From the NCBI GenBank assembly GCA_964016885.1, contig OZ024744.1:126356001-126420000 (forward strand): DNA of 64,000 bases. The letters are read 5' to 3'. This document shows positions 1-64,000 of this stretch, piece after piece. Each line of letters begins with the position of its first letter. Positions within the stretch are counted from its first letter, which is position 1. Position numbers and translations under genes: made by a program. The notes beneath the pieces were generated by a model. It did not search any database, had not been told where the DNA came from, and was given only the letters and a program-made list of their open reading frames with translations. Origin of the DNA: Eledone cirrhosa. Lineage: Eukaryota.

Positions 1-153
1 TGTAGGCGGAGATTGTGTCGTAGCTGGTGGTGTCCCAGATGAGGGACCTACGTCCTTCGAATGGGAAGAGAGTGATTCCGTCGGGGCGCTTGCCATCTCC
101 GGGACCTGTTGGCCCCAGTTGTGATGGGAAGCCAGCTGCGTCCAGGCTTCTTC
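1..153 (-). other. GC-rich, stop-free S/P/T-rich frame running out of the window (possible exon or retroelement ORF1 fragment)
   Basis: Manual minus-strand translation gives EEAWTQLASHHNWGQQVPEMASAPTESLSSHSKDVGPSSGTPPATTQSPPT, with ATG at 96-94. Composition contrasts with the AT-rich DNA after ~180. No family recognised. Confidence 0.15.
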
Positions 154-469
154 TCAATATGTCGTTGACAACGACGTGTATCTATTCAATAATTATTTGA
201 ATATTGAAATTTTAGGTTTAACTACCTTTTAAACCAAATACATTAAGAAAGGCATGACCAACACCACATCATTTTTATTTCTATTTTGAAAGTAGGTTTA
301 TAAGTATTAAATTTCAGTAGATTCTTATATCCTTCATGGTGGTCTGGTGGGAGATACGAGAGATGGTGGAGGTTCTGGTCTGGGGTTCAATCCTGCTCAG
401 GAGATACTCTAAGGGGGTTCATACTAAACTTCTTCAGTGTTTCTTATCTCTAGAGACAAATATATATAC

Positions 470-612
470 ATAAGGTAATCTGGTAAAGTTGTTAGAACAT
501 CACATAGAATTCTTTGTAGTATTTTTTCCAGTTCTTCAATCTGAGTTCAACTTTACTTTTCTTCCATTCGGGGTTGATAATAACGTACCAGTCAAATACT
601 AGGGGTTAATTC
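470..612 (+). mobile_element. Degenerate SINE copy (octopus-type)
   Basis: Contains tctgagttcaa...ctttactttt...cattcggggttgataa...gtaccagt...actaggggttaatt. The same motif order recurs at 3886-4046, 26140-26200, 26425-26484 and 34935-35010. Confidence 0.55.
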
Positions 613-724
613 TTCCTCTATATCTCTTTCTCACTCTCTGTCTGTTTTATTAAGACCTGGAGAGGTGATGTACTCTACCAGGTTTTATAATGAGTGATGG
701 GGTCATACCTGCCTGCTACACCTC

Positions 725-1045
725 TGTGTACTAAGTGTAGCATATTATATCCTTGTTCAGGGCCTTCCTGACATTACTGTGTACTAAGGGTAGCATTTTA
801 TATCCTTGTTCAGGGCCATCTTAACATTGCTGTGTACTAAGTGTAGCATATTATATCCTTGTTCGGGGCCTTCCTGACATTAGTGTGTACTGAGTGTAGA
901 TTTTAACATCCTTGTTCTGGGCCTTCCTAACATTACTGTGTACTGAGTGTAGATTTTAACATCTTTGTTCAGAGCCTTCCTTACATTACTGTGTACTAAG
1001 TGTAGCATTTCATATACTTGTTCTGGGCCTTCCTAACGTTACTGT
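725..1045. repeat. Minisatellite, ~53-bp unit, ~6 copies
   Basis: tgtgtactaagtgtagcatattatatccttgttcagggccttcctgacattac recurs at 725, 778, 831 and onward. Confidence 0.9.
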
Positions 1046-1820
1046 GGAAATAGTAGTTTATATCCAATATGTAATATAGATATGGATTCTACAGGACTAA
1101 AACTCATTAATATGAGGGGTATTAGTAGATTATATGCCATATTTAATAGAGAAATGGCTTCTACAAGACTAAAACTCATTAATATGAGGGGTATTACAGT
1201 TTATATGCCATATTTAATACAGAAATGGCTTCTAAAGGACTAGAACTCTTTAAATTGAATAAAATAGTAGTATATATCCTATGTTTAATACAGAAATGCC
1301 TTCTAAAGGACTCATTAATATGAGGGTATTAGTAGATTATATAACATATTTAATACAGAAATGGCTTTTAAATTCAGGGACTCGTTAATTTGATGGAAAT
1401 AGTAGTGTCTATGCAATATTTAATACAGAAATAGCTTCTACAGGACTAAAACTAATTAATATGAGGGGTATTAGTAGTATATGTGCCATATTTAATACAG
1501 AGATGGCTTCTAAATGGAGGTATCTCATTAATTCGATTGAAATGGTAGTGTATATGCAATATTTAATACAGAAATAGCTTCTACAAGAATAAAACTCATT
1601 AATATGAAGGTTATTATTACATTATATGCCATATTTAATACAGAAATCGGTTCTAAAGGACTAGAACTCTTTAATTCAAATCAAATAGTAGTATAAAGCA
1701 ATATTTACTACAGAAATGGCTTCTACAAGACTAAAAATCCTTAATATGAGGGGTATTGTTAGATTATATACCATATTTAATACAGAAATGGCTTCTAAAT
1801 GAAGAAATCTCTTTAATTCG
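1046..1820. repeat. AT-rich minisatellite, ~70-bp unit, ~11 diverged copies with two alternating subtypes
   Basis: atttaatacagaaatggcttcta...ggactaaaactcattaatatgaggggtatta recurs about every 70 bp. Confidence 0.85.
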
Positions 1821-2480
1821 ATAGTAATAGTAATAATAATAATAGTAATAGTAATAATACAGCCAATTTTCCACGCAATACTTTTAGTTAGCACCCCGAA
1901 CGCATAATTGGGAATATAATCACTTATTTCCTAATGTTTGTTGAGTGAGTTGGGAAAAAAAACTTGGGAAATATATTTTCAGGGTCTCAAAATCTTAAAG
2001 AGAAAAAAAAGTCCTGTGGAAGGTAGCAAAACAATTAGGAAGAAAATGGTTTGAAGTTGGTTGGTGAGTATAAGATTACAGTATCTTGTTGATTTCTATA
2101 AAGTTTACTTTTAACTGAATTGGTAAAAATGGATAAATTAGAAGACACAATATAATAACTAATATTGTCTTCTAAAACAGGGAATAAAAATATGTTGGTG
2201 TATTGGGGGGGGGGGGGGGGGTAAACATGTGAGTTAATGGGAATGTTTTTGTTTGTTTTTATTGAAACATATTCAATCTACAGATAGGTTGTTATAGTTA
2301 TTTAGTCTCGGGTCTGCCATTATCTGCAGATTTATAATTGAGGGGTGTTCCAGGTGTGACCACCCTACATTATTCCTAGAGATTGTTACTCCTTCATTCT
2401 TCAGTCATCTTGGTCTTCTTATGAGATGGTGGTGTAGTCTTATTTATTGTTAAGGTTATGGTCTTCCTTTGTCCACACTC

Positions 2481-2481
<1 letters not shown>

Positions 2482-2522
<41 letters not shown>
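2482..2522. repeat. (TATC)n microsatellite
   Basis: Read directly from the sequence. Confidence 0.95.
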
Positions 2523-2859
2523 AAAGGCTTCCTTCTCTGGAAAAAGATGATTTAATATTCACAACCATCTGTCTAATTGTTTTCTGATGAGAATAAAGTT
2601 AATCTTGCTTGTATGTCTACCTGATCAAATGACTGGCTGATATCTTGAAGTCATTTACACCACAGAACTGTAGGAGTCTTGATCCCTCAAGCCATACCTC
2701 TAGCCATCATGTACTCCAAAAGAGTCTCACCTTGGTGCTACTCAACATGTCCATTAAATTTAGCAGCAAGGATGCCCTCTTCTTAGTGAGAGACAACTAC
2801 AAGAGAGGTTCTTAGAGAAGAATAAGCCACTATAGTTAACTTTTGTTGACATAGAGAAC

Positions 2860-3550
2860 CCCGATCTGTCATCTGGTGGTCCTTAAGGAAACTAGGTGTA
2901 GGGGAATGGCTTGTGAGGACAGTGCAAGCTATGTACAAGGGTGCTGTCAGTAAAGTGAGAGGAGGAATTCCAGAAACAAAGTAGGTGTACATCAGGGTTC
3001 GGTCCTCAGTCCGCTCTTGTTCATTATAGTCCTCCCTCCCTCCCTCCCTCCCTCCCTCCAAGCCATAACAGAGGAGGAGTAGTTTAAGACTGGATGCCCA
3101 TGGGAACTTCTCTATGCTGACGATCTGGTTCTTATAGCAGAATCAGTAGAGGAGCTAGCTAGAGAATAAATTCTGGCTATGGAAACAGCAGTAGTTGGAA
3201 TCAAGAAGACTGAGAGTGAACCTAGCTAAGACAAAAGTGTTTATAAGTAGAAGAGAGGACAAAACTCTGATTCTGTCAGGGAAATGGCCATGTTCGATAT
3301 GTAGGAAAGGAGTTGGCATAAATTCTATGAAATGTAGTACGCAATGCAGATCTTGGCTACACAAGAGATGTAGTGGGATAGCAGGAAAACTGACTGACAG
3401 GTAGGGAGAAATACGTATGCAGTAGATGTACAGGGAAATTTGACAGAGATTGCAGTGATAGACACATTTTTCAAATGCAGGTGGGATCTATAGAGGGAGT
3501 TGATAGCTTCTGATACCTAGGTGATCAGATTAGTAAGGGAGGAGGGTGAT
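2860..3550 (+). mobile_element. Decayed non-LTR retrotransposon (RTE-like LINE) reverse-transcriptase fragment
   Basis: Encodes V-H-Q-G-S-V-L-S-P-L-L-F (~2985-3022), G-C-P-W-E-L-L-Y-A-D-D-L-V-L (3091-3132; YADD catalytic motif), RLRVNLAKTKV and a Cys-rich stretch. Interrupted by frameshifts, stops and a (CCCT)n insert. Confidence 0.85.
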
Positions 3551-3885
3551 ATAAAATATATTGTTATCATGACTGTCTTTATTATTTAAATTACCTCTGT
3601 CTATTTACAGATTTTACAGAGTGTACTGGGTGCTTTTATGATGGGAGCAGCAACTCTATACGATTTTACAGAGTGTACTTGGTGCTTTTATCATGGCACA
3701 TGGCAGCAGCAGCAGCAGCAACTACGATTTTACAGAGTGTACTTGGTGCTTTTTACTCTGACATCAGCACTGAGGAAGTTGTCATATTTTCAGCTAAATT
3801 AATGAGTAGAAAAACCAAGTTTCTGCTACAAAAAATTCTCAGATTCAAGGGAGACATTCAGTTTAAGTATGGTATACTGTCACTA

Positions 3886-4046
3886 AGGCAGCAAATTGGC
3901 AGAGTCGCTAGAATATCAGATAGCATTCTTTACATTATTTGTTTCAGCTCTCTGTTCTCTCAATTCAAATCCTGCTCAGGTCAACTTTGCCTTTCATCCA
4001 TACAAAATAGATTAATAAAAGTACCAGTGTATTACTGGGGTCAATT
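3886..4046 (+). mobile_element. SINE copy (octopus-type)
   Basis: aaggcagcaaattggcagagtcgctag...ttcaaatcctgctcaggtcaactttgcctttcatcc...aaagtaccagtgtattactggggtcaatt. Confidence 0.65.
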
Positions 4047-4074
4047 CTTCTTCTAACTCTTCTGCACTTCCATT

Positions 4075-4106
4075 CTCTCACTCTCTCTCTCTCTCTCTCT
4101 CTCTCT
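4075..4106. repeat. (CT)n microsatellite
   Basis: Read directly from the sequence. Confidence 0.9.
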
Positions 4107-4329
4107 ATGCTTCTTTAGAACACATCTGCTGTATTCAGACCTGGAGCGGAGATGGGCTCCACCAAGTTTTAAAAATTGCCCTTTAAGCGCTGTATGTCAA
4201 TATGGTGCCCCTATGATTCCCTCCCTCAGGAGTTATGGGACCATAGATACTGTCAATTGTAAAGAATAACAGAGATATTCAGTGCTAGTGTGGTGTTCTG
4301 TCAGTTGTGGAGATTGATGAATCTAAACA

Positions 4330-4560
4330 GAAATATCAACAGCACTTTTCATTTCTGAGTAACACATTTGTTACCAAGTGCTGCATGGCTGGAATGAAAA
4401 TCAGTGCTGTGAAAACCAAGACATTCATCCTCTCAAGGAAGCTTGTGCAGTGCACTCTACATGTAAATGGAGTCCCACTGAAGCAGGTAGAAAAGTTCAT
4501 GTATCTCGAAGCTGTGTTCACGAGTGATGACAGAGACGGCAAAGGCACAACACACAACAG
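4330..4560 (+). mobile_element. LINE RT C-terminal fragment
   Basis: ORF 4307-4576 contains GMKISAVKTK...VNGVPLKQVEKFMYL, which matches the 'GLxIS..KTK...L..V..F.YLG' region downstream of the LINE RT YADD motif. Confidence 0.65.
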
Positions 4561-4667
4561 AAGAAAAGAACAATGACAATTATTATTATTATTATTATTA
4601 TTATTTGTTTTATTAGTTTTATTATAATAAAAATTGTGCTGTTAGTTTGCTTGCTATACCATCATGT

Positions 4668-4755
4668 ACCCTAACCCTAAACCTAACCCCAACTCCAACT
4701 CTGACCCTAAACCTAACCCCAACCCCAACCCTAACCCTAACCCTAACCCTAACCC
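4668..4755 (-). repeat. Interstitial telomeric repeat tract, (CCCTAA)n on + strand, partly degenerate
   Basis: About 14 hexamers: ccctaa ccctaa acctaa ccccaa ... ccctaa ccctaa ccctaa ccctaa ccc. TTAGGG is the established mollusc telomere repeat. Confidence 0.85.
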
Positions 4756-5344
4756 ACGATAGAAGACGTTCGTTACCGCTGGAGCAACGCAAATTACTCC
4801 TCGGTTGACGCCAAAAACGAACGCCTTCTCGACGGCTAGCCGCATTTCGTGATCCGCCTTTCGATTGCGCTTCCGTCGCGGAAAAAGAATTGCCTTTATA
4901 GGCCGCCGCCGCCGCCCGACCGGACCCACGATAGAAGACGTTCGTTACCGCTGGAGCAACGCAAATTACTCCTCGGTTGACGCCAAAAACGAACGCCTTC
5001 TCGACGGCTAGCCGCATTTCGTGATCCGCCTTTCGATTGCGCTTCCGTCGCGGAAAAAGAATTGCCTTTATAGGCCGCCGCCGCCGCCCGACCGGACCCA
5101 CGATAGAAGACGTTCGTTACCGCTGGAGCAACGCAAATTACTCCTCGGTTGACGCCAAAAACGAACGCCTTCTCGACGGCTAGCCGCATTTCGTGATCCG
5201 CCTTTCGATTGCGCTTCCGTCGCGGAAAAAGAATTGCCTTTATAGGCCGCCGCCGCCGCCCGACCGGACCCACGATAGAAGACGTTCGTTACCGCTGGAG
5301 CAACGCAAATTACTCCTCGGTTGACGCCAAAAACGAACGCCTTC
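4753..5344 (+). repeat. 172-bp GC/CpG-rich tandem repeat, ~3.4 copies; probable rDNA intergenic-spacer or ETS subrepeats
   Basis: cccacgatagaagacg at 4753, 4925, 5097 and 5269. A further partial copy lies at 5598-5650. The array sits directly upstream of an 18S 5' end, and each full unit has a tttatagg motif. Confidence 0.8.
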
Positions 5345-5693
5345 CGGTTCGGGCGACGTAAAAGTCTGTAGCCTTTTCGCCGATCCTCGACGATTATCCG
5401 CCTTCCGAACAACCGCCGTCACAGCAGTAGGTACTCGTCCGTCGTAATAGCCGTCATTTTAATGCAGGAGAAACGCCTAAATGCACTGCGATTAACGACG
5501 ATCTACGACGCGCTTACTCTTCCTTGCTGCGACGAAGGTTTCGTTCGGCTTTTCGTCGTGGACCCGGTCAGGTCATGCCGCTGATCTCGCGTTGCGTCGT
5601 TACCGCTGGAGCAACGCAAATTACTCCTCGTTTAACGCCAACATCGAACGCGCTTCGGTTCTCGGTCGTCGTTGTTTTGTTTCGTGCGGAAGA
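5345..5693 (+). other. 5' external transcribed spacer-like leader
   Basis: CpG-rich sequence between the spacer repeats and the first 18S nucleotide. Assignment is by position only. Confidence 0.5.
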
Positions 5694-5880
5694 TACCTGG
5701 GTGATCCTGCCAGTAGTCATATGCTTGTCTCAAAGCTTAAGCCATGCAAGTGGAAGTTCATGCCGTAAACGAAAATGGTGAAACCGCGAATGGCTCAGGA
5801 ACCGGATCTAATCCTCGGGACCGTATTCCTCACCGCGAGGAGAGGATAACTGTGGCAATTCTAGAGCTAATACATGCAAT
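5694..5880 (+). pseudogene. 18S rRNA: 18S rRNA 5' fragment (first ~185 nt, truncated)
   Basis: tacctgggtgatcctgccagtagtcatatgcttgtctcaaagcttaagccatgca...gaaaccgcgaatggctca...ggataactgtggcaattctagagctaatacatgc matches the canonical eukaryotic 18S start. It includes an exact NS1 primer site, gtagtcatatgcttgtctc. Confidence 0.93.
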
Positions 5881-8800
5881 TGAGATCGGAGAGGGAGCGA
5901 TCCGTCTGCTTGATTCCGATAACGAACGAGACATTCGTATCCGAAAGAACGTTTGTCTGGAAACTGGTGCAGTCAGTGAGTCGAAAAAAAAATATCTCGG
6001 TGGTAGTAGCAAATATTCGAACGAGACATTCGTATGCGAAAGAACGTTTGTCGGTGGTAGTAGCAAATATTCGAACGAGACATTCGTATGCGAAAGAACG
6101 TTTGTCGGTGGTAGTAGCAAATATTCGAACGAGACATTCGTATGCGAAAGAACGTTTGTCTGGAAGTGGCGATCCATGCCCGGTGGATAGTTGGTTCCGG
6201 GTTTTACTATGATTGTTGCAAAACAGAAACTTAAAGGGATTGACAGAATTTGCGATTCCGGAGAGAGGGCGATCCGTCTGCTTGATTCCGATAACGAACG
6301 AGACATTCGTATCCGAAAGAACGTTTGTCTGGAAACTGGTGAGTCAGTGAGTCGAAAAAAAAATATCTCGGTGGTAGTAGCAAATATTCGTATGCGAAAG
6401 AAAAGATCTCGGTGGTAGTAGCAAATATTCGAACGAGACATTCGTATGCGAAAGAACGTTTGTCTGGAAGTGGCGATCCATGCCCGGTGGATAGTTGGTT
6501 CCGGGTTTTACTATGATTGTTGCAAAACAGAAACTTAAAGGGATTGACAGAATTTGCGATTACGGAGAGGGGGCGATCCGTCTGCTTGATTCCGATAACG
6601 AACGAGACATTCGTATCCGAAAGAACGTTTGTCTGGAAACTGGTGAGTCAGTGAGTCGAAAAAAAAATATCTCGGTGGTAGTAGCAAATATTCGAACGAG
6701 ACATTCGTATGCGAAAGAACGTTTGTCGGTGGTAGTAGCAAATATTCGAACGAGACATTCGTATGCGAAAGAACGTTTGTCTGGAAGTGGCGATCCATGC
6801 CCGGTGGATAGTTGGTTCCGGGTTTTACTATGATTGTTGCAAAACAGAAACTTAAAGGGATTGACAGAATTTGCGATTACGGAGAGGGGGCGATCCGTCT
6901 GCTTGATTCCGATAACGAACGAGACATTCGTATCCGAAAGAACGTTTGTCTGGAAACTGGTGAGTCAGTGAGTCGAAAAAAAAAATATCTCGGTGGTAGT
7001 AGCAAATATTCGAACGAGACATTCGTATGCGAAAGAACGTTTGTCGGTGGTAGTAGCAAATATTCGAACGAGACATTCGTATGCGAAAGAACGTTTGTCG
7101 GTGGTAGTAGCAAATATTCGAACGAGACATTCGTATGCGAAAGAACGTTTGTCTGGAAGTGGCGATCCATGCTCGGTGGATAGTTGGTTCCGGGTTTTAC
7201 TATGATTGTTGCAAAACAGAAACTTAAAGGGATTGACAGAATTTGCGATTCCGGAGAGGGGGCGATCCGTCTGCTTGATTCCGATAACGAACGAGACATT
7301 CGTATCCGAAAGAACGTTTGTCTGGAAACTGGTGAGTCAGTGAGTCGAAAAAAAAATATCTCGGTGGTAGTAGCAAATATTCGTATGCGAAAGAAAAGAT
7401 CTCGGTGGTAGTAGCAAATATTCGAACGAGACATTCGTAGGCGAAAGAAAAATATCTCGGTGGTAGTAGCAAATATTCGAACGAGACATTCGTATTCGAA
7501 AGAACGTTTGTCTGGAAGTTGCGATCCATGCCCTGTGGATAGTTGGTTCCGGGTTTTACTATGATTGTTGCAAAACAGAAACTTAAAGGGATTGACAGAA
7601 TTTGCGATTCCGGAGAGGGGGCAATCCGTCTGCTTGATTCCGATAACGAACGAGATATTCGTATCCGAAAGAACGTTTGTCTGGAAACTGGTGAGTCAGT
7701 GAGTCGAAAAAAAAAATATCTCGGTGGTAGTAGCAAATATTCGAACGAGACATTCGTATGCGAAAGAACGTGTGTCGGTGGTAGTAGCAAATATTCGAAC
7801 GAGACATTCGTATGCGAAAGAACGTTTGTCTGGAAGTGGCGATCCATGCTCGGTGGATAGTTGGTTCCGGGTTTTACTATGATTGTTGCAAAACAGAAAC
7901 TTAAAGGGATTGACAGAATTTGCGATTCCGGAGAGGGGGCGATCCGTCTGCTTGATTCCGATAACGAACGAGACATTCGTATCCGAAAGAACGTTTGTCT
8001 GGAAACTGGTGAGTCAGTGAGTCGAAAAAAAAATATCTCGGTGGTAGTAGCAAATATTCGAACGAGACATTCGTATGCGAAAGAACGTTTGTCGGTGGTA
8101 GTAGCAAATATTCGAACGAGACATTCGTATGCGAAAGAACGTTTGTCGGTGGTAGTAGCAAATATTCGAACGAGACATTCGTATGCGAAAGAACGTTTGT
8201 CTGGAAACTGGTGAGTCAGTGAGTCGAAAAAAAAATATCTCGGTGGTAGTAGCAAATATTCGAACGAGACATTCGTATGCGAAAGAAAAATATCTCGGTG
8301 GTAGTAGCAAATATTCGAACGAGACATTCGTATGCGAAAGAACGTTTGTCTGGAAGTGGCGATCCATGCCCGGTGGATAGTTGGTTCCGGGTTTTACTAT
8401 GATTGTTGCAAAACAGAAACTTAAAGGGATTGACAGAATTTGCGATTCCGGAGAGGGGGCGATCCGTCTGCTTGATTCCGATAACGAACGAGACATTCGT
8501 ATCCGAAAGAACGTTTGTCTGGAAACTGGTGAGTCAGTGAGTCGAAAAAAAAATATCTCGGTGGTAGTAGCAAATATTCGAACGAGACATTCGTATGCGA
8601 AAGAACGTTTGTCGGTGGTAGTAGCAAATATTCGAACGAGACATTCGTATGCGAAAGAACGTTTGTCTGGAAGTGGCGATCCATGCCCGGTGGATAGTTG
8701 GTTCCGGGTTTTACTATGATTGTTGCAAAACAGAAACTTAAAGGGATTGACAGAATTTGCGATTCCGGAGAGGGGGCGATCCGTCTGCTTGATTCCGATA

Positions 8801-11800
8801 ACGAACGAGACATTCGTATCCGAAAGAACGTTTGTCTGGAAACTGGTGAGTCAGTGAGTCGAAAAAAAAATATCTCGGTGGTAGTAGCAAATATTCGAAC
8901 GAGACATTCGTATGCGAAAGAACGTTTGTCGGTGGTAGTAGCAAATATTCGAACGAGACATTCGTATGCGAAAGAACGTTTGTCTGGAAGTGGCGATCCA
9001 TGCCCGGTGGATAGTTGGTTCCGGGTTTTACTATGATTGTTGCAAAACAGAAACTTAAAGGGATTGACAGAATTTGCGATTACGGAGAGGGGGCGATCCG
9101 TCTGCTTGATTCCGATAACGAACGAGACATTCGTATCCGAAAGAACGTTTGTCTGGAAACTGGTGAGTCAGTGAGTCGAAAAAAAAATATCTCGGTGGTA
9201 GTAGCAAATATTCGTATGCGAAAGAAAAGATCTCGGTGGTAGTAGCAAATATTCGAACGAGACATTCGTAGGCGAAAGAAAAATATCTCGGTGGTAGTAG
9301 CAAATATTCGAACGAGACATTCGTATTCGAAAGAACGTTTGTCTGGAAGTTGCGATCCATGCCCGGTGGATAGTTGGTTCCGGGTTTTACTATGATTGTT
9401 GCAAAACAGAAACTTAAAGGGATTGACAGAATTTGCGATTCCGGAGAGGGGGCGATCCGTCTGCTTGATTCCGATAACGAACGAGACATTCGTATCCGAA
9501 AGAACGTTTGTCTGGAAACTGGTGAGTCAGTGAGTCGAAAAAAAAAATATCTCGGTGGTAGTAGCAAATATTCGAACGAGACATTCGTATGCGAAAGAAC
9601 GTTTGTCGGTGGTAGTAGCAAATATTCGAACGAGACATTCGTATGCGAAAGAACGTTTGTCGGTGGTAGTAGCAAATATTCGAACGAGACATTCGTATTC
9701 GAAAGAACGTTTGTCTGGAAGTGGCGATCCATGCCCGGTGGATAGTTGGTTCCGGGCTTTACTATGATTGTTGCAAAACAGAAACTTAAAGGGATTGACA
9801 GAATTTGCGATTCCGGAGAGGGGGCGATCCGTCTGCTTGATTCCGATAACGAACGAGACATTCGTATCCGAAAGAACGTTTGTCTGGAAACTGGTGAGTC
9901 AGTGAGTCGAAAAAAAAATATCTCGGTGGTAGTAGCAAATATTCGTATGCGAAAGAAAAGATCTCGGTGGTAGTAGCAAATATTCGAACGAGACATTCGT
10001 AGGCGAAAGAAAAATATCTCGGTGGTAGTAGCAAATATTCGAACGAGACATTCGTATTCGAAAGAACGTTTGTCTGGAAGTTGCGATCCATGCCCTGTGG
10101 ATAGTTGGTTCCGGGTTTTACTATGATTGTTGCAAAACAGAAACTTAAAGGGATTGACAGAATTTGCGATTCCGGAGAGGGGGCAATCCGTCTGCTTGAT
10201 TCCGATAACGAACGAGATATTCGTATCCGAAAGAACGTTTGTCTGGAAACTGGTGAGTCAGTGAGTCGAAAAAAAAAATATCTCGGTGGTAGTAGCAAAT
10301 ATTCGAACGAGACATTCGTATGCGAAAGAACGTGTGTCGGTGGTAGTAGCAAATATTCGAACGAGACATTCGTATGCGAAAGAACGTTTGTCTGGAAGTG
10401 GCGATCCATGCTCGGTGGATAGTTGGTTCCGGGTTTTACTATGATTGTTGCAAAACAGAAACTTAAAGGGATTGACAGAATTTGCGATTCCGGAGAGGGG
10501 GCGATCCGTCTGCTTGATTCCGATAACGAACGAGACATTCGTATCCGAAAGAACGTTTGTCTGGAAACTGGTGAGTCAGTGAGTCGAAAAAAAAATATCT
10601 CGGTGGTAGTAGCAAATATTCGAACGAGACATTCGTATGCGAAAGAACGTTTGTCGGTGGTAGTAGCAAATATTCGAACGAGACATTCGTATGCGAAAGA
10701 ACGTTTGTCGGTGGTAGTAGCAAATATTCGAACGAGACATTCGTATGCGAAAGAACGTTTGTCTGGAAACTGGTGAGTCAGTGAGTCGAAAAAAAAATAT
10801 CTCGGTGGTAGTAGCAAATATTCGAACGAGACATTCGTATGCGAAAGAAAAATATCTCGGTGGTAGTAGCAAATATTCGAACGAGACATTCGTATGCGAA
10901 AGAACGTTTGTCTGGAAGTGGCGATCCATGCCCGGTGGATAGTTGGTTCCGGGTTTTACTATGATTGTTGCAAAACAGAAACTTAAAGGGATTGACAGAA
11001 TTTGCGATTCCGGAGAGGGGGCGATCCGTCTGCTTGATTCCGATAACGAACGAGACATTCGTATCCGAAAGAACGTTTGTCTGGAAACTGGTGAGTCAGT
11101 GAGTCGAAAAAAAAATATCTCGGTGGTAGTAGCAAATATTCGAACGAGACATTCGTATGCGAAAGAACGTTTGTCGGTGGTAGTAGCAAATATTCGAACG
11201 AGACATTCGTATGCGAAAGAACGTTTGTCTGGAAGTGGCGATCCATGCCCGGTGGATAGTTGGTTCCGGGTTTTACTATGATTGTTGCAAAACAGAAACT
11301 TAAAGGGATTGACAGAATTTGCGATTCCGGAGAGGGGGCGATCCGTCTGCTTGATTCCGATAACGAACGAGACATTCGTATCCGAAAGAACGTTTGTCTG
11401 GAAACTGGTGAGTCAGTGAGTCGAAAAAAAAATATCTCGGTGGTAGTAGCAAATATTCGAACGAGACATTCGTATGCGAAAGAACGTTTGTCGGTGGTAG
11501 TAGCAAATATTCGAACGAGACATTCGTATGCGAAAGAACGTTTGTCTGGAAGTGGCGATCCATGCCCGGTGGATAGTTGGTTCCGGGTTTTACTATGATT
11601 GTTGCAAAACAGAAACTTAAAGGGATTGACAGAATTTGCGATTACGGAGAGGGGGCGATCCGTCTGCTTGATTCCGATAACGAACGAGACATTCGTATCC
11701 GAAAGAACGTTTGTCTGGAAACTGGTGAGTCAGTGAGTCGAAAAAAAAATATCTCGGTGGTAGTAGCAAATATTCGTATGCGAAAGAAAAGATCTCGGTG

Positions 11801-14800
11801 GTAGTAGCAAATATTCGAACGAGACATTCGTAGGCGAAAGAAAAATATCTCGGTGGTAGTAGCAAATATTCGAACGAGACATTCGTATTCGAAAGAACGT
11901 TTGTCTGGAAGTTGCGATCCATGCCCGGTGGATAGTTGGTTCCGGGTTTTACTATGATTGTTGCAAAACAGAAACTTAAAGGGATTGACAGAATTTGCGA
12001 TTCCGGAGAGGGGGCGATCCGTCTGCTTGATTCCGATAACGAACGAGACATTCGTATCCGAAAGAACGTTTGTCTGGAAACTGGTGAGTCAGTGAGTCGA
12101 AAAAAAAAATATCTCGGTGGTAGTAGCAAATATTCGAACGAGACATTCGTATGCGAAAGAACGTTTGTCGGTGGTAGTAGCAAATATTCGAACGAGACAT
12201 TCGTATGCGAAAGAACGTTTGTCGGTGGTAGTAGCAAATATTCGAACGAGACATTCGTATTCGAAAGAACGTTTGTCTGGAAGTGGCGATCCATGCCCGG
12301 TGGATAGTTGGTTCCGGGCTTTACTATGATTGTTGCAAAACAGAAACTTAAAGGGATTGACAGAATTTGCGATTCCGGAGAGGGGGCGATCCGTCTGCTT
12401 GATTTCGATAACGAACGAGACATTCGTATCCGAAAGAACGTTTGTCTGGAAACTGGTGAGTCAGTGAGTCGAAAAAAAAATATCTCGGTGGTAGTAGCAA
12501 ATATTCGAACGAGACATTCGTATGCGAAAGAACGTTTGTCGGTGGTAGTAGCAAATATTCGAACGAGACATTCGTATGCGAAAGAACGTTTGTCTGGAAG
12601 TGGCGATCCATGCCCGGTGGATAGTTGGTTCCGGGTTTTACTATGATTGTTGCAAAACAGAAACTTAAAGGGATTGACAGAATTTGCGATTACGGAGAGG
12701 GGGCGATCCGTCTGCTTGATTCCGATAACGAACGAGACATTCGTATCCGAAAGAACGTTTGTCTGGAAACTGGTGAGTCAGTGAGTCGAAAAAAAAAATA
12801 TCTCGGTGGTAGTAGCAAATATTCGAACGAGACATTCGTATGCGAAAGAACGTTTGTCGGTGGTAGTAGCAAATATTCGAACGAGACATTCGTATGCGAA
12901 AGAACGTTTGTCGGTGGTAGTAGCAAATATTCGAACGAGACATTCGTATGCGAAAGAACGTTTGTCTGGAAGTGGCGATCCATGCTCGGTGGATAGTTGG
13001 TTCCGGGTTTTACTATGATTGTTGCAAAACAGAAACTTAAAGGGATTGACAGAATTTGCGATTCCGGAGAGGGGGCGATCCGTCTGCTTGATTCCGATAA
13101 CGAACGAGACATTCGTATCCGAAAGAACGTTTGTCTGGAAACTGGTGAGTCAGTGAGTCGAAAAAAAAATATCTCGGTGGTAGTAGCAAATATTCGTATG
13201 CGAAAGAAAAGATCTCGGTGGTAGTAGCAAATATTCGAACGAGACATTCGTAGGCGAAAGAAAAATATCTCGGTGGTAGTAGCAAATATTCGAACGAGAC
13301 ATTCGTATTCGAAAGAACGTTTGTCTGGAAGTTGCGATCCATGCCCTGTGGATAGTTGGTTCCGGGTTTTACTATGATTGTTGCAAAACAGAAACTTAAA
13401 GGGATTGACAGAATTTGCGATTCCGGAGAGGGGGCAATCCGTCTGCTTGATTCCGATAACGAACGAGATATTCGTATCCGAAAGAACGTTTGTCTGGAAA
13501 CTGGTGAGTCAGTGAGTCGAAAAAAAAAATATCTCGGTGGTAGTAGCAAATATTCGAACGAGACATTCGTATGCGAAAGAACGTGTGTCGGTGGTAGTAG
13601 CAAATATTCGAACGAGACATTCGTATGCGAAAGAACGTTTGTCTGGAAGTGGCGATCCATGCTCGGTGGATAGTTGGTTCCGGGTTTTACTATGATTGTT
13701 GCAAAACAGAAACTTAAAGGGATTGACAGAATTTGCGATTCCGGAGAGGGGGCGATCCGTCTGCTTGATTCCGATAACGAACGAGACATTCGTATCCGAA
13801 AGAACGTTTGTCTGGAAACTGGTGAGTCAGTGAGTCGAAAAAAAAATATCTCGGTGGTAGTAGCAAATATTCGAACGAGACATTCGTATGCGAAAGAACG
13901 TTTGTCGGTGGTAGTAGCAAATATTCGAACGAGACATTCGTATGCGAAAGAACGTTTGTCGGTGGTAGTAGCAAATATTCGAACGAGACATTCGTATGCG
14001 AAAGAACGTTTGTCTGGAAACTGGTGAGTCAGTGAGTCGAAAAAAAAATATCTCGGTGGTAGTAGCAAATATTCGAACGAGACATTCGTATGCGAAAGAA
14101 AAATATCTCGGTGGTAGTAGCAAATATTCGAACGAGACATTCGTATGCGAAAGAACGTTTGTCTGGAAGTGGCGATCCATGCCCGGTGGATAGTTGGTTC
14201 CGGGTTTTACTATGATTGTTGCAAAACAGAAACTTAAAGGGATTGACAGAATTTGCGATTCCGGAGAGGGGGCGATCCGTCTGCTTGATTCCGATAACGA
14301 ACGAGACATTCGTATCCGAAAGAACGTTTGTCTGGAAACTGGTGAGTCAGTGAGTCGAAAAAAAAATATCTCGGTGGTAGTAGCAAATATTCGAACGAGA
14401 CATTCGTATGCGAAAGAACGTTTGTCGGTGGTAGTAGCAAATATTCGAACGAGACATTCGTATGCGAAAGAACGTTTGTCTGGAAGTGGCGATCCATGCC
14501 CGGTGGATAGTTGGTTCCGGGTTTTACTATGATTGTTGCAAAACAGAAACTTAAAGGGATTGACAGAATTTGCGATTCCGGAGAGGGGGCGATCCGTCTG
14601 CTTGATTCCGATAACGAACGAGACATTCGTATCCGAAAGAACGTTTGTCTGGAAACTGGTGAGTCAGTGAGTCGAAAAAAAAATATCTCGGTGGTAGTAG
14701 CAAATATTCGAACGAGACATTCGTATGCGAAAGAACGTTTGTCGGTGGTAGTAGCAAATATTCGAACGAGACATTCGTATGCGAAAGAACGTTTGTCTGG

Positions 14801-17800
14801 AAGTGGCGATCCATGCCCGGTGGATAGTTGGTTCCGGGTTTTACTATGATTGTTGCAAAACAGAAACTTAAAGGGATTGACAGAATTTGCGATTACGGAG
14901 AGGGGGCGATCCGTCTGCTTGATTCCGATAACGAACGAGACATTCGTATCCGAAAGAACGTTTGTCTGGAAACTGGTGAGTCAGTGAGTCGAAAAAAAAA
15001 TATCTCGGTGGTAGTAGCAAATATTCGTATGCGAAAGAAAAGATCTCGGTGGTAGTAGCAAATATTCGAACGAGACATTCGTAGGCGAAAGAAAAATATC
15101 TCGGTGGTAGTAGCAAATATTCGAACGAGACATTCGTATTCGAAAGAACGTTTGTCTGGAAGTTGCGATCCATGCCCGGTGGATAGTTGGTTCCGGGTTT
15201 TACTATGATTGTTGCAAAACAGAAACTTAAAGGGATTGACAGAATTTGCGATTCCGGAGAGGGGGCGATCCGTCTGCTTGATTCCGATAACGAACGAGAC
15301 ATTCGTATCCGAAAGAACGTTTGTCTGGAAACTGGTGAGTCAGTGAGTCGAAAAAAAAAATATCTCGGTGGTAGTAGCAAATATTCGAACGAGACATTCG
15401 TATGCGAAAGAACGTTTGTCGGTGGTAGTAGCAAATATTCGAACGAGACATTCGTATGCGAAAGAACGTTTGTCGGTGGTAGTAGCAAATATTCGAACGA
15501 GACATTCGTATTCGAAAGAACGTTTGTCTGGAAGTGGCGATCCATGCCCGGTGGATAGTTGGTTCCGGGCTTTACTATGATTGTTGCAAAACAGAAACTT
15601 AAAGGGATTGACAGAATTTGCGATTCCGGAGAGGGGGCGATCCGTCTGCTTGATTTCGATAACGAACGAGACATTCGTATCCGAAAGAACGTTTGTCTGG
15701 AAACTGGTGAGTCAGTGAGTCGAAAAAAAAATATCTCGGTGGTAGTAGCAAATATTCGTATGCGAAAGAAAAGATCTCGGTGGTAGTAGCAAATATTCGA
15801 ACGAGACATTCGTAGGCGAAAGAAAAATATCTCGGTGGTAGTAGCAAATATTCGAACGAGACATTCGTATTCGAAAGAACGTTTGTCTGGAAGTTGCGAT
15901 CCATGCCCGGTGGATAGTTGGTTCCGGGTTTTACTATGATTGTTGCAAAACAGAAACTTAAAGGGATTGACAGAATTTGCGATTCCGGAGAGGGGGCGAT
16001 CCGTCTGCTTGATTCCGATAACGAACGAGACATTCGTATCCGAAAGAACGTTTGTCTGGAAACTGGTGAGTCAGTGAGTCGAAAAAAAAAATATCTCGGT
16101 GGTAGTAGCAAATATTCGAACGAGACATTCGTATGCGAAAGAACGTTTGTCGGTGGTAGTAGCAAATATTCGAACGAGACATTCGTATGCGAAAGAACGT
16201 TTGTCGGTGGTAGTAGCAAATATTCGAACGAGACATTCGTATTCGAAAGAACGTTTGTCTGGAAGTGGCGATCCATGCCCGGTGGATAGTTGGTTCCGGG
16301 CTTTACTATGATTGTTGCAAAACAGAAACTTAAAGGGATTGACAGAATTTGCGATTCCGGAGAGGGGGCGATCCGTCTGCTTGATTCCGATAACGAACGA
16401 GACATTCGTATCCGAAAGAACGTTTGTCTGGAAACTGGTGAGTCAGTGAGTCGAAAAAAAAATATCTCGGTGGTAGTAGCAAATATTCGTATGCGAAAGA
16501 AAAGATCTCGGTGGTAGTAGCAAATATTCGAACGAGACATTCGTAGGCGAAAGAAAAATATCTCGGTGGTAGTAGCAAATATTCGAACGAGACATTCGTA
16601 TTCGAAAGAACGTTTGTCTGGAAGTTGCGATCCATGCCCTGTGGATAGTTGGTTCCGGGTTTTACTATGATTGTTGCAAAACAGAAACTTAAAGGGATTG
16701 ACAGAATTTGCGATTCCGGAGAGGGGGCAATCCGTCTGCTTGATTCCGATAACGAACGAGATATTCGTATCCGAAAGAACGTTTGTCTGGAAACTGGTGA
16801 GTCAGTGAGTCGAAAAAAAAAATATCTCGGTGGTAGTAGCAAATATTCGAACGAGACATTCGTATGCGAAAGAACGTGTGTCGGTGGTAGTAGCAAATAT
16901 TCGAACGAGACATTCGTATGCGAAAGAACGTTTGTCTGGAAGTGGCGATCCATGCTCGGTGGATAGTTGGTTCCGGGTTTTACTATGATTGTTGCAAAAC
17001 AGAAACTTAAAGGGATTGACAGAATTTGCGATTCCGGAGAGGGGGCGATCCGTCTGCTTGATTCCGATAACGAACGAGACATTCGTATCCGAAAGAACGT
17101 TTGTCTGGAAACTGGTGAGTCAGTGAGTCGAAAAAAAAATATCTCGGTGGTAGTAGCAAATATTCGAACGAGACATTCGTATGCGAAAGAACGTTTGTCG
17201 GTGGTAGTAGCAAATATTCGAACGAGACATTCGTATGCGAAAGAACGTTTGTCGGTGGTAGTAGCAAATATTCGAACGAGACATTCGTATGCGAAAGAAC
17301 GTTTGTCTGGAAACTGGTGAGTCAGTGAGTCGAAAAAAAAATATCTCGGTGGTAGTAGCAAATATTCGAACGAGACATTCGTATGCGAAAGAAAAATATC
17401 TCGGTGGTAGTAGCAAATATTCGAACGAGACATTCGTATGCGAAAGAACGTTTGTCTGGAAGTGGCGATCCATGCCCGGTGGATAGTTGGTTCCGGGTTT
17501 TACTATGATTGTTGCAAAACAGAAACTTAAAGGGATTGACAGAATTTGCGATTCCGGAGAGGGGGCGATCCGTCTGCTTGATTCCGATAACGAACGAGAC
17601 ATTCGTATCCGAAAGAACGTTTGTCTGGAAACTGGTGAGTCAGTGAGTCGAAAAAAAAATATCTCGGTGGTAGTAGCAAATATTCGAACGAGACATTCGT
17701 ATGCGAAAGAACGTTTGTCGGTGGTAGTAGCAAATATTCGAACGAGACATTCGTATGCGAAAGAACGTTTGTCTGGAAGTGGCGATCCATGCCCGGTGGA

Positions 17801-20800
17801 TAGTTGGTTCCGGGTTTTACTATGATTGTTGCAAAACAGAAACTTAAAGGGATTGACAGAATTTGCGATTCCGGAGAGGGGGCGATCCGTCTGCTTGATT
17901 CCGATAACGAACGAGACATTCGTATCCGAAAGAACGTTTGTCTGGAAACTGGTGAGTCAGTGAGTCGAAAAAAAAATATCTCGGTGGTAGTAGCAAATAT
18001 TCGAACGAGACATTCGTATGCGAAAGAACGTTTGTCGGTGGTAGTAGCAAATATTCGAACGAGACATTCGTATGCGAAAGAACGTTTGTCTGGAAGTGGC
18101 GATCCATGCCCGGTGGATAGTTGGTTCCGGGTTTTACTATGATTGTTGCAAAACAGAAACTTAAAGGGATTGACAGAATTTGCGATTACGGAGAGGGGGC
18201 GATCCGTCTGCTTGATTCCGATAACGAACGAGACATTCGTATCCGAAAGAACGTTTGTCTGGAAACTGGTGAGTCAGTGAGTCGAAAAAAAAATATCTCG
18301 GTGGTAGTAGCAAATATTCGTATGCGAAAGAAAAGATCTCGGTGGTAGTAGCAAATATTCGAACGAGACATTCGTAGGCGAAAGAAAAATATCTCGGTGG
18401 TAGTAGCAAATATTCGAACGAGACATTCGTATTCGAAAGAACGTTTGTCTGGAAGTTGCGATCCATGCCCGGTGGATAGTTGGTTCCGGGTTTTACTATG
18501 ATTGTTGCAAAACAGAAACTTAAAGGGATTGACAGAATTTGCGATTCCGGAGAGGGGGCGATCCGTCTGCTTGATTCCGATAACGAACGAGACATTCGTA
18601 TCCGAAAGAACGTTTGTCTGGAAACTGGTGAGTCAGTGAGTCGAAAAAAAAAATATCTCGGTGGTAGTAGCAAATATTCGAACGAGACATTCGTATGCGA
18701 AAGAACGTTTGTCGGTGGTAGTAGCAAATATTCGAACGAGACATTCGTATGCGAAAGAACGTTTGTCGGTGGTAGTAGCAAATATTCGAACGAGACATTC
18801 GTATTCGAAAGAACGTTTGTCTGGAAGTGGCGATCCATGCCCGGTGGATAGTTGGTTCCGGGCTTTACTATGATTGTTGCAAAACAGAAACTTAAAGGGA
18901 TTGACAGAATTTGCGATTCCGGAGAGGGGGCGATCCGTCTGCTTGATTTCGATAACGAACGAGACATTCGTATCCGAAAGAACGTTTGTCTGGAAACTGG
19001 TGAGTCAGTGAGTCGAAAAAAAAATATCTCGGTGGTAGTAGCAAATATTCGAACGAGACATTCGTATGCGAAAGAACGTTTGTCGGTGGTAGTAGCAAAT
19101 ATTCGAACGAGACATTCGTATGCGAAAGAACGTTTGTCTGGAAGTGGCGATCCATGCCCGGTGGATAGTTGGTTCCGGGTTTTACTATGATTGTTGCAAA
19201 ACAGAAACTTAAAGGGATTGACAGAATTTGCGATTACGGAGAGGGGGCGATCCGTCTGCTTGATTCCGATAACGAACGAGACATTCGTATCCGAAAGAAC
19301 GTTTGTCTGGAAACTGGTGAGTCAGTGAGTCGAAAAAAAAAATATCTCGGTGGTAGTAGCAAATATTCGAACGAGACATTCGTATGCGAAAGAACGTTTG
19401 TCGGTGGTAGTAGCAAATATTCGAACGAGACATTCGTATGCGAAAGAACGTTTGTCGGTGGTAGTAGCAAATATTCGAACGAGACATTCGTATGCGAAAG
19501 AACGTTTGTCTGGAAGTGGCGATCCATGCTCGGTGGATAGTTGGTTCCGGGTTTTACTATGATTGTTGCAAAACAGAAACTTAAAGGGATTGACAGAATT
19601 TGCGATTCCGGAGAGGGGGCGATCCGTCTGCTTGATTCCGATAACGAACGAGACATTCGTATCCGAAAGAACGTTTGTCTGGAAACTGGTGAGTCAGTGA
19701 GTCGAAAAAAAAATATCTCGGTGGTAGTAGCAAATATTCGTATGCGAAAGAAAAGATCTCGGTGGTAGTAGCAAATATTCGAACGAGACATTCGTAGGCG
19801 AAAGAAAAATATCTCGGTGGTAGTAGCAAATATTCGAACGAGACATTCGTATTCGAAAGAACGTTTGTCTGGAAGTTGCGATCCATGCCCTGTGGATAGT
19901 TGGTTCCGGGTTTTACTATGATTGTTGCAAAACAGAAACTTAAAGGGATTGACAGAATTTGCGATTCCGGAGAGGGGGCAATCCGTCTGCTTGATTCCGA
20001 TAACGAACGAGATATTCGTATCCGAAAGAACGTTTGTCTGGAAACTGGTGAGTCAGTGAGTCGAAAAAAAAAATATCTCGGTGGTAGTAGCAAATATTCG
20101 AACGAGACATTCGTATGCGAAAGAACGTGTGTCGGTGGTAGTAGCAAATATTCGAACGAGACATTCGTATGCGAAAGAACGTTTGTCTGGAAGTGGCGAT
20201 CCATGCTCGGTGGATAGTTGGTTCCGGGTTTTACTATGATTGTTGCAAAACAGAAACTTAAAGGGATTGACAGAATTTGCGATTCCGGAGAGGGGGCGAT
20301 CCGTCTGCTTGATTCCGATAACGAACGAGACATTCGTATCCGAAAGAACGTTTGTCTGGAAACTGGTGAGTCAGTGAGTCGAAAAAAAAATATCTCGGTG
20401 GTAGTAGCAAATATTCGAACGAGACATTCGTATGCGAAAGAACGTTTGTCGGTGGTAGTAGCAAATATTCGAACGAGACATTCGTATGCGAAAGAACGTT
20501 TGTCGGTGGTAGTAGCAAATATTCGAACGAGACATTCGTATGCGAAAGAACGTTTGTCTGGAAACTGGTGAGTCAGTGAGTCGAAAAAAAAATATCTCGG
20601 TGGTAGTAGCAAATATTCGAACGAGACATTCGTATGCGAAAGAAAAATATCTCGGTGGTAGTAGCAAATATTCGAACGAGACATTCGTATGCGAAAGAAC
20701 GTTTGTCTGGAAGTGGCGATCCATGCCCGGTGGATAGTTGGTTCCGGGTTTTACTATGATTGTTGCAAAACAGAAACTTAAAGGGATTGACAGAATTTGC

Positions 20801-23800
20801 GATTCCGGAGAGGGGGCGATCCGTCTGCTTGATTCCGATAACGAACGAGACATTCGTATCCGAAAGAACGTTTGTCTGGAAACTGGTGAGTCAGTGAGTC
20901 GAAAAAAAAATATCTCGGTGGTAGTAGCAAATATTCGAACGAGACATTCGTATGCGAAAGAACGTTTGTCGGTGGTAGTAGCAAATATTCGAACGAGACA
21001 TTCGTATGCGAAAGAACGTTTGTCTGGAAGTGGCGATCCATGCCCGGTGGATAGTTGGTTCCGGGTTTTACTATGATTGTTGCAAAACAGAAACTTAAAG
21101 GGATTGACAGAATTTGCGATTCCGGAGAGGGGGCGATCCGTCTGCTTGATTCCGATAACGAACGAGACATTCGTATCCGAAAGAACGTTTGTCTGGAAAC
21201 TGGTGAGTCAGTGAGTCGAAAAAAAAATATCTCGGTGGTAGTAGCAAATATTCGAACGAGACATTCGTATGCGAAAGAACGTTTGTCGGTGGTAGTAGCA
21301 AATATTCGAACGAGACATTCGTATGCGAAAGAACGTTTGTCTGGAAGTGGCGATCCATGCCCGGTGGATAGTTGGTTCCGGGTTTTACTATGATTGTTGC
21401 AAAACAGAAACTTAAAGGGATTGACAGAATTTGCGATTACGGAGAGGGGGCGATCCGTCTGCTTGATTCCGATAACGAACGAGACATTCGTATCCGAAAG
21501 AACGTTTGTCTGGAAACTGGTGAGTCAGTGAGTCGAAAAAAAAATATCTCGGTGGTAGTAGCAAATATTCGTATGCGAAAGAAAAGATCTCGGTGGTAGT
21601 AGCAAATATTCGAACGAGACATTCGTAGGCGAAAGAAAAATATCTCGGTGGTAGTAGCAAATATTCGAACGAGACATTCGTATTCGAAAGAACGTTTGTC
21701 TGGAAGTTGCGATCCATGCCCGGTGGATAGTTGGTTCCGGGTTTTACTATGATTGTTGCAAAACAGAAACTTAAAGGGATTGACAGAATTTGCGATTCCG
21801 GAGAGGGGGCGATCCGTCTGCTTGATTCCGATAACGAACGAGACATTCGTATCCGAAAGAACGTTTGTCTGGAAACTGGTGAGTCAGTGAGTCGAAAAAA
21901 AAAATATCTCGGTGGTAGTAGCAAATATTCGAACGAGACATTCGTATGCGAAAGAACGTTTGTCGGTGGTAGTAGCAAATATTCGAACGAGACATTCGTA
22001 TGCGAAAGAACGTTTGTCGGTGGTAGTAGCAAATATTCGAACGAGACATTCGTATTCGAAAGAACGTTTGTCTGGAAGTGGCGATCCATGCCCGGTGGAT
22101 AGTTGGTTCCGGGCTTTACTATGATTGTTGCAAAACAGAAACTTAAAGGGATTGACAGAATTTGCGATTCCGGAGAGGGGGCGATCCGTCTGCTTGATTT
22201 CGATAACGAACGAGACATTCGTATCCGAAAGAACGTTTGTCTGGAAACTGGTGAGTCAGTGAGTCGAAAAAAAAAATATCTCGGTGGTAGTAGCAAATAT
22301 TCGAACGAGACATTCGTATGCGAAAGAACGTTTGTCGGTGGTAGTAGCAAATATTCGAACGAGACATTCGTATGCGAAAGAACGTTTGTCGGTGGTAGTA
22401 GCAAATATTCGAACGAGACATTCGTATGCGAAAGAACGTTTGTCGGTGGTAGTAGCAAATATTCGAACGAGACATTCGTATGCGAAAGAACGTTTGTCTG
22501 GAAGTGGCGATCCATGCCCGGTGGATAGTTGGTTCCGGGTTTTACTATGATTGTTGCAAAACAGAAACTTAAAGGGATTGACAGAATTTGCGATTCCGGA
22601 GAGGGGGCGATCCGTCTGCTTGATTCCGATAACGAACGAGACATTCGTATCCGAAAGAACGTTTGTCTGGAAACTGGTGAGTCAGTGAGTCGAAAAAAAA
22701 AATATCTCGGTGGTAGTAGCAAATATTCGAACGAGACATTCGTATGCGAAAGAACGTTTGTCGGTGGTAGTAGCAAATATTCGAACGAGACATTCGTATG
22801 CGAAAGAACGTTTGTCGGTGGTAGTAGCAAATATTCGAACGAGACATTCGTATGCGAAAGAACGTTTGTCTGGAAGTGGCGATCCATGCCCGGTGGATAG
22901 TTGGTTCCGGGTTTTACTATGATTGTTGCAAAACAGAAACTTAAAGGGATTGACAGAATTTGCGATTCCGGAGAGAGGGCGATCCGTCTGCTTGATTCCG
23001 ATAACGAACGAGACATTCGTATCCGAGAGAACGTTTGTCTGGAAACTGGTGAGTCAGTGAGTCGAAAAAAAAATATCTCGGTGGTAGTAGCAAATATTCG
23101 AACGAGACATTCGTATGCGAAAGAAAAATATCTCGGTGGTAGTAGCAAATATTCGAACGAGACATTCGTATGCGAAAGAACGTTTGTCTGGAAGTGGCGA
23201 TCCATGCCCGGTGGATAGTTGGTTCCGGGTTTTACTATGATTGTTGCAAAACAGAAACTTAAAGGGATTGACAGAATTTGCCATTCCGGAGAGGGGGCGA
23301 TCCGTCTGCTTGATTCCGATAACGAACGAGACATTCGTATCCGAAAGAACGTTTGTCTGGAAACTGGTGAGTCAGTGAGTCGAAAAAAAAATATCTCGGT
23401 GGTAGTAGCAAATATTCGAACGAGACATTCGTATGCGAAAGAACGTTTGTCTGGAAGTGGCGATCCATGCTCGGTGGATAGTTGGTTCCGGGTTTTACTA
23501 TGATTGTTGCAAAACAGAAACTTAAAGGGATTGACAGAATTTGCGATTCCGGAGAGGGGGCGATCCGTCTGCTTGATTCCGATAACGAACGAGACATTCG
23601 TATCCGAAAGAACGTTTGTCTGGAAACTGGTGAGTCAGTGAGTCGAAAAAAAAATATCTCGGTGGTAGTAGCAAATATTCGTATGCGAAAGAAAAGATCT
23701 CGGTGGTAGTAGCAAATATTCGAACGAGACATTCGTAGGCGAAAGAAAAATATCTCGGTGGTAGTAGCAAATATTCGAACGAGACATTCGTATTCGAAAG

Positions 23801-24895
23801 AACGTTTGTCTGGAAGTTGCGATCCATGCCCGGTGGATAGTTGGTTCCGGGCTTTACTATGATTGTTGCAAAACAGAAACTTAAAGGGATTGACAGAATT
23901 TGCGATTCCGGAGAGGGGGCGATCCGTCTGCTTGATTTCGATAACGAACGAGACATTCGTATCCGAAAGAACGTTTGTCTGGAAACTGGTGAGTCAGTGA
24001 GTCGAAAAAAAAAATATCTCGGTGGTAGTAGCAAATATTCGAACGAGACATTCGTATGCGAAAGAACGTTTGTCGGTGGTAGTAGCAAATATTCGAACGA
24101 GACATTCGTATGCGAAAGAACGTTTGTCGGTGGTAGTAGCAAATATTCGAACGAGACATTCGTATGCGAAATAACGTTTGTCTGGAAGTGGCGATCCATG
24201 CCCGGTGGATAGTTGGTTCCGGGTTTTACTATGATTGTTGCAAAACAGAAACTTAAAGGGATTGACAGAATTTGCGATTCCAGAGAGAGGGCGATCCGTC
24301 TGCTTGATTCCGATAACGAACGAGACATTCGTATCCGAAAGAACGTTTGTCTGGAAACTGGTGAGTCAGTGAGTCGAAAAAAAAATATCTCGGTGGTAGT
24401 AGCAAATATTCGAACGAGACATTCGTATGCGAAAGAACGTTTGTCTGGAAGTGGCGATCCATGCTCGGTGGATAGTTGGTTCCGGGTTTTACTATGATTG
24501 TTGCAAAACAGAAACTTAAAGGGATTGACAGAATTTGCGATTCCGGAGAGGGGGCGATCCGTCTGCTTGATTCCGATAACGAACGAGACATTCGTATCCG
24601 AAAGAACGTTTGTCTGGAAACTGGTGAGTCAGTGAGTCGAAAAAAAAATATCTCGGTGGTAGTAGCAAATATTCGTATGCGAAAGAAAAGATCTCGGTGG
24701 TAGTAGCAAATATTCGAACGAGACATTCGTATGCGAAAGAAAAATATCTCGGTGGTAGTAGCAAATATTCGAACGAGACATTCGTATTCGAAAGAACGTT
24801 TGTCTGGAAGTTGCGATCCATGCCCGGTGGATAGTTGGTTCCGGGCTTTACTATGATTGTTGCAAAACAGAAACTTAAAGGAATTGACAGAATTT
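5881..24895 (+). repeat. rRNA-derived mosaic satellite: ~53 monomers of 263-520 bp with a variable-number 54-bp subrepeat and higher-order repeats
   Basis: Monomer starts (ttggttccggg) at 6191, 6495, 6812, 7184 and so on to 24476 and 24835. 18S-like pieces: ggttccggg..tatg..gttgcaaaacagaaacttaaagggattgacagaa, gattccggagagggggc, gtctgcttgattccgataacgaacgagac. 28S-like piece: atctcggtggtagtagcaaatattcgaacgaga (LR7 primer region). Confidence 0.92.
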
Positions 24896-24914
24896 TCGAA
24901 TCGACATCAACTCG

Positions 24915-25270
24915 GCTACGGCTATCCCGTCGAGTACGAGAGTATCGCGGGATCAGAGCAACGGTTTGCTAGGCTGCCTCTGAGCGATAACGGCTGAACG
25001 CCTCCTCTAAGCCGGAACCCTAGCCGGACCCGAGTTGTTTTTCGACAAGCGTCTCGACCTTCTTAAGGCCCATGCCTTAGTTTGGCGATTGCCGTCCGTT
25101 CGCCGACGGCGGCAGCGTCAGCGGAAATGCCATTCTGTGACGACTACGACGATTCGTCGTCGTCCATTCGATTTCCTGAAAGAGATAGAGACTAAAGTGA
25201 TCAAATTGTTCGGAGTTACGTGCTTAGTAGAGCAGCTACCACACTGCAATCTATTGAGAGTTTTCTGACG
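24915..25270 (+). pseudogene. 28S rRNA: 28S rRNA 3'-terminal fragment, internally deleted or diverged
   Basis: In correct order: sarcin-ricin loop core agtacgagag (24933-24942); gataacggctgaacgcctcctctaagccggaaccc (LR12 region, ~24986-25020); gtagagcagctaccacactgcaatctattgagagt (25227-25261), matching the 28S terminus gcagagcagctccctcgctgcgatctattgaaagt. Confidence 0.8.
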
Positions 25271-25660
25271 AACGATACAATCCGCCCACGTGGCGCCAGA
25301 AAGGGAGAAGAAAAGAAAAGTTAGACGCCGCCGATCGATCGGTTCGTTGTTTTACGTGTACACAGCTTGTGTGTGTGTCTGTATGTGATACAAGCCGCCT
25401 ATCCGTCTTCCAAGTAAGTTTTGTGTGTAGACTGCGGAAAGAAATCCAATCCGCCGTCTAGGCGGTTCTGCCGCCGACCCATACTTTTGCGAGTCGCTCC
25501 CGGGAAAGACAGGCGGCAAGACGGCGTGTATACACGACGCCTTCCGTCTTCCGCCTCGAACCCGGGCAAACGTTCCTTTATTCGTCCACGCCTTCCCGCT
25601 TCGATCGCGAGAAAGTAATCAATCTGTTTTGTGTGTGTGTCTGTGTGTGATACAAATTTG
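25271..25660 (+). other. 3' ETS / spacer-like CpG-rich segment
   Basis: CpG-rich sequence right after the 28S 3' end, with a duplicated tgtgtgtgtgtctgt(a/g)tgtgatacaa motif at ~25368 and ~25632. Assignment is by position. Confidence 0.4.
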
Positions 25661-25697
25661 TTTTCTTAATTTGATAACCATGAATTGTTTCAACACC

Positions 25698-25713
25698 GGC
25701 CCTTTTAAGGGCC
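25698..25713 (+). promoter_or_regulatory. Replication-dependent histone mRNA 3' stem-loop motif (orphan)
   Basis: caacacc-GGCCCT-TTTA-AGGGCC-ac has a 6-bp stem, a 4-nt loop and A/C-rich flanks, fitting the SLBP-binding consensus. No histone CDS upstream. Confidence 0.5.
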
Positions 25714-25889
25714 ACTTATATTTTCAATAATCAGTTTAAATGGGTTGCACCGTAGCCACTTGGTAATACACTGCAAATCTCCCGTCAATCTATGAAGGTT
25801 TTGTAGTAGATTAGATCAAAACACAATCAGCAAGACAGTAATGGAATGAATAATATAAACATTTGTTTATAATTAAAGCCTTAAGATGT

Positions 25890-25938
25890 CCCTCCCTCCC
25901 TCCCTTCCTCCCTTCCTTCCTTCCTTCCTTCCTTCCTT
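25890..25938. repeat. (CCCT)/(CCTT)n microsatellite
   Basis: Read directly from the sequence. Confidence 0.9.
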
Positions 25939-26004
25939 ACGATATACACTTTAATAACATTGAAACTTATTTAATAAGTTTAAATTTTAAACACTTTTTA
26001 TTCA

Positions 26005-26138
26005 GACGTACCGCGATAAGTAACTAGATATGTTCTAACGAATAATCCGCGATGTGGCGAGGATTACCGCGATAGGAAATTAGATACGTTCCAAAGAAAT
26101 ATCCGCGAAAAGTGAACCGCGATATAGCGGGTTCACCA
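26005..26138. mobile_element. Possible Tigger/pogo-like MITE terminus fragment with internal duplication
   Basis: accgcgata...gata(t/c)gttc..aatccgcga occurs twice, ending gtgaaccgcgatatagcgggttcac (hairpin). Resembles pogo/Tigger subterminal sequence from memory only. Confidence 0.3.
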
Positions 26139-26139
26139 G

Positions 26140-26200
26140 CCAGTGTATTACTGGTACTTTATTTTATCGACCCCCATAAGGATGAAAGGCAAAGTTAACT
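26140..26200 (-). mobile_element. SINE fragment
   Basis: Reverse complement of the gttaactttgcctttcatcc...ggggtcgataaaataaagtaccagt motif. Confidence 0.6.
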
Positions 26201-26300
26201 GTGCAATAACAAAGGGAGATAACCTCGTCTTTTTTTTTTTACGGAGTTATTTCCCTTTAAATTTTATCTATTACTTATGATGATACAATTTAATCAGTTC

Positions 26301-26425
26301 TTAGCTGTCGAGACACTGCATCCTTTAAAACCTCCATGGAACAAGCTACCTGCAACAGTTGTTAGCTGTCGAGACACTGCATCTTTTAAAACCTCCATGG
26401 AACAAACTACCTGCATCAGTTGTTA
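26301..26425. repeat. 61-bp tandem duplication
   Basis: ttagctgtcgagacactgcatc... at 26301 and 26362. Confidence 0.9.
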
Positions 26426-26484
26426 GGGTCTGAGTTCAAATCACGCCGAGGAGGTTAACTTTGCCTTTCATCCTTACGGGGTCG
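26425..26484 (+). mobile_element. SINE fragment
   Basis: tctgagttcaaatcacgccgagg..gttaactttgcctttcatccttacggggtcg. Confidence 0.65.
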
Positions 26485-26694
26485 GTCGGAAAACGAACCA
26501 TTCCCGGTTCGCTTTCGAAGCGGGTTTCCGAAAACAGCGCTTCTCTCGACCGGGCCCGTCGTCCGCTCGGCGGTGGTTTTCATCGTCCCAGGCACGGCTA
26601 ACAGGCGGAGACGGGACAAACGCGCGTGTTCCTTTTTTTATCAGCCGCAGCGCCGTTCGTATATATGCTTAGGTTGTTTTTTTTTTAAATATCC

Positions 26695-26925
26695 TAAGTT
26701 AAGTTGGGGCTAAGTTAAGTTGGGGCTAAGTTAAGTTGAGGTTAAGTTGAGTTGGGGTTAAGTTAAGTGGGGGTTAAGTTAAGCTGGGGTTAAGTTAAGT
26801 TGAGGTTAAGTTAAGTTGGGGTTAAGTCAAGTTGGGGTTAAGTTAAGTTGGGGTTAAGTTAGGTTGGGGTTAAGTTAGGTTGGGGTTAAGTTAAGTTGGG
26901 GTTAAGTTAGGTTGCGGTTAAGTTA
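26695..26925 (+). repeat. G-rich telomere-like 16-bp repeat (TTAAGTTAAGTTGGGG)n with TTAGG variants, ~14 units
   Basis: Read directly from the sequence. G-rich strand is +. Confidence 0.85.
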
Positions 26926-29900
26926 CATTCGCCGCCGGACTTCAGCTTCCTCATTTAGCATGGGCAGTTTTTCTTGAAAATCACACCACACACAGCAAAT
27001 GTGTGTCCGCACATGTACCAGTAATTACAGATCGATTCCGGTGAAAATTCACTGAAAACGGGCCATCCGGCCCTGTGCGTCGATCGTGGGCCGGCCGGAT
27101 GTTGACGGATCGATGTGTAATTAGAAGTACATGTGCGGACACTCATTGGCTGTGCGTGGTATGCATTTCAGCAAGATATCTCCGTAACATCAAGAGTTAT
27201 GGCTGTGGAGGCACACCTAGTCAAACGTAAACAAGGTCTGGAGCGTTTACGCTTCGCGATTTTGTTTACGTTTGACTAGGTGTGCCTCCACAGCCACAAC
27301 TCTTGATGTTACGGAGATATCTTGCTGAAATGCATACCGCGCACAGCCAATGAGTGTCCGCACATGTACTTCTAATTACACATCGATCCGTCAACATCCG
27401 GCCGGCCCACGATCGACGCACAGGGCCGGATGGCCCGTTTTCAGTGAATTTTCACCGGAATCGATCTGTAATTACTGGTACATGTGCGGAGACACATTTG
27501 CTGTGTGTGGTGTGATTTTCAAGAAAAACTGCCCATGCTAAATGAGGAAGCTGAAGTCCGCCGGCGAATGGTGTGCTTCGAAGAAAACTAATTCGAAAAT
27601 GACCGTTTGCAGGCGGAGTAACCTTTTCGATCGTGGGCCAGCCGCCCGTGGTGGGATCCATCTGTAATTACTGGTACATGTGCGGACATACATTTGCTGT
27701 GTGTGGTGTGATTTTCAAGAAGAACTGCCCATGCTAAATGAGGAAGCTGAAGTCCGCCGGCGAATGGTGTGCTTCGAAGAAAACTAATTCGAAAATGACC
27801 GTTTGCAGGCGGGGTAACCTTTTCGATCGTGGGCCAGCCGCCCGTGGTGGGATCCATCTGTAATTACTGGTACATGTGCGGACACACATTTGCTGTGTGT
27901 GGTGTGATTTTCGAGAAAGACTGCCCATGCTAAATGAGGAAGCTGAAGTCCGCCGGCGAATGGTGTGCTTCGAAGAAAACTAATTCGAAAATGACTATTT
28001 GCCGGCGGAATCACCTTTTCGGTCCTGGTCCGGCCGGATCTTGCCGGATCGATCGGAAATTTGTGGACCATGTTCGGAAGGCCATTGTGCATGTGTGGTG
28101 AAAAAAATTTGTGTCGAAATCTTCTCGGAAAATAACGGATCGCCGGCGGAGATTGCCATTTCGATCGTGGGCCGGCCGGATCTTGTCGGATCGATTCGGA
28201 CATATGTGCATCGTGTTCGCAAGGCCCTTGTCTATGTGTGGTGTGATTTTCATAAAGAAATTCCGAAAAACCCAGTTTTAAATCTGATTTCGCCAAAGAA
28301 TTTTGGCTATCCGATCGGGTTGAAAGGTATGGTTTCAGGTCGATCTGAAAGTCTAAAATGGAATTCACTCGGTTAGCTAACTATTGATATTTCGGAGATA
28401 TCTTTCTGAAAATCACACCACACACTCCCAATGAGTGTCTGCACATGTACCAGTAATTACAGATGGATCCCACCACGGGCGGCCGGCCCACGATCGAAAA
28501 GGTTACTCCGAAGCACACCATTCGCCGGCGGAATTCATTTAGCATGGGCAGTTTTTCTCGAAAATCACACCACACACAGCCAATGAGTGTCCGCACATGT
28601 ACCAGTAATTACAGATGGATCCCACCACGGGCGGCTGGCCCACGATCGAAAAGGTTACTCCGCCTGCAAACGGTCATTTTCGAATTCGTTTTCTTCGAAG
28701 CACACGATTCGCCGGCGGACTTCAGCTGCCTCATTTAGCATGGGCAGTTTTTCTCGAAAATCACACCACACACAGCAAATGTGTGTCCGCACATGTACCA
28801 GTAATTACAGATCGATTCCGGTGAAAATTCACTGAAAACGGGCCATCCGGCCCTGTGCGTCGATCGTGGGCCGGCCGGATGTTGACGGATCGATGTGTAA
28901 TTAGAAGTACATGTGCGGACACTCATTGGCTGTGCGTGGTATGCATTTCAGCAAGATATCTCCGTAACATCAAGAGTTATGGCTGTGGAGGCACACCTAG
29001 TCAAACGTAAACAAGGTCTGGAGCGTTTACGCTTCGCGATTTTGTTTACGTTTGACTAGGTGTGCCTCCACAGCCATAACTCTTGATGTTACGGAGATAT
29101 CTTGCTGAAATGCATACCACGCACAGCCAATGAGTGTCCGCACATGTACTTCTAATTACACATCGATCCGTCAACATCCGGCCGGCCCACGATCGACGCA
29201 CAGGGCCGGATGGCCCGTTTTCAGTGAATTTTCACCGGAATCGATCTGTAATTACTGGTACATGTGCGGAGACACATTTGCTGTGTGTGGTGTGATTTTC
29301 AAGAAAAACTGCCCATGCTAAATGAGGAAGCTGAAGTCCGCCGGCGAATGGTGTGCTTCGAAGAAAACTAATTCGAAAATGACCGTTTGCAGGCGGAGTA
29401 ACCTTTTCGATCGTGGGCCAGCCGCCCGTGGTGGGATCCATCTGTAATTACTGGTACATGTGCGGACATACATTTGCTGTGTGTGGTGTGATTTTCAAGA
29501 AGAACTGCCCATGCTAAATGAGGAAGCTGAAGTCCGCCGGCGAATGGTGTGCTTCGAAGAAAACTAATTCGAAAATGACCGTTTGCAGGCGGGGTAACCT
29601 TTTCGATCGTGGGCCAGCCGCCCGTGGTGGGATCCATCTGTAATTACTGGTACATGTGCGGACACACATTTGCTGTGTGTGGTGTGATTTTCGAGAAAGA
29701 CTGCCCATGCTAAATGAGGAAGCTGAAGTCCGCCGGCGAATGGTGTGCTTCGAAGAAAACTAATTCGAAAATGACTATTTGCCGGCGGAATCACCTTTTC
29801 GGTCCTGGTCCGGCCGGATCTTGCCGGATCGATCGGAAATTTGTGGACCATGTTCGGAAGGCCATTGTGCATGTGTGGTGAAAAAAATTTGTGTCGAAAT

Positions 29901-32900
29901 CTTCTCGGAAAATAACGGATCGCCGGCGGAGATTGCCATTTCGATCGTGGGCCGGCCGGATCTTGTCGGATCGATTCGGACATATGTGCATCGTGTTCGC
30001 AAGGCCCTTGTCTATGTGTGGTGTGATTTTCATAAAGAAATTCCGAAAAACCCAGTTTTAAATCTGATTTCGCCAAAGAATTTTGGCTATCAGATCGGGT
30101 TGAAAGGTATGGTTTCAGGTCGATCTGAAAGTCTAAAATGGAATTCACTCGGTTAGCTAACTTTTGATATATCGGAGATATCTTTCTGAAAATCACACCA
30201 CACACTCCCAATGAGTGTCTGCACATGTACCAGTAATTACAGATGGATCCCACCACGGGCTGCCGGCCCACGATCGAAAAGGTTACTCCGAAGCACACCA
30301 TTCGCCGGCGGAATTCATTTAGCATGGGCAGTTTTTCTCGAAAATCACACCACACACAGCCAATGAGTGTCCGCACATGTACCAGTAATTACAGATGGAT
30401 CCCACCACGGGCGGCTGGCCCACGATCGAAAAGGTTACTCCGCCTGCAAACGGTCATTTCGAATTCGTTTTCTTCGAAGCACACGATTCGCCGGCGGACT
30501 TCAGCTGCCTCATTTAGCATGGGCAGTTTTTCTCGAAAATCACACCACACACAGCAAATGTGTGTCCGCACATGTACCAGTAATTACAGATCGATTCCGG
30601 TGAAAATTCACTGAAATCGGGCCATTCGGCCCTGTGCGTCGATCGTGGGCCGGCCGGATGTTGACGGATCGATGTGTAATTAGAAGTACATGTGCGGACA
30701 CTCATTGGCTGTGCGTGGTATGCATTTCAGCAAGATATCTCCGTAACATCAAGAGTTATGGCTGTGGAGGCACACCTAGTCAAACGTAAACAAGCTCTGG
30801 AGCGTATACGCTTCGCGATTTTGTTTACGTTTGACTAGGTGTGCCTCCACAGCCACAACTCTTGATGTTACGGAGATATCTTGCTGAAATGCATACCACG
30901 CACAGCCAATGAGTGTCCGCACATGTACTTCTAATTACACATCGATCCGTCAACATCCGGCCGGCCCACGATCGACGCACAGGGCCGGATGGCCCGTTTT
31001 CAGTGAATTTTCACCGGAATCGATCTGTAATTACTGGTACATGTGCGGACACACATTTGCTGTGTGTGGTGTGATTTTCAAGAAAAACTGCCCATGCTAA
31101 ATGAGGAAGCTGAAGTCCGCCGGCGAATGGTGTGCTTCGAAGAAAACTAATTCGAAAATGACCGTTTGCAGGCGGAGTAACCTTTTCGATCGTGGGCCAG
31201 CCGCCCGTGGTGGGATACATCTGTAATTACTGGTACATGTGCGGACACACATTTGCTGTGTGTGGTGTGATTTTCGAGAAAGACTGCCCATGCTAAATGA
31301 GGAAGCTGAAGTCCGCCGGCGAATGGTGTGCTTCGAAGAAAACTAATTCGAAAATGACTATTTGCCGGCGGAATCACCTTTTCGGTCCTGGTCCGGCCGG
31401 ATCTTGCCGGATCGATCGGAAGTTTGTGGACCATGTTCGGAAGGCCATTGTGCATGTGTGGTGAAAAAAATTTGTGTCGAAATCTTCTCGGAAAATAACG
31501 GATCGCCGGCGGAGATTGCCATTTCGATCGTGGGCCGGCCGGATCTTGTCGGATCGATTCGGACATATGTGCATCGTGTTCGCAAGGCCCTTGTCTATGT
31601 GTGGTGTGATTTTCATAAAGAAATTCCGAAAAACCCAGTTTTAAATCTGATTTCGCCAAAGAATTTTGGCTATCAGATCGGGTTGAAAGGTATGGTTTCA
31701 GGTCGATCTGAAAGTCTAAAATGGAATTCACTCGGTTAGCTAACTTTTGATATATCGGAGATATCTTTCTGAAAATCACACCACACACTCCCAATGAGTG
31801 TCTGCACATGTACCAGTAATTACAGATGGATCCCACCACGGGCGGCCGGCCCACGATCGAAAAGGTTACTCCGAAGCACACCATTCGCCGGCGGAATTCA
31901 TTTAGCATGGGCAGTTTTTCTCGAAAATCACACCACACACAGCCAATGAGTGTCCGCACATGTACCAGTAATTACAGATGGATCCCACCACGGGCGGCTG
32001 GCCCACGATCGAAAAGGTTACTCCGCCTGCAAACGGTCATTTTCGAATTCGTTTTCTTCGAAGCACACGATTCGCCGGCGGACTTCAGCTGCCTCATTTA
32101 GCATGGGCAGTTTTTCTCGAAAATCACACCACACACAGCAAATGTGTGTCCGCACATGTACCAGTAATTACAGATCGATTCCGGTGAAAATTCACTGAAA
32201 ACGGGCCATTCGGCCCTGTGCGTCGATCGTGGGCCGGCCGGATGTTGACGGATCGATGTGTAATTAGAAGTACATGTGCGGACACTCATTGGCTGTGCGT
32301 GGTATGCATTTCAGCAAGATATCTCCGTAACATCAAGAGTTATGGCTGTGGAGGCACACCTAGTCAAACGTAAACAAGCTCTGGAGCGTATACGCTTCGC
32401 GATTTTGTTTACGTTTGACTAGGTGTGCCTCCACAGCCACAACTCTTGATGTTACGGAGATATCTTGCTGAAATGCATACCACGCACAGCCAATGAGTGT
32501 CCGCACATGTACTTCTAATTACACATCGATCCGTCAACATCCGGCCGGCCCACGATCGACGCACAGGGCCGGATGGCCCGTTTTCAGTGAATTTTCACCG
32601 GAATCGATCTGTAATTACTGGTACATGTGCGGACACACATTTGCTGTGTGTGGTGTGATTTTCACGAAAAACTGCCCATGCTAAATGAGGAAGCTGAAGT
32701 CCGCCGGCGAATGGTGTGCTTCGAAGAAAACTAATTCGAAAATGACCGTTTGCAGGCGGAGTAACCTTTTCGATCGTGGGCCAGCCGCCCGTGGTGGGAT
32801 ACATCTGTAATTACTGGTACATGTGCGGACACACATTTGCTGTGTGTGGTGTGATTTTCGAGAAAGACTGCCCATGCTAAATGAGGAAGCTGAAGTCCGC

Positions 32901-34120
32901 CGGCGAATGGTGTGCTTCGAAGAAAACTAATTCGAAAATGACTATTTGCCGGCGGAATCACCTTTTCGGTCCTGGTCCGGCCGGATCTTGCCGGATCGAT
33001 CGGAAATTTGTGGACCATGTTCGGAAGGCCATTGTGCATGTGTGGTGAAAAAAATTTGTGTCGAAATCTTCTCGGAAAATAACGGATCGCCGGCGGAGAT
33101 TGCCATTTCGATCGTGGGCCGGCCGGATCTTGTCGGATCGATTCGGACATATGTGCATCGTGTTCGCAAGGCCCTTGTCTATGTGTGGTGTGATTTTCAT
33201 AAAGAAATTCCGAAAAACCCAGTTTTAAATCTGATTTCGCCAAAGAATTTTGGCTATCAGATCGGGTTGAAAGGTATGGTTTCAGGTCGATCTGAAAGTC
33301 TAAAATGGAATTCACTCGGTTAGCTAACTATTGATATATCGGAGATATCTTTCTGAAAATCACACCACACACTCCCAATGAGTGTCTGCACATGTACCAG
33401 TAATTACAGATGGATCCCACCACGGGCGGCCGGCCCACGATCGAAAAGGTTACTCCGAAGCACACCATTCGCCGGCGGAATTCATTTAGCATGGGCAGTT
33501 TTTCTCGAAAATCACACCACACACAGCCAATGAGTGTCCGCACATGTACCAGTAATTACAGATGGATCCCACCACGGGCGGCTGGCCCACGATCGAAAAG
33601 GTTACTCCGCCTGCAAACGGTCATTTTCGAATTAGTTTTCTTCGAAGCACACCATTCGCCGGCGGACTTCAGCTTCCTCATTTAGCATGGGCAGTTTTTC
33701 TTGAAAATCACACCACACACAGCAAATGTGTGTCCGCACATGTACCAGTAATTACAGATCGATTCCGGTGAAAATTCACTGAAAACGGGCCATTCGGCCC
33801 TGTGCGTCGATCGTGGGCCGGCCGGATGTTGACGGATCGATGTGTAATTAGAAGTACATGTGCGGACACTCATTGGCTGTGCGTGGTATGCATTTCACTA
33901 AGATATCTCCGTAACATCAAGAGTTATGGCTGTGGAGGCACACCTAGTCAAACGTAAACAAGGTCTGGAGCGTTTACGCTTCGCGATTTTGTTTACGTTT
34001 GACTAGGTGTGCCTCCACAGCGACAACTCTTGATGTTACGGAGATATCTTGCTGAAATTCATACCACGCACAGCCAATGAGTGTCCGCACATGTACCTGT
34101 AATTACACATCGATCCGACG
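26926..34120. repeat. Palindromic satellite block 1 (units 1780/1779/1584/1584 bp; 196-bp monomers in alternating orientation)
   Basis: Mirror-image ORF pairs give symmetry centres at ~27248, 29028, 30807, 32391 and 33975. Arms are near-perfect over more than 400 bp (28615 pairs with 29441). Confidence 0.93.
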
Positions 34121-34202
34121 ACGGACAGAGTATTCGGTTTATTTTCTTGACATATTTCTTTACATATTGTCCAGGCATGCACTTTTTCCATGATTAGTTC
34201 TG

Positions 34203-34259
34203 TTGACGGCCCGCTTTCCAAAATACCTTATCCTGTGCAACGCCGGGTACCACTGCTAG
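34203..34259 (+). mobile_element. Helitron-like 3' terminus closing the palindromic satellite block (also 49209-49265 and 63313-63369)
   Basis: cctgtgcaacgccgggtaccactgCTAG|t: subterminal GC hairpin followed by CTAG and T, abutting a (TA)n tract. Confidence 0.65.
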
Positions 34260-34478
34260 TATATATATGTGTATGTATATATATATATATATATTGGTAA
34301 ACGGAATAGAAAATTGTGACAAATTGTTCACAGTGAAAAATAGTTTAATTAGGAATAAGTGATAATTAGTAATAGTATTGGTTAGTATTAAGTTTTGGTT
34401 TTAAGTTTTACCGGTTGCGCATTTCTAATGCTTTTCAAAAATAATTTTGAGATAGAGCGTCCGTGATGTTTGCTCTGA

Positions 34479-34482
<4 letters not shown>

Positions 34483-34525
<43 letters not shown>
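34483..34525. repeat. (TA)n microsatellite (also ~49489-49531 and ~63593-63635)
   Basis: Read directly from the sequence. Confidence 0.95.
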
Positions 34526-34530
<5 letters not shown>

Positions 34531-34680
34531 AACAGTAGAAAGGAAAAAGATTTTTTCAGTAGAAATTGCTGAAGAGATTCTTTCAGTGTAATTTCAAAAC
34601 ATTAATTTATTTATAAAGTGGATATTTCCACATTTAATAATGGCACTGGGTTCAGCATTATATACATTGTCAATTGTGGA

Positions 34681-35010
34681 TTCTACTTTTGGCACAAGGG
34701 CTGCAATTATCCAGTACATTACTGGTACTTTATTATTTATACAAATAATAATTGTTTCTACTTTTGGCACAAGGGCAGCAATTACCCAGTACATTACTGG
34801 TACTTTATTATTTATACAAATAATAATTGTTTCTACTTTAGGCACAAGGTCAGCAATTACCCAGTACATTACTGGTACTTTATTATTTATACAAATAATA
34901 ATTGTTTCTACTTTAGGCACAAGGTCAGCAATTACCCCAGTACTTTATTTTATCGACCCCGTAAGGATGAAAGAAAAGTTAACCTCAACGGGATTTGAAC
35001 TCAGTCTGTA
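34681..35010 (-). repeat. 75-bp tandem repeat (~3.5 copies) derived from and continuous with a SINE end (also 49687-50016 and 63791-64000)
   Basis: ttctacttt(t/a)ggcacaagg at 34681, 34756, 34831 and 34906, running into cagtactttattttatcgaccccgtaaggatgaaag...gatttgaactcag. Confidence 0.8.
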
Positions 35011-35619
35011 AAGGGAGGTAACTGCTGGATTAATTTGGTTAATTAAGTTAACAGAAATTATGAACCGGTTTCTACAGAGCCTTCTGGACATTTAACCCTT
35101 TAGCATTTAAACCAGCCATACCTAGCCAGAATACTCTCACATCTTTCTGTTCAAACCAGCCATAACTGGCCACTCATACTGACGTTAAGGTATTGTTCTC
35201 AATATAAATAATATCAAAATCTCATAGATTCGATATTATATGAGATAATTATGTAAGATAAAGCCTTTACCACAAAAATACAATAGTATATATAGAGTAA
35301 TAAAAATGCTAAAGGGTAAAAGTAGCTTATTATTTTGTGAGCTCTTGCTACTTATTGCTCTTGTGCATCAAGAACATACACAGCTTACATTTTGTTGCTA
35401 ATCTCACTGAGATCCAACTACATCTCTTGTTTATCCATAGTTTGGAATTTCTACCTACTCCTTTCCTTTAGAATGATCAAGGCCATTTTCTTGTGGGGAT
35501 CTAGGCCCTGTTTTCCTTTCTATTTTGCCAAGTTATCTTACATCACTTTCATTCTAGACCATGCTTCCAGGTTTGGAATTTCTCCTCTAATTTTACCACA
35601 GATTAAGTGACAAGGGTTC

Positions 35620-37330
35620 AATCATGTGCATACAGGAGTTCCCATGGACAGCCAGTAATATGTAATAGCCTGCAGGATGATAATAAACAGAAGAGGGTTA
35701 ATTACAGAGCCCTGATAGAGGGTTAATAACAGAGCCCTGATAGACTTGTTCACTCAACTCCTCACTATAGCCATCATTACTTTTAACCTTACTGACTGCT
35801 CCTCCATACATGGCTTTTACTGCTCTCACAAGCCACTCATATACCCCTAGTTTTCTAAGTTATACACCAGATTAGGGAAGGGGGAAGTCTCACAGAAGCT
35901 CTCTCTGGGTCAACAAATGCCAAGTAGAGGGGCTTATTTTAGCTAGGTACTACTCTTGCAGTTGCCACACAAGGAAGAGGACATCAGTGGTACTTTTACC
36001 TGGCACAAATCCAAACTTCATCTCATCTAGGTTAACTTGGTCCCTAATCAGCTGTGTTATAAATCTAACACCTTCATGAAGTGGTCCATCTAATATCTCT
36101 ATAGTTTTCTAGCTCTAGTACATCTCCTTTGCCCTTGTAGCAGTTGATGATGATGATACTACACCATTTATTTGGTATGACACCATTTTGTATTACATGC
36201 TGTACGATACCAGTGGTTAAGATGTGACCCACCATCCCAGATACTTTCAGTATCTCAGCAACTATCACCAATGGACAAGATACTTTCTCTGTCTTCATAT
36301 CCTTAATTACCTTACTTCATATCCTTAATTACCTTACTGCTTACTTGTATGGCTGGACCCTCTGTTGGGCCCACTTTCCGTAGACTATCTTCCTCCCATG
36401 CATTCTCCTCATTCAGTAATCTTTCATAAAGGCATTTCCATGTTACAAAGGTTGGCTGAAAAGTTCATAGACTATCAATGATAGCATGATGCTAGAACTG
36501 TGAAATCTTGCCTGCATTAATTTCAACTCTTCTTATTAATAACTGCATTGTTTCCTTCCAGGGACTATGTTGAAAAATAAACCTCATTTGGTCATTCCAT
36601 GAGTGTATCTTGGTCTGCCTATGAACTTTTCAGCTGACCCTATTCAGCATCAGTGAGCCCAAATGCCCCATTATCATCCTGGACACACTTTACCCCAACA
36701 TCACAATTTGCCCTCACACACTGCCTCACAATCCTGAACATCTCATGTATTTCATCCTCACATCATAAAACCAACTGAAATTATATATTCTCTGCTTCCC
36801 TCCTTGCAAAGAATACTTCTTGCCTAGCTTCCTGTAGTGTACCCTCCAGCTGCCTCCATTCTGCCATTATTCCATGCCTGTCTCTTGGCCTTAACTGTCT
36901 CATCTACCCTAGTGTTTCACCACCAAGATACTCTCCTCTCTGAAGCCCTGCTCCAGCCACAGATCTAGTTTGACACCTTCAGCAAAGGTTCTTTAAGGAA
37001 CTCCCACTGTTCCCCTATATTGTATGTTTCTATTTGTTCTTCCTTACTGTTGTAAAGATCAAACAAAATATCTCTAAATTTGGAACTGGCTGAGGGGTCC
37101 TTTAACTTCCATATCCTTCTCCTCCAAGTTGCCCTCAGTCTTCAAGTTCATCTAAGTCTATGAAATCACTAACTACTGGGTTATGTTGGGAGGTGCATTC
37201 TTCCCCAGGGGGTGGGGATTGTGTGTTTACAAATGTCAATATCTCATCTTCTGGTGAGGATAAAAATCTGACTGGCATGCTCCTCTGACCAATAGGTGTT
37301 GAAGTGGTTGTCGGGTAAACGTTAAGACCC
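35620..37330 (-). mobile_element. Decayed RTE-like LINE (endonuclease end to RT); copies at ~39690-41400 and ~50626-52337
   Basis: Minus strand encodes G-C-P-W-E-L-L (ggagttcccatggacagcc, 35634-35653), IVAEILK...IPNKW...YKGKGD.LELENYR.I and DEMKFGFVPGKSTTD. Many frameshifts. Confidence 0.8.
36444..36642. mobile_element. Mariner-like MITE (~200 bp) nested in the LINE; copies at 40513-40711 and 51450-51648
   Basis: Terminal inverted repeats ggttggctgaaaagttcatag and ctatgaacttttcagctgacc, with flanking TA. Confidence 0.7.
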
Positions 37331-37355
37331 TCTGATATACATATATATATATATA

Positions 37356-37642
37356 CTAGCAGTGGTACCCGGCGTTGCACGGGATAACGTATTTCGGAAC
37401 GCGGGCCGCCATCTTCCACTTCAGCCGGTCGCCCTAAAGTGTTGGCTATTCAGTCTACTTGAGGCCAGTTGGTGAGGGGGGGGTAAAGCTTTCAGTGTGC
37501 TACTACCCTCACGGTCAAATAGAAAGGGAGAGGAAGAAAAGTCAGCGTTAATATCGTGCTACACGTTTGAAAGGTTGGATGACCTTAGAGTTCACCAGGG
37601 TGGGGGGTTCTAAAAGTATCTATCTTGGTATTTTATCTTAGA
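37356..37642 (-). mobile_element. Short non-autonomous Helitron-like element; copies at 41427-41711 and 52364-52648
   Basis: a|CTAGcagtggtacccggcgttgcacggg is the reverse complement of a hairpin+CTAG 3' end within (TA)n. The putative 5' end TCTAAGATAAAATACC (minus strand) at 37642 is less certain. Confidence 0.55.
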
Positions 37643-37699
37643 AGTAATCATTACAGAGTGTACTGGGTGTATTTTAGTGGGCAGTAATTCCATAAAGAA

Positions 37700-38430
37700 C
37701 ACAGTATAATCTGTGGACACAAGCCTTGCAGTGTGATTACAGGCAGGTTAATGGGAAAGATAGATTATATATGTGACATGATGTACATGAGAAGTGAGGA
37801 CACAGACCACACATGAAATAGATTCCTACAACTGTCAGGGAGGCTCCCTAGAATTACAGATGACATATTTCAATATCTCGGTGATCAAGTTAGCAGTGGA
37901 GGAAGAATCTCTAAAAGTGTAATACCCAGGATAAGGACAGGCTGGAAGAAGTTTAGAGTACTGTTCCATCTGTTGACAACAAAGGGCTTCTCTCTCAGAA
38001 TGGAGGCTAGACTGCTTGATACTTATGTGTGGTCTGCAATCTACACCCCAGCCATGCCCCTTCCACTACCACTCCTTAGCTATTTCTCTCCATTAATACT
38101 CCTCACATTTCAAGCAGTTTTCTCATCTCAATGAAAGAAAAATATTGGGCTCAAGAGAAGTCTTCAGTTATGCCATGGTGTGGCAACCTCCCTAGGGTTG
38201 GGCAGAGTGTAAATGAGAGTGAAATTAGGTATGAGAGGGATCAGATGCAGTATACAAGAGAGTAGATTACATTGGTATGGTCATGTGATGGGTATAAAGG
38301 ATGACAGCTGTATAAAAATGTGCTGGGCAATCAAAGTTGATGGAAGTTATGAAGGCGGAAGACCTAGGATGAGGTGATAAAAGATGACTTTGCACAATTG
38401 CAACTCTCAAAGACAATGACACAGGATAGA
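37700..38430 (+). mobile_element. Decayed RTE-like LINE 3' fragment
   Basis: Encodes YLGDQVSSGG, RIRTGWKKFR, RLHWYGHV and GRPR, typical RTE C-terminal motifs. Confidence 0.7.
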
Positions 38431-38759
38431 GATCTTATTTATGTTTATTTACGTTTAGCGTAATCGATTTGTTTTCGATTTGTTTCCATATCACCACGCG
38501 TTTTATTTCATAGTCATAGTTATCAAGTTAGAAAACAAATGAAGTTCAGGGGGCCGACACTACCGACTTTCTTAAAGAAAAACAATTTAACGCGGGTAAC
38601 TACAAGATAACCTTGATTTGTAATACTGGCAGACATTGAAATATTTAAAATTCTCTATAATTTCCTTTTTATCAGGTCCCAAGCAGTAACACTTCGAATA
38701 TTTCAATAAATATTAACCAGTTACTCCCGTTTTCGTTCTTTCTTTAATGTGCACTCTTT

Positions 38760-39098
38760 CTTTCTTTAATGTGCATTCTTTCTTTCCTCTACACTGCATC
38801 TGACCTCTCTTATACCTAGTTTCTCTCTCAGTTTATTAATGCTTGTTGTTCATGCACACTATTACACATCTATCAGATCCTGTAAACTTCATTTCTTTCC
38901 AGTCTTTATAGGTCCTCTGAATATATTGCCCTGGTCTCACTTCAATGTAACATTGCTGTTTGTACACAGACTTCATACAATCTGCCTTTCACTTTCAGGG
39001 GAAATCATTTTGTAGGCATCAGTAGTAGTAGCTCCCTAAACTGTTTCCATCCCATTCTCACTCAGGCTACTGTACCTTCAGAACACCCACCTCCACTG
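38760..39098 (-). mobile_element. RTE-like LINE 3' fragment, minus strand
   Basis: Minus strand reads SGGGCSEG...RMGWKQFRELL...LKVKGRLY. Confidence 0.6.
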
Positions 39099-41987
39099 TT
39101 AATTTGGTTAATTAAGTTAACAGAAATTATGAACCGGTTTCTACAGAGCCTTCTGGACATTTAACCCTTTAGCATTTAAACCAGCCATACCTAGCCAGAA
39201 TACTCTCACATCTTTCTGTTCAAACCAGCCATAACTGGCCACTCATACTGACGTTAAGGTATTGTTCTCAATATAAATAATATCAAAATCTCATAGATTC
39301 GATATTATATGAGATAATTATGTAAGATAAAGCCTTTACCACAAAAATACAATAGTATATATAGAGTAATAAAAATGCTAAAGGGTAAAAGTAGCTTATT
39401 ATTTTGTGAGCTCTTGCTACTTATTGCTCTTGTGCATCAAGAACATACACAGCTTACATTTTGTTGCTAATCTCACTGAGATCCAACTACATCTCTTGTT
39501 TATCCATAGTTTGGAATTTCTACCTACTCCTTTCCTTTAGAATGATCAAGGCCATTTTCTTGTGGGGATCTAGGCCCTGTTTTCCTTTCTATTTTGCCAA
39601 GTTATCTTACATCACTTTCATTCTAGACCATGCTTCCAGGTTTGGAATTTCTCCTCTAATTTTACCACAGATTAAGTGACAAGGGTTCAATCATGTGCAT
39701 ACAGGAGTTCCCATGGACAGCCAGTAATATGTAATAGCCTGCAGGATGATAATAAACAGAAGAGGGTTAATTACAGAGCCCTGATAGAGGGTTAATAACA
39801 GAGCCCTGATAGACTTGTTCACTCAACTCCTCACTATAGCCATCATTACTTTTAACCTTACTGACTGCTCCTCCATACATGGCTTTTACTGCTCTCACAA
39901 GCCACTCATATACCCCTAGTTTTCTAAGTTATACACCAGATTAGGGAAGGGGGAAGTCTCACAGAAGCTCTCTCTGGGTCAACAAATGCCAAGTAGAGGG
40001 GCTTATTTTAGCTAGGTACTACTCTTGCAGTTGCCACACAAGGAAGAGGACATCAGTGGTACTTTTACCTGGCACAAATCCAAACTTCATCTCATCTAGG
40101 TTAACTTGGTCCCTAATCAGCTGTGTTATAAATCTAACACCTTCATGAAGTGGTCCATCTAATATCTCTATAGTTTTCTAGCTCTAGTACATCTCCTTTG
40201 CCCTTGTAGCAGTTGATGATGATGATACTACACCATTTATTTGGTATGACACCATTTTGTATTACATGCTGTACGATACCAGTGGTTAAGATGTGACCCA
40301 CCATCCCAGATACTTTCAGTATCTCAGCAACTATCACCAATGGACAAGATACTTTCTCTGTCTTCATATCCTTAATTACCTTACTTCATATCCTTAATTA
40401 CCTTACTGCTTACTTGTATGGCTGGACCCTCTGTTGGGCCCACTTTCCGTAGACTATCTTCCTCCCATGCATTCTCCTCATTCAGTAATCTTTCATAAAG
40501 GCATTTCCATGTTACAAAGGTTGGCTGAAAAGTTCATAGACTATCAATGATAGCATGATGCTAGAGCTGTGAAATCTTGCCTGCATTAATTTCAACTCTT
40601 CTTATTAATAACTGCATTGTTTCCTTCCAGGGACTATGTTGAAAAATAAACCTCATTTGGTCATTCCATGAGTGTATCTTGGTCTGCCTATGAACTTTTC
40701 AGCTGACCCTATTCAGCATCAGTGAGCCCAAATGCCCCATTATCATCCTGGACACACTTTACCCCAACATCACAATTTGCCCTCACACACTGCCTCACAA
40801 TCCTGAACATCTCATGTATTTCATCCTCACATCATAAAACCAACTGAAATTATATATTCTCTGCTTCCCTCCTTGCAAAGAATACTTCTTGCCTAGCTTC
40901 CTGTAGTGTACCCTCCAGCTGCCTCCATTCTGCCATTATTCCATGCCTGTCTCTTGGCCTTAACTGTCTCATCTACCCTAGTGTTTCACCACCAAGATAC
41001 TCTCCTCTCTGAAGCCCTGCTCCAGCCACAGATCTAGTTTGACACCTTCAGCAAAGGTTCTTTAAGGAACTCCCACTGTTCCCCTATATTGTATGTTTCT
41101 ATTTGTTCTTCCTTACTGTTGTAAAGATCAAACAAAATATCTCTAAATTTGGAACTGGCTGAGGGGTCCTTTAACTTCCATATCCTTCTCCTCCAAGTTG
41201 CCCTCAGTCTTCAAGTTCATCTAAGTCTATGAAATCACTAACTACTGGGTTATGTTGGGAGGTGCATTCTTCCCCAGGGGGTGGGGATTGTGTGTTTACA
41301 AATGTCAATATCTCATCTTCTGGTGAGGATAAAAATCTGACTGGCATGCTCCTCTGACCAATAGGTGTTGAAGTGGTTGTCGGGTAAACGTTAAGACCCT
41401 CTGATATACATATATATATATATATACTAGCAGTGGTACCCGGCGTTGCACGGGATAACGTATTTCGGAACGCGGGCCGCCATCTTCCACTTCAGCCGGT
41501 CGCCCTAAAGTGTTGGCTATTCAGTCTACTTGAGGCCAGTTGGTGAGGGGGGTAAAGCTTTCAGTGTGCTACTACCCTCACGGTCAAATAGAAAGGGAGA
41601 GGAAGAAAAGTCAGCGTTAATATCGTGCTACACGTTTGAAAGGTTGGATGACCTTAGAGTTCACCAGGGTGGGGGGTTCTAAAAGTATCTATCTTGGTAT
41701 TTTATCTTAGAAGTAATCATTACAGAGTGTACTGGGTGTATTTTAGTGGGCAGTAATTCCATAAAGAACACAGTATAATCTGTGGACACAAGCCTTGCAG
41801 TGTGATTACAGGCAGGTTAATGGGAAAGATAGATTATATATGTGACATGATGTACATGAGAAGTGAGGACACAGACCACACATGAAATAGATTCCTACAA
41901 CTGTCAGGGAGGCTCCCTAGAATTACAGATGACATATTTCAATATCTCGGTGATCAAGTTAGCAGTGGAGGAAGAATCTCTAAAAGT

Positions 41988-44900
41988 CACACCACACACA
42001 GCCAATGAGTGTCCGCACATGTACCAGTAATTACAGATGGATCCCACCACGGGCGGCTGGCCCACGATCGAAAAGGTTACTCCGCCTGCAAACGGTCATT
42101 TTCGAATTCGTTTTCTTCGAAGCACACGATTCGCCGGCGGACTTCAGCTGCCTCATTTAGCATGGGCAGTTTTTCTCGAAAATCACACCACACACAGCAA
42201 ATGTGTGTCCGCACATGTACCAGTAATTACAGATCGATTCCGGTGAAAATTCACTGAAAACGGGCCATCCGGCCCTGTGCGTCGATCGTGGGCCGGCCGG
42301 ATGTTGACGGATCGATGTGTAATTAGAAGTACATGTGCGGACACTCATTGGCTGTGCGTGGTATGCATTTCAGCAAGATATCTCCGTAACATCAAGAGTT
42401 ATGGCTGTGGAGGCACACCTAGTCAAACGTAAACAAGGTCTGGAGCGTTTACGCTTCGCGATTTTGTTTACGTTTGACTAGGTGTGCCTCCACAGCCATA
42501 ACTCTTGATGTTACGGAGATATCTTGCTGAAATGCATACCGCGCACAGCCAATGAGTGTCCGCACATGTACTTCTAATTACACATCGATCCGTCAACATC
42601 CGGCCGGCCCACGATCGACGCACAGGGCCGGATGGCCCGTTTTCAGTGAATTTTCACCGGAATCGATCTGTAATTACTGGTACATGTGCGGAGACACATT
42701 TGCTGTGTGTGGTGTGATTTTCAAGAAAAACTGCCCATGCTAAATGAGGAAGCTGAAGTCCGCCGGCGAATGGTGTGCTTCGAAGAAAACTAATTCGAAA
42801 ATGACCGTTTGCAGGCGGAGTAACCTTTTCGATCGTGGGCCAGCCGCCCGTGGTGGGATCCATCTGTAATTACTGGTACATGTGCGGACATACATTTGCT
42901 GTGTGTGGTGTGATTTTCAAGAAGAACTGCCCATGCTAAATGAGGAAGCTGAAGTCCGCCGGCGAATGGTGTGCTTCGAAGAAAACTAATTCGAAAATGA
43001 CCGTTTGCAGGCGGGGTAACCTTTTCGATCGTGGGCCAGCCGCCCGTGGTGGGATCCATCTGTAATTACTGGTACATGTGCGGACACACATTTGCTGTGT
43101 GTGGTGTGATTTTCGAGAAAGACTGCCCATGCTAAATGAGGAAGCTGAAGTCCGCCGGCGAATGGTGTGCTTCGAAGAAAACTAATTCGAAAATGACTAT
43201 TTGCCGGCGGAATCACCTTTTCGGTCCTGGTCCGGCCGGATCTTGCCGGATCGATCGGAAATTTGTGGACCATGTTCGGAAGGCCATTGTGCATGTGTGG
43301 TGAAAAAAATTTGTGTCGAAATCTTCTCGGAAAATAACGGATCGCCGGCGGAGATTGCCATTTCGATCGTGGGCCGGCCGGATCTTGTCGGATCGATTCG
43401 GACATATGTGCATCGTGTTCGCAAGGCCCTTGTCTATGTGTGGTGTGATTTTCATAAAGAAATTCCGAAAAACCCAGTTTTAAATCTGATTTCGCCAAAG
43501 AATTTTGGCTATCAGATCGGGTTGAAAGGTATGGTTTCAGGTCGATCTGAAAGTCTAAAATGGAATTCACTCGGTTAGCTAACTTTTGATATATCGGAGA
43601 TATCTTTCTGAAAATCACACCACACACTCCCAATGAGTGTCTGCACATGTACCAGTAATTACAGATGGATCCCACCACGGGCTGCCGGCCCACGATCGAA
43701 AAGGTTACTCCGAAGCACACCATTCGCCGGCGGAATTCATTTAGCATGGGCAGTTTTTCTCGAAAATCACACCACACACAGCCAATGAGTGTCCGCACAT
43801 GTACCAGTAATTACAGATGGATCCCACCACGGGCGGCTGGCCCACGATCGAAAAGGTTACTCCGCCTGCAAACGGTCATTTTCGAATTCGTTTTCTTCGA
43901 AGCACACGATTCGCCGGCGGACTTCAGCTGCCTCATTTAGCATGGGCAGTTTTTCTCGAAAATCACACCACACACAGCAAATGTGTGTCCGCACATGTAC
44001 CAGTAATTACAGATCGATTCCGGTGAAAATTCACTGAAAACGGGCCATTCGGCCCTGTGCGTCGATCGTGGGCCGGCCGGATGTTGACGGATCGATGTGT
44101 AATTAGAAGTACATGTGCGGACACTCATTGGCTGTGCGTGGTATGCATTTCAGCAAGATATCTCCGTAACATCAAGAGTTATGGCTGTGGAGGCACACCT
44201 AGTCAAACGTAAACAAGCTCTGGAGCGTATACGCTTCGCGATTTTGTTTACGTTTGACTAGGTGTGCCTCCACAGCCACAACTCTTGATGTTACGGAGAT
44301 ATCTTGCTGAAATGCATACCACGCACAGCCAATGAGTGTCCGCACATGTACTTCTAATTACACATCGATCCGTCAACATCCGGCCGGCCCACGATCGACG
44401 CACAGGGCCGGATGGCCCGTTTTCAGTGAATTTTCACCGGAATCGATCTGTAATTACTGGTACATGTGCGGACACACATTTGCTGTGTGTGGTGTGATTT
44501 TCACGAAAAACTGCCCATGCTAAATGAGGAAGCTGAAGTCCGCCGGCGAATGGTGTGCTTCGAAGAAAACTAATTCGAAAATGACCGTTTGCAGGCGGGG
44601 TAACCTTTTCGATCGTGGGCCAGCCGCCCGTGGTGGGATCCATCTGTAATTACTGGTACATGTGCGGACACACATTTGCTGTGTGTGGTGTGATTTTCGA
44701 GAAAGACTGCCCATGCTAAATGAGGAAGCTGAAGTCCGCCGGCGAATGGTGTGCTTCGAAGAAAACTAATTCGAAAATGACTATTTGCCGGCGGAATCAC
44801 CTTTTCGGTCCTGGTCCGGCCGGATCTTGCCGGATCGATCGGAAATTTGTGGACCATGTTCGGAAGGCCATTGTGCATGTGTGGTGAAAAAAATTTGTGT

Positions 44901-47900
44901 CGAAATCTTCTCGGAAAATAACGGATCGCCGGCGGAGATTGCCATTTCGATCGTGGGCCGGCCGGATCTTGTCGGATCGATTCGGACATATGTGCATCGT
45001 GTTCGCAAGGCCCTTGTCTATGTGTGGTGTGATTTTCATAAAGAAATTCCGAAAAACCCAGTTTTAAATCTGATTTCGCCAAAGAATTTTGGCTATCAGA
45101 TCGGGTTGAAAGGTATGGTTTCAGGTCGATCTGAAAGTCTAAAATGGAATTCACTCGGTTAGCTAACTTTTGATATATCGGAGATATCTTTCTGAAAATC
45201 ACACCACACACTCCCAATGAGTGTCTGCACATGTACCAGTAATTACAGATGGATCCCACCACGGGCTGCCGGCCCACGATCGAAAAGGTTACTCCGAAGC
45301 ACACCATTCGCCGGCGGAATTCATTTAGCATGGGCAGTTTTTCTCGAAAATCACACCACACACAGCCAATGAGTGTCCGCACATGTACCAGTAATTACAG
45401 ATGGATCCCACCACGGGCGGCTGGCCCACGATCGAAAAGGTTACTCCGCCTGCAAACGGTCATTTCGAATTCGTTTTCTTCGAAGCACACGATTCGCCGG
45501 CGGACTTCAGCTGCCTCATTTAGCATGGGCAGTTTTTCTCGAAAATCACACCACACACAGCAAATGTGTGTCCGCACATGTACCAGTAATTACAGATCGA
45601 TTCCGGTGAAAATTCACTGAAAACGGGCCATTCGGCCCTGTGCGTCGATCGTGGGCCGGCCGGATGTTGACGGATCGATGTGTAATTAGAAGTACATGTG
45701 CGGACACTCATTGGCTGTGCGTGGTATGCATTTCAGCAAGATATCTCCGTAACATCAAGAGTTATGGCTGTGGAGGCACACCTAGTCAAACGTAAACAAG
45801 CTCTGGAGCGTATACGCTTCGCGATTTTGTTTACGTTTGACTAGGTGTGCCTCCACAGCCACAACTCTTGATGTTACGGAGATATCTTGCTGAAATGCAT
45901 ACCACGCACAGCCAATGAGTGTCCGCACATGTACTTCTAATTACACATCGATCCGTCAACATCCGGCCGGCCCACGATCGACGCACAGGGCCGGATGGCC
46001 CGTTTTCAGTGAATTTTCACCGGAATCGATCTGTAATTACTGGTACATGTGCGGACACACATTTGCTGTGTGTGGTGTGATTTTCAAGAAAAACTGCCCA
46101 TGCTAAATGAGGAAGCTGAAGTCCGCCGGCGAATGGTGTGCTTCGAAGAAAACTAATTCGAAAATGACCGTTTGCAGGCGGAGTAACCTTTTCGATCGTG
46201 GGCCAGCCGCCCGTGGTGGGATACATCTGTAATTACTGGTACATGTGCGGACACACATTTGCTGTGTGTGGTGTGATTTTCGAGAAAGACTGCCCATGCT
46301 AAATGAGGAAGCTGAAGTCCGCCGGCGAATGGTGTGCTTCGAAGAAAACTAATTCGAAAATGACTATTTGCCGGCGGAATCACCTTTTCGGTCCTGGTCC
46401 GGCCGGATCTTGCCGGATCGATCGGAAGTTTGTGGACCATGTTCGGAAGGCCATTGTGCATGTGTGGTGAAAAAAATTTGTGTCGAAATCTTCTCGGAAA
46501 ATAACGGATCGCCGGCGGAGATTGCCATTTCGATCGTGGGCCGGCCGGATCTTGTCGGATCGATTCGGACATATGTGCATCGTGTTCGCAAGGCCCTTGT
46601 CTATGTGTGGTGTGATTTTCATAAAGAAATTCCGAAAAACCCAGTTTTAAATCTGATTTCGCCAAAGAATTTTGGCTATCAGATCGGGTTGAAAGGTATG
46701 GTTTCAGGTCGATCTGAAAGTCTAAAATGGAATTCACTCGGTTAGCTAACTTTTGATATATCGGAGATATCTTTCTGAAAATCACACCACACACTCCCAA
46801 TGAGTGTCTGCACATGTACCAGTAATTACAGATGGATCCCACCACGGGCGGCCGGCCCACGATCGAAAAGGTTACTCCGAAGCACACCATTCGCCGGCGG
46901 AATTCATTTAGCATGGGCAGTTTTTCTCGAAAATCACACCACACACAGCCAATGAGTGTCCGCACATGTACCAGTAATTACAGATGGATCCCACCACGGG
47001 CGGCTGGCCCACGATCGAAAAGGTTACTCCGCCTGCAAACGGTCATTTTCGAATTCGTTTTCTTCGAAGCACACGATTCGCCGGCGGACTTCAGCTGCCT
47101 CATTTAGCATGGGCAGTTTTTCTCGAAAATCACACCACACACAGCAAATGTGTGTCCGCACATGTACCAGTAATTACAGATCGATTCCGGTGAAAATTCA
47201 CTGAAAACGGGCCATTCGGCCCTGTGCGTCGATCGTGGGCCGGCCGGATGTTGACGGATCGATGTGTAATTAGAAGTACATGTGCGGACACTCATTGGCT
47301 GTGCGTGGTATGCATTTCAGCAAGATATCTCCGTAACATCAAGAGTTATGGCTGTGGAGGCACACCTAGTCAAACGTAAACAAGCTCTGGAGCGTATACG
47401 CTTCGCGATTTTGTTTACGTTTGACTAGGTGTGCCTCCACAGCCACAACTCTTGATGTTACGGAGATATCTTGCTGAAATGCATACCACGCACAGCCAAT
47501 GAGTGTCCGCACATGTACTTCTAATTACACATCGATCCGTCAACATCCGGCCGGCCCACGATCGACGCACAGGGCCGGATGGCCCGTTTTCAGTGAATTT
47601 TCACCGGAATCGATCTGTAATTACTGGTACATGTGCGGACACACATTTGCTGTGTGTGGTGTGATTTTCACGAAAAACTGCCCATGCTAAATGAGGAAGC
47701 TGAAGTCCGCCGGCGAATGGTGTGCTTCGAAGAAAACTAATTCGAAAATGACCGTTTGCAGGCGGAGTAACCTTTTCGATCGTGGGCCAGCCGCCCGTGG
47801 TGGGATACATCTGTAATTACTGGTACATGTGCGGACACACATTTGCTGTGTGTGGTGTGATTTTCGAGAAAGACTGCCCATGCTAAATGAGGAAGCTGAA

Positions 47901-49126
47901 GTCCGCCGGCGAATGGTGTGCTTCGAAGAAAACTAATTCGAAAATGACTATTTGCCGGCGGAATCACCTTTTCGGTCCTGGTCCGGCCGGATCTTGCCGG
48001 ATCGATCGGAAATTTGTGGACCATGTTCGGAAGGCCATTGTGCATGTGTGGTGAAAAAAATTTGTGTCGAAATCTTCTCGGAAAATAACGGATCGCCGGC
48101 GGAGATTGCCATTTCGATCGTGGGCCGGCCGGATCTTGTCGGATCGATTCGGACATATGTGCATCGTGTTCGCAAGGCCCTTGTCTATGTGTGGTGTGAT
48201 TTTCATAAAGAAATTCCGAAAAACCCAGTTTTAAATCTGATTTCGCCAAAGAATTTTGGCTATCAGATCGGGTTGAAAGGTATGGTTTCAGGTCGATCTG
48301 AAAGTCTAAAATGGAATTCACTCGGTTAGCTAACTATTGATATATCGGAGATATCTTTCTGAAAATCACACCACACACTCCCAATGAGTGTCTGCACATG
48401 TACCAGTAATTACAGATGGATCCCACCACGGGCGGCCGGCCCACGATCGAAAAGGTTACTCCGAAGCACACCATTCGCCGGCGGAATTCATTTAGCATGG
48501 GCAGTTTTTCTCGAAAATCACACCACACACAGCCAATGAGTGTCCGCACATGTACCAGTAATTACAGATGGATCCCACCACGGGCGGCTGGCCCACGATC
48601 GAAAAGGTTACTCCGCCTGCAAACGGTCATTTTCGAATTAGTTTTCTTCGAAGCACACCATTCGCCGGCGGACTTCAGCTTCCTCATTTAGCATGGGCAG
48701 TTTTTCTTGAAAATCACACCACACACAGCAAATGTGTGTCCGCACATGTACCAGTAATTACAGATCGATTCCGGTGAAAATTCACTGAAAACGGGCCATT
48801 CGGCCCTGTGCGTCGATCGTGGGCCGGCCGGATGTTGACGGATCGATGTGTAATTAGAAGTACATGTGCGGACACTCATTGGCTGTGCGTGGTATGCATT
48901 TCACTAAGATATCTCCGTAACATCAAGAGTTATGGCTGTGGAGGCACACCTAGTCAAACGTAAACAAGGTCTGGAGCGTTTACGCTTCGCGATTTTGTTT
49001 ACGTTTGACTAGGTGTGCCTCCACAGCGACAACTCTTGATGTTACGGAGATATCTTGCTGAAATTCATACCACGCACAGCCAATGAGTGTCCGCACATGT
49101 ACCTGTAATTACACATCGATCCGACG
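41988..49126. repeat. Palindromic satellite block 2
   Basis: Centres at ~42450, 44230, 45813, 47397 and 48981. Confidence 0.93.
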
Positions 49127-49484
49127 ACGGACAGAGTATTCGGTTTATTTTCTTGACATATTTCTTTACATATTGTCCAGGCATGCACTTTTTCCATGAT
49201 TAGTTCTGTTGACGGCCCGCTTTCCAAAATACCTTATCCTGTGCAACGCCGGGTACCACTGCTAGTATATATATGTGTATGTATATATATATATATATAT
49301 TGGTAAACGGAATAGAAAATTGTGACAAATTGTTCACAGTGAAAAATAGTTTAATTAGGAATAAGTGATAATTAGTAATAGTATTGGTTAGTATTAAGTT
49401 TTGGTTTTAAGTTTTACCGGTTGCGCATTTCTAATGCTTTTCAAAAATAATTTTGAGATAGAGCGTCCGTGATGTTTGCTCTGA

Positions 49485-49536
<52 letters not shown>

Positions 49537-52500
49537 AACAGTAGAAAGGAAAAAGATTTTTTCAGTAGAAATTGCTGAAGAGATTCTTTCAGTGTAATTT
49601 CAAAACATTAATTTATTTATAAAGTGGATATTTCCACATTTAATAATGGCACTGGGTTCAGCATTATATACATTGTCAATTGTGGATTCTACTTTTGGCA
49701 CAAGGGCTGCAATTATCCAGTACATTACTGGTACTTTATTATTTATACAAATAATAATTGTTTCTACTTTTGGCACAAGGGCAGCAATTACCCAGTACAT
49801 TACTGGTACTTTATTATTTATACAAATAATAATTGTTTCTACTTTAGGCACAAGGTCAGCAATTACCCAGTACATTACTGGTACTTTATTATTTATACAA
49901 ATAATAATTGTTTCTACTTTAGGCACAAGGTCAGCAATTACCCCAGTACTTTATTTTATCGACCCCGTAAGGATGAAAGAAAAGTTAACCTCAACGGGAT
50001 TTGAACTCAGTCTGTAAAGGGAGGTAACTGCTGGATTAATTTGGTTAATTAAGTTAACAGAAATTATGAACCGGTTTCTACAGAGCCTTCTGGACATTTA
50101 ACCCTTTAGCATTTAAACCAGCCATACCTAGCCAGAATACTCTCACATCTTTCTGTTCAAACCAGCCATAACTGGCCACTCATACTGACGTTAAGGTATT
50201 GTTCTCAATATAAATAATATCAAAATCTCATAGATTCGATATTATATGAGATAATTATGTAAGATAAAGCCTTTACCACAAAAATACAATAGTATATATA
50301 GAGTAATAAAAATGCTAAAGGGTAAAAGTAGCTTATTATTTTGTGAGCTCTTGCTACTTATTGCTCTTGTGCATCAAGAACATACACAGCTTACATTTTG
50401 TTGCTAATCTCACTGAGATCCAACTACATCTCTTGTTTATCCATAGTTTGGAATTTCTACCTACTCCTTTCCTTTAGAATGATCAAGGCCATTTTCTTGT
50501 GGGGATCTAGGCCCTGTTTTCCTTTCTATTTTGCCAAGTTATCTTACATCACTTTCATTCTAGACCATGCTTCCAGGTTTGGAATTTCTCCTCTAATTTT
50601 ACCACAGATTAAGTGACAAGGGTTCAATCATGTGCATACAGGAGTTCCCATGGACAGCCAGTAATATGTAATAGCCTGCAGGATGATAATAAACAGAAGA
50701 GGGTTAATTACAGAGCCCTGATAGAGGGTTAATAACAGAGCCCTGATAGACTTGTTCACTCAACTCCTCACTATAGCCATCATTACTTTTAACCTTACTG
50801 ACTGCTCCTCCATACATGGCTTTTACTGCTCTCACAAGCCACTCATATACCCCTAGTTTTCTAAGTTATACACCAGATTAGGGAAGGGGGAAGTCTCACA
50901 GAAGCTCTCTCTGGGTCAACAAATGCCAAGTAGAGGGGCTTATTTTAGCTAGGTACTACTCTTGCAGTTGCCACACAAGGAAGAGGACATCAGTGGTACT
51001 TTTACCTGGCACAAATCCAAACTTCATCTCATCTAGGTTAACTTGGTCCCTAATCAGCTGTGTTATAAATCTAACACCTTCATGAAGTGGTCCATCTAAT
51101 ATCTCTATAGTTTTCTAGCTCTAGTACATCTCCTTTGCCCTTGTAGCAGTTGATGATGATGATACTACACCATTTATTTGGTATGACACCATTTTGTATT
51201 ACATGCTGTACGATACCAGTGGTTAAGATGTGACCCACCATCCCAGATACTTTCAGTATCTCAGCAACTATCACCAATGGACAAGATACTTTCTCTGTCT
51301 TCATATCCTTAATTACCTTACTTCATATCCTTAATTACCTTACTGCTTACTTGTATGGCTGGACCCTCTGTTGGGCCCACTTTCCGTAGACTATCTTCCT
51401 CCCATGCATTCTCCTCATTCAGTAATCTTTCATAAAGGCATTTCCATGTTACAAAGGTTGGCTGAAAAGTTCATAGACTATCAATGATAGCATGATGCTA
51501 GAGCTGTGAAATCTTGCCTGCATTAATTTCAACTCTTCTTATTAATAACTGCATTGTTTCCTTCCAGGGACTATGTTGAAAAATAAACCTCATTTGGTCA
51601 TTCCATGAGTGTATCTTGGTCTGCCTATGAACTTTTCAGCTGACCCTATTCAGCATCAGTGAGCCCAAATGCCCCATTATCATCCTGGACACACTTTACC
51701 CCAACATCACAATTTGCCCTCACACACTGCCTCACAATCCTGAACATCTCATGTATTTCATCCTCACATCATAAAACCAACTGAAATTATATATTCTCTG
51801 CTTCCCTCCTTGCAAAGAATACTTCTTGCCTAGCTTCCTGTAGTGTACCCTCCAGCTGCCTCCATTCTGCCATTATTCCATGCCTGTCTCTTGGCCTTAA
51901 CTGTCTCATCTACCCTAGTGTTTCACCACCAAGATACTCTCCTCTCTGAAGCCCTGCTCCAGCCACAGATCTAGTTTGACACCTTCAGCAAAGGTTCTTT
52001 AAGGAACTCCCACTGTTCCCCTATATTGTATGTTTCTATTTGTTCTTCCTTACTGTTGTAAAGATCAAACAAAATATCTCTAAATTTGGAACTGGCTGAG
52101 GGGTCCTTTAACTTCCATATCCTTCTCCTCCAAGTTGCCCTCAGTCTTCAAGTTCATCTAAGTCTATGAAATCACTAACTACTGGGTTATGTTGGGAGGT
52201 GCATTCTTCCCCAGGGGGTGGGGATTGTGTGTTTACAAATGTCAATATCTCATCTTCTGGTGAGGATAAAAATCTGACTGGCATGCTCCTCTGACCAATA
52301 GGTGTTGAAGTGGTTGTCGGGTAAACGTTAAGACCCTCTGATATACATATATATATATATATACTAGCAGTGGTACCCGGCGTTGCACGGGATAACGTAT
52401 TTCGGAACGCGGGCCGCCATCTTCCACTTCAGCCGGTCGCCCTAAAGTGTTGGCTATTCAGTCTACTTGAGGCCAGTTGGTGAGGGGGGTAAAGCTTTCA

Positions 52501-52924
52501 GTGTGCTACTACCCTCACGGTCAAATAGAAAGGGAGAGGAAGAAAAGTCAGCGTTAATATCGTGCTACACGTTTGAAAGGTTGGATGACCTTAGAGTTCA
52601 CCAGGGTGGGGGGTTCTAAAAGTATCTATCTTGGTATTTTATCTTAGAAGTAATCATTACAGAGTGTACTGGGTGTATTTTAGTGGGCAGTAATTCCATA
52701 AAGAACACAGTATAATCTGTGGACACAAGCCTTGCAGTGTGATTACAGGCAGGTTAATGGGAAAGATAGATTATATATGTGACATGATGTACATGAGAAG
52801 TGAGGACACAGACCACACATGAAATAGATTCCTACAACTGTCAGGGAGGCTCCCTAGAATTACAGATGACATATTTCAATATCTCGGTGATCAAGTTAGC
52901 AGTGGAGGAAGAATCTCTAAAAGT
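41988..52924. repeat. One complete 10,937-bp macro-repeat unit (satellite block plus ~3.7-kb TE-rich spacer)
   Basis: Offsets 42009 to 52946 and 39461 to 50398 are both 10937. The junction ctctaaaagt|cacaccacac is identical at 41987 and 52924. Confidence 0.92.
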
Positions 52925-55900
52925 CACACCACACACAGCCAATGAGTGTCCGCACATGTACCAGTAATTACAGATGGATCCCACCACGGGCGGCTGGCCC
53001 ACGATCGAAAAGGTTACTCCGCCTGCAAACGGTCATTTTCGAATTCGTTTTCTTCGAAGCACACGATTCGCCGGCGGACTTCAGCTGCCTCATTTAGCAT
53101 GGGCAGTTTTTCTCGAAAATCACACCACACACAGCAAATGTGTGTCCGCACATGTACCAGTAATTACAGATCGATTCCGGTGAAAATTCACTGAAAACGG
53201 GCCATCCGGCCCTGTGCGTCGATCGTGGGCCGGCCGGATGTTGACGGATCGATGTGTAATTAGAAGTACATGTGCGGACACTCATTGGCTGTGCGTGGTA
53301 TGCATTTCAGCAAGATATCTCCGTAACATCAAGAGTTATGGCTGTGGAGGCACACCTAGTCAAACGTAAACAAGGTCTGGAGCGTTTACGCTTCGCGATT
53401 TTGTTTACGTTTGACTAGGTGTGCCTCCACAGCCATAACTCTTGATGTTACGGAGATATCTTGCTGAAATGCATACCGCGCACAGCCAATGAGTGTCCGC
53501 ACATGTACTTCTAATTACACATCGATCCGTCAACATCCGGCCGGCCCACGATCGACGCACAGGGCCGGATGGCCCGTTTTCAGTGAATTTTCACCGGAAT
53601 CGATCTGTAATTACTGGTACATGTGCGGAGACACATTTGCTGTGTGTGGTGTGATTTTCAAGAAAAACTGCCCATGCTAAATGAGGAAGCTGAAGTCCGC
53701 CGGCGAATGGTGTGCTTCGAAGAAAACTAATTCGAAAATGACCGTTTGCAGGCGGAGTAACCTTTTCGATCGTGGGCCAGCCGCCCGTGGTGGGATCCAT
53801 CTGTAATTACTGGTACATGTGCGGACATACATTTGCTGTGTGTGGTGTGATTTTCAAGAAGAACTGCCCATGCTAAATGAGGAAGCTGAAGTCCGCCGGC
53901 GAATGGTGTGCTTCGAAGAAAACTAATTCGAAAATGACCGTTTGCAGGCGGGGTAACCTTTTCGATCGTGGGCCAGCCGCCCGTGGTGGGATCCATCTGT
54001 AATTACTGGTACATGTGCGGACACACATTTGCTGTGTGTGGTGTGATTTTCGAGAAAGACTGCCCATGCTAAATGAGGAAGCTGAAGTCCGCCGGCGAAT
54101 GGTGTGCTTCGAAGAAAACTAATTCGAAAATGACTATTTGCCGGCGGAATCACCTTTTCGGTCCTGGTCCGGCCGGATCTTGCCGGATCGATCGGAAATT
54201 TGTGGACCATGTTCGGAAGGCCATTGTGCATGTGTGGTGAAAAAAATTTGTGTCGAAATCTTCTCGGAAAATAACGGATCGCCGGCGGAGATTGCCATTT
54301 CGATCGTGGGCCGGCCGGATCTTGTCGGATCGATTCGGACATATGTGCATCGTGTTCGCAAGGCCCTTGTCTATGTGTGGTGTGATTTTCATAAAGAAAT
54401 TCCGAAAAACCCAGTTTTAAATCTGATTTCGCCAAAGAATTTTGGCTATCAGATCGGGTTGAAAGGTATGGTTTCAGGTCGATCTGAAAGTCTAAAATGG
54501 AATTCACTCGGTTAGCTAACTTTTGATATATCGGAGATATCTTTCTGAAAATCACACCACACACTCCCAATGAGTGTCTGCACATGTACCAGTAATTACA
54601 GATGGATCCCACCACGGGCTGCCGGCCCACGATCGAAAAGGTTACTCCGAAGCACACCATTCGCCGGCGGAATTCATTTAGCATGGGCAGTTTTTCTCGA
54701 AAATCACACCACACACAGCCAATGAGTGTCCGCACATGTACCAGTAATTACAGATGGATCCCACCACGGGCGGCTGGCCCACGATCGAAAAGGTTACTCC
54801 GCCTGCAAACGGTCATTTTCGAATTCGTTTTCTTCGAAGCACACGATTCGCCGGCGGACTTCAGCTGCCTCATTTAGCATGGGCAGTTTTTCTCGAAAAT
54901 CACACCACACACAGCAAATGTGTGTCCGCACATGTACCAGTAATTACAGATCGATTCCGGTGAAAATTCACTGAAAACGGGCCATTCGGCCCTGTGCGTC
55001 GATCGTGGGCCGGCCGGATGTTGACGGATCGATGTGTAATTAGAAGTACATGTGCGGACACTCATTGGCTGTGCGTGGTATGCATTTCAGCAAGATATCT
55101 CCGTAACATCAAGAGTTATGGCTGTGGAGGCACACCTAGTCAAACGTAAACAAGCTCTGGAGCGTATACGCTTCGCGATTTTGTTTACGTTTGACTAGGT
55201 GTGCCTCCACAGCCACAACTCTTGATGTTACGGAGATATCTTGCTGAAATGCATACCACGCACAGCCAATGAGTGTCCGCACATGTACTTCTAATTACAC
55301 ATCGATCCGTCAACATCCGGCCGGCCCACGATCGACGCACAGGGCCGGATGGCCCGTTTTCAGTGAATTTTCACCGGAATCGATCTGTAATTACTGGTAC
55401 ATGTGCGGACACACATTTGCTGTGTGTGGTGTGATTTTCACGAAAAACTGCCCATGCTAAATGAGGAAGCTGAAGTCCGCCGGCGAATGGTGTGCTTCGA
55501 AGAAAACTAATTCGAAAATGACCGTTTGCAGGCGGGGTAACCTTTTCGATCGTGGGCCAGCCGCCCGTGGTGGGATCCATCTGTAATTACTGGTACATGT
55601 GCGGACACACATTTGCTGTGTGTGGTGTGATTTTCGAGAAAGACTGCCCATGCTAAATGAGGAAGCTGAAGTCCGCCGGCGAATGGTGTGCTTCGAAGAA
55701 AACTAATTCGAAAATGACTATTTGCCGGCGGAATCACCTTTTCGGTCCTGGTCCGGCCGGATCTTGCCGGATCGATCGGAAATTTGTGGACCATGTTCGG
55801 AAGGCCATTGTGCATGTGTGGTGAAAAAAATTTGTGTCGAAATCTTCTCGGAAAATAACGGATCGCCGGCGGAGATTGCCATTTCGATCGTGGGCCGGCC

Positions 55901-58900
55901 GGATCTTGTCGGATCGATTCGGACATATGTGCATCGTGTTCGCAAGGCCCTTGTCTATGTGTGGTGTGATTTTCATAAAGAAATTCCGAAAAACCCAGTT
56001 TTAAATCTGATTTCGCCAAAGAATTTTGGCTATCAGATCGGGTTGAAAGGTATGGTTTCAGGTCGATCTGAAAGTCTAAAATGGAATTCACTCGGTTAGC
56101 TAACTTTTGATATATCGGAGATATCTTTCTGAAAATCACACCACACACTCCCAATGAGTGTCTGCACATGTACCAGTAATTACAGATGGATCCCACCACG
56201 GGCTGCCGGCCCACGATCGAAAAGGTTACTCCGAAGCACACCATTCGCCGGCGGAATTCATTTAGCATGGGCAGTTTTTCTCGAAAATCACACCACACAC
56301 AGCCAATGAGTGTCCGCACATGTACCAGTAATTACAGATGGATCCCACCACGGGCGGCTGGCCCACGATCGAAAAGGTTACTCCGCCTGCAAACGGTCAT
56401 TTCGAATTCGTTTTCTTCGAAGCACACGATTCGCCGGCGGACTTCAGCTGCCTCATTTAGCATGGGCAGTTTTTCTCGAAAATCACACCACACACAGCAA
56501 ATGTGTGTCCGCACATGTACCAGTAATTACAGATCGATTCCGGTGAAAATTCACTGAAAACGGGCCATTCGGCCCTGTGCGTCGATCGTGGGCCGGCCGG
56601 ATGTTGACGGATCGATGTGTAATTAGAAGTACATGTGCGGACACTCATTGGCTGTGCGTGGTATGCATTTCAGCAAGATATCTCCGTAACATCAAGAGTT
56701 ATGGCTGTGGAGGCACACCTAGTCAAACGTAAACAAGCTCTGGAGCGTATACGCTTCGCGATTTTGTTTACGTTTGACTAGGTGTGCCTCCACAGCCACA
56801 ACTCTTGATGTTACGGAGATATCTTGCTGAAATGCATACCACGCACAGCCAATGAGTGTCCGCACATGTACTTCTAATTACACATCGATCCGTCAACATC
56901 CGGCCGGCCCACGATCGACGCACAGGGCCGGATGGCCCGTTTTCAGTGAATTTTCACCGGAATCGATCTGTAATTACTGGTACATGTGCGGACACACATT
57001 TGCTGTGTGTGGTGTGATTTTCAAGAAAAACTGCCCATGCTAAATGAGGAAGCTGAAGTCCGCCGGCGAATGGTGTGCTTCGAAGAAAACTAATTCGAAA
57101 ATGACCGTTTGCAGGCGGAGTAACCTTTTCGATCGTGGGCCAGCCGCCCGTGGTGGGATACATCTGTAATTACTGGTACATGTGCGGACACACATTTGCT
57201 GTGTGTGGTGTGATTTTCGAGAAAGACTGCCCATGCTAAATGAGGAAGCTGAAGTCCGCCGGCGAATGGTGTGCTTCGAAGAAAACTAATTCGAAAATGA
57301 CTATTTGCCGGCGGAATCACCTTTTCGGTCCTGGTCCGGCCGGATCTTGCCGGATCGATCGGAAGTTTGTGGACCATGTTCGGAAGGCCATTGTGCATGT
57401 GTGGTGAAAAAAATTTGTGTCGAAATCTTCTCGGAAAATAACGGATCGCCGGCGGAGATTGCCATTTCGATCGTGGGCCGGCCGGATCTTGTCGGATCGA
57501 TTCGGACATATGTGCATCGTGTTCGCAAGGCCCTTGTCTATGTGTGGTGTGATTTTCATAAAGAAATTCCGAAAAACCCAGTTTTAAATCTGATTTCGCC
57601 AAAGAATTTTGGCTATCAGATCGGGTTGAAAGGTATGGTTTCAGGTCGATCTGAAAGTCTAAAATGGAATTCACTCGGTTAGCTAACTTTTGATATATCG
57701 GAGATATCTTTCTGAAAATCACACCACACACTCCCAATGAGTGTCTGCACATGTACCAGTAATTACAGATGGATCCCACCACGGGCGGCCGGCCCACGAT
57801 CGAAAAGGTTACTCCGAAGCACACCATTCGCCGGCGGAATTCATTTAGCATGGGCAGTTTTTCTCGAAAATCACACCACACACAGCCAATGAGTGTCCGC
57901 ACATGTACCAGTAATTACAGATGGATCCCACCACGGGCGGCTGGCCCACGATCGAAAAGGTTACTCCGCCTGCAAACGGTCATTTTCGAATTCGTTTTCT
58001 TCGAAGCACACGATTCGCCGGCGGACTTCAGCTGCCTCATTTAGCATGGGCAGTTTTTCTCGAAAATCACACCACACACAGCAAATGTGTGTCCGCACAT
58101 GTACCAGTAATTACAGATCGATTCCGGTGAAAATTCACTGAAAACGGGCCATTCGGCCCTGTGCGTCGATCGTGGGCCGGCCGGATGTTGACGGATCGAT
58201 GTGTAATTAGAAGTACATGTGCGGACACTCATTGGCTGTGCGTGGTATGCATTTCAGCAAGATATCTCCGTAACATCAAGAGTTATGGCTGTGGAGGCAC
58301 ACCTAGTCAAACGTAAACAAGCTCTGGAGCGTATACGCTTCGCGATTTTGTTTACGTTTGACTAGGTGTGCCTCCACAGCCACAACTCTTGATGTTACGG
58401 AGATATCTTGCTGAAATGCATACCACGCACAGCCAATGAGTGTCCGCACATGTACTTCTAATTACACATCGATCCGTCAACATCCGGCCGGCCCACGATC
58501 GACGCACAGGGCCGGATGGCCCGTTTTCAGTGAATTTTCACCGGAATCGATCTGTAATTACTGGTACATGTGCGGACACACATTTGCTGTGTGTGGTGTG
58601 ATTTTCACGAAAAACTGCCCATGCTAAATGAGGAAGCTGAAGTCCGCCGGCGAATGGTGTGCTTCGAAGAAAACTAATTCGAAAATGACCGTTTGCAGGC
58701 GGGGTAACCTTTTCGATCGTGGGCCAGCCGCCCGTGGTGGGATCCATCTGTAATTACTGGTACATGTGCGGACACACATTTGCTGTGTGTGGTGTGATTT
58801 TCGAGAAAGACTGCCCATGCTAAATGAGGAAGCTGAAGTCCGCCGGCGAATGGTGTGCTTCGAAGAAAACTAATTCGAAAATGACTATTTGCCGGCGGAA

Positions 58901-61900
58901 TCACCTTTTCGGTCCTGGTCCGGCCGGATCTTGCCGGATCGATCGGAAATTTGTGGACCATGTTCGGAAGGCCATTGTGCATGTGTGGTGAAAAAAATTT
59001 GTGTCGAAATCTTCTCGGAAAATAACGGATCGCCGGCGGAGATTGCCATTTCGATCGTGGGCCGGCCGGATCTTGTCGGATCGATTCGGACATATGTGCA
59101 TCGTGTTCGCAAGGCCCTTGTCTATGTGTGGTGTGATTTTCATAAAGAAATTCCGAAAAACCCAGTTTTAAATCTGATTTCGCCAAAGAATTTTGGCTAT
59201 CAGATCGGGTTGAAAGGTATGGTTTCAGGTCGATCTGAAAGTCTAAAATGGAATTCACTCGGTTAGCTAACTTTTGATATATCGGAGATATCTTTCTGAA
59301 AATCACACCACACACTCCCAATGAGTGTCTGCACATGTACCAGTAATTACAGATGGATCCCACCACGGGCTGCCGGCCCACGATCGAAAAGGTTACTCCG
59401 AAGCACACCATTCGCCGGCGGAATTCATTTAGCATGGGCAGTTTTTCTCGAAAATCACACCACACACAGCCAATGAGTGTCCGCACATGTACCAGTAATT
59501 ACAGATGGATCCCACCACGGGCGGCTGGCCCACGATCGAAAAGGTTACTCCGCCTGCAAACGGTCATTTCGAATTCGTTTTCTTCGAAGCACACGATTCG
59601 CCGGCGGACTTCAGCTGCCTCATTTAGCATGGGCAGTTTTTCTCGAAAATCACACCACACACAGCAAATGTGTGTCCGCACATGTACCAGTAATTACAGA
59701 TCGATTCCGGTGAAAATTCACTGAAAACGGGCCATTCGGCCCTGTGCGTCGATCGTGGGCCGGCCGGATGTTGACGGATCGATGTGTAATTAGAAGTACA
59801 TGTGCGGACACTCATTGGCTGTGCGTGGTATGCATTTCAGCAAGATATCTCCGTAACATCAAGAGTTATGGCTGTGGAGGCACACCTAGTCAAACGTAAA
59901 CAAGCTCTGGAGCGTATACGCTTCGCGATTTTGTTTACGTTTGACTAGGTGTGCCTCCACAGCCACAACTCTTGATGTTACGGAGATATCTTGCTGAAAT
60001 GCATACCACGCACAGCCAATGAGTGTCCGCACATGTACTTCTAATTACACATCGATCCGTCAACATCCGGCCGGCCCACGATCGACGCACAGGGCCGGAT
60101 GGCCCGTTTTCAGTGAATTTTCACCGGAATCGATCTGTAATTACTGGTACATGTGCGGACACACATTTGCTGTGTGTGGTGTGATTTTCAAGAAAAACTG
60201 CCCATGCTAAATGAGGAAGCTGAAGTCCGCCGGCGAATGGTGTGCTTCGAAGAAAACTAATTCGAAAATGACCGTTTGCAGGCGGAGTAACCTTTTCGAT
60301 CGTGGGCCAGCCGCCCGTGGTGGGATACATCTGTAATTACTGGTACATGTGCGGACACACATTTGCTGTGTGTGGTGTGATTTTCGAGAAAGACTGCCCA
60401 TGCTAAATGAGGAAGCTGAAGTCCGCCGGCGAATGGTGTGCTTCGAAGAAAACTAATTCGAAAATGACTATTTGCCGGCGGAATCACCTTTTCGGTCCTG
60501 GTCCGGCCGGATCTTGCCGGATCGATCGGAAGTTTGTGGACCATGTTCGGAAGGCCATTGTGCATGTGTGGTGAAAAAAATTTGTGTCGAAATCTTCTCG
60601 GAAAATAACGGATCGCCGGCGGAGATTGCCATTTCGATCGTGGGCCGGCCGGATCTTGTCGGATCGATTCGGACATATGTGCATCGTGTTCGCAAGGCCC
60701 TTGTCTATGTGTGGTGTGATTTTCATAAAGAAATTCCGAAAAACCCAGTTTTAAATCTGATTTCGCCAAAGAATTTTGGCTATCAGATCGGGTTGAAAGG
60801 TATGGTTTCAGGTCGATCTGAAAGTCTAAAATGGAATTCACTCGGTTAGCTAACTTTTGATATATCGGAGATATCTTTCTGAAAATCACACCACACACTC
60901 CCAATGAGTGTCTGCACATGTACCAGTAATTACAGATGGATCCCACCACGGGCGGCCGGCCCACGATCGAAAAGGTTACTCCGAAGCACACCATTCGCCG
61001 GCGGAATTCATTTAGCATGGGCAGTTTTTCTCGAAAATCACACCACACACAGCCAATGAGTGTCCGCACATGTACCAGTAATTACAGATGGATCCCACCA
61101 CGGGCGGCTGGCCCACGATCGAAAAGGTTACTCCGCCTGCAAACGGTCATTTTCGAATTCGTTTTCTTCGAAGCACACGATTCGCCGGCGGACTTCAGCT
61201 GCCTCATTTAGCATGGGCAGTTTTTCTCGAAAATCACACCACACACAGCAAATGTGTGTCCGCACATGTACCAGTAATTACAGATCGATTCCGGTGAAAA
61301 TTCACTGAAAACGGGCCATTCGGCCCTGTGCGTCGATCGTGGGCCGGCCGGATGTTGACGGATCGATGTGTAATTAGAAGTACATGTGCGGACACTCATT
61401 GGCTGTGCGTGGTATGCATTTCAGCAAGATATCTCCGTAACATCAAGAGTTATGGCTGTGGAGGCACACCTAGTCAAACGTAAACAAGCTCTGGAGCGTA
61501 TACGCTTCGCGATTTTGTTTACGTTTGACTAGGTGTGCCTCCACAGCCACAACTCTTGATGTTACGGAGATATCTTGCTGAAATGCATACCACGCACAGC
61601 CAATGAGTGTCCGCACATGTACTTCTAATTACACATCGATCCGTCAACATCCGGCCGGCCCACGATCGACGCACAGGGCCGGATGGCCCGTTTTCAGTGA
61701 ATTTTCACCGGAATCGATCTGTAATTACTGGTACATGTGCGGACACACATTTGCTGTGTGTGGTGTGATTTTCACGAAAAACTGCCCATGCTAAATGAGG
61801 AAGCTGAAGTCCGCCGGCGAATGGTGTGCTTCGAAGAAAACTAATTCGAAAATGACCGTTTGCAGGCGGAGTAACCTTTTCGATCGTGGGCCAGCCGCCC

Positions 61901-63230
61901 GTGGTGGGATACATCTGTAATTACTGGTACATGTGCGGACACACATTTGCTGTGTGTGGTGTGATTTTCGAGAAAGACTGCCCATGCTAAATGAGGAAGC
62001 TGAAGTCCGCCGGCGAATGGTGTGCTTCGAAGAAAACTAATTCGAAAATGACTATTTGCCGGCGGAATCACCTTTTCGGTCCTGGTCCGGCCGGATCTTG
62101 CCGGATCGATCGGAAATTTGTGGACCATGTTCGGAAGGCCATTGTGCATGTGTGGTGAAAAAAATTTGTGTCGAAATCTTCTCGGAAAATAACGGATCGC
62201 CGGCGGAGATTGCCATTTCGATCGTGGGCCGGCCGGATCTTGTCGGATCGATTCGGACATATGTGCATCGTGTTCGCAAGGCCCTTGTCTATGTGTGGTG
62301 TGATTTTCATAAAGAAATTCCGAAAAACCCAGTTTTAAATCTGATTTCGCCAAAGAATTTTGGCTATCAGATCGGGTTGAAAGGTATGGTTTCAGGTCGA
62401 TCTGAAAGTCTAAAATGGAATTCACTCGGTTAGCTAACTATTGATATATCGGAGATATCTTTCTGAAAATCACACCACACACTCCCAATGAGTGTCTGCA
62501 CATGTACCAGTAATTACAGATGGATCCCACCACGGGCGGCCGGCCCACGATCGAAAAGGTTACTCCGAAGCACACCATTCGCCGGCGGAATTCATTTAGC
62601 ATGGGCAGTTTTTCTCGAAAATCACACCACACACAGCCAATGAGTGTCCGCACATGTACCAGTAATTACAGATGGATCCCACCACGGGCGGCTGGCCCAC
62701 GATCGAAAAGGTTACTCCGCCTGCAAACGGTCATTTTCGAATTAGTTTTCTTCGAAGCACACCATTCGCCGGCGGACTTCAGCTTCCTCATTTAGCATGG
62801 GCAGTTTTTCTTGAAAATCACACCACACACAGCAAATGTGTGTCCGCACATGTACCAGTAATTACAGATCGATTCCGGTGAAAATTCACTGAAAACGGGC
62901 CATTCGGCCCTGTGCGTCGATCGTGGGCCGGCCGGATGTTGACGGATCGATGTGTAATTAGAAGTACATGTGCGGACACTCATTGGCTGTGCGTGGTATG
63001 CATTTCACTAAGATATCTCCGTAACATCAAGAGTTATGGCTGTGGAGGCACACCTAGTCAAACGTAAACAAGGTCTGGAGCGTTTACGCTTCGCGATTTT
63101 GTTTACGTTTGACTAGGTGTGCCTCCACAGCGACAACTCTTGATGTTACGGAGATATCTTGCTGAAATTCATACCACGCACAGCCAATGAGTGTCCGCAC
63201 ATGTACCTGTAATTACACATCGATCCGACG
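52925..63230. repeat. Palindromic satellite block 3 (two extra units)
   Basis: Centres at ~53387, 55167, 56750, 58334, 59917, 61501 and 63085. Offset 49042 to 63146 = 14104 = 10937 + 3167. Confidence 0.93.
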
Positions 63231-63588
63231 ACGGACAGAGTATTCGGTTTATTTTCTTGACATATTTCTTTACATATTGTCCAGGCATGCACTTTTTCCA
63301 TGATTAGTTCTGTTGACGGCCCGCTTTCCAAAATACCTTATCCTGTGCAACGCCGGGTACCACTGCTAGTATATATATGTGTATGTATATATATATATAT
63401 ATATTGGTAAACGGAATAGAAAATTGTGACAAATTGTTCACAGTGAAAAATAGTTTAATTAGGAATAAGTGATAATTAGTAATAGTATTGGTTAGTATTA
63501 AGTTTTGGTTTTAAGTTTTACCGGTTGCGCATTTCTAATGCTTTTCAAAAATAATTTTGAGATAGAGCGTCCGTGATGTTTGCTCTGA

Positions 63589-63640
<52 letters not shown>

Positions 63641-64000
63641 AACAGTAGAAAGGAAAAAGATTTTTTCAGTAGAAATTGCTGAAGAGATTCTTTCAGTGTA
63701 ATTTCAAAACATTAATTTATTTATAAAGTGGATATTTCCACATTTAATAATGGCACTGGGTTCAGCATTATATACATTGTCAATTGTGGATTCTACTTTT
63801 GGCACAAGGGCTGCAATTATCCAGTACATTACTGGTACTTTATTATTTATACAAATAATAATTGTTTCTACTTTTGGCACAAGGGCAGCAATTACCCAGT
63901 ACATTACTGGTACTTTATTATTTATACAAATAATAATTGTTTCTACTTTAGGCACAAGGTCAGCAATTACCCAGTACATTACTGGTACTTTATTATTTAT

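Follow-up and report, generated by a model that had tools for sequence, protein, structure and literature searches.

The window analysed here is a 64,000-nt stretch of the Eledone cirrhosa genome. At 4668–25660 it contains an element in which a telomere-like tract, 172-bp repeats, a leader, the 18S head, a satellite core, the 28S tail and a trailer follow one another, all on the + strand (Table 1). This one-strand anatomy in rDNA order, which the original prediction had proposed, was confirmed by TRF, Rfam and alignments to intact units, and 58 % of the core lay in exact 11-mers of the intact unit, compared with 2 % (maximum 8 %) in 50 shuffles. The loss of most of 18S and 28S was likewise upheld: ~850 of the 10,539 nt of the 18S–28S span are represented, and complete 18S, 5.8S and 28S are not present.

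Table 1. Features of the window element and its surroundings
Feature	Position	Strand	Evidence and remarks
Candidate last exon of a macro-unit transcript	3611..4650 (end approximate)	+	Acceptor-like AG ending at 3610, AATAAA at 4626; strand and splicing predicted
Telomere-like CCCTAA tract	4668..4755	+	TRF; perfect beside the junction, degenerate farther away
172-bp repeat, 3.4 copies	4752..5344	+	TRF; 91–95 % to 5'ETS of intact unit, 18S minus 1949 to minus 1604
Leader, deleted mosaic of 5'ETS pieces and the final ~45 nt before 18S	5345..5693	+	84–95 %, several blocks
18S 5' end, nt 1–187 (plus four loosely aligned bases)	5694..5884	+	Rfam RF01960, E 8.9e-13; alignment to intact 18S
Satellite core, 19,017 nt	5887..24903	+	Exact matches, local alignments with shuffles, module counts
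First ITS1-derived module, ITS1 nt 289–307	5934..5952	+	19/19 identical
28S 3' end, ~nt 5882–6342 and ~30 nt beyond	24904..25320	+	Rfam RF02543, E 8.8e-12; alignment
Trailer, mosaic of spacer pieces, mainly 28S plus 2071 to 2354	25321..25660	+	80 % match
Histone 3' stem-loop match just beyond trailer	25693..25737	+	RF00032, 36.6 bits (cut-off 34)
Separate 28S fragment, nt 691–895	26485..26695	+	87.5 % match
16-bp telomere-like minisatellite, 14 copies	26695..26925	+	TRF; sense opposite to left tract

The telomere-like tract, which has ACCC in common with the first ETS bases, was not present in three intact rDNA regions. The 172-bp repeats, originally described as spacer-like, matched sequence downstream of the predicted transcription start and are therefore 5'ETS rather than spacer promoter; most sister units possess three to eight copies, and one has ~11. 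The 187 nt of the 18S head were ~97 % identical to the genome's intact 18S, from which they differed by three substitutions and two small indels, one of these in the loop of the first helix. The 28S tail (the last ~460 nt of 28S) had three internal deletions (26, 33 and 6 nt) and ~10 % substitutions. The trailer ends before the first spacer promoter-like motif of the intact unit, and no poly(A) tail was found after 25320 or 25660. When aligned to the genuine unit, the repeats, leader and trailer all had counterparts (80–95 % identity); the lack of counterparts that might have undone the earlier idea of a defective rDNA derivative did not occur, and that idea stands. CpG depletion was not seen in the element.

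The core comprised 53 large modules (263–520 nt), a 28S module present 146 times and exact block duplications of 6,619, 3,250 and 2,750 nt. Its modules derive from 18S (nt 575–592, 2042–2080, 1843–1896 and 1976–1986), 28S (nt 2081–2116 and 1392–1413) and ITS1 (nt 289–307), together with an A8–11 tract and a 25-nt piece that may come from 5.8S or 28S ~1428. The tandem monomer was thus homologous, in the exact 11-mer test, to the species' own rDNA and mapped to 18S, ITS1 and 28S, not to the intergenic spacer; only the flanking 172-bp repeat was ETS-derived. ITS sequence had not been recognised at first, but the ITS1 module is an exact 19-mer, compared with a longest exact match of 15 in 200 shuffles. 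The best match of the 25-nt piece under permissive alignment was to 5.8S (p 0.003 when tested post hoc on 5.8S by itself, 0.074 within the colinear interval and 0.34 for the whole unit), and 28S ~1428 is a candidate source that is just as colinear; a 5.8S scrap within the core is possible.

The predicted Pol I start motif of the intact unit, TATATAGGG, lies at 18S minus 2167, and the 172-bp repeats begin ~215 bp downstream of it. The motif, by which alone the start was assigned, agreed at 11 of 12 positions with the arthropod consensus as given in PMC2590618 and also recurs in spacer sub-repeats. With up to five mismatches allowed, searches of the array (264 kb), the C18 copy (60 kb) and 20 further loci gave no match to the motif, whereas three intact rDNA regions yielded 29, 9 and 13 matches. 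No match to the consensus with two or fewer mismatches was found in window positions 4000–5900. The spacer sub-repeats that carry the motif are exactly the part missing from the element. At the other end, the trailer lacks any tract of at least five T; the four present in intact 28S +1..+2100 are all missing, poly(T) being no more than a putative terminator in marine invertebrates according to the account in PMC6730533. The proposal that Pol I cis-signals had been retained was for the most part not borne out.

Genome-wide, 59 heads and 61 tails were identified by exact junctions. Forty-three heads lay on one strand of contig C28 across 1.73 Mb, at a spacing of 28–91 kb (median 37.8 kb). The element is repeated as part of a ~38-kb tandem macro-unit, transposon debris included, whose parts are 99–100 % identical among copies and which provides the one context shared by all chromosome-scale copies. 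The array is a macrosatellite or tandem segmental array in having a multi-kb unit, head-to-tail arrangement, high identity and variable internal length. One satellite junction occurred in 909 exact copies. One unit lacked the leader and 18S head, and the C18 copy lacked the trailer. Listed 18S and 5.8S matches (29 of 40 and 11 of 11 scored, both floors) fell on C1–C12 and C25, with none on C28 or C18, and among these matches the array appears to lie away from intact rDNA arrays. No less-deleted precursor was found; tail- and satellite-junction patterns on chromosome-scale contigs were confined to C18 and C28 among the matches listed (100 of the 909 copies for the satellite junction).

The only convincing long ORF in the macro-unit was an intact LINE ORF, antisense, and no host protein gene was detected. 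Exon-like blocks matched only array copies among 40 scored of 414 candidates. No other structured RNA was seen in the macro-unit: the 150 Rfam matches listed, of 276, were all below cut-off and nearly all were miRNA models on simple repeats. Nucleotide diversity among 7–19 copies was 0–0.0007 in the leader, head, tail and trailer and 0–0.0004 in neighbouring transposon debris; since the flanks were no less diverse than the debris, no extra constraint was visible, although the test has low power given the homogeneity of the array.

In short-read runs X1 and X2 the element was about as abundant as true rDNA, and in run X21 a macro-unit tag reached ~0.8 of the true-28S tag. The ~1 : 1 ratio in two samples counts against the explanation favoured below. 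The macro-unit was also present in a second, independent individual. Three runs with other organism labels (X4, X5 and X7) held exact satellite pieces at depth 2–36 only; conservation in other organisms was rejected in favour of DNA carry-over, because in X4 the pieces are accompanied by true rDNA of organism-A type, at a uniform depth of 4–5. Only true-type rRNA was found in X19 (RNA, mollusc metagenome).

Transcription was assessed in one RNA-like run, X6, for which no library type, strand or tissue is recorded and whose contigs show neither level nor strand. Exact contigs covered ~3732–4472 of the block upstream of the element (depth 425–644), and a chimeric satellite contig had depth 114. 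Element-type leader, 18S head and 28S tail were all at 0 in this single run, despite values of ~500 for true 5'ETS and 3,903 for true 18S, so that the ~20-kb Pol I RNA originally suggested found no support. The satellite contig is not explained by DNA carry-over: the neighbouring high-copy satellite was at 0 in X6, and so was the 28S tail. All 58 tracts of at least eight A are in the core, which could explain oligo-dT capture of the core without its flanks. The pattern is compatible with weak read-through, and not with a 20-kb Pol I RNA. The upstream block is likely to be the source of such read-through; its acceptor-like AG was read by eye and was not listed by a regular-expression scan for acceptors. 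The RNA origin of the block was judged from the best 40 of 9,246 candidates, and its RNA could come from a near-identical paralogue outside those scored. The other possibility raised at the outset, an inert orphon, was closer to the mark, but the element is one of ~60 tandem copies, and its satellite was detected in X6.

Most measured junctions showed microhomology of 3–10 nt. In three long-range junctions, chosen as direct overlaps, it amounted to 5, 6 and 10 nt (0.7, 0.3 and 0.01 % of random pairs, respectively), and six of eight local deletions had at least 3 nt (null 7 %); several junctions lacked microhomology and had short insertions instead. Similar small microhomology deletions occurred throughout the ETS, 28S and spacer parts. 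The element is probably a promoterless, repeatedly deleted copy of 45S rDNA, the middle of which was turned into a satellite by joins and loops at microhomologies, and which was amplified as a passenger of the macro-unit, with weak read-through at most. Its history would have begun with a displaced rDNA copy, of a type scattered over the genome, that was inserted or broken ~215 bp within the 5'ETS. Deletions and template switches at short common words, seen as junctions and presumably made by an enzyme, would then have reduced it to scraps. A 10-nt word common to 18S 2071–2080 and 28S 2107–2116 would permit a back-jump closing a 54-bp loop, and more back-jumps would close a ~317-bp loop. Growth and shrinkage of the loops, presumably by unequal exchange, may account for the observed length variation (0.7–19 kb) and block duplications. 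The entire block, with its transposon debris, was tandemly repeated with near-identity of sequence. Finally, with roughly equal chances of being right or wrong, an upstream + strand transcript ending at AATAAA before the element may leak into it at ~1–2 %.

One alternative is that the length of the window copy alone is an assembly artefact, which we regard as unlikely. Its core is longer than any of the other 56 (second longest 13,377 nt; median 5.8 kb), it contains the perfect duplications described above, and none of the examined read records covers a whole unit. The earlier figure of 19 kb describes this copy as assembled and is an outlier within the family.

It is decidedly unlikely that the array serves as a regulated supply of RNA matching rRNA, in which read-through of the macro-unit feeds a small-RNA pathway acting on rDNA or its parasites. 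Such a role would be consistent with the X6 contigs of satellite and upstream block beside flanks at 0, with the ~900 modules of conserved rRNA words, with transposon pieces in both orientations and the antisense LINE ORF, and with Piwi silencing of aberrant rRNA genes as described for Drosophila (bioRxiv 10.1101/2025.04.30.651568). However, the putative transcript is sense to rRNA, the element shows no extra conservation and A-tract capture by itself can account for the signal. Should the weak RNA signal be real and processed, the array would be a natural source of rRNA-matching small RNAs, which is testable. We consider improbable the stronger version, a promoterless 'shadow rDNA' array whose copy number is matched to that of the real rRNA genes and whose ~900 modules, read through from a spliced upstream RNA, act as guides or decoys regulating rDNA.

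A mosaic formed at the RNA level, by a reverse transcriptase that jumped among pre-rRNA fragments and yielded an inserted chimeric cDNA, likewise has a low probability. The element begins near the 5' end of the predicted pre-rRNA, all scraps are sense, some junctions lack homology and a LINE ORF is at hand in the macro-unit; but the trailer is spacer from ~2 kb beyond the 28S end with no poly(A) tail following it, and the microhomology deletions are alike in ETS, 28S and spacer.

Pseudo-NORs are engineered, silent arrays of UBF-binding enhancers, defined by UBF binding and by recruitment of Pol I factors without transcription. The element resembles them in being a large, apparently silent array that is made of repeats from rDNA flanks and lies apart from intact genes, whereas pseudo-NORs are recognized by UBF binding and the Eledone repeats derive from 5'ETS, not from promoter-bearing spacer repeats. 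It is very improbable that the element is a minimal unit on which Pol I remains active, with a new start perhaps lying within the 172-bp repeats, or a pseudo-NOR or decoy that binds Pol I factors. Both gene ends are kept in rDNA order, abundance is close to that of true rDNA, CpG depletion is absent and two changes in the 172-bp repeat create TTTATAGG. Against this, the resulting TATAGG site has more than two mismatches to the consensus, the promoter-like motif was lost together with the spacer sub-repeats bearing it, X6 contained no element-type leader or head, and units without head or trailer persist. That the whole family is an assembly artefact is scarcely tenable, as mismatch-free element-type contigs at depth 3,600–4,200 were obtained from X1 and X2, and the raw data of another study's sample likewise contain reads from the satellite and the macro-unit.

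The promoterless, looped rDNA derivative favoured here has partial parallels. In tomato, too, a satellite had its origin in a broken rDNA unit and grew through recombination and segmental duplication; its monomer is described as a spacer sub-repeat, with coding sequence eliminated (PMC2679016), whereas the Eledone monomer consists of scraps of 18S, ITS1 and 28S, the spacer repeats that bear the promoter were lost and both gene ends kept. The As51 satellite of characiform fishes, also an animal satellite of proposed 45S origin that spread outside the unit, has a simple spacer-derived monomer, with no coding mosaic or kept 18S/28S ends in the available description (PMC13170303). Human displaced rDNA pseudogenes similarly lie outside arrays and decay to short rDNA-like strings (PMC5381670), but are portrayed as degrading and dispersed, whereas the Eledone element became a satellite by looping and was then amplified again until it roughly equalled true rDNA in abundance, with barely diverged copies. 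SINE28 and other rDNA-bearing mobile elements also carry rRNA fragments, including 28S, in multicopy non-rDNA repeats; those covered in PMC10946416 are dispersed transposons, whereas the Eledone element is tandem, has no poly(A) tail and travels as part of a ~38-kb block. No satellite assembled from several rRNA coding scraps was found in the literature searched.

The birth of a satellite from unique gene sequence is unusually clear here, with the source gene, the microhomologies at its junctions, the nested loops and lengths that span a 26-fold range together in one genome. Since the element roughly equals true rDNA in abundance and contains conserved rRNA words, read-depth estimates of copy number, FISH probes and short primers placed on the 18S 5' end or on those words are likely to be confounded in Eledone cirrhosa.

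Beyond the trailer, the histone 3' stem-loop match had no histone ORF upstream of it. The opposite-sense telomere-like tracts at 4668 and 26695 hinted at a linear mini-chromosome with telomeres at both ends; this reading was rejected, since other parts of the macro-unit also have degenerate tracts of this kind and the stretch between the two contains non-rDNA sequence.

The element at 4668–25660 of the window is real and structurally odd. The window spans 126,356,001–126,420,000 of C28 (contig OZ024744.1) in the 3.0 Gb Eledone cirrhosa genome, and sequence, repeat and Rfam scans bore out the part order and single strand claimed in the original prediction (table below). Both rRNA ends were matched by Rfam when scanned alone (E = 8.9e-13 for 18S and 8.8e-12 for 28S); the whole window, at gathering level, gave a histone 3' stem-loop as its sole match. 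This stem-loop (25693–25737), which exceeds the Rfam cut-off, lies directly 3' of the trailer, and no histone ORF was seen by it.

Parts of the element and rDNA-derived modules of its satellite core
Feature	Position in window	Source in intact unit	Strand	Basis or detail
CCCTAA-like tract	4668–4755		+	
172-bp repeat	4752–5344		+	3.4 copies
Leader	5345–5693		+	
18S 5' end	5694–5884		+	
Satellite core	5887–24903		+	19,017 nt
28S 3' end	24904–25320		+	
Trailer	25321–25660		+	
Core module		18S 575–592		exact matches/local alignment
Core module		18S 2042–2080		exact matches/local alignment
Core module		ITS1 289–307		19/19 identical
Core module		28S 2081–2116		exact matches/local alignment
Core module		28S 1392–1413		score 32, reached by 0/60 shuffles
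Core modules		18S 1843–1896 and 18S 1976–1986		exact matches/local alignment

Intact 45S units exist elsewhere in the same genome, and the one on C12, which has a period of 22.5 kb, an 18S of 2,876 nt and a 28S of 6,342 nt, served as reference. As predicted, the flanking parts had genuine rDNA counterparts, with identities of 91–95 % for the 172-bp repeats, 84–95 % (in blocks) for the leader and ~80 % for the trailer. A displaced rDNA copy would have been the source of the element. Scattered intact rDNA units and promoter-motif fragments, often 1–3 units, were found on C1, C2, C3, C4, C6, C7, C10, C12 and C25; given this spread over many chromosomes, displaced rDNA is a common feature of the genome.

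Genome-wide counts were 59 for the head junction (43 on C28, one on C18 and 15 on unplaced contigs), 61 for the tail junction and 909 for one of the satellite junctions. The C28 heads span 1.73 Mb on a single strand at a median spacing of 37.8 kb, and the macro-unit, the ~38-kb tandem block carrying the element, also contains debris of SINEs, LINEs and other satellites, an open LINE ORF and two rDNA pieces, one a second ETS fragment and the other from 28S. The element has thus been amplified in tandem together with unrelated debris, and with length variation: the core measured 731–19,017 nt (median 5,794) in 57 of the 59 heads, the set omitting one reverse-strand and one tail-less head. The window's core was the longest measured and is made of perfect block duplications of up to 6,619 nt; unequal exchange would account for such length changes. 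Diversity among 7–19 copies was 0–0.0007 in the rDNA-derived flanks, 0–0.0004 in neighbouring debris and 0.0027 in the 28S fragment. As the copies are near-identical yet ~2–10 % diverged from true rDNA, gutting predates amplification. No extra constraint on the element was visible from copy diversity, a test to which the homogeneity of the array leaves little power. The element is probably a passenger; it is likely that it represents a promoterless, multiply deleted 45S copy carried by the macro-unit and at most weakly read through. That the array serves as a source of small RNAs appears doubtful.

The element is of rDNA origin and mosaic in order. Exact 11-mers of the intact unit covered 58 % of the core, compared with 2 % in 50 shuffles. 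The first pass through the core keeps the order of the 45S unit (18S, 18S, 18S, ITS1, 28S), and later joins jump backwards, closing one loop of 54 bp and another of ~317 bp; a 25-nt piece has 5.8S or 28S ~1428 as candidate sources. Three long-range joins, selected for direct overlap, had overlaps of 5, 6 and 10 nt, which random pairs reached in 0.7, 0.3 and 0.01 % of 20,000 draws. Eight local deletions were aligned in the leader, 28S tail, trailer and 28S fragment, six with microhomology of at least 3 nt (null 7 %) and two with 0–1 nt. Other joins carried short insertions in place of overlaps, and the 10-nt junction word was one of 222 repeated 10-mers across the transcribed span. These data favour microhomology-guided repair or template switching, short of proof because other joins carry insertions and the long-range joins were chosen for overlap. 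Microhomology-guided joining would have stitched the scraps into the mosaic. An origin of the mosaic at the RNA level, a reading that touches its origin alone, is unlikely.

In the intact unit, the motif TATATAGGG is located at 18S minus 2167, and each ~709-bp spacer sub-repeat has a copy as well; in two other intact units, the distance from the last upstream copy to 18S is 1,536 and 1,787 nt. Of the 12 positions of the arthropod start consensus, the motif agrees with 11. The available text of two papers describes spacer copies of such start motifs as spacer promoters (PMC2590618, PMC3036644), and that of a third gives the mussel context (PMC6730533). From its sequence, the motif is predicted to be the Pol I promoter of the intact unit. 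The earliest position represented in the element is 18S minus 1949, ~215 bp downstream of the predicted promoter motif. Even with 5 mismatches allowed, the 24-nt motif had no match in 264 kb of array sequence, in 60 kb of C18 or in 20 additional loci of 10 kb each; three intact rDNA regions gave 29, 9 and 13 matches with no more than 3 mismatches. Exact matches numbered 236 genome-wide, of which the 100 listed end at C12 and are thus uninformative for C28. The trailer omits most of the 2 kb 3' of 28S, including all four T≥5 tracts there. The element therefore lacks a promoter-like motif, and the proposed retention of Pol I cis-signals was not supported.

X6, a run with the same species label from a different sample (contigs totalling 88 Mb, library type not on record), behaves like RNA: depths were 3,903 for true 18S, 7,185 for true 28S and ~500 for true ETS, and the adjacent high-copy satellite was at zero. 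None of the element-type parts, whether leader, 18S head, 28S tail or trailer, was present in it. A 289-nt chimeric satellite contig was present at depth 113.9, which speaks against full silence and counts against the suggested inert orphon. Exact contigs also covered window ~3732–4472 at depth 425–644; the satellite depth of 114, divided by ~15 modules per unit, gives ~7 per unit, i.e. 1–2 % of this upstream-block signal. The AATAAA at which the upstream block ends (4626) directly precedes the element; tracts of A≥8 are confined to the core. An upstream transcript reading through into the element, with oligo-dT capture, would fit the pattern in this single run, whose contigs carry neither strand nor level. 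The ~20-kb repetitive Pol I RNA once envisaged found no support in X6, true ETS being present without element-type leader or 18S head; with the promoter motif also missing from the array, a Pol I unit or pseudo-NOR is very unlikely.

The element was also present in short reads. Mismatch-free element-type contigs reached depths of 3,714–4,171 in the DNA-like run X1, compared with 3,347–3,692 for true-rDNA alleles, and 3,614–4,015 in X2, compared with 3,800–4,526, so that the family and true rDNA are of roughly equal abundance. Both runs may come from the assembly's own sample. Such contigs at high depth make an assembly artefact extremely improbable for the family. RAD reads of the same species label from another study (X21) included 3,178 with a macro-unit-specific end and 3,974 molecules starting at a true-28S site, both at GCATGC sites, with satellite reads at low depth; as RAD tags are biased, these indicate presence in a second individual more than a ratio.

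The element behaves as an rDNA-derived satellite or amplified rDNA pseudogene. With a monomer derived from coding and ITS sequence, it falls outside the spacer-derived type described in the accessible text for tomato (PMC2679016) and As51 (PMC13170303). On the same partial basis, re-amplification sets it apart from degrading human rDNA orphons (PMC5381670), and its tandem, tail-less form from SINE28-type elements (PMC10946416). Among the hits listed in full-text searches of largely non-subscription literature, none was a satellite assembled from multiple scraps of rRNA coding sequence and flanked by surviving ends of 18S and 28S.

Several further arrangements were observed. At C28:125.60 Mb (L096–L097), ~11 ETS repeats join the satellite directly, without leader or 18S head, and the copy at C18:6.731–6.735 Mb breaks off inside the 28S tail, after which comes a second start that lacks the head. 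A second satellite (window 26926–34124 and later blocks) has units of 1.58 or 1.78 kb that are composed of 196-bp repeats and have long inverted arms; it forms one block of at least 18 kb on C18 and had zero depth in X6. An open LINE ORF of 957 aa, encoding endonuclease and reverse transcriptase domains, lies ~5.6–8.5 kb upstream of the window (L077:1488–4358, minus strand). It was identical in three of the four C28 copies compared, with a 1-nt indel in the remaining copy, and the array probably holds dozens of identical copies. The second 5'ETS fragment (L077:7831–8665) is less deleted than that of the element, again has a CCCTAA-like tract ahead of it and is closely followed by exon-like blocks at L077:8906–8925 and 9040–9108; judged by sequence, it could be a putative CpG-island promoter for a macro-unit transcript. 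An exon-like motif (TECTG/TECTW in one frame) follows acceptor-like sequence at window 3616, 3668, 3732, 37653, 41722 and 52659, and may be what is left of a gene duplicated in tandem.
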